A DNA stretch of 63,731 nt, counting the filler, from Hausera hauseri (Eukaryota): the NCBI GenBank assembly GCA_046269625.1. It is 12 parts of 12 records of this genome, joined end to end, with 100 filler letters (N's around TTAATTAATTAA, not from the genome) between each part and the next. Parts side by side here need not be neighbours in the genome. Positions count along the whole stretch, not along the records: positions 32,632 to 38,246 come from JBJURY010220297.1; 11 more parts are not named here. One strand, written 5' to 3'. The number at the start of each line of letters is the position of its first letter. Positions within the stretch are counted from its first letter, which is position 1. Shown piece by piece: positions 1 to 63,731 of the stretch. A program made the position numbers and the translations under genes. Below the pieces are notes generated by a model that did not search any database, was not told the DNA's origin, and was given only the letters and a program-made list of their open reading frames with translations.

Positions 1-3000
1 AAATTGATAGTCTATGTCAGGGGAAATCGGATGAAGTCGTACGATTGATGGCAGAGAAAGACAAAGTCGAATGTGAATTGAGTTCGATGAAGGAACGAGT
101 TTGTGATTTGCAGCAGAAAATCGATGATTTAACAGATGCCAGAAATCGTGAAGAAGACGAACGGAAACAAGTTATACAAGATGGAGAACGTTTGTTATTG
201 GAAAAAGAAAAATTGCAACAAGAACTAACAAAACTATTTCAAACGAATATTGATATTGATGAATTCCGAATGTTACAAACTGAATCAAAATTGTTGTCCG
301 AGCGACTCGATGAAGAATTGAATGAAAAAACGGTTCTAAATCAGGAGAAAATTGATTTAGGAAATCAAATCATGTCGTTGCAGGACACAGTCACTGAATT
401 GCGTAATGCAAACGACGAATCAGATTCAGTATTCGGTCTACTGTTCGATGAACTTGTTGACATAGATCGAAATATTCGTGATGTAGATATGGCATCGATG
501 GAGTCTGATGAGACAATAATGACAAAGCAACCAATTTACATTTTACAAGCCATTAGCATGATCAAAGGGAAAGTGATGGAACTGACGACAAATTCGAGGG
601 AAATTGTCCAACAGTTGAAAAAATCGATTTACGATAAGAATAAGGTATTGAATGAAAAAACGGAACTCGAACAAGAACTAGTTGCATTGAATGATGAATT
701 AAGACGAATATCAAGGGAGAAAGAAGACGTTGAAGTTCGCCTAACTCGTCTATCCGATGAATCAATTTTACTGCAAGGAAAACTCGACGAACTGTTGGAA
801 ACCGATTCGCGAGATATTCTCGTAAAGGAAAATCAACAATTGGAACGAGAAGTGGCCATTCTGCGTGAGAAGATTGAGAATATTGAAAACGATGCCGAAT
901 GGGACACAATTTGTGATAGACTGAAAACGATTGTTGTAAAAGTGAAACTCGTTGAAGATGCGGATGGATTTGCGTTCAATGAGAAAGTGTGTCAAGTTAC
1001 AAAATTGAAGGACAAAATGGATCTGTTGACGAGCGAATTAAGCGAATCCTGTGCAGACATTCTGCAGACATTAACTCTAAGGAATACAATTGAAGTTGAC
1101 GCTGATGCCGCCGCTGCCGCTCGACTGAAACTGCTAGAACGACAAATCGAAGAAAGCAACCAAGTGCAAGAGGATTTACGTTTGTTTGTGGCGAATTCGA
1201 CAGCGGATTACGATAAGTTACATTTGGAAAAGCAGACGATTGAAAATGATTTGCGCAAGTTACAAACGGAATTCGAATTATTGACGTCAATAAATGCCGA
1301 GTATAAATCGGATTTGGACAAATTCAATGGGGAAAAAGGAAATTTCCAATCGACGATCAGTTCGCTGGAGGAGAAATGCCGAGAATCGGCAAGAGCGAAT
1401 GACGTTCTGAAAGCCAAGTGCATTAAACTGAAGAAGCATTTCGAAGGGAAATTGAATTTATTGACGAAGGAAAATGCTGAATTGAAACAAAATGCACAAT
1501 TGTCCGGTTCAAAATCCATCGACGACATTTCGGAAACGTTTTCATTGAAAAATCGAATCGAGAATCTGTCGAAAGATGTCGATACACGGATTCGTCAAGC
1601 GAATTTGGAAATGGAAGAATTTCTGAAACGGAATGAAGAAGTAACGAAACTGCTCATGTCCGATGCCAGTCCGAATCGGAACTGGGCGTGCTCGAACGAG
1701 ATTTGTATGAAACTGGCCAACAGAAGTAAAGCGTTGTCGAAAACCATCAGCAATTTACAGGAGCAAAATGGAGTTATGAAAAGCAAAATACTCGATCTGC
1801 AACAATGTTTGGACCATGAGCGAACTATTCGCCAGCAAATCTCGCACGAGGGCATTCAAGTGAACGATAGCATAATGAGAAAACTGAACGCAGCTCGATC
1901 GGACAAAGCCGAGCTGCAAGAAGAATTGACAAAATTGAAAGAAGCAAAGGTCGAAATGAGTCAATTGGATGTTAATATTCGTCATGAACTGTCCGAATTA
2001 TCCGCCAAATATTCGGATTTGTTAATGCATAGTACAAAATTACAACAAGAAAATCGATTGGGAAATTCGAATACCGAATTGCACAACAATTCAAATGCAG
2101 CTGCAGAAATGCAATCGTTGACTGATGAACTGAAATTGGCGAATAGGCAGCTCGATAAGGAGAACAAATCAATTCTGTTGTCGGTATCCGCCTTGCTCAT
2201 GGACGTATCCAATTTGACTGAACAGGCGAACTCGATGAAGTTGATGACGAGTGTCGAATGTTACAATGACCAAATTGTCCGCTTGCTGACAACGGTGCTG
2301 TCACGAGTGGACCAGTTGGACAAGGCCATTGAAAATAATTGCCGTCATAACAATGATTCTGCTACGCAAACATTCGACAAGAAACTTATGGAGAAACAGC
2401 ATAACCACAGTGACGGCTTGCAACAGCGAATTCCTGAACTGGAGCAGGAAAAATCCCATATGACCGAACAATACTACACAAATCTATTGAGCGAACCAAA
2501 GAAATCTGAACAAAATATCCAGACTGAGATAAGCAACTTGCAACTTACAGAACTCGATAAAATGCTGCAAACTGACGAATTATTCGCATCAGAAAACATT
2601 GGGAACTTTACCGAACTTACAAGAAATTTTCATCATTTTATGAACTATGTTCAAGAAAGTGCCAAAATGATCAAGGATTGTAGCGTAGAAACTACACAGA
2701 CTGAGATAGACAACTCACATATTCAAGACGTGGACAAAATGCTGCAAAGTGACGAACTATTCGCATCAGAAAACATAGACGGCTTCACGGAATTTATCAG
2801 AAATTTCGAAAAATTGATGAAGGTTAGAATCCCACTCAAAGATGGGCCAATTGAAGAAGACAAATTAGAAGAATATTCGATGCCCTCACTACAATTCACA
2901 ACTCCATCAGAAATGCTTGACTCAACATGTCAAACCGACTTATGCAACTTGCATCTTGTCGAGTTTGACAATCTCATCAAATCTCACAACTTCTTTATCT

Positions 3001-6000
3001 CCAATAACATTACCGACTTGAACAAGTTCGTCAAAAATTTCAACCAATTCATTACCGGCATTGCGCAACTCAACAGCCATATCGAGTACCTTCAGAATGG
3101 ATTGGCAGAACTCGAACAACAGAAATCGGAACTCAGCGAGAAATTTGAACAAATCATCACGGAGTTGGAGTTGGCCTGTGATTCGGAAATGTCTCGTTTG
3201 AAGTCTGATAACGATAGTTTGACGAAACAATTGGATTCGACGCAGGCGGAAATGGAACAGTTGAAAGATGAAAAAATGCAGTTGAAAATATTGTTGGAAA
3301 CTGTAAAAGAACACGGTCAAAAGAACGCTGGTAATGACGATATAGTTCGAAGCGGCGAGTCGTGGATAAGCAGTTTGAATGATGCTCTAAAGGAAACCAT
3401 ATCGGAGAAGGAAGACCAAATTACGGAGCTCATGCAGCAAATAAGCGAGTTTACCAATCAAACGAGAATCGAACATTCGAATGAGGATCTCGAAAACCGA
3501 ATAATGTTGTTGACTGAAGAGATACAATGCAAGGACATTTCAATCAGAGAAAACCACGCAATTATTAACGAATTAGAAGCAGTTGCTGTGGAGCGGGACA
3601 ACCGAGTGAGTGCCCTGGAGAAAGAATTGGGAGAGATCAATATTCAATTAGAGAGCTACATCAATGCAATATGTTCGATGCAACTCAGACTGGAAGCATC
3701 GAAACCGAATTTGGATCTAATATTCTCGAAAGCCGTCGACAATAGCAACACATTACAATTATTGAATTTGATCAATCAATTGGAGAAAGATTATACGGAA
3801 GAACTGGAGCAAATGGACGCGACAAAATTCCAATTGGAGACGAAGTACAATAAAGCAGTACAGTACATAAAGAGACTAAAGAAACAGATCAAAATGTCCA
3901 GCAAAATTACCAAGGCCAATTTGAGTTCGTCTGTGCAAGTCGAGGATGAAGAAACGAAAATTCTCAAAGAAGAAAACATAAGTTACAAAGGCATCATCGA
4001 AAATCTCCACATCAACAATTTTCTGCTGTGGAAGGAAATCGAAACCCTGAAAAGTAGCGATCGCGGGATCCGCGGGTCATCTTTACCGCCGATAAGTTTA
4101 TGCGAACTTCCACAAGGTAGTGCGACGAACATGAGCGAACGTTCAATTTCTCCAGTTTCCCATTTATCGTCAAACTCGATGGAATCCGACAATATCAATG
4201 TGAAACAAGTGAAAGATCTCCAGAAGAAAATAGCTCGAATGAATCAACAACTGAATCAGATGCGAGTCGAGCGAAATCGAATTCATCAGGAATACACTCG
4301 AATGCGGCAACAAAAAGAAGAGTCGGATCAGAAGATTATAGAGTTGGCGAGGAAAATCGAAAACTGTGAAACGAAAGAAATCGATTCCAACGAACTGGAG
4401 TTGTTGCAAGAATCGTACACCAAACGTCTGACAGAAATTGGCGAGTTGAAGTCGAATATCGAATTTCTAACGGTACGCAATTCCATGCTGGAAACGAAGT
4501 GCAAAAAGATGGAGCTGAAACTCGTCAGTCAACGGCGGAAATATGATCAGTTATTCTTCAAATTGGATGACAAAGAACAGGAAATCGAACAGTGTTCGGA
4601 CGAACTTCGCAAGTATTCGTCGAATTTAGAAAAGGAAAAGCGAGATTTTCTGCGAGAAAAAAATGAAATCAAATCGATGTTACGGACGAAAGAAGAGATC
4701 ATTCTGACTTTACGAAAGAAATTGGAAGCTAAGTCAACCGGGGAATATTCCGAAATTAATGCCGAGAAAGATTACGAATTGGAGATATTGGATTTGAAAT
4801 CAACGATGGACAAACTACGGAATGATCTAAAGGAAACTATCGAACATCACAAAGAGGAATTGAATCGTTATCAAGGTCAAATTGAGGAGTTGATCGACGA
4901 CAATAAACAACTGAAACGGAAATTGTCTATAAATCAACCAAGGAACAGAAAGAAAATTGGCGGCGACCCAGTCATTGAGTCATCGGACAATGGGAATAGT
5001 AACGTAGTTTTGGCACAAGTTATTGTGGAAAAGGAGAAACTCGTCGAGATGTTGTCGAATGTTCAGCAGCAATTCGATGTTCAGACAAAAGAAATTGAGG
5101 AGTTGAGGAAGACACCAGTACTGAAGGAGGAAGAGGATAGGGTGTTTATTGTCCATGGGCCATGTGTCGATATTTCTGTACAGAAATCTGTTGACAGTGT
5201 TACCACATTTGTCCAGACTGATGACAGGCGGCTGAAATGTGCATTTGGTAATGTCCACGAATGTTCCATTAGCCCTACTGTCGTTGTACACAGCGAATGT
5301 CAAACTGTGGACAGGCAGACAGTTGACCTTGTTCGTCAAGTCAACAAACACCCGGTAAAGTCAGCGATCACTCAGACCGATCATGATCCAGTTGCTGATA
5401 AACTCAGAGAAGAGGTGAACAGGACAATTCGAACAATTGAAGAATTTCGTCGAAATTCAACGGCAGACAAACGGAATATCGACAATCTCAATTCTGCGTT
5501 GGCAGAGGCAACGAAACACTCATCGGATTTGGAGACGAAGAATTTCGAATTTGAAGAAAGAAATGGTCGATTACAACTGGAGATAATTGAACAGACGAAG
5601 TATTACAAAAAGAAGTTCGACAGTCTGAATTCGGAAATCACGAACCTCAAGGGCCAGTTGGAGAAGCAAATTGTATGTCAAACCATGTCGTCAGAAACCC
5701 AAACCCAATCCGATGAAGTCAATCTAATTTCTCTATTGAAAGATGAAATCGTACAGCTCAAAGAATCAGTCGAACAAAAGAACGACGAAATCGGTCGATT
5801 GAAATGCGCCAGAAATCGACTACAATCGGAATTACTTGAGTCTGGAGAACAGATCAAAGATTCCAACATGGAATTTCTCACACTGAAGGAAAACGTCCAG
5901 GCCGTGAAACTGGAAAATGAGTTACTCTCTCATAAGTTGCATCGAATTGACACGGATTTCGACGAGCTGCTAACATTTATCCAAACGGTTTCCGGTGATC

Positions 6001-6164
6001 TGAGACGACTCAGACAAATCTCGTCAGACGATGAACATCACCCACCAATTGACGATATTCGATCGGATTCCAAATTGGTTCAGAAATCGTTGGAGTTCGA
6101 ACTCCATAAGTTGGTGGAGACATTGCAGGAAAAGGAGATGAAATTGGACAAATCTGTGAGCCAG
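1..6164 (+). CDS. Giant exon (5'-truncated by the window) of a large coiled-coil protein, giantin-like tail-anchored golgin
   Basis: The frame is open from nt 3 for >2000 codons of E/K/L/Q-rich heptad sequence. A donor CAG|GTAGAT at 6164/6165 lies just before the ORF-track stop and joins in phase 0 to the exon at 7639. Confidence 0.8.
2520..3055 (+). repeat. Three diverged ~40-aa internal repeats in the giant exon
   Basis: QTEISNLQLTELDKMLQTDELFASENIGNFTELTRNF (2520), QTEIDNSHIQDVDKMLQSDELFASENIDGFTEFIRNF (2697), QTDLCNLHLVEFDNLIKSHNFFISNNITDLNKFVKNF (2931). Confidence 0.85.
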
Positions 6165-6508
6165 GTAGATTTGATTTTGATTGATATTTAGGATGTTGAT
6201 TTACATAGTTCATGATTCGTCGGGGGGGTGCGGGTTGCGTGGGACGGGCTCTACATTCTTATTCATAATTAAACAATTTTTGTATTATCGCAACTTGTGG
6301 CATAAGTAACACGTGCAAATTTATACTTTGATAGAAATAATTCATTAACTTTGGTGCTGGTTGGAGTCTTACAAGTACAAAATTTTATGTTGATTACGCT
6401 ATATTGGCTTATGATGTTGCATCATTTTGCACTTCTACAATTTCCCCCGTATATGCCATATTTTGATGTTTTGTCGACCTAATAAATATCCATCTAATAT
6501 TTGACTAA

Positions 6509-7563
<1,055 letters not shown>

Positions 7564-7638
7564 AATCAATAAATTATGTTAACCAACATAAACACCACTC
7601 ACTGTCATTCAGTCAATTAAATCGTGTTATAATTATAG

Positions 7639-8104
7639 ATAGAACAACTCACATGTTGTATATATCGATTACAATTACAATCACAATCACCAGCACTAGC
7701 AACAACAACGACAACGACAGCAACAACAACAAATCACATTTTATCGATTGCTGACAGCACCATGGATTCACAGACGACCGATGGTTGTTCCACCACGGCC
7801 CAATATGACTTATCTATCACCGAATTATCAAAATTACTCGACAGTAAAAATGCCGAAATCGAGGAATTAAAATACCGCCTATTTCTGGCCACAGATCAAT
7901 TGATTCATTTTCGTACGTTCTTTGCCTTTTCTCATAACAATCCGAACCGACCTGTTCGTGATTCAGACAACTCGAAACCGACTCATCACATTCGCCTTAC
8001 GATGGAATCGGATGATGATGGTGATTGTTATTCGGACAGTGACCAATCTCTTTTGTCTCCTGATGGTAGTACGGTAATTAGGATGGAGAGTGCTCGACAT
8101 ATCA
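7639..8104 (+). CDS. Second exon of the coiled-coil/golgin-like gene
   Basis: Acceptor ttatAG|ATA at 7638/7639 is in frame with ORF 7762-8151 (KSVSQ|IEQLTCCIYRLQ...DLSITELSKLLDSKNAEIEELKYRL). Donor A|GTAAGA at 8104/8105. Confidence 0.65.
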
Positions 8105-8567
8105 GTAAGAATTTTCGTGTACCTTTGGGGCTGCGGGGGAGGGAGTGTTAGGAGGTAACTATAGGTATCACATTTTCGTTTTTACTGATCTGGGACGTTT
8201 TAGCTTCAACTGGTAATTTGGAATATTTTCATTTTTACGCTATATTTCTCATTAAATAATTGATATTCGATTAAATATTTTATCATGCGACAAGCAGAAC
8301 TGACCGAATACTTTTTGATGGAATGCTGAGAGAAAGTTTAAGGACACGACTGGAATGTTGTTTCCTAATCCGTGTTTCCATTCATACACACACACACACG
8401 CACACACACACGATTTAGTAGCAATTTGTCTTTTATGGATGAGTCATCTTTTCTGATTATATCCCAACTGTACGTCTCTTCATCTACATCAATACTGTCC
8501 TTAAACTGTCTGCCAGCACTGATTTTTTTTCACCTCTTCTACTTTTCTTTCACGGAATTTTCTCTAG

Positions 8568-8770
8568 ACCGTTCAAAGAAATCCTTCCATACTCGTCTAC
8601 TGAATTTGATGACGAATTCGATTCTGTACAGGAAAATCTACCAAAATGTCTTTTCATGTTTCCGAAAAACCGGTCGTCATTCATACAGTTTGAAAAGTCA
8701 GCCGAGGATCAACTTGAGAACTATTTTAACGTTTTATATGATTCTTATTCATTTACTTCTTCTTCGTTAT
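8568..8770 (+). CDS. Terminal exon (cut by contig end) with golgin-type C-terminal transmembrane anchor
   Basis: Long polypyrimidine tract plus ctAG at 8567, phase-compatible with the 8104 donor. Ends ...LRTILTFYMILIHLLLLRY, matching the Y-x4-H TM pattern of giantin, golgin-84 and CASP. Confidence 0.6.
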
Positions 8771-8870
8771 NNNNNNNNNNNNNNNNNNNNNNNNNNNNNN
8801 NNNNNNNNNNNNNNTTAATTAATTAANNNNNNNNNNNNNNNNNNNNNNNNNNNNNNNNNNNNNNNNNNNN
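8771..8870. other. Artificial contig-joining linker N44-TTAATTAATTAA-N44 (first of 11)
   Basis: The same 100-nt linker with stops in all six frames recurs at 14244, 18494, 23206, 27749, 32532, 38247, 45639, 50786, 54907 and 58963. Confidence 0.98.
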
Positions 8871-11800
8871 TTCATGGTGTTGACTTCCATAGTGTGGTCT
8901 TTCATGGTGTGGACTTCCATACTATGGTCTTTTATGGTGGGTCATAAATAATGTGGTCTTTCATGGTGTGGATTTCCATACTATGTTCTTTGATGGTGAG
9001 GACTTCCATGATGTGCTCTTTCATGGCGTGGTTTTCCATGATATGGTCTTTCATGTTGTTGACATCCATAGAGTGGTCTTTCATGGTGTAAACTTCCACA
9101 CTAGGGTCTTTCAAGGTCGGTCATCAATGATGTGGTCTATTATGGTGTGTGCTTCCATGGTGTGGCCTTTCATTGTTTGGACTTCCATACTATGTTCTTT
9201 CATTGTCGTGACATCAATGATGTTGTCTTTCACGGTGGGGACTTCCATGATATGGACTTTCATTGTGTGAACTTCTAGGGTGTTTCCTTTTATGGTGTGG
9301 ACTTCCATACAATGGTCTTTCATGGTTGGGACTTCCATGATGTGGTCTTTCATGGCGTGGTCTTCCATGATATGGTCTTTCATGGTGTTGACTTCTATAG
9401 TGTGGACTTCCTTGGTGTGGCCTTTCATGGTGTGGACTTCCATACTATGGTCTCTCATGGTGGGTCATCAATGATGTGGTCTTTCATGGAGTGGACTTCC
9501 ATGGTGTGGCCTTTCATGGTGTGGACTTCCATAATATGGTGTTTCATGGTGGGGACATCCATGAAGTGGTCTTTCATGATGTCGACTTCCATGGTGTAAC
9601 CTTTCATGCTGTGGACTTCCGTATTTTTGTTTTCATGGTGGATACTTCTATGACGTGGTCTTTCAAGGTGGGGACTTCCATGATGTGGTCTTCCATGGCG
9701 TGGTCTTTTATCATATGTTCTTTTATGGTGTTGACTTCCATAGTGTGGTCTTTCATGGTGTGGACTTCCATACTATGGTCTTTCGTAGTGGGTCATCAAT
9801 GATGTGGTCTTTCATAGTGTGGACTTTTATGGTGTGGACTTTCATGATGTGGACTTCCATACTATGGTCTTTCATGGTAAGGACTTCCAGATGTGGTATT
9901 TCTAGGTAAAACATTTCATGATGTGTTCTATCATGGTGTGGACTTCCATGGTGTGGCCTTTCATGGTGTGGACTTCCATATTATGGACTTTAAGGGTGGG
10001 GACATCCATGAAGTGGTCTTTCATGGTGTGGACTTCCATGGTGTGGCCTTTCATGGTGTGGACTTCCATAGTGTGGTCTTTCATGGTGTGGACTTTTGTA
10101 CTATGGTCTTTTATGGTGGGTCATCAATGATGTAGTCTTTCATGGTGTGGACGTCCATACTATGGTCTTTCTTGGTGTGGACATCCATGAAATGGTCTTT
10201 TATGGCGTGGTCTTCCATGATATGGTCTATAATGGTTTTGACTTCCATAGCGTGGACTTCCATGGTGTGGCCTTTAAAGGTGTGGACTTCCATACTACGT
10301 TCTATTATGCTGGGGACTTCCAGATTTGGTATTTCTAGGTAGGGCTTTTTATGATGTCGTCTTTCATGGTGTGGATTTCCATGGTGTGGCCTTTCATGAT
10401 GTGGACTTCCATACAATGGTCTTTCATGGTGGGCACTTCCGTGATGTGGTCTTTAATGGCGTGGTCTTCCGTGACATGGTCTTTCATGGTGTGGACTTCC
10501 ATAGTGTGGTCTTTCATGGTGTGGACTTCCATACTATGTTCTTTCATGGTGGGTCATCAATGATGTGGTCTTTCATGGTGTGGACTTCCATTGTGTGGCC
10601 TTTCATGGTGTGGACTTCCATACTATGGTCTTTCATGGTGGGTCATCAATGATGTGGTCTTTCATGGTGTGGACTTCCATTGTGTGGCCTTTCATGGTGT
10701 TGACTTCCATACTATGGTCTTTCAGGGTGCGTACTTCCATGATGTGGTCTTTCATGGTGTGGTCTTCCATACTATGGTCTTTCATGGTGGGGACTTCCAT
10801 GATGTGGTGTTTCATGGTGTGGAGTTCCATGGTATGGCCTGTCATAATGTGGACTTTCATACTATGTTCTTTCATGGTGGGGACTTCCAGATTTGATATT
10901 TCTAGGTGGGGCTTTCCATCATGTGGTTTTTCAGGTTGTGGACTTCTATGGTGTGGCCTTTCGTGATGTGGACTTCCATACTATGGTCTTTCATGGTGGG
11001 GACTTCCGTGAAGTGGTCTTTCATGGCGTGGTCTTCCATGATATGGTGATTCATAGTGTTGACTTCCATGGTGTGGTCTTTCATGGTGTGGACTTTTATA
11101 CTATGGTCTTTCATGGTGGGTCATCAATGATGTGGTCTTCCATGGTGTGGACTTCCATGGTGTGGCCTTTCACAATGTGGACTTCTATACTCTGGTCTTT
11201 CATGGTGTGGACTTCCATGGTGTGGCCTTTCATGGTGTGGACTTTTATACAGTGGTATTTCATGGTGGGAACTTCCATGGTGTTGCCTTTCATGGTGTGG
11301 ACTTCTATACAGTGGTCTTTCTTGGTGCGGACTTTCATGCTGTGGCCTTTCATGGTGTGGACTTGTATATTGTGGCTTTATATGGTGTGGACTTCCATAC
11401 TATGGTCTTTCATGGTGAGGACTTCCATGATGTGGGCTTTTATGGCGTGGTCTTCCGTGATATGGTCTTTCATGGTGTTGACTTCCATATTGTGGCATTT
11501 CATGGTGTGGAATTCCATACTATGTTCTTTCATGGTGGGGACTTCCATGATGTTGTCTTTCATGGCGTGGTCTTCCATGATATTGTCTTTCATGGTATTG
11601 ACTTCCATAGAGTGGTCTCTCATGGTGTGGACTTTCATACTAGGGTCTTTCATGGTGGGTAATCAATGATGTGGTGTTTCATGGTGTGGACTTCCATGGT
11701 GTGGCCTTTCATGGTGTAGAATTCCATACTATGGTCTTTCATGTTGGGGACATCCATGAAATGGTCTTTCATGGTGTTGACTTCTGTGGTGTGGCCTTTC

Positions 11801-14243
11801 ATGGTGTGGAATTCCATACTAGGGTCTTTCATGGTGGGTAATCAGTGATGTGGTCTTTCATGGTGTGGACTTCCATGGTGTGGCCTATCATGATGTGGAC
11901 TTTTATACTATCGTCTTTAATGGCGGGCACTTCCGTGATGTGGTCCTTCATGGCGTGGTATTCCATAACATGGTTTCTCATGGTGTTGACTTCCATAGTG
12001 TGGTCTTTCATTGTGTGGACTTCCATACTATGTTCTTTCATGGTGGGTCATCAATGATGTGGTCTTTCATGGTGTGGACTTCCATATTATGGTCTTTCAT
12101 GGTGTGGACTTCCATACAATGGTCTTTCATGGTTGGGACTTCCATAATGTGGTCTTTCATGGCGTGGTCTTCCATGATATGGTCTTTCATGGTGTTGATT
12201 TCCATAGTGTTGTCTTTTATGGTGTGGACTTCCATACTATGGTCTTTCTTGGTGGGTCATCAAAGATGTGGTCTTTCATGGTGTGGAGTTCCATGGTGTG
12301 GCCTTTCATGTTGTGGACGTCCATACTATGGTCTTTCATGGTGGGGACATCCATGAAGTGGTCTTGTATAATGTGGACTTCCATGTTGTGGTCCTTCATG
12401 CTGTGGACTTCTATATTAAGGTTTTCATGATGGATACTTCCATGATGTGGACTTTCAAGGTGGGGACTTTCATGGTGTGGCCTTTCATGGTGTGGACTTT
12501 TATACTATGGTCTTTCATAATGGGGACATCGATAAACTGGTCTTTCATGGTGTGGATTTTCATGGTGTGGCCTTTCATGATGTGGACTTCCGTACTATGT
12601 TCTTTCATGATGGGGACTTCCAGATGTGGTATTTCTAGGTGGGGCCTTTCATAATATGGTATTTCATGGTGTGGACTTCCATGGTGTGGCCTATCATGAT
12701 GTGTACTTCCATATTATCGTCTTTAATGGCGAGCACTTCCGTGATGTGGTCCTTCATGGCGTGGTATTCCATGACATGGTTTCACATGGTGTTGACTTCC
12801 ATAGTGTGGTCTTTTATTGTGTGCACTTCCATACTATGTTCTTTCATGGTGGGTCATCAATGATGTGGTCTTTCATGGTGTGGACTTCCATTGTGTGGCC
12901 TTTCATGGTGTGGATTTTCATATTACGGTCTTTCATGGTGGGGATATGCATGAAGTGGTCTTTCAGTGTGAGTACGTCCATGATGTGGTCTTTCATGGTG
13001 TGGTCTTCCATACTATGGTCTTTCATTGTGGGGACTTCCATGATGTGGTGTTTCATGGTGTGGCATTCCATGGTATGGCCTGTCATGGTGTGGACTTCCA
13101 TACTATGTTCTTTCATGGTGGGGACTTCCAGATTTGGTATTTCTAGGTGGGGCTTTCCATCATGTGGTCTTTCAGGTTGTGGACTTCCATGGTGTAACCT
13201 TTCATGGTGTGGACTTCCATACTATGGTCTTTCATAGTGGGGACTTCCGTGACATGGTCTTTCATGGCGTGGTCTTCCATGATATGGTGATTCATATTGT
13301 TGACTTCCATGGTGTGGTTTTTCATTGTGTGGAATTTTATACTATAATCTTTCATGGTGGGTCATCAATGATGTGGTCTTTCATGGTGTGGACTTCCATG
13401 GTGTGGCCTTTCACGGTGTGGACTTCCATACTATGGTCTTTCATGGTGGGGACATTTATGAAATGGTCATTCATGGTGTGTATTTCCATTGTGTGGCCTT
13501 TCATGTGGTGGACTTCCATACTATGTTCTTTTATGGTGGGGACTTCCATGATGTGGTCTTTAATGGCGTGGTCTTCCATGATATGGTCTTTCACGGCGTG
13601 GTCTTCCATGATATAGTCTTTCATGGCATTGACATCCTAATAGTGGTCTTTCATGATCTGGACTTCCATGGTGTGGCCTTTCATGATGTGGACTTCCATA
13701 CTATGGTCTTTCATGGTGGGGACTTTTATGATGTGGTCTTTCATGTTGCGGTCTTTTATGATATGGTCTTTCATGGTGTTGACATCCATAGAGTGGTCTT
13801 TCATGGTGTGGACTTCCATACTAGGGTCTGTCATGGTGGGTCATCAATGATGTGGACTATTATGGTGTGGACTTCCATGGTGTGGCCTTTCATGGTGTGG
13901 ACTTCCATGGTGTGGCCTTTCACGGTGTGGACTTCCATAATATGTTTTTTCATGGTGGGGACATCCATGAAGTGGTCTTTCATGGTGTGGACTTTTATAT
14001 TGTGGCTTTTCATGATGTGGACTTCCATTTTGGTTTTCATTGTGGATACTTCCATGATGTGGTATTTCTAGGCGGGGCTTTCCATGATGTGGTCTTTCAT
14101 GGTGTGGACTTCCATGGTGTGGCCCTTTATTTTGTCGACTTCCATACTATGTTCTTTCATGTGGTGACATCAACGATGTGGTCTTTCACGGTGGGGACTT
14201 CCATGATGTGGTCTTTCATGGTGTGGACTTCCATGGTGTGGCC
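8871..14243. repeat. Minisatellite/satellite with 15-bp monomer (30-bp dimer CATGGTGTGGACTTC-CATGGTGTGGTCTTT) and higher-order structure
   Basis: The whole contig is tandem units. Recurrent variants include a 14-bp unit (catggtgggtcatc) and ccagat(t/g)tggtatttctagg. All frames give 5-aa periodic peptides. Confidence 0.95.
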
Positions 14244-14343
14244 NNNNNNNNNNNNNNNNNNNNNNNNNNNNNNNNNNNNNNNNNNNNTTAATTAATTAAN
14301 NNNNNNNNNNNNNNNNNNNNNNNNNNNNNNNNNNNNNNNNNNN

Positions 14344-14912
14344 TTGCCCTTCTTGGCTGTATGAGGCTTGGCGTTGTCTTGCTGAAATAAAGCTCGTTTA
14401 AAATTCAAGACTCATTCAAAGTTCCATGTTGCTTCAAATGATTCCAGATATTCACGTTTGAGACGCCAAGTTCTGCTGCCAAATTGTGCGTGCTTGACTA
14501 AGGTTCAATGTCCAATTAGGCTTGCAAATCTCCATCATCACACTCTGTCGGTCGACCTGGGTGTGGCTGATCTTCCAATGTCTTGTCGCAGTTTCTGAAC
14601 TTGGCAAACCATTCCTTAGCTATTGATCGACCAATTGTTCTCTTTCCATAGGCATCATTTATCTGTTCGGCTCTTTCAGACGCATTCATGCCTAATTTCC
14701 ATTGAAAATGCAATAATAAGCGATTTTGATCGCGAGTCAATTCCATTCTAAACAACTACAGACGAATAATACAGTATATCAATAATAATAGTATATCAAA
14801 ATGCGCGCAAGACATCGGGCTTTCAAATGAAACCAAAAAACAAAAAATGACTTGAAAATAAAAATTTAGATCCATAAGTTTGCAAGGGCCGGAAACGTTT
14901 TTAACAACCTAA
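14344..14912 (-). mobile_element. Internally deleted mariner transposon (5' TIR, HTH, fragment of catalytic region)
   Basis: TA|TTAGGTTGTTAAAAACG TIR at 14912. Translates to INDAYG...WFAKFRNCDKTLEDQPHPGRP, then jumps to LFQQDNAKPHTAK. Confidence 0.9.
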
Positions 14913-15480
14913 TATGACCACTGAATGTGTAGTGAAATAGAATCTTTAAAAAAATAAATAAAACAAAATAAATTATATATGAGCACATAGACACATTCGC
15001 GGGACAACTATACAATTTGCTACGGATACCCTTATGGATTAAGCATGTATAATATCTAAGAAAGAACATATCATTGACATACAACAATATTACGAAAATA
15101 TGAATGTCCGCCATGTCGACCAATAGTACACCAATATTCTTTAAACGAATATTTTAACCAAAAATAAGCAGAGATGGATGTGTATATAATTTTGCGTGGG
15201 TTTAATGAAGAATATTAAAATGTTTTACGAAAATCAAAAACTGGTTTTGATTGGTAGAAAGTGGAAATATTTATTATGGAAATATCGAAGTAGGAATAGA
15301 TGCAAATGTGACGATGAAAATCGGAATCTGTTGTGCACCAGGTGTTACTTATATTTGCTGTTTGTGTATTATTGTTAAATCTTGGGGATTCTGATGTTGT
15401 ATAGAATAATGAATATTGATTAAAAATAATGGATTGAAATAGTTAGCAATTTTGCGAGATCGGAATTATACTTCTTAACA

Positions 15481-16172
15481 TACACAGTGTATTTAAAAAG
15501 TTCCAGGACAAATCAAACACAGACCATATAAGAAAGAAAATATACGTATAGTTGGTATCAGGCTTTTATATTGGAACGAGCATACAGGTCCGTAAATGCC
15601 TTCTGAAAATCCTGCGATTTAATACTGTTAAGTTCTCTTGTCACCGCCGGTCCGATCGCCTCCACCGACTCATACCGCTGCCCCTTCATCTTCAGTTTCA
15701 ACTTGTTAAGCAAAAGGAATTCCGACGGGGATATATCTGGAGATTATTGGGTGTGGTCGATTCAAGCAACCTGCCTCCTTTCCAGAAATTGCTACACAAG
15801 GATGAACTTATGAGATAGTGCATTGTCGTGCAATAAGAACCAATTTTTATTGCCCAACAATTCGGGCCTCATAAGCCACATTTTTTTCAAAAGCCGATCC
15901 AAAACATCTTTGTAGAATGTTTCAGTCATAGTAGAACCTTGGCAAAAAATTCTCGATGAATGATGCCGGTCCCTTTCCGGACTTGTCCACTCAGCACTTT
16001 GAAGTTTTGTCTCAGGATCATACTCAAGACACGACGCCTCGTCTCCGGTTGCAATGTTTTTCAAAAATTTTTGATCCTCATCGGACATGGCAATCGAATC
16101 TTTGGACGAGGAAATTCTGTTTTTTTGCTCGGAAGTGAGAGTAGTGGAAAGATGGGAGTTCTGGCCCAAAAA
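15481..16172 (-). mobile_element. Degenerate mariner transposase 3' part with 3' TIR
   Basis: FLKNIATGDEASCLEYDPETKLQSAEW and WFLLHDNALSH (DD34D-type motifs). TIR-like tacacagtgtatttaaaaagttccaggac at 15481. Confidence 0.85.
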
Positions 16173-16710
16173 GCCTACCCCACCCTCGATTTGTTTGAAT
16201 TGATGTGTTTAAACAAAAGTGAATTTGACGAATTGGTGAAACGGTATTTATTTTTTATCCCCGATTGGGTAAATTTGTGATTACATAGTATTCCGCGACT
16301 GGGTGAATCCGTGTTTATTTTTTGTCCCGCAAATGTCACATGAGGTATTATGAACAATATTTTTCAAATAACAATAATTTTATTAGTGCTTTTTAAAATG
16401 TCTTTGGCTGATGGTAATCATTCAGTCGACACATACACTGCGCTGCTCAAAGTTATGTATTTAATTAAATTAAATGAATTTACAAATATTTTAGGAAACT
16501 GTTAAGAAAATGAAAGATAATTTCATTGAAATGAATGGCTATAAAATAGCTACTTCGGAATATGAAGCACCTGAACTAATCCAATACCGTACATACAGAA
16601 AATATTTTAAGATTTTGCCAATGCTCAGTTCTCTTTCAAACAAGACAAAAGTTATGGATGAATTATGCCAAGGTTTAACAAAATCTCATTTCATGGAATA
16701 TGGATACTGA
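16173..16710 (+). pseudogene. 3' part of an unknown gene with three 42-45-nt introns and one in-frame TGA
   Basis: GT-AG introns 16244-16288, 16345-16386 and 16452-16494 are all phase-consistent. TGA at 16341-16343; AATAAA at 16727. Confidence 0.55.
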
Positions 16711-17581
16711 ATATATGTAGTAATGGAATAAATATTCATATTTTACTTGTCCTGTGTTCTCAGCAGTTTAATTAATTTCATCAACATACGTATTACAAAG
16801 TAATTCAGTTTTTACGTGAAAATAGAATAAAATGAAAATGCAGTGCTATTATTATAAAACGTAGAACGACAAAAATGGTATTGAATCGTAATTTAGACAA
16901 GTCGGTAACCACTAGTAGTATATTTTTTAAACTCAAAAAAATCAAACTTCGCTCAATGATCCATAAACCATGTGCAACAGTCAGAAAATTTCTAGTTTAA
17001 GTCCTAAAATAAGACAATATGTTTCGCGATACAAAACACAATGTATAACAAAAAAATGAGTCAACCAACACCATTAATATAACAATATAGTCAACAATAA
17101 CAAATATATCGTTGTATATGAAATGATAATTACAATAAGAAAGAAAAGCAGTCGAAATACGATCATTTTAAAATATAGAGTTATAACAAAAATATTGACA
17201 ATTTAGTACGCTACAATCATTGTTGCCAAAATTCATAAAATATGTTTACGTCTAATAAGCACATTGTTTTAAAATTGGAATTGTACAATTTATCAATAAT
17301 AAAATTGTCATAAAGTACAATGAACAATCAAATATAACTCAACTTGAAGAATATTTCAGCCCTAAAAGTTTTCTCAGCTTATATTAGTTAAAAAACGTGA
17401 AAATAATCGAATATCTTATAGTGTTAAAGGACAACAAAATTCATCATTGGTTGACTTCTCATACACACAGCACATTTAGCAATAAGATCTTGAGATTTTA
17501 TAGTTTTAATATTTTGGCCCATAGTCATTTCGAATGATTTCATTTTGTCGACAATTGTCAACTAGAAATGCCTATGTTCTT

Positions 17582-18493
17582 CGTAGTAGCCACAATTGTT
17601 TGGAATTTTCTGCAATCGTTGACAGAACAATAACGGACTGAAAAAGAAATTTGTGTTTTATTGTTTTAACTGGCATTGTAATCGAATGGCTGTAACATTA
17701 CGGTAATGTCAATTTCTTTTTCCGGTTCAATTGAAAGATTTAAAAAGTCGTTTGAACATTTCGATAAAAGAAAAAATTGCAACTGAACGATGGAGGCGCC
17801 CGAGCCCGTGGCAGATCATTGGTACCAGTGGTAGATGTTTCTTCAAGAAGAACTCCATGCCCTTGTAAAACGTATCCATGATGTTTTGTAAATATTGAAA
17901 ATAGCCAATAATTTTCGTAAAATTCTGTAGACAACTTCATTATGTTGGCGCCTGTGTCTGCGGAACCACACTACCCCCGTTATAAAATGACACTGTCGGG
18001 GCGAAAGCAAAAAGACAATGCAGTGAGGTGTAAATGGACTATTGAAAGGAGCGAGTTTTTGATGTGATTGGATCAGAAACGTGGAAAAAATAAGTTTTGT
18101 CGGCTATTGCGTCTTTGTATGGACGAGGCGTTGAATTTTGTCGACATTCTGTTCTCTGTTGTATTTGCTAAAAGTAACCGTCTTATGTTTATTACTGTGA
18201 TGTTTGATTGCTTGCTGAGTTGGTTGGGAGGAAGTTAAATTTTGATTTGACGTGTCAGCAGCTTGAGAACAAGTCGGTATGACGTTTTGCTTAATGTTTT
18301 GAGTTGACGCAGGCTTTGGAGTTGCAGATTGTCGTGCAGGTAGAATGGGAGAAGAATTGAAAGAATCAAGAAAGTTTTGCGTAGATTCAGCTGAAGATTC
18401 CGGTGTATCATCGACGAAGAATGCTGGTTTAACGTTATTTATGTGTACATTTTGCTCTTTATCATTTTTGAGTATGGTAACCGTGTGTGAATT
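17582..18493 (-). mobile_element. 3' end of a Gypsy-like LTR retrotransposon (integrase C-terminus, PPT, putative 3' LTR ~17970-17582)
   Basis: Minus strand reads NSHTVTILKNDKEQNVHINNVKPAFF plus a low-complexity tail, then acgggggtag|TGTGG at 17971/17970 and AATAAA near 17660. The LTR distal end is approximate. Confidence 0.65.
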
Positions 18494-18847
18494 NNNNNNN
18501 NNNNNNNNNNNNNNNNNNNNNNNNNNNNNNNNNNNNNTTAATTAATTAANNNNNNNNNNNNNNNNNNNNNNNNNNNNNNNNNNNNNNNNNNNNAAACGAA
18601 AATTTTCTTAGGAGAGAAAATTTTTTTAAGCGGGCCCGCACCTCGAACTTCGCTTAGGTAGTAGCAATAACCCAATCGAATGCAATGCTGTGCACACACA
18701 TACATTTTAATACAATAAAAACACAAACAGTTACAATATATAATTTCCCAATACATTTTTTAAACATATAAAATCCTGGTTATAACGTACATTTTCAATT
18801 TTATCTACAAGAATCTTTAGGGTTAATCCATTTATTCCCTAATTCTA

Positions 18848-21800
18848 TTAAACAGATCGGCTAAGGCCGTCAGCATTCAAATGTTCTTTTCCCGGCTTGT
18901 GAACTACCTGGAAATCATATGGCTGCAGTGCTAACGCCCAACGCATCAGACGGGGATTGGAGCTGGCGTTCGACCTTAACCATACCAATGGATTATGGTC
19001 CGTTACGATCGTGAATTTTTGTCCATCTAAATAGTGATGCAATTTTTTTACGGCGAAGATTATGCACGCGCACTCCTTTTCGGTGGTGGCGTACTTCCTC
19101 TCCGCGTCCGAAAATTTTTTACTTAAATAGACGATCGGGTGCTCCTCGTTTCTCTCGTTCGTCTGTGACAACACAACGCCCATCCCTGTATCTGATGAGT
19201 CGGTCTGCACTAAAAACTCACGCTTATAGTCAGGCGCATATAGGATCGGATCTTGCGTAAGCCTTTTTTTCAAAGTTTTAAAAGCCGCCTCGCATTCCTC
19301 AGTCCAGATAATCGAACCCTTCCTCATCTTCCCCCTTAAAGCAGTTGTTAAAGGAGCTGAGATAATAGAAAAGTTCGGGATATATTTACTGTAATAACCC
19401 GCGAGACCTAGAAAAGCGCGTATTTGCGTCTTTGACGTGGGAGTAGGGAAATCTATGATCGCCTGGATTTTTAACTCAGCGGGTTTGCGTGTTCCCTGCC
19501 CTACTATATGTCCAAGATACTTCACATGATCTTGAGCGAAGTGACACTTGGCCGGCTTGAGGGTTAATTTCGCCTTAGAGATACGCCCAAGTACGACATC
19601 TAAATGTTTGATGTGCGCTTCCCAACTATCAGAAAATACAGCTATATAATCAAGATAGGGAACCGCAAAGGATTCGCACTCCTTCAAAACTTCCGCCATA
19701 AGTCTGGAAAAGAAATATGGTGCGTTCTTCAAACCGAAAGGCATTTTTAAAGGACGGAAGGAACCAAACGTCGTAACAAATGCTGCTAGCCTTTGAGCCC
19801 TAGGACTTAATGGTATTTGCCAATACCCCTTTGCTAAATCGAAAATACTGATGTATTTCGCAGCAGATACCAGCTCGACTCTCTCTTCGATGTTCGGGAG
19901 CGGGTAATACTCGGTCCGAATGACGTCGTTTAGCCGACGGTAATCGATACACGGCCTCGGATCTTTAAATGGCGCCTCAACGAGTATCATAGGAGAAGTA
20001 TAATCGGATTCTCCAACCTCAATGATCCGCAAATCCAACATTCTTTTTATCTCCGCTCTCAATATCTCATTCTGCCGCTGTGAAGCGCGATAGGGTTTCG
20101 CTCGAACGGGCTTGTCGCTAATGAGCTCTATATCATGAGTGACTAAATCCGTTACACCGGGGTCGTTCGAAAAACTGTTAGAATACCTATCGAGTAAAGC
20201 CTTTAGCTCTCCTACCTGCTTCGGGTTTAGTCGCTCTATCAAACGGTCCTTCTCAACTATTGCCTCAAATTCATAAATGTTCGGGTTGGTTTCCAAGCAA
20301 GGGAAATCTACCTCACTGTTGGCAACCCCTTCCCAATCCTCATTGCAAGTTAAATAATTGACCATTTCAGGTCTTTTATAGTACGGTTTAAGCATGTTTA
20401 TATGATAGATCTGAGAGGCGTCTTCTCTCCCGGGTAATTTCACCACATAATTGGTATCCGATATTTTAGACTGCACTTCGCCTGGCCCTTTCCATTTCGC
20501 GGATAATTTATTACTCCTGGAGGTAGCGAATATCAGTACCAGGTCCCCTTCCCGGAATTCTCGTTTTACGGCATTTTTATCATACCATATTTTTCGGTGA
20601 ACCTGTACCTCTTCCATCCTCTCTACCGCCAACTCTTGACACCTTTTTAATCTATTGACCAATTTGAACACATAATCCGTGACTGGATCTTCTTCATCAC
20701 TAGACTCCATCCATCGCTCGTAGAGCAAAGTTTCTGGAGTTCTCAGGTTCTTCCCGTGCACAAGCTCGGCTGGCGAGAAACCTGTACTCACGTGTGTCAC
20801 AGTTCTCAGTGCTAAAAGTGCCAAAGGTAGCTGTTTTTCCCAATCCGGACCTGCTTCCACGCACAAAGCCCTCAGTAGTCTTTTTAAAGATCGGTGAAAT
20901 CGTTCCACTGGGTTCGTCTGTGGATGATGGACAGAACTGTGTCTAATCCGAATTCCGAATTTTTCAAAAAATTCCGTGGTGAGTGCGCTCGTGAAAGACT
21001 TGCCCTGATCGCACTGCACCTCCCTAGGGAACCCTAGCCGACTGAAAATATTTAATAACGCGTCTATCACCGACACGGACTTAATATCCTCAACCGGTAT
21101 AGCATCCGGATATTTGGATGACATACAAAGTGCCGTAATTATATATTTCTTCCCACTCGGGGTTTCGGGTAAGGGCCCGCATGCATCAATATTGACCTTT
21201 GTAAACACTTCGGATATTACCGGCACTAATTTTAGGGGCGCCTTCTTAAGGTCGTTGGACTTCCCCGCCCTCTGGCACTGATCACAGGTGCGGACGTACT
21301 CCTCGATTTCTTTATAGCATCCTGGCCAAAAGAAATAACGAGACAAGCGATCCTTCGACTTAGTGACCCCCAGATGCCCCGAAGTCCCCTCGTGACATAC
21401 TGCCTTTATCTGGTTCCTAAGTTTATCGGGTACCACTAACAATTTTTTGTCGTTCCCCAAACGGTCTTCCTGGTGTTTTACTAAAACGCCATTCTCAATT
21501 ATATACATCTTTTTCGTGAGTCGCTCCTGTGGGACACTAGCTAGGTCATAAATATTTTTTAATGAGGCACTTTCCTTCTGCATCTGAGAAAATTCAGACC
21601 TACTGATTTTGGGGAGTGATAATTCGTCGACTTCGGAAATTTCGGGTAAAATGATCTCTGGTGTCTCATCAGTACATTCAATATCTATTTCCCCTTCAGT
21701 GTTTTCCTCGTTTCCCACCAAACTATTTGCGCCCACATCTGCATCTCGCTCTTTTATTCCCCTCTGGGATCGCGTTTCTACTGCATTCATCATTACCGGG

Positions 21801-22126
21801 GTTTCCACTCCCCTTTCTGCCTGGCCATCCTTAATTCTCTCCGCTGTCCGATTACTTAAAATATATCGCCCAGTGTCCAGCTCATTTCCGACGACAGCTG
21901 CAAAAGTATCAACCTTCCCAAATTTTCCCGTTAACGAAACTCTAGCTATGGGTAAACATCTGGCTTCGGTGTCCAGTGGCTGTTGTATCCAAAGAGTCTC
22001 TCCGGTCAAATTATCTGAGGTGATATATTTTCTGCAGACCAGGTCAAAAGTCGCGCCCGTATCCCTTAGTAATGAGATGGGGTGTCCATTTACTGTTCCC
22101 TCCGATAAGAAAGGGGCTAAAAGTGC
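18848..22126 (-). CDS. pol: Pol polyprotein (PR-INT-RT-RH); RT YxDD reads YLDY
   Basis: The 1053-aa ORF-track ORF stays open upstream through the protease DTG motif to a TAG at 22127-22129. Confidence 0.9.
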   Translation of the reverse strand, partial: ALLAPFLSEGTVNGHPISLLRDTGATFDLVCRKYITSDNLTGETLWIQQPLDTEARCLPIARVSLTGKFGKVDTFAAVVGNELDTGRYILSNRTAERIKDGQAERGVETPVMMNAVETRSQRGIKERDADVGANSLVGNEENTEGEIDIECTDETPEIILPEISEVDELSLPKISRSEFSQMQKESASLKNIYDLASVPQERLTKKMYIIENGVLVKHQEDRLGNDKKLLVVPDKLRNQIKAVCHEGTSGHLGVTKSKDRLSRYFFWPGCYKEIEEYVRTCDQCQRAGKSNDLKKAPLKLVPVISEVFTKVNIDACGPLPETPSGKKYIITALCMSSKYPDAIPVEDIKSVSVIDALLNIFSRLGFPREVQCDQGKSFTSALTTEFFEKFGIRIRHSSVHHPQTNPVERFHRSLKRLLRALCVEAGPDWEKQLPLALLALRTVTHVSTGFSPAELVHGKNLRTPETLLYERWMESSDEEDPVTDYVFKLVNRLKRCQELAVERMEEVQVHRKIWYDKNAVKREFREGDLVLIFATSRSNKLSAKWKGPGEVQSKISDTNYVVKLPGREDASQIYHINMLKPYYKRPEMVNYLTCNEDWEGVANSEVDFPCLETNPNIYEFEAIVEKDRLIERLNPKQVGELKALLDRYSNSFSNDPGVTDLVTHDIELISDKPVRAKPYRASQRQNEILRAEIKRMLDLRIIEVGESDYTSPMILVEAPFKDPRPCIDYRRLNDVIRTEYYPLPNIEERVELVSAAKYISIFDLAKGYWQIPLSPRAQRLAAFVTTFGSFRPLKMPFGLKNAPYFFSRLMAEVLKECESFAVPYLDYIAVFSDSWEAHIKHLDVVLGRISKAKLTLKPAKCHFAQDHVKYLGHIVGQGTRKPAELKIQAIIDFPTPTSKTQIRAFLGLAGYYSKYIPNFSIISAPLTTALRGKMRKGSIIWTEECEAAFKTLKKRLTQDPILYAPDYKREFLVQTDSSDTGMGVVLSQTNERNEEHPIVYLSKKFSDAERKYATTEKECACIIFAVKKLHHYLDGQKFTIVTDHNPLVWLRSNASSNPRLMRWALALQPYDFQVVHKPGKEHLNADGLSRSV

Positions 22127-22400
22127 CTATTTTCCCCCTTTCCCCCAGATGTGGCTAACTTCCTCACTTTCTTTTCTCCGCCTGTATTTCTCACATTGAG
22201 GGCGAAAGTGCTCAGTGCTCCCACATTCGAAACATTTCAGCTTCTTCCTTTTTTCAAACTGTTCTTCCAAAGATTTATCTCTCGGGGAGAATTTGGGGTC
22301 ATTCTTCCCCCAGGCTTTATTTTCTGACTTGTTTCCTGCATCGTTTATGGGTTTGGAGCCCCCCTGCTTGTTTAAATATCTCCCTTTTAATGGTGAAAAT
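18848..22400 (-). mobile_element. Gmr1-type Ty3/Gypsy retrotransposon: gag CCHC-PR-INT-RT-RNaseH
   Basis: CFECGSTEHFRPQC (~22195-22236) and LRDTGA protease, then integrase HHCC and DDE core (IDACGP, DQGKSF, HPQTNPVERF, WKGPG) BEFORE RT (CIDYRRLN, DLAKGYWQ, MPFGLKNAP, YLDY) and RNase H (TDSS, TDHNPL, NADGLSR). Confidence 0.95.
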
Positions 22401-23305
22401 CCGGTGCCAGCGGTGGAGATTCGTCGTATAACGTCGTGAAGAGCTGGTGGAAAGACTGTTTCGTTGTCCTGATCAAGAAAAGATTGGATTCAACTCAGTG
22501 AAGGATTTGCATATCCTGGAGTACTTCCCGCAGATTAGTGTTTTGAAAGTGAAGAATCGGTTAGACTAGAATTGTTGGAGATACAAGTTTTCCAGATACG
22601 TCTCTCCAGTTCAGGACTATTTTCCAGTTATCCACGAATCTCCAGTTCTGTGATTAATAAAGGAACGTTCAACATTTCAGTTTGTTTTCTGTGATCTCCA
22701 GAAAAGGTGTTTTAGAGTTTTATTTTTCCAAAGTGACTAAAAAACTTTCGGACTTTTGAACTTTACCGTTTGAACTTTATTGTTTAAAGGACTTACTGAT
22801 TTCAAGTGATGAAAAGCATCAAAAGGGGTAAGTACCTTGAATTTACTTATGGTAGTAGCTCTATTATGAAATTTATATTCCAAATTCGAAAATTTTAAAT
22901 GCTATGTTCATAATAGTTTGGCATTCATATTAAAAAAATAAATAAATAAATACAGTGTTTGATCTTGTGTATATTTTCCATACGAAGGCAATGCTAATCT
23001 GTATTATATTTTGTAAGAACTAATGTGCGTTGAGTTTGATGTTTGAAAAAAATTGATATCACATTATTGCTGATAAAATTGTTTGCTTTTGAAAGAAATT
23101 GTTAATTTAAGTTGAATTTTGGATATAAGATTTGTATATTAATTGAGTAAGGTATTTGTAGAATTGCTTTAAAATATTAGTATAGAGTTACTTTTGAATG
23201 CTAGANNNNNNNNNNNNNNNNNNNNNNNNNNNNNNNNNNNNNNNNNNNNTTAATTAATTAANNNNNNNNNNNNNNNNNNNNNNNNNNNNNNNNNNNNNNN
23301 NNNNN

Positions 23306-23755
23306 CAAATTACAGGGATTAACCAAGTCTGAAGAAAAAAAATGATCGAGACCATCGGAATTAATTACACTGCAATATTGCTTCAAGCAAATTTCATCTG
23401 CTGACTGCCCCGTAGAAGGAATGTAATCCGTCTGACTACTACCACCACCATTACGTTTAACAAAATCGGTCATAAGTTGATGTACTTGACTAGGATTATT
23501 ATCGTCAAACGTCGTCATTTTTCCGCCAAATGTGCAAAAAATCTTACGAAATAAAAATTCCATATCACCAACAACCTGCTTCATATGGCGTAAGTAGGAT
23601 TCTCGTGTTTTTCAATTCTGCTCAGCAAGTAAAAGTAGCTTTTCAGGAGGCAAATACCGAGCATTATCCAACGGTCGATCGATATTGCACAGGTGGTTCC
23701 GCAGATTGTTGAATGAGTGGTATATGCTAATAAGTTGTGTCGTCAAGTGAGACAT
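23306..23755 (-). pseudogene. Unknown ORF divergently oriented to pPolB, with one internal TGA; truncated by contig end
   Basis: ATG at 23755, MSHLTTQLISIYHSFNNLRNHLC...EQN*KTRESYLRHMKQVVGDMEFLFRKIFC...; TATAAATA ~50 nt upstream. Confidence 0.4.
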
Positions 23756-24014
23756 TGTATAATCTTAGGAGAAGAAGAAGAAGAAGCAGAAAGAAGCACA
23801 AGTATTTATACTGCAATGTATCTTGAACACACACACACACACAGTAAAAACAAACACGTAGCGAAATTATATATTTTTGTGGGGTTAAATACGGTCAGTT
23901 AACTTTTTTAATACAATACAAAGCGAAGCAGTACATACAAAACCAATGAGGAAATTAACACGTCGTCGTTGTTGTCGGTGTTGTTGTTGTCGTTTTCGTC
24001 TCCTTGATACGTTT

Positions 24015-24044
24015 TATAAAGAGAGATCGAACGATTAATTCAGT
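24015..24044 (+). promoter_or_regulatory. TATA box plus TCAGT initiator upstream of pPolB
   Basis: TATAAA at 24015-24020 and TCAGT at 24040-24044, with near-canonical spacing. Confidence 0.45.
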
Positions 24045-24159
24045 ATACTCTCGTCTACTCATTATCCTGGTTTCTGCTATCTCACATAGATACTAAACGT
24101 TAAACACATGTCCAGTCATTATTTCATGTCAAATTCTGAATTTAACACTTAATATACTC

Positions 24160-27100
24160 TTCAATTTAATCTGCAACATATGTAATATGTCTGGTATGTT
24201 TATACTTGCGTAAAGTTCTGAGACAAAATAACAAGAACAACAAGAACAAGAACAAGAACAACAACAACAACAACAACCGGTAGGAAACGCCAGGCCTTAA
24301 CACGTCTTGACGACTTAACCAGAAACAGTACCTAGCAGCGGCAGCAGCATCAGCAGTAGCAGCAGGAACAGCATCAACAAGAAGAACAAAAGGCCTGTAT
24401 TCCCAACATTACAGTCAAGTACGACCTGAACAGATCGTACGTGAACATGAAAGTGGACATGTCGGCGAAAACAACAGTAACAACGCAATTGAAGGATGTA
24501 CCCGCTCATGTGCGTAACCGATTGGAAACAGAGGTGGCCAAATTCCAACAGTACCACTGTCACTACCACCACTGCAAAGTGCAATATTATGCACTTGCAG
24601 AATTTGAAAACGTTGAAGGTGACAGGAAACAGTGGGACCTGTCACATCGAGCCGTACCGTATTCCGACGAATTTATTGCCGACGTAGGCAAGATGCTCCA
24701 GGATAAAATCGCCAACTACACGAAAAAGGGTAGTGGATGGCGAATTATACGAATTGTCACTCTCGGCCTTATCGTAACGAAGTCGAGTGACAATATATTT
24801 GTCCGGGCGATCATTCATACCGATACCTGCAGCTCTGAAGCAGTCTCTGGCGGTAGTGAATGTAAAAAATACTAACGACGGATACTGTTTTCTTTACAGT
24901 ATTCTGTCCGTATTGAAATAAGACGAAGTGGACAGACATAGTGCATCTAGTCCAAAACAGTATCAGAAATATTTTTCCGAATTGGATTTCGATGAAAGCT
25001 TGATGCCGATAAAACTGAAATCCATTTGAACGGCGTAATCTGACAATGGCAATAAATGTGCTGCGGTACAACACAATCGTAGAAATACCGGCGGATAAAG
25101 AAATTTACAAAAACCCTCATGTGGATATAATCTACCGTAGTCGGAACCCAAATGGTTGCACAATAAATTTGTTGTTATTGGAGCAAAAGGAAAAATTCCA
25201 TTACGTTTCAATGACAAATCTGGACAGACTGTTAAATATGGATCACCGTCAGTTTGTCGAAAAGCGTATACAATGTAAATGGTGTCCTGTATGTCTGCAC
25301 GGATTCAAATCAGAGACAACATGGGAGAAACACGTGACTCTGTACAGACAAAATTCAAAGGGAACCACCATGTACGTAATGCCACTCAAAAGGGAGCTCC
25401 GATTCGGTGACTGGTCAAAAATGGATAGTCGGGCATACGTTGTATATGTCGATATCAAAGCTATCTTACCATGGCACAACATACATGACCAAAAACATGT
25501 TCTAATTGCCGTCGGTATGTTGTTTGCCCCAATAAAAGCCGCAGGTCAACAGCAATATTACGTTTTCATGGCTGAAACTGAGTACTCTATTTCCTGCATC
25601 AGTTGGAAACAATAGTAGAAACGAAAGTCGCACCCTGGTACAGTAGAAGTAGCAATAAACCCTTGATGTGATCAGATGAAGATGAACGCCTGACGTTTGC
25701 AATCACGGATTAATGTTATCTGTGCCACCACAAAATATTGCCGTTTGATGCGCAGGAACGGCTCGTAGCGGACCGTGATCATTTCACCAGTCGATATCTG
25801 GGAGCAGTATGCAACTCATGCAATTTGTCAAGGTGTGTGCGGCCATTCCTACCGGTGATATTTTATAACTTCCGGGATTATGATTGTCAGAATATTCTGA
25901 AATGAGCAATCAGTGGATTTCCACACTGGGAATTATCCGTAATTCCAACAACGATGGCGAAGTACTTGTCTCTATCGGCACGTATAAACTGGTTTCCAGT
26001 ACGGTTTCTTGACTCATTGCAGTTCATGAATGAGTCTCTAAAAAAGCTCGTAACTGCCTTGCCGGATGTGCCGATAACACTGACGCAGTTTCCTGCGCAT
26101 ATTGCACGCAGCAAAGGCATATTCCCGTATGACTTTGCTGTGTAATATGAGCGGCTTCAGACAACAGAGGAATTGCCGCCACAATAAACCGGAATCACAC
26201 AGGAGGAGTACCACAGAGTACAGGAAGTGTGGACTAATCTCGGCTGCAGAAACATTTTGGAGTATATGCTCCAGTACCTGAAACTGGACGTGCACTTGCT
26301 GTCCGACGTGTTTTAGGTATTTTGTGCTAAGGCGTTGGCGGAAGATAGGCTGGAGCCGCTTAATTTTTACTCCATACCGGTGATGAGTTGAGCATCGGCC
26401 CTAATGTCGCTGGACAGGGAAATTGAGCTACTGCAAGACCCGGAAATGTACCGACTATTTGATGTTGGTAATCTTGGCGACATGACGTTTGTTACCAAAT
26501 ATCACGTAACCAGTGATAATACTACGTCAGTGTTGTAAATCGATATTCGCAACCCTTTCCATACGGTTTATTTGAATGGGTTGTTGAAACACCGGAATTG
26601 GATGAATTAATGGACAGTTTTACAGCAGCAGCAGCAAACACGACAGAAAGCAGAGCAGTAAGCTACCTTATGGAAGTTTATCTCGTGGTACCAGATGAGC
26701 TTCATGACGCTTTGGACGAATTATCCGGGGCACCAATCAGATAATGTTTACCCGGCGGCTCAACAAAATTAAAATAACTGCTCAAGACTCATGAACCGAA
26801 GCTGAATTACATGGTTCATTGGCGTCTGCTGCAGTTTTACATGCAGTTGGGTGTACGTGTGACGCATCACACAGTTGCATCATGCAATCCGCTTCAATCA
26901 GGCCCAATATTCAAGGCGTACATGGATGGAAATTCTGGGAAACGATCCGCAGCGTGTACAAAGTTCGAAAAGGACTATTACAAGTTGAAAAATAATTTTC
27001 TTTACGGCAAAGCAGTAGAGAACCTCAAGAAGCGGCTCACTGTGCGCCTATGCAACAACGAAAAGCGGCTGGTTACGTACACCAGCAAGGTCCTGTTCAG

Positions 27101-27748
27101 GCGGTCAATGCACATTGCCGACGGATTAGTCGCAGTGCTTCTCAAGAGGGAAGAAGTAAAATTGGACCGGCCAAGCTACATCGGAAAAGTAGTACTGGAC
27201 CTGAAAAAGTTGCGCATGTACGGGCTCCAGTATCGCGACTTGGCACGTTATCGGCAAATGTTCGGCGACGGCTGTGAGATCAGTATCGTTGCCGGTGATA
27301 CAGACAGCTTTTTCTTTGAGCTAAAAAACGTCGATCGGAACCAGCTTCTCTGACAAATGATGGCAGATGGACTACTTGACACTTCCAACTACCAGTCGAA
27401 TCATCCGCTGTACAACAACGCGATAAAAAACAAAATCGTCTGCTTCAAGAACTAAAGCGAAGGCCGGGTCCAGTACAGGGAATGGATATTTCTACGCCCA
27501 AAATGCTACAGTCTTCTGACGGATTGTGGGCCGAAAATGCATGCAAAAGGCATCCAGGTGAAACAAACGGAACTATGTCACGGTGATTATCGCCGCGTCT
27601 ATGATGGACAAGAAGAATAAGGAACAGGAGGAAAGGTTGTTGTGTCTCAAACGACCATACGATCGATTGAGTACCAGCTATATAAAATCACAAATAGAAA
27701 GGTTGCTTTGTCATGCAACGATGACAAGCGAAAGTGGGTGGGGCAGAA
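24160..27748 (+). pseudogene. Degenerate protein-primed family B DNA polymerase of Polinton/Maverick (adintovirus-like) type
   Basis: Ordered motifs across frameshifts: KGSGW, CFLYSI, HYVSM, CPVCLHGF, DRDHFTSRYLGAVCNSCNL, FYNFRDYD, RFLDSLQFM, KGIFPYDF, YLKLDVHLLSDVF, KLKNNFLYGK, PSYIGKVVLDL, GDTDS, DTSNY, PKCYS, KGI. Confidence 0.92.
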
Positions 27749-27848
27749 NNNNNNNNNNNNNNNNNNNNNNNNNNNNNNNNNNNNNNNNNNNNTTAATTAA
27801 TTAANNNNNNNNNNNNNNNNNNNNNNNNNNNNNNNNNNNNNNNNNNNN

Positions 27849-30800
27849 ACGATAAAGGATAATTTGGAAGGAATATATGGAAAACAAGGTGATATAAGCA
27901 TGATTATCGAGATGCAGGATTTACAAAGGTATGTAAGAGATATTGGCTAATCTAATAACCCACAAGTAATTAAGGGCAGGAAGGAGTAGAAAGAAAAATT
28001 GCAGTAAATGGAAGTTTATCTTGGGTTAAGAGAACCAAAAACCGAGTACGAAAAGGCTATAGCGCTTAGGAATACTAACATGGCCAGAAAGAAAACCTGA
28101 ATCAAGCAGCGGAAAGCTGAATACGGCTTCAAGTGTAGATTTGGACGCAGAAACCGAGGTCAGGTTTCAAGATAAGGACAAAACGACAGATGAAGTTGAG
28201 AGTGAATTCATTAACCCACTAATACTCAAAATAACCAAAAATAGAGGCAAAAGTCCTTCACTTAGGAGAAGGTCAGGAACTTGTTTAAGATCCCCTATTA
28301 AAAAGGCTTTAGGAAAAGAAAAAGACTTCGTCATCAATTCAAGAGACAAGACGGAGTTAAATACTCCTGTTATAACCCAAGACCTTCTGGAAACAACAGA
28401 TATTTTAAATATCAATGAAATTAATGAAGTATATCCATTACCACCTAGTGAAGAGGAATCAGAAGAGGGAAAAATTGTTAAGTTTGGGAAGATTAGAAAA
28501 TCTTGGGAAAATGCAAACGAACTAACCAAAATAAGAGACATATTGAACGATCCTGAAAGGCTACAGGAGAACTTGCAAAAGCTTCAGCAAATGAGCAAAC
28601 AGTTGGATATGTCCGGAAAAGAACAACAATTTATAAAAAGCTATATAAAAAGCTTAAACCTGGCCCTCAGAAAGAGGAAGAAAACACAACTTACGAACTC
28701 CAAAAAACGCCGCAAAACTTGATAAAAAGTTGGCAAAACAAACTGGAACTGTGGACAAGGAGTGGGATTGATTTTACGAAAATATGGTGGAATATAAACG
28801 AACCGTTTCTCAATCAGGTTGATCAAGCCCAAAGACTATTAAACGAACTGAAAAACAACCCAAAACGGAAACGCGTTAGGCGTAATTTAGAAGGATTGAT
28901 AGGTGAGATCGAAGATGTGATAAATTCTTACATCCATAAAAAGCGAGTATATAAACTAACTGATGCCGACTTAGGGATATTGGGCATATCGACATTCCCA
29001 TTTTAATAGCAATGTGCAGCCTAATAAAGGATAGCCTTCGAAAACATCCAGATTTAAAAATACGTATCGAAAGAGAGAATAAAACACGAACCAAAATCAA
29101 TGACTTAAAAATTGGTGTAGCTGAGCTTGAAAACCCAGAGGCACAGCGAATAATACGTGCTTGTCTTCTCGAATTAGATGAGTATAAGGAAGAATTTAAC
29201 TATATGAAACATATCATAGAATTTGCTAGGGGATCAGATCACGAACTAAAAGAAGCTCTTGGGACATTAGACAAAATAATCTATGCTAAACCGGGAATAT
29301 CCAAACAACTAAAGAAGTGGATAGACTTGTTACCTCCCATAGCAGGGATAATAAACGAAAGACTAAGAGAAATAACTGTGGTTGAGCCTATAATTAGACA
29401 CCAATATGAGGGAATGTTACTAGATATCGTCACGATAGAAGATGAAGCTAAATTGCGAATTAAATTTGAATCATTCCGAGAACTTAAGTTTATGAGCAGG
29501 GAGCCAGATCAAACAATATTAACAGAGATATATAGTATGACAGAAGAAAAGGAATTTGATAGAAAAAGAAACAAGCTAAACGATCTTCAGCGAAGTTTAG
29601 CAAACATCCGTTGGGAAGGGATACAGAACCTAATGCAGAAAATCTCAGCACAGGAAATAGAAACATTAGAAGTAAGTAACGATCACCGGATTGCTCTGGC
29701 ACAAACACTACAATATTTGCAGAATCCAGCCGAGTGCACACCAGGTTTCGACCTACATTGCCATACCGAACTAATGGAAATTAAGAAGGATCTTTTGTTG
29801 ACGGGCGACAAAGGCAAGTTCACAGGCAGGCTAAGGACGAAATAAATCCGGACGATGAAATATTAAACCGAAAGTGATCCTACTGTTAACAGAAATGACA
29901 GAAATTGACGAAGTAGTAGCTAAACGACTAGCAAATCCAATACGTCTGGTAAAGGAAACCCGGTTACGCTCCGATAAAAGACAACTCAAGCTAGACGAAT
30001 TACTAAGAGAAACAGAAGTTTACAAGAACAAGTATTCCCTTACGGAATCTGAAATTAACGGCAAAATGGAATTTATACAGAGATGGCAAAGAGATAGAAT
30101 CGCAGAAATGGCAAGTTATCGGGAGAAAGCCCTGATACAACCAGAAGAAATGTGCCGATAAATAACATTGATACAACAAGCGTGCGGAAATGGAGACGGG
30201 TTTAGGGTATCCGTAATAAAAACATTGCAACCGCAGAGAAGAAAATTACGCGAAAGAGTCAAGGTCGGACATGCGGCACTAATAAACTACGATTTACCTG
30301 ACGCAGAGGATGAAACCGAGTGGGATGAGTATCTCCATGGTCTAAACGAACAAAACCAAAAAACTCCGATACAAATTTTTGAGTCACCTATTGGTAGCCA
30401 GAAGATAAAATTCGTCGTGCAAATGCTACTTGATCCCACAATAGCTGAAAAGGAACTGAGCAATGCGTTGAAAATAAACATAAATAAAGATAGGTTTAGG
30501 AAACTGATTCCAACTTTGACTAAGCCATTTAGTAAAAACACCGCATACAGCGCCGTGCCCAAACTTCTAATAAGAGAATATGCTAAATTGCTAAGAAATA
30601 AATTAGAAATAGAAGTCAAAGTGAAGATATCATCCGAACAGATGGATGACGAGGAAATTGAGTGCACTACCTATACCACTGGTGCCGATATAAGACAGCG
30701 GATAATGGATAACGATGATAGGAAAGGAATTAATTATCGGCTATATTTCACAGGTAGTATACTAGATGAGCTAGAATCCTTAATAGACGTAGGGATTATA

Positions 30801-31530
30801 CCCTTTGAGGAAAATCGAATAATAAAAATAATCTCCAGTGAGCAAACCAAAGACGAAGCCATGAGAAAGGCACATATAGAGCATTGCGTTGGAAGGATCA
30901 TGGGACTTCAGGATGCTGCAATGTACTTTGAATACTTACAGACTGATGAGGATAACCCTCAATACGATAAGAATTTAGTCCCACTAAGCGAAACCGCACC
31001 ACCGATGAAAGCGAAACGGCCGGTAGGAAGACCAAGAAAAATAAAATAAATCGACTATAATGCGCATCTGATTAGAGAATTGAGATAACTATCGGTACCT
31101 AACCCAAGTTCCGATAACGAAGAATTGATTGAACTAATGAGACATTTGATAAGGATAGTCAACTATACCGGACTCCAAGGCGACATATTATCCGAGAAGG
31201 AAAGACTAATATATAATATAGCACGGACAATGAAGGCTACACAATTTAAATTATCTAAAAGCACCCTGCCTGACGAAACATTAATCGATAGAATTATGAT
31301 GAATAATACGATGGAGGAACTAAGGAAAGTCTTGATATACTTAGCAGTAAGAACTAACTCCCTCGGGGAAAAAGAATTAAACTAGACAATTGGGTTAGCT
31401 AGAAAAGCTGCTAAAAGGGTACCTAAAAAATAAAATGGACTAAATTATTTGAAAAGGAGGACAATACAAGAAGGATCAATAACTTAGAGGACATAGTAAA
31501 AAATATCTCTCCGAACAAAGGGAGCAAATC
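27849..31530 (+). pseudogene. Decayed long A-rich, K/E-rich reading frame(s) of unknown function upstream of a viral-type glycoprotein; contains an AT-hook-like motif
   Basis: Six co-oriented, closely spaced ORFs. 29874-30161, 30168-31049 and 31125-31385 share one frame broken by isolated stops. KRPVGRPRK at ~31015-31040. Confidence 0.55.
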
Positions 31531-31534
31531 CAAC

Positions 31535-32531
31535 TGGTTAATCAACTTACCGACGATAATGATGCTAGTTAAGCAGATGGGAGTAGTCACTATATATGAC
31601 TGGAATAAATTCAAGGTGGATCAGAAATATTCCTTGATTGGCTTAGAAACATGTGAAGATGCGAGACCCCATAAGCTCTAGACAGTAGAGAAAAACTACA
31701 TACTATATAAACAACGTGAATGAATCTGAATGGATACAACGGAGTGTATGGTACGAAGATTTTGCAGCGTATTTTATTGTGGCAATTGCACGGCCATTTT
31801 TTGATAATTAAACCAACAACACCATTAATTTTGTTAAATGTAGGTAGACAACACTGTTTAGGAGCCCGGACAACCGATAAAATGGTCTGGAACGACATGG
31901 AATTGTAAGCCCAAGAAGGGAAAATAATTAGAGCCTACAAAGCGGCAATAGGAAAATTAAATATGCTCACCGGTTACTGCGTCGGAGCGGAATACAATAC
32001 GGGAAAAGTAATAGAAAGAGGAATATTAGTTGTAGATTTTTATGAAACCGAGTTAAGATCCTTAAAAGCGATGTTTAATAGTGTTACCAAATTATTCACC
32101 GAAAGTCAAAAATGTCAGATTCAAGACGGTGCTTGTATGCTCCGAAGTTCAGTCATTGTATGGAACCCACCTTCCAAGAGAGACTGCAATTTCATCAAGA
32201 TAAAAGAGTTAAAGTTTAATGAGACAACCGGAAAACGTTATACAAATAAATTACACACAAATACCAGATCAAGGGAATATGTTGTAGAACATCTCACACC
32301 AACGATATTGATATCGGATGCACACGGACTGAAGTTTATTAGAAAGGATATGTTAACACGCTGCGATGTAGTTGTGTATGCGACAAATTACGAAGCATTT
32401 TTCGTAGCAGAATCTGAAATCAACATAAAAACGTATGATTTAAAAACGCAAGATATACGGATTGAAGATTACCTCAAAATATAAGTAACTATTTTTATTA
32501 CAAAGGACAAACCGGAATAGCAGAACTATAC
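31535..32531 (+). pseudogene. Chuvirus-G-like (class III/gB-related) fusion glycoprotein N-terminal half, degenerate
   Basis: Hydrophobic leader, then IYDW...YSL...C (cf. AYDC..SL..C), FYCG, GxxxxxxGYCVGAEY, CQIQDGACxxxxSVIVWxxxxxxxC, CDVVVYATNYEAFFV. The cysteine pattern was recognised by eye. Confidence 0.65.
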
Positions 32532-32631
32532 NNNNNNNNNNNNNNNNNNNNNNNNNNNNNNNNNNNNNNNNNNNNTTAATTAATTAANNNNNNNNNNNNN
32601 NNNNNNNNNNNNNNNNNNNNNNNNNNNNNNN

Positions 32632-33101
32632 TCGTCTTTAAGAGACGATGGAAATCTATATGACAATTTATAACAACGTATAATATTAACCTTCATTGAA
32701 TACACGATCACGTATGGAAATGAATAGAAGTCAATAGTATACAGAGCTGTAGGGCAATAGCAATTCGAACTAATTATAATGATATCAACGAAGTCTAGCT
32801 TGAACGACTCTAAGTCGGTTCACTTAAATGATACTGTAACAATGTCAATGTCCATTCTCTGATCAAGCCTGTTTATATGGTAGTATTTCTCGTCGTATGA
32901 CAAATTTTCTAAATTTATCTTGGCATTTTCTGATTTCACATCAAATTATTTACATTCAGATTACTTATCTAATATATACATGATTTCAATTTGCGCACAT
33001 CGATATTTGTAATATTTCTAAAATTAGTTAAATGACGAATTTATGTTTGAAATTCGATTTGTAATAAATCTAAATATATTCCGATGGCTGCCTCTGTTAC
33101 A
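32632..33101 (-). repeat. 3' LTR of the complex Gypsy element (starts TGTAACA at 33101)
   Basis: PPT agggagaaa (33110-33102) immediately precedes TGTAACA. A matching TGTTACA lies at 32841-32835 and TATAAA at 32877-32872. The distal end is uncertain. Confidence 0.65.
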
Positions 33102-33190
33102 TTTCTCCCTGAGCGGCATCCTCGAAGGAGACTATTGCGTCAGAAGAGGTGGCGCCCAACGGCCTAGGTTGTCTTAATCGATTTATTCTT

Positions 33191-33595
33191 TCAGACAGAT
33201 CTGTTGGTGAATTTCGTTGGTCTTGACTGGTTACTCGGGCTTGTGTCCAAATTGTAACTATGGTAAGGTTTGATCTGAACAATTCGTGTGTAACTCTCGT
33301 CGGAGTAGTTTTTCAATTCCGTGACCTCTGCCCGATACACCGGGCATGTTGTCTTCCCGTTGTCGAGTGTCCACTTTTCTAGGCAATCTCGACAGTATTT
33401 GTGGCAGAAATTTTTATTATCTAAAACTACATAGCCTTGCCTTAGGTTTGCATCACATACGGAACATTCGCTATCTTCCTTGTCCCAATTATCTCTATCC
33501 AAGTCAACTTGAATAATTAGTTCGATGGGTTTGAACACGAGACCATCTCCGTCTTGATACAGATATCCATGTATCACCTTTTGTTTGTGGTTCAT
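33191..33595 (-). CDS. RING-finger (C3HC4-like) protein within the LTR element
   Basis: CSVC-x16-CHKYCRDC-x12-CPVYR; the last Cys reads Tyr and the x-H spacing is slightly irregular. Confidence 0.75.
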   Translation of the reverse strand: MNHKQKVIHGYLYQDGDGLVFKPIELIIQVDLDRDNWDKEDSECSVCDANLRQGYVVLDNKNFCHKYCRDCLEKWTLDNGKTTCPVYRAEVTELKNYSDESYTRIVQIKPYHSYNLDTSPSNQSRPTKFTNRSV

Positions 33596-33997
33596 AGCGC
33601 TTTTCCGAGGGTCACAGTTTACTTGGATCTAGGTCCAATATGACATGAGATCTTTATCTAGGTCGGGAATCTTCCATTCTATTTTATATTTCTGGTATTG
33701 TTTCTTTAGCAATATTTGAATTTTTTGAACGGTTCTTTTTGAACGGAAGACTGATGTGAGGTAAGTTCCTAGCTTGGAATTCGCCCATGCGTAGATGTTC
33801 TCAAAGACTTCTCTTGATGGAGCAAGTTTGATGAAAAACGGCTTTTCTTATTATCTTTTTACTGTAATATTCGGTGGTTACCAGCATTGTGGGAAAATCT
33901 TGAGCTGTTCTGCAATGTACGTTTCCTTTTATTCTCTTTCCTATCAAGGCGTTAATTTCAGTTATTATGGGACTCTTAATTCCCCTTTTTAGCAATT

Positions 33998-35477
33998 CTA
34001 TTTTCTGTGAGGTACTTGGCCTGTTTTGTTGGTTCTCCACTTTTTTTCATCATCTTCTCTTTTCTTCTTGAATAGATAGTTATAAATAGATGATGTCTCC
34101 TTAGGTTGGGATTTCTCTTCTAATTTTGGTTTCTTAGTCGTTACTTTCAGTCTCGGTTCTCCTCTTTGTTTCTTTGGTGTAATGTTGCATTTATTTTTCG
34201 TTTGTAAGTCAGTTTTGTTTTCGTCTTGTTTTTCCATGGGTTCTTGTAGTGTAACCATAAGGCTGTGTGTACTTGTGAGCTGGATGGTTCTGGCTGGGAA
34301 ATAAGGCTTGATATTTTTTCTATATTCGGTTTTTATTGTTTTGGGTTTTAAAGAACTACACAGATTATACGTGGCATCTCTGGGAGCCCATTCATGTTCC
34401 CATTTTAAAGATTTGTAACTTTCTTGCAAATATTTGGAACGTTGGCTGGTTGTTAGAAGTCTTGAAATTCTGCTTGAATTACTATTCATTGATTCAATCA
34501 TCAACTTGAAGAAGGCTTCCGGTGTAATCGGCCTATTTCTTCCTTATACGGTATTTTCCATTCCTTTCTGGACCATCGGATGAGTAGCTATTTCCCTAAG
34601 TCCGGCAATATTTCCATCGGATATCCCTAATAGCTCGATTTCCCGTTTTACGTTGTATCCCGTTATCATGCACCCGTAAAGGCAGTAGTCTAACTCGGAA
34701 CGGACCTGTAGAATGTCTTTTCCGCTTATAAGTTGTTCTTTTCTTAACCAAGTTACTTCCGCATATGATTCTTGAACATGTTTACGGAGGTTTATAATGG
34801 TAGAGTAAAGCTCAGTTCCATCTGTTTCTCTGATAGATACTTTGATAGATATCCCATACTCATCGTCTCCTCTTCCACAATTTATCGCCATTATTCTTAT
34901 GTTACGACCAACCTGTACTTGCCCATGTGGTTGGTGGTGTTCGTCCTTCTCCGCTTCTGTTGGGGTTTGTTTGAATTCTAGTACTGGCAAGCCTAAGTTG
35001 CAGTTTTCTCTATGTATCACCTCAAACATGAGTTTAACAGGGAGGGTCGCTATTCTAAATTCTAGACCATGATTGATACTTTCTAGGCCTTATCCGCTTA
35101 TTTTGAATGTATTAAATCGGTATTGGCGGCCTTTATTACAGTTCCATCGTTGGTTCTCTATTCTATAGTATACTTCTCCGTCAGCTAGATAGATAAATAT
35201 ATCTTCCACTTGGGCGATCATATTCCGGATCAGTTCCTTAAGGCCGTACGATTTAGCTTGATTGTTTTCGCGCATCGCGTATAGGATAACTGTGCGGTTC
35301 TCTTCGGTGGCACCTTTCAAGTCATTTGGTATTTCGTTTACTTTCCGGTATTGGACGTACATTTCTGTTTGTTATGCGTCATTTATCCTTCTGTATATGG
35401 CTTTCGATTTGTGAATGAAGACTTGCATATTCTTGTAGGAATTCGTCTATTCTAATTCGGTTGATCATACTTACCAT
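33998..35477 (-). pseudogene. Accessory ORF with an ISG20/REX4-like DEDDh exonuclease fold, catalytic residues altered
   Basis: ORFs 35362-35090, 35029-34544 and 34504-33998 are one frame broken by single TAA codons. Motifs: IMAINC, KVSIRETDGTELYSTII, VTWLRKEQL...VRSELDYCLYGCMITGYNVKREIELLGI, REIATHP. Confidence 0.6.
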
Positions 35478-35507
35478 TCTGAAAGAAAATACAAAATAAG
35501 GGTTAGT
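35469..35507 (-). promoter_or_regulatory. Splice acceptor directly before an ATG, immediately followed by a consensus donor
   Basis: Minus strand: gACTAACccttattttgtattttctttCAG|AATG|GTAAGT. Confidence 0.7.
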
Positions 35508-35576
35508 CCTAAAACAAAGTACTGTTCTAAATCTGAACCAAGTCTTTGTTTGGTAAAATAACCCGATCTGTAGTTG

Positions 35577-36990
35577 TCAGGTTATTCCATCATTGATTTT
35601 TCTCTCTGGTACCATCACCTTTAAGTCTCTCTCGGTGATTTTAGGGCGTTCATTATAACAGTTTTTGGTAATCAATCGACAAAACACAATTAAAGTTATG
35701 AGAGCAAATATTGATGTTACCGTAATTAATATTACTGATAAAGTTGTTCCTTTAGTTAGTTTTTCAGTTCCAACGGTAGTCGAGATTTCGCTTTTCGTTT
35801 CGTCATCGGTCAGTGGTTTCATTAAGACGATCTGGTTTAAAGTTCGTACCGTAATGGTTTTCCTTTGTCTATTTTCTGCACTTATTTGTATAACGTAGTC
35901 TGTTTTATGTTTCAAGTAGATACATTTGATTCGACGACTGCCTTTAACCAATGTTACCTTCTAATTATTATGCACTGCTCGGCAGTTTATTTCTACATCA
36001 TAATTAAGTGCTTCTTGCACCACGAACGTTATTTCATGTTGTTGTGCCCAATATTTTATAGGAATTATTTCTAGCTCCTTTTGAGATAATCCACTCGTCG
36101 GAGTGATTCTGGTGGATATAGAAGTGGTAGTCTTTGCTTTTGTAATTCTACTCGTTATCCTGCGCGGAACTTGTCCGATTGTATTTTCCAATTGGTAACT
36201 TCCTAAATAAATACTTGACTTGTTCAGTCGAACTTCATAAAAGTCTAATTGAATCATATATTTGTCTTTCTGGGGTAAGTTGCACCATCTCTTCGGTCGT
36301 TCGACGTCAATTTGACAGTATTGTTGGTCCGGAGCTGCTTTGTTCTCTTTTATGAATTGAACTGTGATTACTCACCCCTTAATTAATCGCCCTTTTGTGT
36401 TTATTTGAACACAGTTTTCCTTCGGATTTCCCGTTATACTGGCTATATTTTCTTGTAGCATACGTTTTAATGGGTCGTTGGATTGGAGCATATCTTCCAG
36501 CTCTATCTAAAGGTAGTCTCCATAAGTCCGTGGTATAACTAAACGTAAATTCGGTTTTATTTCGGCGTGTACATAATTACAATTTGGCAAATGCGAACGA
36601 TAACTGAGAGCGTAAGTGTCCGTATTCTACGTTGCATCAACTAGTATCATCTTCTGGTTCGAAAGTACACTTGGACTCGGCTCGGTTTAGCCACTCCTGA
36701 AGTAGTATTTGAATTCGACTTTTATATGGTCGTAGTAACCTAAATCCGACACAGTGCTTCTGCCGAAAAATAATCTAATTCTATTGCTCGTAAAAACTTT
36801 TCGTCTTTTTTGCCCGATTTGTGACTGAAACTTTCTTCCTTTTGTGACAATGGTTTCAATCCTCTTTTCCTGATTCAATATACATCGTTCAACGAAGTTT
36901 CATCTACCCACCATTGGGCATTAGATTTGGGTGTTAAAACCGCAATCAATGATAATGCTACTATTATCTGTGCATAAGATACTGGTCTAG
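35577..36990 (-). pseudogene. Type I membrane protein in the env position (signal peptide, Cys-containing ectodomain, FN3-like domain, TM), degenerate
   Basis: QIIVALSLIAVLTPKSNA/QWW is in frame at the end of integrase. LKHKTDYVIQISAENRQRKTITVRT fits the FN3 LxxxTxYxIxVxAxN pattern. TM TLSVILITVTSIFALITLIVFC. Confidence 0.6.
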
Positions 36991-38246
36991 TGACAATCGA
37001 CGAGGTTTTATTTTCTCGCGGTCTTAGACTGTAGTGTTTAGTTGGTCTTATATCCGTTTTAACTACTCTTTGAATCGATACGACTTCCTCTTTTCCACTT
37101 TTGTTAACATAGACTGTAGTTGGCGCTGTGCGGGTGATTTCATAAGGTCCTTTCCCGGTACGTGTTAATTTAAGAGATGCACCTTTCTTCGCGACAGAGT
37201 AATGTATATAAACCCAATTTCCCTTTTCCAGATTATGAGGCTTAGCCTTTTTATCATATTGTTTTTTAAATTGTTCCTGATATTCAAGCAACTTCCCAAC
37301 ACCTTTGCAGTCTTGTCTGTAAGGCTTAGGCAAAGTTTTGCTCGAGATCCTCGAAGTTCTTTTCGTACGGTGTCATACCTAGATCTTCAGGTAAGATTGC
37401 TTCTTGTCCATACATCATAAAGAACGGTGTAAACCCTGTTGCGGGATGGGGTGTCGTATTGATGGCGAATTGTGTTCCTTCTAGGAATTCATCCCAATCT
37501 TTTTGGTATTTTGTCACTACTGTTGATAATATCCGAATAACTTTTGCGTTCATTCGCTCGACCACCCCATTACATTGGGTGATACGCGGTAGTAGTTAAA
37601 CGTTTGATTTCAAATATTTTGGTAATTTTTTCAAATAATTCGCTTATGAAGTTTCTTCCTCTGTCTGTTAAGATTTGTTCTGGTGGTCCGTATCTGCGGA
37701 TAATTTTTCTTACCACTGCGTCGGCTAAAGTTTCTGCTTTTTGATATAATAGTGCCATTAGTTCGACGAAGTTCGTTAGTTGGTCTACGCATGTCAGAAT
37801 GTATTTGTTATTTTTGTGAGTTTTGGGCAAGAGTCCTACTATATTCAGACATAGCTTGCATGGGCCTATCTGGTACGTTTATGGGTTTTAATTCTGCTAC
37901 GTAACCTTTCGTCTTCTTCTGTTTTGTTGCGAACACTTCGCATGCTCCTACCCAATTCCTTACATCAATATAAATACTTGACCAGTGATATTTATTTAAT
38001 ATCCTTTCCAATGTCTTCTTCCAAGACATGTGTCCGGCTAAATATGAATCGTGCTCAGCCATGAGTACTTCTATGCGCAATCCTTTTGGAATAACCATTA
38101 GTCTTCTTCCTTTCCACTCGTAGTATAGGATATTATCTTGGTTCGATGCGCGATATTTATGTTCGTGTTTCTGTAGATACTTTTTCAGTTGCCGTCCTTT
38201 TGGTATTTTGTTATTTTGTATAAACTCGATGATTTTCTGAATAACC
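36991..38246 (-). mobile_element. Ty3/Gypsy integrase (degenerate), same family as 59063-63731
   Basis: HDSYLAGHMSWKK...C, NNKYILTCVDQLT, ILTDRGRNF, TTAYHP, VERMN, NTTPHPATGFTPFFMMYG, GKGPYEI. Confidence 0.93.
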
Positions 38247-38346
38247 NNNNNNNNNNNNNNNNNNNNNNNNNNNNNNNNNNNNNNNNNNNNTTAATTAATT
38301 AANNNNNNNNNNNNNNNNNNNNNNNNNNNNNNNNNNNNNNNNNNNN

Positions 38347-38676
38347 TTGTAGTTGCTCTTGTTGCAGTTGCTGTAGTTGTTTTAGTTGTAGTTGCTGTAG
38401 TTGTAGTTGTTGTAGTTGCAGTTTTTGTAGTTGTAGCTGTTGTAGTTGTAGTTGTTCTAGTTGTTGTAGTTGTAGTTGTTGTTGTTGTAGTTGTTGTTGT
38501 TGTAGTGGTTGTTGTTGTTGTTCTTGTAGTTGTTGTAGTTGTAGATGTTGTAGTATTAGTTGTTGTAGTTGTTATTGTTGTAGTTGTTGTTGTTGTATTT
38601 GTTATTATTGTAGTAGTATTTGTTGTGTTTGTAGTTGTTGTTGTTGTTGTTGTAGTTGTTGTGGTTGTTGTTGTAG

Positions 38677-38716
<40 letters not shown>

Positions 38717-38979
38717 AGTTGAAGTTGTTGTTGTTGTAGCAATTGTAGTTGTAGTGGTTGTAGTTGTAGTTGTTGTAGTTTTAGTTGTTGTAGTTGTATT
38801 TGTTGTATTTGTGGATGTTGTAGTCGTTGTTGTTGTAATTGCTTTTGTTGTAGTTGCTGTTGTTGTTGTTGTTGTTGTTGTATTAGTAGTAGTAGTTGTT
38901 GTTGTTGTTGTTTTTGTTGTAGTTGTTGTTGTAGTGGTTGTAGTTGTAGTTGTTGTAGTTGCTGTTGTTGTAGTTGTCG

Positions 38980-39019
<40 letters not shown>

Positions 39020-52181: not shown

Positions 52182-52699
52182 TTATGTTTGGAGAGGTAAC
52201 CTGAGAAATGATTGTTTCTAATATTTCACCAGCATCAGTTCAGATACATGCTGGAATCAATGAGACCAAAATATTAGGAGTCCATCTGGGTTTTCAGTAC
52301 TGCGGTTTTGTTGAAATTTTCTGTACACGGGATAAAATTTTGGCTATTAATACCTGGTAACAACCTTTTATTTTTGAAGCACACCAAGAGCCCCAGCTCA
52401 CATCCGAACCTCAACACTTTTTATTTATCTCCTTCCTCCGTCTACGCAATTAACGTTGCTTTTGTCTTGCCGTTTTCCGCCTCTTTCTTTATCATGTGTG
52501 GACGATCATCAGTGTTTCTTTGTAATTTTTACACTCCCATTTCCGACTTCCGTGCGTGGGTGTCCTTTGTAGTTGGCTTATTGATGTCTCTTTCTAGTGT
52601 TGCGGTTCTTCTCCTATGGCGTTTTCTAACTTTACGGTCTTTACGACAACACGCCCCTTCCTTAAATGAAACATGTTTTTTCTACTTCTGTAGAAAGAA

Positions 52700-53472
52700 A
52701 CTTCTTTAAACGATTCTGGTTCATCTGTGTTCTCGATTAAGTATTCGTTCTGTGTGCTTCATTCTCCATAATCCGCTCCTCCCTTAATGAAAAAGTATTT
52801 TTCATTTCCTTGCAGCTTTTTACAAGTCCAAAATCACTTCAGTTACTCGTAGAGGAAATGGAAAATCGTTTCCTTTCCAGGCTGAATTAATAGCTGTTTA
52901 GACCTTTTGAATGTTGGGACTTGGGTAAATGGTTACAATGTCTCGATATTCGACTCTCATTGCCTTGTTGAGGGTTACGGATTTTTGATAGTTGCTTCAT
53001 TGTTATCGTTATCTCTTTCTTTCTTAGCATGGTATCGCATGAATAATATATCTAGTAGTTCTCCTAGAAACTGAAGTATTGCTTATTTTCTTCTCCTCTT
53101 TATCAACCATTTCAAATGTGTCTTCGTGTCTTGAACTTCTTCTTGCCATAATCTTATTTCTCGTTCAGATTCCAACAGGATCATCTGAAAATGTGTCGCT
53201 GGTGTCGTTTTCTGACTTCTTTCTTTGTGGTATACTGATGTGTGAAGCCGTAATCTGGTATTCTTCAACTGGGTTTCGATATCTGATAACTGCCATTGAA
53301 AAGTCGTCAGTGATTGTATAATCACTAGTCGCCATCTAGCTTGTACTGTGTGTACCTCCTTGACTTTTAGAAATATTGTTCCTTGCGACTGAAAAAGATC
53401 TTGCTTGGTGTGTGTCATTCTGACCACTGTTATCCACTGATACCAGCACATCATTCGTTTGTCCGTGGACAA
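52700..53472 (-). pseudogene. Errantivirus/baculovirus-F-like (class I) envelope remnant
   Basis: GTIFLKVKEVHTVQARWRLVIIQSLTTFQWQLSDIETQL (F2-like start), then basic KRRRK* followed by fusion-peptide-like AILQFLGELLDILF at 53082-53041. Confidence 0.55.
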
Positions 53473-53492
53473 ACATGATATAGGTTATTCTT

Positions 53493-54747
53493 TTACGCTA
53501 ACCTTAGCATATTTTGCAATAGTAATTTCATAACCTTTTCTTCTTTTGTTTCATTTTGGGTTACTGCTTCTACTTCCTTTTGTTCAGTTGTACCCGGAAG
53601 TTGTGTTTCGCCTTCAACTTTATGTATTGCTATACTTTCTTTATGTCGGCCACTACTTTGATTGTCTTGATTCTGCCGTATGGTTATCTGATTCACTTCA
53701 GCATTAGGTTCTTTTCTCTTGATTACTTCAGTCATCTGTTTTCTCAACTTCGTAATCTTTGCTGTTTTCTCGGCATTGGCTTCTTCAAGCTTTGTGGTTT
53801 GGTGTTCCATTTCCCGCAGCATGGTTTCTGTTTCGTAAACCCTACTTTGCAATACCTTGGTTCGGTTCTCTGCTTCTTTTCTGGCTTCTATAATCTTGTC
53901 GAGACTGTCTCGGCTATTCTTTATTTCCTTATCTTTGTGTCGTGTTATTTCTTGTATTTCTGCCCTCTTGGCTTCTGGCTATTTTTTGTTTCTTTCTAAT
54001 TTCTTGTATCGGTGTTATAGTATTGCGTTTGTTTTTCTTGGCTGCACTAATGGGAATTCTCGATTCTTTTCTATAATTTCTGTTATCATTGTCGGTTCTG
54101 CGGTTGAATCTTCTGTGTATAATTTCCTGTCGAGTGGCTTTATATATTGGTGCATCCTCTGTGGAAGTTTCTGCATCTCTAGTTCGTTTGGTATGCTGGA
54201 GGATGTGTTCCATTTCGGATGTTGTAGTGTCTGAGTCGTTTTCAACTGCTGTGTTGGAAGAGTCATCTTTTGTGCTACTATCTTCGGGTAGTGCTACTTG
54301 TATTGCGTCCTTGTCTGCATCAGCTTCTTGCACTTCTCGAAGTTCTCTATCTCGTAATCTTCATTTCCTTTCAAATGTTGGTAGGTCGCTATCTTCTGAC
54401 GAGGTAACTAATAAATTCCAGCTTCTCTTCAGTTGTCTGGCTTTCGCTTCTTTAAATGTTCTCCTTGCTGCTGCTCTGGTATTCTGGTATGATGTCGTAG
54501 CTCCTGATTCAGTTCTGTGGTTGGGTCTTGTTGGAGTAGGATCTTTCGTGGGTGTCATTGACAAGGGTATTGGACCTATTGCATATCGGGTATCACTGTC
54601 AGAACTATCACCTGTTTCAGTACTCTTTCGGTTAAGAATAATATTTCTGTGTTTTGGTTCGTCTAAGGGGCAACCAGAAAAATGTGAACATTGTTGTTGG
54701 TAGATTTTTACGTAGGAAAAATACGCATGCGCTGTTAGAATAAACAT
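53493..54747 (-). pseudogene. Decayed A-rich low-complexity/coiled-coil ORF upstream of the env remnant
   Basis: 54747-54361 and 54333-53929 share a frame across one stop. Same strand and compositional bias as the retroelement contigs. Confidence 0.4.
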
Positions 54748-55006
54748 ACAACGTTAAGTATACGTGTGACAACGGATTGCCTGGAAGACAAAAATCAACT
54801 GTTTGACTTGACAAAATGGTAATGTCTCATGACAATTAGATCAGTTAGTATAGTTTGTACTTTCTAAAACATGTAGTATTTTCCTTATGAAATGTGAATA
54901 TAATAANNNNNNNNNNNNNNNNNNNNNNNNNNNNNNNNNNNNNNNNNNNNTTAATTAATTAANNNNNNNNNNNNNNNNNNNNNNNNNNNNNNNNNNNNNN
55001 NNNNNN

Positions 55007-57706
55007 CTCATGATCAGACAGTGATCTTCCAAAGAGACTATGTCCTCATCTATGTCTTCATCGTTAGGCCAGTTGATGTTATCGATTATCATCTACCCAA
55101 AAAAGTGAAATGCAAAATTTTTTTTTTTTATGTAGGTCAGTGAAGATATGAAAAAGAACCGTATAAAAGTAGGACTAAAGATTTTGAAAGGCTTTTGTTA
55201 AGTGTCCAAATGTGCAAAACAAACATATTAAATACAAGAGTAAACATTTTCATGCACTGGCATGTACTGTGCTGTTATCTTTCTCAAGTGTATATAACTT
55301 CCCGTGCACAAACGCTGGATGTAGGCCCCATCTCCACACATCTTAATGGATTTAATGTAATATAGGAAAGATGGATATTTGCATGCAGTGTTAAATTGTA
55401 ATCTGTGCAAAGTACACTTACCTGCGGGGTTATCTCGGCCTCACTGGCCCTTGGAAAAAGTAATGGCAAAGCATCAGGCCTTGAACTGAAAAATTCCAAA
55501 ACACCTGTGTCTTTGAGTCCTCTTCGAATTTGTTTGACTTGTTTTGCTGTTCTTTCCAAAACCTACACAGGAAGACACATATTGTGACAGACACAATGAC
55601 ATTTGAAAATGAAAAAAAAAAAAAAAGGACTTTGATTTAAGAAAGTCAGTTCCATGGTCATTGCAATGTTCAAGAGACAAGTTATCCAGATTGTCATGCT
55701 CTGTGGTGTGTTTAACAGGAGGTCCTGAATGCTTTTGAATAAAAAATGACTTTTTTTCCTAAAATTAATAAAATGCTCAGTATTGAAATTGTGGTGCTTT
55801 CAGTGTTAGAATAATTAACACAGCGCTTTTTGAAGGTATTTTAATAATTGTGGAATTGATTATTGCAACTTTTTTGGAAAATACATTGTTTATTTGTATG
55901 GGAACTATAAGGAGACTGATGTTTACTTATTCGAATGTACCGTACCTCCTGTCTCTATAGAAAGTATCTTTGCCTTCAACACTTACAACTTGTACCAGGT
56001 AAGGCTGTGATTGCAGTGACTTTACAACACTAGTACACATTCACCTTGACATATTTTAAGAAATTATGGATGACCTTTCATCAGACAGTTTTTCTGCATT
56101 CATTGTAACCTACAGCATGTAGAAGGATCTTCTCCTGGAGCCAAACTCTATTTTGGGACGTCACGCCCGGAAAATCCCATGGTAGCGTCAAAGCGAGGAC
56201 CTGGGACTTCTCCTCTTCACTCAAGTCCTTTGTTCCTTGTAACTACATATGTAATGCAGAAGAAATAAAACAGTATGACATCACATGATAGATATGCTAA
56301 GCAACATAGATATTCCTAAGTACATTTGAAGGGCATAAAAAACAGTGCAAATAAAACCATTTCATTATAATGTCAAAACAAAAAACATAAATTTCTCTAA
56401 CCATAGCTATGACTTCCCGTACATCTTGGTCAGCACAATCTGACTCTGTTACAGTGGCGGTTTCTGGGTCCCCTCCAAGCAGCACGTGCATGATGGCAGG
56501 GCTGAGACCAACCAGACGAGGTCCACCATTCAGGAAGCTGTGGCCGATCATTCGACCTGCCACCACAAAAAAGTCGCTTTCTGTAAGCAACCTTGATGTG
56601 GAGGGAGTCAGATGGTCCTGCTCACCCTCAAACAGCAATGTCTGCACATCTGTTACAAAAAGGATTGTCAATATTTAAATAAACAGATTTTTACTGAACA
56701 ATCTCCATAGCATAGCTGCCAGGACAAGACAATGCACAAAACAACCGTACCATTTTCATCATCCAGCTGGAACCCATTTTGAAGATGATACATGACTACA
56801 GAAAGTACATGTCGATTAACACCCTCTCCAATTGCAGCATCACCTAAAAAAGAGGTAGAAAGAGGACAAGTTGTGTCCAAAGATGAAAGCAACTTCTTGA
56901 AAGAGTTTGTGTCCATACAGTTATTGGTAAATTAAAAGAAAAAGGACATTGTTTTTATTTTTAATTTAAAAAAGATACATTGAATTGTAACTTTGTTAAT
57001 CTCCATCCAAAGATGGAATATCCAATACAACAAGGTTAACTTACATGTTACAATAGCCATTACATATCAAATCTAACTGTCTTAAATGATTTTTTTTATT
57101 ACCACCAAGCTAGACTGTGATACAACATTTGGAATCAGGTCCCAGATCAAGATATCCAATACACAAAAAATAAATAAACATACATGAAGTAATTAACCTT
57201 GATAATGTACCTTGTGAATATGCAGTAGCCAATTTAACAAGATTAAATTAGCTACTGAAATGTTTCATGCCACTACAACATTTTCCCACTGTTTAATATA
57301 AAAGGCTTTTTAACATTGTTAAATAACATATGCCATACGACAATGACGAAAATGATGATGCACCAGTAGGTAATACCATATTTTTGCATATAAGCAAGTC
57401 CAGATTTGACTGTTGTAAGAATAATGTATTGTTGGACATAAACCAGACGTGTTTATACTGATAGTTGGACCAATTGAAAACGTTCTGTTTATTTCATGAC
57501 AGTTTTACCTATGAGTTGGCAGTGCAGTGGGTTAGTCCACTGCACCCGTGGTCTTTTGTAGAATCCAATAATGGCACGGTTCCTTTCCTTCAGGGTGTCC
57601 CTCAAACTCAGAGTAAATGTCAGACTGTCTTTATCCTTGTTTGCTTCGCGTACTGAATCAATGTACAGTTCAGAAGCTTTTGCTGGGAGAACTTCTGTAA
57701 TCCAAG
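55007..57706 (-). CDS. Multi-exon HECT-like (G2E3-like) protein, partial
   Basis: Phase-consistent exons 57706-57509, 56843-56751, 56649-56402, 56242-56114, 55562-55422 and 55092-<55007. Motifs GDAAIGEGVNRH, LLFEG, FFVVAGRMIGHSFLNGGP, QIRRGLKDTGV. Probable upstream exons near 58254-58186 and 58541-58398. Confidence 0.8.
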
Positions 57707-59062
57707 CTTTACAGAGACATGACCAGGACAAGACTCAGTATTAATAGTTAAATAAAGAAACAACAATAAACCAGACTTTTACCAAAACATCCATTCCAGA
57801 AAACATTTTTCTAATTATGAACATTCCATACAGAGTAAGTGAACACCTGGGGCATCATGCATACAAGAGTGCACAGTTTTCACACTAAAACGGAAAAACT
57901 TTGAAGAATGCGGTGCACAAGTGACCTTTATTAATAACTACATAAGTGCATTTCATTCAAAAGGAAAGAAAGTAACTTGTAATTACGAGAAATGTCATTG
58001 CAGCAGCAGCTTTGCGACATAATGTGAAACAAGCTAGATGAATTTGAAACAAATCAAAAGCTACTGTTTTCCACAGATGCCCAATAATCTGTTGCACCCC
58101 AGTGACCATGGACATAAACAGAAGACCAACACGTCTACTGAGGTAATAGATTGCAGTCCGAAGTCTAACATATTCATGCCACTTACCATGTCCCTGATCA
58201 CTTTCAATTTCTGGAGGATTAGGCTGTTGTGCACTTCGAGAAGTCAAAGGACCAGCTAAAGATAAAACACAGGCATAACACATGTTATAAGAAACATTTA
58301 ATACAAGTGGGTTTCTTTTAATTTAAAATGTCAATGGACAGACATAAAAAAATACAGAAAATGTTGCTGCTGTTGGTTGCAGATATCACTGTACAAACCC
58401 TGATCTGAACCTGTCTCCATTGTTTCCCCTATATCTCTAACACAGTGCTGTGAAGAGGTGCGACTTGTTCCCCTGGTGGAAGGGACAGATTCCTCTCCAG
58501 TGTCACTTTCAGTCTGTCTTTCCCTGTCATCCTGTGATATTCTTAATATAAAAAAATAAAATAAAATTTACATCAATTATTGAACTAATTTTTAACATAT
58601 AATAGAAAGATTAAAGTTCTAACAGAAAAATTTGAGTCACTAGAAAGATGTTGTAACAAAATATAAAATTATGGTGAATACTGCTACATGTAAACATCCT
58701 CACCATTTGTGTCCTATTTCTTTCTTCACAATGTATTGCACCTGATTGTTTAAGATTATGTACATTGCCTATATATAATCATCATAAAACTGTTGTGGGT
58801 ATAACTCCTTATGGATTGGAAAGTTATACCCTATCCATGGAATGCAAAGTTTACTTATTAAAGTTAATAAATGAAAATTAAATAAATTGTTAAAGTTAGA
58901 CTAAGCTTTCACAGTAAATTCTGATTAAGCCATTATTAAGTATATATATATATATCACTTAANNNNNNNNNNNNNNNNNNNNNNNNNNNNNNNNNNNNNN
59001 NNNNNNTTAATTAATTAANNNNNNNNNNNNNNNNNNNNNNNNNNNNNNNNNNNNNNNNNNNN

Positions 59063-62000
59063 GGTACAAACCAGTATCAACAAGTAACTACAGAAATACT
59101 ATACAAAATTTGGAAAATCCGGAAGCTGTATCTGGATTTTTAGAGGTATACTTTTAGGACCGTTAATCAAACCTGTAATTTAAGTAGTAATAAATGGATA
59201 CGAGATATTTACGTTAACTGGATTTTCATGTAAAATTTTAACCGCAATTATGACACCGTTTGGAAAATTTTTGAAAGCTTATGAAGGAAGCAAGTGGAAG
59301 GCGGAAGTAGAGCTATATATCGGCTATCATAATCCTAAACCANNNNNNNNNNCTAAAACTTACATTTTTTTAGAGCCTGTCAACAAGCGAGAGTGAATGA
59401 CAAAAAAAGACAACAGGCTAATATAGGCTCTGCCCGCACAAAGAGGGATGGGTTCCGCTGGCTATGAACAATAGCTTCTGTATTATTTAGAAAACTGCTT
59501 GATGGTCGCGGAAAAGGCATGCATATGACGAACGACGCTTTAACTACCACTTAGTTTACGGGACCAATGCAAGGCACGATACTGAACACAGCAAAAGTTT
59601 GAACTAATCTCAGACAAGAAACGAAAATGAGGAAAAATAATTCCTATGATGACCAGCCTAAGGAAAGAGAAGCAATTTCTAGAGTAAATAGTCACAAGAC
59701 GTATTCCGTCATAAAAGCCGCATTGCCCATGCTTTCGCCAACTGTACCAGTCTACGAAGGTTGTGACAAACGATAGATTAGTTCGTACCAAACGGAAATC
59801 TATAGAAAACCATTCAGTTTTAAAGATCCCTACGAAGGAACAAAACAGTATGGAGTCTTAGGAATACTGCACAAAAATAGAGAAAATTCTGCGTCCCACC
59901 ACCTACAATCGGTGGATAATCATAAAATGTTATACTCTCCAAGAGTTCGTGGAAATACAGAAACCAGACCAACCGTCTGGGGAAATCAAAGGATGCAAAG
60001 TTTTCGAAATATAGAACCACGTACGAATAACCGAGAACCACTAATCAGTATTCATGAAGCAGAAGATTCGAACATCGAAACCAATGAATAATACCGAAAT
60101 GGAGAACTAAGACAACTGTCTGAAAACATAGTATCCTCCCAGAAATCAGAATAAACGGCCACAAAATATCGGCAATTAAACGCCCAAATCCGCATCAAAT
60201 TGTTTCGGAACAGTAATAGAAGGAAGACCCTTGGCCAAAGTCACTATTGAAGATTGGGAAGTTTACGCTCTTATCGACACAGGTTCTGAGACGTCTCATA
60301 TCAAAAACGATTAAGTTCCACAAGCATTAAGAGGACAGTTGTATCCACCATCAACAAGAAACCCCCAGAGCACAGGAACTTTTGACGAAATGTCGAAACC
60401 GATGTTCAAATAAAACCCAAAAGTTCATATTGTTGGACAATCTTTCCATCACGAATTTCCAATTATGGAACAATTAACTGGCGATATAGTTTTAGGCTGA
60501 AACTTACTGAAAAGACAACCGAATGTAGCAATAGACTGGCAAGCATGAAAGCTAATATAGATTGGTCCGATAAAAGGAGTAAAACCCACTAAAGATAGGA
60601 AATTTGGAGAAGTATGGATTCCATTAGACGAAAACATTCCGTTTAGAACAGAGATGATAATTTACGCGCAATTTCAACAAGATGATGACCAAGCAGTATA
60701 TTTCGAACCAAAGCAAACGTTAAATCTGAGCATAGTACACAGAAATATATTGACAAGAGTAAACTCAGGTCGTGTACCGATAAGAATAGCAAATAATGCA
60801 CCAACCTCAGTCAAGCTATATGCTCACACTACCTTGGGAAATACTTATAACGTGTTACCTATAACTGCTGAAGAAAAACCTTATAAATATACCGAATTCC
60901 CATCTCACATTGAAACTAAGTTTTCACCTGAATCCTACTGTCGCTTCTATGAATTGTTATGCCGTTATAAATCAATTATCGATAAGGACGATGAAGATAT
61001 TGGCAGACCTAAGGCTCTAAAATTGACCATTCCGCTTAAGAAAAGGCCTGGTTCAAACGAGGAAATAGATCCTGAAAATCAGAAGTTGCCGAAATGGTAT
61101 CCTCCACGTCATTCGCTGAAACCCGAAATAATAAAACAAGTTGAACGAATGCTTAGAGCAAAAAGAATTATACCCAGTTATAAATATTGAATAATCTTAT
61201 GATGACGAATTCTTTCCAATTGTCATCAATAAAAGAAGTTCTAGACAGGCTGTCAGGAGCAAAATGGTTTACCTCTGTGGACTTACAATCCGGATACTGA
61301 CAAATAGAAATTGACCACAAAGACGTTATAAAACAGCGTTCAAAACACACGATGGTGTTTGCGAATTTAACGTTATGCGTTCGGCATTACAACAGGACCG
61401 ACCATTTTTACAAGAGTGATTAATAAAATGTTTGCATACTTAGATGATGTAATGATAGCGTCAGAAACAGAAGAGGAACATTTGAAGTATATCGAAGGTT
61501 CACTAATGCGATTAGAACAAGCAGGACTAAAACTGAACCCAAAAAAATGCAAACGGGCTCAAAACGCCGTATGCTACCTTGGTCGTAGAGTCGGAGAAGG
61601 AGGATCGAAACCAGACAAATTATTATTAAACAAAATATCAAATTGTATGGAGCCACAAAATCAGAAGTTACGACGCTAGCTAGGTTTATGTGGGTATTAC
61701 GCCACCTATGTGCCAGTTATCTCAAAGGTAAATGCATGGTTGTATCGCCTACTTAAGAAAGGAATTAAATGGAAATGGACAGCTGTCGAACAAAAAGCTT
61801 TCGACGAAATGGAGATCTAAAAAAGCGAACCAGTTATAAAACACCCTGACTTTAACTTACCATTCATAATTAAAACTGATGCCAGTAAGGAAGGTATTTG
61901 ATTTGAACTAGCCCAGAAAAGAGAAGATGGAGAATTGGAACACCCAACTGCATATTGAAGTCGCTAGTTAAAGAAAGCCGAGAAAAATTATTCCGTTAAA

Positions 62001-63731
62001 GAGTTCGAAACATTAGCGGTTAAGGAAGTACTACAACATTTTAACGTTCATGTTTATGGACGAAAAATCCTAATTGTTTCTGATCATAAAGCCGTCAATG
62101 TAGACTCAATCGGTGGACAAAAGAGATGGCGCGATACAAGATAGAATTTTAGTATAAGCCTGGAAATAAACACGTAGATGATGACGCTCTATGAAGATTG
62201 AAAACTAAGACAAGTGCAATCACTGTGATGTAGACCCAGCTCGAAGAATTAGTAGATCGCCAAATGACCTTAATATTGGATAAAGCAATGAAAATTTCCA
62301 CAGAACAAAAAAGGAATAATGTCATTCAGCAGAATATAGAATTTGCCGAAATAGATATAATGCCAAAGAGATGACAATTGAAAAAACACTTACAGACACG
62401 GACACAAATATTGTCTTACACGATGATGGCCACGAAAATATTCGATATTACGAGCAAAAAGGACGAAAACTGGTAGTCATTCCAAAAGGATTACAAACAG
62501 ATCACGATTCATATTTAGCAGGACACATGTCCTGGAAAAAGATACTAGAAAGAACACTGAATAAATATTTTTGGACAGGTATCTACATTGATGTAAAAAA
62601 TTGGGTAAGTGCTTGTGAAGTGTGCTACCGAAAAGAAAAAGACCCATGCAGGCTATTTCGATGGATATTGTAGGACCACTATCTACAACCCACAAAAATA
62701 ATAAATATATTTTAACCTGTATTGATAACCTAACTCATTTTGTCGAGTTAATAGCATTAATTTATCAAAAAGCAGAAACCTTGGCAGAGGCCCCGGTGAG
62801 AAAAATCATTTGCTGATATGGACCATCTGAACAAATGCTGACAGGCCAAGAAACTATTACAAGCGAATTATTCGAGAAAATTACCAAAATATTCGAAATC
62901 AAACGATTAACAACAACAGCGTATCACCCTCAGTGCAATGGAATGGTTGAGAGCATGAATGCAAACGTTAAACGTATTCAACAAACGGTGGTAGCAAAGA
63001 CCAAATCGATTGAGACGAATTTTTAGAAGGAACTCAATTTGCTATTAATACCACGCCACATCCTGCAACTAGATTTACACCGTTTTTATGATGCATGGAC
63101 GCGAAACCGTTCTACCGGCAGATTTAGGAATGACACCATATACGGCTAACCCCGAAGAATTGGAACAAAATTTTGCAGCAGTACTACACTGTTATGAAAT
63201 TGCTAAAGAACTATCCCAAGAATATCAAGAGCAATTTAAAAGGAAATATGATAGGAAAGCGAAACCGCACGATTTAGAACAAGGCAATTTTGTATACGTA
63301 CACTATCCAGTAGCCAAGAAAGGAACATCATTAAAATTGACTCGTACCGGTAGACGACCGTACAAAATTATTAGAACTACACCAAACACAATTTATATCG
63401 GCAGAAATGGAAAAGAAGTTGTGTCAGTACAAAGCGTCGTTAAAACAGACATACGACTGCAATAAGCGTTACAATCTACGACAAGGGGAAACGAAAACTG
63501 GGAGACATATGCGGAATTAGAAGAAGCGGACTAAAACAAAAAGCAATGGTCAACGAAAGGAAACCAACGGCAGAATAAATCCCAAAACAATAAGTTGTTA
63601 CAAAAAATGAAGGCCGATTATTTTACATCTGAGATTGTGCGTTGGATTTAGAACTTGGATACCACATCACAATTTCGGAAGATTACAAGCAGTATTGCAT
63701 GATAAAGCAAGGAAGGAGGTGAACAACTGTG
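59063..63731 (+). mobile_element. Degenerate Ty3/Gypsy element (gag remnant-PR-RT-RH-INT plus start of post-integrase ORF)
   Basis: ALIDTGS at 60276, WFTSVDLQSGY*Q, YLDD at 61437, IKTDAS, HDSYLAGHMSWKK, MDIVGPL, TTAYHPQCNGMVE. Many stops, frameshifts and deletions. Confidence 0.93.

Follow-up and report, generated by a model that had tools for sequence, protein, structure and literature searches.

The window analysed here, a stretch of 63,731 nucleotides from Hausera hauseri, consists of 12 short contigs joined by N-spacers, and the cassette described below occupies exactly one of them (positions 32632-38246, 5.6 kb, minus strand). Read along the minus strand, a Ty3/Gypsy integrase is followed by two accessory genes, here called gene A and gene B, then by a polypurine tract (PPT) and the start of an LTR. 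The preliminary description had already placed an integrase, an accessory region, the PPT and TGTAACA on one strand of one contig, as Pfam matches, hydropathy and motif positions bear out, and it had rightly called the copy decayed: frame changes break integrase, gene A and gene B, and both accessory genes have internal stops. The accessory genes number two, not the three it counted: a membrane protein and a single protein in which a nuclease fold and a RING are fused, as tblastn with the relative P0006 reveals. The integrase (37001-38245, minus strand) comprises an H2C2 zinc domain (PF17921, E 5e-15), an rve core (PF00665, E 1e-11) and a GPY-type C-terminal part; a DDE integrase with a Gypsy-type HHCC zinc domain places it in Ty3/Gypsy, and its sole PDB match is Ty3 Gag-Pol (E 8e-4). 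It carries three frame changes, and the contig begins inside pol, behind RT. A sister element at 62349-63498, in which RT and RNase H precede the integrase, is 68% identical to it in nucleotide sequence. The proposed frames hold two stops in 457 codons (36 and 32 in the other frames) and one in 218 (13 and 13), and base composition is uniform from integrase through RING (A 0.37-0.41).

Gene A (35577-36994, minus strand; delimited by tblastn of P0004) is predicted to encode a type I membrane protein in which a signal peptide and a charged helix come before three beta-sandwich domains homologous to one another, with a Thr/Ser spacer, and a transmembrane (TM) helix and a short basic tail close the chain. 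It is in frame with the integrase end, its signal peptide starting about 10 codons behind that end with no visible junction. The copy is split over three frames (frame changes near 36775 and 36616) and has internal stops at 36877, 36639, 36509, 36374 and 35963; no start codon is seen in it at the position of the relative's start. That relative, P0004, is intact (479 aa) and aligns with gene A by tblastn at 44%, 32% and 32% over residues 10-77, 81-133 and 132-479, and P0005 matches gene A at 45%. The signal-peptide-like stretch (36917-36994, minus strand) aligns to the N-terminus of P0004, where hydropathy is 1.38, and the TM helix (35679-35735, minus strand) has a hydropathy of 2.82, with 2.26 in P0004 and 2.95 in P0005. 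An ORF behind pol with a signal peptide and a C-terminal TM anchor is of env type. P0004 contains three internal repeats (D1-D2, E 6e-8; D2-D3, E 0.007), and its model (pLDDT 46) has three all-beta domains whose best matches are Ig-like/FN3 chains at Z 5-7, below 8; the Atlas neighbours of gene A are FN3 membrane proteins at 0.85-0.87, below 0.9, and Pfam fn3 gives no match for the protein. Of the signal-peptide/FN3-like/TM protein proposed earlier, the signal peptide and the TM anchor thus stand, and the model and the Atlas neighbours hint that the three domains may be FN3-type. Among the structure matches listed for the P0004 model there is no fusogen except for one 73-residue EFF-1 domain match (Z 5.4), which is uninformative in either direction. 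Of 4270 candidates, a profile search with gene A retrieved P0004 alone and failed to pick up P0005, which makes that search insensitive.

Gene B (33097-35477, minus strand; delimited by tblastn of P0006) consists of an N-terminal domain without assigned fold, a DEDDh-like domain, a basic low-complexity linker, another domain without assigned fold, a RING and a tail; roughly half of the protein is thus of unknown fold and could carry its real function. In the contig copy the gene is spread over several frames and interrupted by stops at 35374, 35092, 34546, 33631 and 33193. Its relative P0006 is intact, a single ORF of 870 aa, of which residues 64-466 match 35434-34241 (40%, E 1e-85) and residues 619-842 match 33847-33179 (43%, E 5e-50). 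Since this one ORF covers both, the DEDDh-like ORF and the RING ORF of the preliminary description are pieces of one broken gene; both domains are present, as it held, while the two separate ORFs are not, and the nuclease motif has lost its first two acids. The nuclease-like domain (34380-34900, minus strand, via P0006 246-331) is predicted to be catalytically dead. P0006 246-331 matches DnaQ 8h18 (E 8e-4) and the PolC exonuclease 2p1j (E 3e-3), and the domain further matches phrog_192 (E 1e-4) and Atlas RNase_T (0.89), so that three sequence-based routes point to a DnaQ/DEDDh fold, all with weak matches (E 1e-4 to 4e-3). Pfam RNase_T gives no match in P0006, the nuclease piece of the contig copy alone finds none of 3127 candidates, no PDB entry and no Pfam family, and the AlphaFold model of P0006 reaches a pLDDT of 30. 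In both gene B homologues, the DxE of motif I aligns to AxN, and the motif II acid is not conserved. Because both catalytic acids of the first motif are missing from both homologues, the protein is probably a pseudo-nuclease, a call made on two sequences and on the alignment of motifs I and II, the DnaQ alignment stopping before motif III. The C3HC4 RING finger (33335-33466, minus strand) is recognised in the contig copy at the cut-off (PF13639, E 4e-6), where it is one ligand short, and is complete in P0006 with all eight ligands (PF00097, 30.8 bits versus a cut-off of 21).

At the end of gene B, nine purines (PPT, 33102-33110, minus strand), tied for the longest such run on the strand, directly precede TGTAACA at 33101, the start of the 3' LTR (32632-33101, minus strand), and a PPT directly 5' of a TG-starting 3' LTR is the Ty3/Gypsy arrangement. 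The LTR part contains TATAAA at 32877 and an inverted TGTTACA at 32841-32835, a candidate LTR end, and we considered a putative 267-bp LTR bounded by TGTAACA and TGTTACA. Since related contigs run through this TGTTACA, the LTR may reach past the contig end. P0006 ends in QGGEML, and the contig copy reads QGEM-stop across the PPT and the LTR start, such that P0006 also appears to end at an LTR junction. Ahead of gene B lies the candidate splice acceptor announced in the preliminary description behind the membrane-protein gene (35479-35506, minus strand; first exon base 35478), composed of a branch motif, a pyrimidine tract and CAG. It is the best of the 395 AG sites on the minus strand and is equalled in 4 of 300 Markov shuffles, a result that is optimistic because the criteria were set after the site had been seen. 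An ATG follows one base behind the acceptor, a donor-like GTAAGT begins at 35474, and in 41 contigs of the sequencing run X1 the branch motif opens with another base. A subgenomic RNA spliced at this predicted acceptor is likely.

The element is multi-copy, and diverged copies cover the entire cassette in one sequencing run: X1 has 8405 contigs on the stretch with 30 of 30 bins covered, distributed over identity bands of 99% and above, 95-99%, 90-95% and below 90% as 361, 1247, 3197 and 3600. One diverged X1 contig of 746 nt joins 35573-35423 to 35211-35100 and thereby ties gene B to the acceptor and to the gap that follows gene A. No X1 contig spans the whole stretch, and no full-length copy with both LTRs, a TSD or gag/RT was seen. 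Three relatives were found, P0004 and P0005 for gene A and P0006 for gene B. P0005 and P0006 each trace to an ENA contig 16,242 nt long, most simply the same one, and P0004 to a contig of 4,939 nt. The relatives are intact at 31-46% identity, implying that both genes have been kept under selection over a long divergence. The accessory region is element-borne and long-conserved; its surface, nucleic-acid-binding-like and RING parts agree with the preliminary description, whose separate nuclease and RING genes fall away. Scans of viral and metagenome contigs, for which the alignments are too divergent to serve as seeds, found no relatives. Behind the integrase of the sister element about 230 bases remain, and no gene A match occurs in them; some X1 contigs also break away from the sequence close to where gene A starts. 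The cassette thus marks only part of a wider family. A codon-position bias was dropped as evidence, as 16 of 20 differences fall at positions 1-2 (p 0.15; 11 of 14 without a cluster) and these derive from 40 of 1549 differences.

With high confidence, the contig derives from a multi-copy Ty3/Gypsy element, of which it is a decayed copy, and two accessory genes occupy the 3' region of that element. What these genes might do can be sketched as follows. Protein B would be translated from a subgenomic RNA whose splicing uses the acceptor at 35478, and its basic clusters could carry it to the nucleus. There, the dead nuclease fold may bind the element RNA or its DNA copy, in the way that other pseudo-exonucleases bind nucleic acid, and the RING may recruit an E2 and ubiquitinate host factors that retain or silence the element RNA. 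The outcome would be export and survival of unspliced genomic RNA, comparable to what CERV does in Cer1 or to the part played by Rev. We give this chain of splicing, nuclear entry, RNA binding and ubiquitination for RNA export, taken jointly, about an even chance. Protein A would sit on the cell surface, where it could aid cell-to-cell passage through adhesion or receptor contact rather than as a classical fusogen, which we put forward tentatively, as a role short of probable. Whether a Gypsy element combines a surface protein with a ubiquitin ligase that is tethered to RNA and produced from a transcript that is likely spliced, the explanation as a whole, hangs in the balance to our mind. A more far-reaching scenario, rather unlikely though it is, would be an undescribed complex metavirus lineage in which the env position is taken by a triple-FN3 surface protein that is not a fusogen, forming a third class next to F and gB, and in which a spliced pseudo-nuclease-RING protein serves as an RNA-guided ubiquitin ligase that relieves the element's own RNA of host factors silencing or retaining it. 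If true, a Rev/Vif-like accessory layer would have been reached independently of retroviruses.

Protein B could instead be a broad antagonist of the host's RNA sensing or of silencing by small RNAs, one that sequesters or trims double-stranded or small RNA, or degrades a sensor, with no tie to the element RNA. Viruses are well known to remove restriction factors by means of RING ligases, and the arenavirus nucleoprotein exonuclease domain is among the Atlas neighbours of P0006 (0.87). However, the arenavirus exonuclease function needs catalysis, whereas protein B lacks the motif I acids, and the Atlas score is a lead only. A silencing link has been discussed for the DEDD ORF3 of rotifers (PMC5408684). 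On balance, we regard such an antagonist as unlikely. For protein A, the alternative is a true envelope of a new class, providing receptor binding and fusion and making the element an infectious, errantivirus-like provirus. The protein occupies the exact env position and has, besides its signal peptide and TM anchor, four N-glycosylation sequons, cysteine pairs and a predicted long helix behind the signal peptide, and the ectodomain seems to vary faster than the TM end, as loose ends at 35708 faintly suggest. The furin site (R-x-K/R-R) is absent from P0004 and P0005, which also contain no fusion peptide, the ectodomain hydropathy being at most 0.83; in a check against F and gB fusogen folds the low-confidence P0004 model matches small beta-sandwiches, and a Foldseek search of the same model against viral structures gives poor matches with query TM-scores below 0.2. 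We consider such an envelope improbable.

It is also conceivable that protein B works as a 3'-5' exonuclease through a rearranged active site and trims the ends of element RNA or cDNA, as proposed for the rotifer DEDDy ORF3 (PMC5408684). The similarity of fold, the acidic residues that follow motif I by a few positions in both homologues, and a His close to where motif III is expected would fit such an activity, but both homologues have A and N in place of the D and E of motif I and do not conserve the acid of motif II, which leaves it distinctly improbable. That the cassette is passenger DNA, either captured host-gene pieces or a separate nested element beside the Gypsy integrase by chance, would accord with the lack of a full-length copy, with the missing match behind the integrase of the sister element and with FN3 and RING being common host domains, but is very improbable given that gene A has no host homologue among 1.84 billion representatives (two matches, both family members), that intact relatives show the same apparent order and the same ending at the PPT junction, that strand composition is uniform and that no junction is visible between integrase and signal peptide.

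Beyond the single env or no ORF that the preliminary description took as usual behind the integrase, extra non-env ORFs in that interval have precedents in rotifer ORF3 and in CERV, so this view understates the known cases. The combination itself was said to be unrecognised from described families, which holds within open-access PMC and bioRxiv texts: their main texts yielded no description of a pseudo-nuclease-RING and surface-protein pairing behind a Gypsy integrase. Roles are known for few accessory proteins of Gypsy elements (env, sORF2 and CERV). For the two new long-conserved proteins, intact natural representatives exist and are open to direct assay. A pseudo-nuclease-RING protein encoded by a retrotransposon would make a candidate for a counter-defence or RNA-export factor of the element itself, and its ubiquitination target would identify a host restriction factor. 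A loose parallel is PML, which also carries a RING, placed first. It differs as a host restriction-type protein with a TRIM scaffold, had no match in the homology searches and serves as an analogy only. Its isoform 1 contains a pseudo-exonuclease that binds nucleic acid (PMC13659232).

For the known elements, the comparison extends to those parts of the sources that were accessible. The Juno and Vesta LTR retrotransposons of bdelloid rotifers are Gypsy-type elements with a non-env ORF3 behind pol that encodes a DEDDy, GDSL or TM protein, including a DEDD-family exonuclease and small TM proteins, but their enzyme is RNase D-like DEDDy with intact catalytic residues, whereas protein B matches the DnaQ/RNase_T (DEDDh-like) type, has lost residues and is predicted to be dead, RING-fused and paired with a 480-aa surface protein; 'RING' and 'fibronectin' have 0 occurrences in the text available (PMC5408684). 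CERV of the C. elegans element Cer1 is encoded by a large spliced ORF lying after pol and before the 3' LTR, has several domains, one of them a pseudo-enzyme domain, and a Cys-rich zinc site, is nuclear and is needed for genomic RNA export, but it has H, M and pseudo-GTPase domains, shares exons with gag and lacks a nuclease fold, 'exonuclease' having 0 occurrences in the text available (PMC10309623). CERV is the best functional analogue of protein B, with homology not expected. Env-carrying Ty3/gypsy errantiviruses likewise place a glycoprotein running from signal peptide to TM directly behind pol, but their Env is F-type or HSV gB-type, P0004 and P0005 show neither furin site nor fusion peptide, and 'exonuclease', 'RING', 'fibronectin' and 'accessory' have 0 occurrences in the available main text (PMC13524379). 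If the env slot is filled by a surface protein of neither F nor gB type, surveys baited with env would overlook it, and the known cell-to-cell routes of such elements would widen. The sORF2 of the MDG1 group is a non-env transmembrane accessory protein proposed for cell-to-cell passage, but is about 70 aa long, FAST-like and upstream of gag, whereas the gene A protein has 480 aa and three folded domains and lies behind pol (PMC11952523). Finally, the Burro/GYPSM1 giant Gypsy elements of planarians carry a RING-type zinc finger and ubiquitination and apoptosis domains thought to act on the host, although these reside in the huge ORF1 polyprotein of an element exceeding 30 kb, with no DEDDh-RING or FN3 membrane protein behind the integrase (PMC6431247).

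The Gypsy element occupies one entire contig (32632-38246). The 12 short contigs of the window are mutually unrelated and joined by N44-TTAATTAATTAA-N44 spacers, so that adjoining contigs are not neighbours in the genome. The minus strand of the element opens within pol with the integrase zinc domain followed by the core, whose sole match in the PDB is Ty3 Gag-Pol. Its placement in Ty3/Gypsy fits the order seen in a heavily decayed sister element on the last contig (59063-63731, plus strand), in which protease, a spacer, RT and RNase H precede an integrase that is 68% identical to that of the element across 1233 nt. At the 3' end, a run of nine purines directly precedes TGTAACA at 33101, bearing out the polypurine tract (PPT) and terminus of the preliminary description. 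TGTTACA at 32841-32835 (minus) is a candidate LTR end that would give an LTR of 267 bp, and differences on either side of it in 3-7 related contigs suggest that the repeat continues beyond this site. A second nine-purine run before TG (37190-37182, minus) lies in the integrase C-terminal region and is possibly a central PPT or a chance occurrence.

The cassette behind the integrase is a real, selected, two-gene accessory module in a Gypsy lineage. Gene A, which encodes a predicted type I membrane protein, was searched as a read-through of 36899-35580 with stops set to X; tblastn splits it over three frames in this copy, and the first 95 residues of the query are therefore off-frame. Among 1,835,955,588 representatives, only two matched, P0004 (479 aa, 34% identity, E 4e-39) and P0005 (189 aa, 46% identity), each an unnamed ENA singleton. 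The frame of P0004 is open and encodes three mutually homologous domains, four sequons, paired cysteines and one TM helix, and the N-terminus of P0004 aligns with a signal-like stretch directly behind the integrase of the copy. The signal-like stretch and TM helix first proposed for this protein hold, and FN3-like is a fair but tentative label for its domains. A weak AlphaFold model of P0004 (pLDDT 46, 3 sequences) shows three all-beta domains; of 48,161 chains compared with this model, 75 reached Z 5 and none Z 8, with Ig-like DUF3244 on top and numerous FN3 chains. The Atlas neighbours of gene A are FN3 membrane proteins, every score being below 0.9, and the top cluster is mostly arthropod, which serves as a lead only. 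Taken with the content of the other contigs (a 2062-aa coiled-coil ORF, a ribonucleotide reductase piece and further Gypsy elements), this suggests that the host may be an invertebrate animal.

The nuclease-like piece of gene B in the window copy, searched by itself, found no match. With the RING piece, 1 of 149 longer candidate proteins matched, the 870-aa P0006 (E 9e-50). Since P0006 spans both pieces (40% across 405 residues, 43% across 230), what had been described as separate DEDDh-like and RING ORFs is a single gene. P0006 is encoded on one 16,242-nt contig, P0005 also comes from a 16,242-nt contig, and the C-terminal residues of P0006 mirror the last frame of the window copy, which crosses the PPT into the LTR. 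Residues 246-331 of P0006 resemble DnaQ (E 8e-4) and PolC exonuclease (E 3e-3), and the nuclease-like region matches Atlas clusters of RNase_T (0.87-0.89) as well as, at E 1e-4, an exonuclease family of phage polymerases; a Pfam search of P0006 returned no match for this domain. The RING of P0006 is a complete C3HC4. Between it and the nuclease fold lie a basic, low-complexity, poorly conserved linker with KKRR/KKKR clusters and a conserved domain of ~120 residues, and N-terminal to the nuclease fold is a further domain of ~185 residues, neither domain having an assigned fold. The splice-acceptor-like site before gene B ranks first of 395 AG sites; by criteria set after the site was seen, 4 of 300 shuffles equalled it. 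An ATG one base downstream falls near the position of P0006 Met55, and residues 1-54 look like read-in upstream sequence. Donor-like GTRAGY occurs at only two sites on the element strand: 36375 (minus), within gene A, and 35474 (minus), where GTAAGT begins four bases behind the acceptor, possibly a micro-exon or a competing site.

The most likely reading is that the cassette provides a regulatory layer resembling that of complex retroviruses. Perhaps, with the balance about even, protein B would be translated from a spliced RNA, contact element RNA through its probably dead nuclease fold and, through its RING, ubiquitinate host factors responsible for retaining or silencing this RNA. More tentatively, protein A might have a role on the cell surface, either adhesion or receptor contact. 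CERV of Cer1, in the same position as the cassette here, is a spliced export factor with a pseudo-enzyme domain (PMC10309623), PML has a pseudo-exonuclease that binds nucleic acid (PMC13659232), and in Burro elements RING and ubiquitination domains form part of ORF1 (PMC6431247). It is less likely that protein B is a general antagonist of RNA sensing. Protein A as a true envelope of a new class is likewise the less likely scenario, and a classical F-type envelope is unlikely; P0004 has neither a furin motif nor a hydrophobic ectodomain peptide. Gypsy elements that bear env have it of the F or gB type (PMC13524379), and the TM factor sORF2 is small (PMC11952523). That protein B is an active nuclease of atypical type is also less probable: in the DnaQ alignment, the motif I Asp/Glu are replaced by Ala/Asn in P0006 and window copy alike, and conservation of the acid of motif II is lacking. 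In rotifer elements, a catalytically intact DEDDy ORF3 is described, and also a small TM ORF3 (PMC5408684).

It is less likely, too, that the cassette is passenger DNA. From one public run, which may come from the source organism and is then not independent of the window, 8405 contigs map to the element and cover 30 of 30 bins. They are mostly 80-95% alike to it, with transitions far in excess of transversions. No contig spans the whole element, and a single diverged one connects gene B and its acceptor with the gap that follows gene A. Base composition is even along the element strand. A codon-position test on the contig differences lost its signal once frames were corrected. In the short stretch left behind its integrase, the sister element has no gene A match and carries a different sequence, and some run contigs depart around the gene A start, indicating that related integrases are accompanied by different 3' regions. 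Additional ORFs in the interval from pol to the 3' LTR are of a known kind; these proteins and their pairing appear new. In the open-access PMC and bioRxiv literature searched, neither a DEDDh-RING fusion nor a membrane protein of FN3 type was found described behind the integrase of a Gypsy element.

Other Gypsy elements lie on separate contigs of the window. An open 1092-aa pol (18851-22489, minus), behind a gag zinc knuckle, has integrase before RT and RNase H, presumably a Gmr1-like order. The separate contig 27849-32531 (plus), which may be a portion of another complex retroelement, has a strand rich in A that bears several broken ORFs, without an assigned family, and then a Cys-containing piece (31684-32481) that lacks matches in Pfam, PHROGs and PDB and that we take to resemble chuvirus/gB-type glycoproteins. 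At 50886-54906 (minus), coiled-coil and low-complexity ORF pieces on an A-rich strand resemble a large gag-like ORF1, with no Pfam match. Broken pieces at 24360-27350 (plus), with a GDTDS motif and no Pfam match, look like parts of a family B DNA polymerase, protein-primed and of the Maverick/adintovirus type. A ribonucleotide reductase large-subunit piece (48261-49148, plus; PF02867, E 1e-87) shares its contig, possibly an endogenous DNA-virus fragment, with a short ORF (46659-47006, minus) that resembles a packaging ATPase. Degenerate tandem-repeat contigs (8871-14243 and 38347-45638; a 15-base-type array and a GTT/GTA-rich array) yield long spurious ORFs, and an uninterrupted coiled-coil ORF of 2062 aa (3-6188, plus) is probably a single very large host exon.

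Follow-up and report, generated by a model that had tools for sequence, protein, structure and literature searches.

A possible 4-nt micro-exon at the head of a decayed nuclease-like RING gene in a likely Gypsy-type LTR element of Hausera hauseri

The element and its splice-like spacer

In the genome of Hausera hauseri (GCA_046269625.1), a decayed retroelement carries a branch point, a splice acceptor, the four nucleotides AATG, and a consensus splice donor in immediate succession, at the head of ORF pieces that end in a RING finger. The question raised by this locus is whether these signals enclose a micro-exon and, if so, which message they serve. An earlier note had proposed a start-codon micro-exon whose donor could pass the ATG to a downstream ORF such as the RING, giving alternatively spliced subgenomic mRNAs. 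The signals lie on the A-rich minus strand of a 5.6-kb contig (32632-38246; JBJURY010220297.1) within the window, the 63,731-nucleotide stretch of DNA analysed here. The window is composed of short contigs joined by N44-TTAATTAATTAA-N44 linkers, and contigs adjacent in it need not adjoin in the genome.

Read along the minus strand, the contig contains a broken integrase, a membrane ORF in the position of env, a 100-nt spacer bearing the motif, the ORF pieces ending in the RING, and a purine run followed by TGTAAC; the 5′ half of the element is absent. The contig starts in the integrase (36878..38245, minus strand), the end of pol, where Pfam detects an H2C2 zinc finger (Integrase_H2C2, E 5e-15) and the rve core (E 1e-11), as in Ty3/Gypsy integrases. 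The integrase DNA is 68% identical to that of a sister contig with the order RT-RH-IN (62349-63498), and since RT stands before IN in the sister, the decayed element is likely a Gypsy-type LTR element whose RT would lie outside its contig. This sister Gypsy pol (59353-63731, plus strand; RT then IN) is itself decayed, and the window ends ahead of its 3′ genes. At the other end of the element, a putative polypurine tract followed by TGTAAC indicates a likely 3′ LTR start at ~33101, with the LTR continuing to the contig end (32632..33110, minus strand). This candidate (33110-33100) is the sole one of five purine-run+TG matches located after the last ORF, and the C-terminal end of P0002, a relative of the accessory protein, has a peptide similar to that at the putative tract. 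No second LTR copy was found within the window, and an Rfam scan of the contig returned no matches.

Three-frame translation places a broken type I membrane ORF (35577..36990, minus strand) between the integrase and the spacer. It has a signal-like start in frame with the pol end and a hydrophobic anchor near its C-terminus, both segments being judged by eye. Searched with X at stops and with its N-terminal piece left out, it had no Pfam or PDB match, such as one to the baculovirus F-type env of errantiviruses, save a sub-threshold dUTPase match. The ORF is env-like by position and is a putative env.

Elsewhere in the window, an intact 1092-aa pol frame (18851-22126, minus strand) has Gypsy-type Pfam domains with the integrase ahead of RT and RNase H, a Gmr1-like domain order. 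An A-rich contig (27849-32531, plus strand) contains ORFs of 100-295 aa, those scanned having no Pfam match above the cut-off; one ORF on it is glycoprotein-like by eye (31427-32484, plus strand), and acceptor-like sites occur at 29345 and 30753. An uninterrupted 296-aa fragment of a ribonucleotide reductase large subunit (48261-49148, plus strand; Pfam E 1e-87) possibly derives from a DNA virus insertion. Fragments resembling, by eye, a Polinton-type protein-primed DNA polymerase lie at 24360-27350 (plus strand), the scanned pieces having no Pfam match, and a 2062-aa open frame with a coiled-coil-like start (3-6188, plus strand) has no Pfam match at E 0.01. Degenerate tandem repeats make up two contigs, 8871-14243 and 38347-45638.

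The motif occupies the spacer between the env-like stop and the accessory gene, where the earlier note had read it on the minus strand. Its branch point, pyrimidine tract, and acceptor (35479..35506) begin with CTAAC at 35506-35502, the branch A lying 24 nt ahead of the acceptor G; the tract (35501-35482) is AG-free, with pyrimidines at 17 of the 20 nt before the CAG acceptor (35481-35479). Directly behind follow the putative 4-nt micro-exon AATG (35475..35478), which holds an ATG in this copy, and the 5′ splice-site consensus GTAAGT (35469..35474), which has no partner acceptor in this copy. If unspliced, the ATG at 35477 does open a peptide, of 32 aa, beginning MVSMINRIRIDEFLQEY. On a crude consensus score built from approximate frequencies, the acceptor ranks first among the 395 AGs of the contig's minus strand (10.0 bits vs 3.5 for the runner-up), and the donor ranks second among its 232 GTs. 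The contig's highest-scoring donor, at 36375, overlaps one of the premature stops in the env-like reading frame; as a possible decay product, it was disregarded. The spacer therefore contains the signals of a U2-type micro-exon (branch point, pyrimidine tract, YAG, an exon of 3-27 nt, GTRAGT) and lacks its partner site: as the earlier note had observed, the 3′ flank of the donor offers no good acceptor up to the putative 3′ LTR, its best AG scoring 3.0 bits. On the antisense strand of the element, strong donor consensus sites occur at 37391 and 33761 (plus strand; 8.9 and 8.8 bits).

The motif is more than chance. With thresholds chosen after the site had been seen, dinucleotide shuffles of the contig produced an acceptor with a branch point in 32 of 3000 cases and the same with GTRAGT close behind in 1 of 3000, and shuffling the spacer alone never yielded the acceptor-donor pair (0/20000). 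When all 99,912 non-repeat bases on both strands were shuffled, the pair appeared in 6 of 200 shuffles. Taken singly, the signals are less striking: GTRAGT alone occurs at chance level (1855/3000 shuffles), and strong acceptors alone number 14 in the window against 9.5 expected. Because all four splice signals arose in just 929 of 200,000 synonymous draws (0.46%) that held the peptide and the element's codon usage fixed, coding alone fails to explain them.

The accessory ORFs are one decayed gene

The pieces downstream of the spacer had been taken for separate accessory genes. A single tblastn match of P0002, however, spans them (aa 64-842 to window 35434-33179, RING included; 36% identity, E 1.6e-140), so that the "accessory ORFs" are one broken gene of ~750 codons (33191..35477, minus strand). 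Internal stops interrupt its main frame 14 times, with 10 of these in a cluster at 34000-33850, and near 35.42 kb a break in the frame sets the MVSM...IDEF peptide apart from the rest. That peptide lines up by position with I-D-D-F-F-Q of P0002, to which it appears to correspond; by itself the sequence match is weak (E 0.18), and the peptide had no match to P0003. Because the RING is the end of the same gene, a splice to reach it is unnecessary.

The middle of the gene encodes a DnaQ/DEDD-like exonuclease domain without its first acidic motif (34570..34900, minus strand). In an hmmsearch of alignment A1 against PDB, the matches were DnaQ 8h18 (E 1.3e-4), PolC 2p1j (E 0.002), and, more weakly, SDN1 and ISG20L2. 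Atlas assigned the domain to RNase_T at 0.91, with an arenavirus nucleoprotein cluster likewise at 0.91. There was no Pfam match for this domain, phmmer of P0001 against PDB gave 0 matches, and AlphaFold on the 3-row alignment reached a pLDDT of 31. The resemblance to DEDD (DnaQ-like) exonucleases does not extend to the acidic catalytic residues. The first acidic motif has no D or E in any of the three sequences (window, P0002, P0003) in either register, and at the Asp of the second the window has Glu and P0002 has Met, the position falling past the end of P0003; a later motif is unaligned. Since the first acidic motif is missing in all three sequences, the protein is likely a pseudo-nuclease, and its DEDD-like domain is likely inactive. 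The C-terminal domain of the same gene is a C3HC4-type RING finger (33338..33469, minus strand; Pfam zf-RING_2, E 4e-6), found in P0002 at aa 747-790.

Splice signals in two relatives

Few relatives of the accessory protein were found. A HMMER scan of 1.84 billion cluster representatives, with the 181-aa middle piece as query, gave three matches, of which two were retained as true relatives: P0002, which is intact at 870 aa, and P0003, which is apparently partial at 333 aa. The third, P0004, was dropped as a bacterial RTX-repeat protein similar through its repeats only. Word-indexed protein searches added nothing new (P0001, 0 of 3127 candidates; P0002, only itself among 4979; short forms of A1, 0 of 92). 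Viral locus scans for relatives gave 0 pattern matches and then 0/72 and 0/94, and metagenome locus scans gave 0/245 and 0/269.

As called, both proteins continue upstream across the matching region. Where the window reads F-R-M-V-S, a stretch rich in Phe leads in P0003 to R-L-V-S and in P0002 to L-A-K-V-S. The V-S dipeptide is thus at the matching place in both, and in place of the ATG P0002 has Lys and P0003 has Leu. The relatives' splice sites were derived from amino acids by back-translation, in which each offset was scored for how likely the underlying DNA is to contain an acceptor and, 3-12 nt behind it, a donor; there are two relatives, and the pattern had first been spotted by eye. Over the whole of P0002 the top site (17.1 bits, 5 nt, aa 19) falls at the matching N-terminal spot, as does that of P0003 (17.5 bits, 4 nt, aa 23), and shuffled N-termini reached the top site in 1 of 300 and 2 of 300 cases, respectively. 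Among the controls, three ORFs peaked at 14.0, 6.8, and 8.6, and the window's own site scored 20.3 with the correct 4 nt. The signals are again less striking singly, the acceptor of P0002 being third in its protein and the donors ranking 2/2601 and 2/990.

Since the best site lies at the matching place in both relatives and Lys or Leu replaces the ATG, the acceptor-donor pair looks conserved and the ATG does not, with a micro-exon length that would vary from 4 nt (P0003) to 5 nt (P0002). Of the AG, ATG, and GT whose conservation the earlier note had proposed to check, acceptor and donor are compatible with both proteins, and the ATG is absent from both. A start-codon micro-exon is not a conserved feature, and one that feeds another ORF is not supported, given that the ATG is not kept and the gene is continuous.

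In each relative a Met stands 2-3 residues ahead of a conserved I-D-x-F, and the stretch from V-S to I-D-x-F is 37 and 45 codons long, against 8 in the window. As expected for an intron, the segments after V-S show no likeness in the two proteins (3080 of 5000 shuffles reach the same score), and the next 40 residues are alike (0 of 5000). A candidate second acceptor in P0002, 85 nt past the donor, scores 7.8 bits, a value reached at 5 of 2590 positions; that of P0003, 83 nt on, is weak at 4.0 bits, three other positions in range scoring higher. Compared with the N-terminus in the window, that of P0003 is similar (35/5000 shuffles) and that of P0002 is not significantly so (1940/5000); by eye, the latter could be a hydrophobic leader. 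What an ordinary intron does not predict is that long frames are open before the Met in both relatives. These extend over 54 and 67 codons, with chances of about 0.01-0.02 and 0.002-0.013 that are biased, since closed extensions would never have been reported by a gene caller.

Alternative readings and known systems

The preferred reading, held tentatively at a probability of about 45%, is that the acceptor serves to make a subgenomic mRNA for the accessory gene and that GTAAGT is a family-conserved donor bounding a non-coding micro-exon of 4-5 nt. The acceptor would be joined to a donor of the absent 5′ leader, removing gag-pol-env; for intact relatives, a further short intron is then predicted, which would start at the second donor, span about 83-85 nt, and end shortly before the Met, and U1 bound at this donor may also help to define the acceptor. 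In the decayed copy, translation of the (broken) protein would begin directly at one of two in-frame ATGs, 35477 or 35468. This copy is 87-111 nt shorter than the relatives between V-S and I-D-x-F, and because it is shorter there and has no second acceptor, its donor appears to be orphaned. Of the subgenomic splicing proposed in the earlier note, the spliced mRNA survives as the likely use of the acceptor, in a layout that recurs at protein level in both relatives, and the hand-over of the ATG does not.

The acceptor could also be real and the donor never spliced, GTAAGT either merely belonging to the Met-Val-Ser with which the accessory protein begins or serving as a U1 landing pad that tunes acceptor use. 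This is rather unlikely. In its favour, the donor of this copy has no partner acceptor, and ATG-GTA-AGT shares the reading frame of the I-D-E-F start. GTRAGT by itself occurs at the rate expected by chance, V-S codons yield it in 14% of draws, and an exon island of zero length is described as enhancing neighbouring splicing only if its 5′ splice site is intact (PMC9929638). Against it, both relatives have V-S at the same offset after a residue other than Met; a lost start codon is unlikely because P0002 is intact over 870 codons, and P0002 also offers a candidate second acceptor. The notion that the micro-exon lends its ATG to another ORF farther downstream, for instance the RING, in the manner of deltaretroviral shared start codons, is largely refuted and must be considered highly improbable. 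BLV splice forms do share AUGs (PMC1839114), and just ahead of the RING fragment, at 33629, stands an AG of matching phase, but this AG scores -2.3 bits and is part of an in-frame stop, the RING forms the C-terminal end of the accessory gene itself, and neither relative has the ATG. It is very doubtful, too, that a T-rich intergenic patch of a decayed element came to resemble splice sites by chance. The window-wide shuffles that contain the pair, the excess of strong acceptors, and the post hoc thresholds allow for it; the position of the site exactly at the gene head, its failure to arise in any spacer shuffle, and the matching site in both relatives speak against it. Trans-splicing to the acceptor and an internal promoter, for which the contig has a TATA-like match at 36060, were also considered.

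Another explanation takes the spacer for a coding linker, in which UGA readthrough would produce a membrane-anchored nuclease-RING fusion and the splice-like signals would be a by-product of Phe, Val, and Ser codons. The env-like ORF ends in TGA (35579-35577, minus strand) followed by CAR-YYA, the readthrough context of tobacco mosaic virus (PMC2194720), and the whole (35571..35579) is in frame with the first peptide of the downstream gene, so that stop, context, open frame, and 3′ structure together form a putative programmed readthrough site. Only 7 of the 5095 stop triplets in the window share this context, the env-like stop among them, and 33 open codons lead from it to the first peptide, a distance open in 1798 of 20000 shuffles. 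A 65-nt stem-loop is predicted to start 12 nt past the stop (35500..35564, minus strand; z -2.97), its 3′ arm pairing with the branch-point motif. A competing hairpin within 35595-35545, which shares one arm with it, would cover the stop instead (z -4.32). The 80 nt at 35586-35507 are the most structured of 277 contig windows (z -4.99), the readthrough motif and the fold windows having been selected after the fact; folded over 201 nt, the entire spacer fell short of significance (z -1.16), which was reached in sub-windows only. Folds constrained to keep the branch point unpaired gave -26.3 kcal/mol, against -23.1 when the stop was left open, and the MFE fold buries the stop itself, which tells against readthrough. 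The long open extensions in both relatives would suit a coding linker, yet these linkers are not conserved as protein, one further frame of the spacer is likewise open, and synonymous coding so seldom generates all four splice signals. As the sole explanation, readthrough is unlikely; it could coexist with splicing. Combining both, the 100-nt spacer might act as a three-layer switch, with a readthrough fusion, hairpins that compete for stop and branch point, and a micro-exon that makes the free dead-nuclease-RING protein. This is a long shot; if true, RNA binding and the ubiquitination of partners could be among the roles of the free protein, perhaps in counteracting silencing.

Spliced 3′ ORFs are already known in Gypsy elements. 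Among retroviruses, short middle exons are known as well, that of deltaretroviruses being far longer than 4 nt. Like the double splicing of BLV tax/rex, in which spliced and unspliced products are described as having the AUG in common (PMC1839114), the present locus combines an acceptor, a short middle exon, and a second donor near an AUG; in BLV the AUG is needed, whereas the ATG of this locus is absent from the relatives and a third coding exon is lacking. In Drosophila errantiviruses, env mRNAs are spliced, and the springer subclade is reported to splice on only the AU of the start codon (bioRxiv 10.1101/2023.08.03.551782). As in these Gypsy-type elements, a 3′ ORF would be reached via an acceptor just upstream. 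However, in errantiviruses it is env that is reached by splicing, and the 5′ end supplies the start-codon piece, whereas here the acceptor lies after the env-like ORF, would serve a further gene, and has a donor 4 nt behind it. The closest counterpart in exon length is MPC1, in which a 4-bp exon is spliced and its strong 3′ and 5′ sites are described as an exon-definition island (PMC9929638). MPC1 is a host gene, its exon is coding, and its branch points are distant (-63/-68; PMC9929638), in contrast to the branch motif at -24 in a mobile element seen here.

For the gene itself, the bdelloid rotifer LTR elements Vesta and Juno similarly carry an extra DnaQ-superfamily nuclease ORF after pol, a DEDDy exonuclease ORF3 that is typically expressed from spliced messages (PMC5408684). 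As described there, the Vesta and Juno nucleases are RNase D-like, retain their catalytic residues, and replace env, whereas the present domain best matches the DnaQ/RNase T type, is fused to a RING, follows a membrane ORF, and lacks the first acidic motif in all three sequences. The giant Gypsy elements of planarians, Burro, also combine env homology with captured RING and ubiquitin-related domains, but within one huge ORF1 polyprotein, and the available text of PMC6431247 contains no micro-exon. Readthrough is known at the gag-pol junctions of retroelements (PMC2194720). The stop and CAR-YYA in frame with a downstream ORF resemble those of tobacco mosaic virus (PMC2194720); the difference is that the predicted fusion would have a membrane protein as one partner and a nuclease-like RING protein as the other, and that the site would overlap splice signals. 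In a partial literature search, neither a micro-exon of 4-5 nt within an LTR element nor an LTR-borne fusion of a dead DEDD domain with a RING turned up, and no retrotransposon micro-exon coupled to recoding was found either.

The locus illustrates that fragments of a single decayed gene can pass for several accessory ORFs. If the preferred reading is confirmed, the element would have gene control resembling that of complex retroviruses, and its accessory protein may, speculatively, act on host RNA silencing or ubiquitin pathways.
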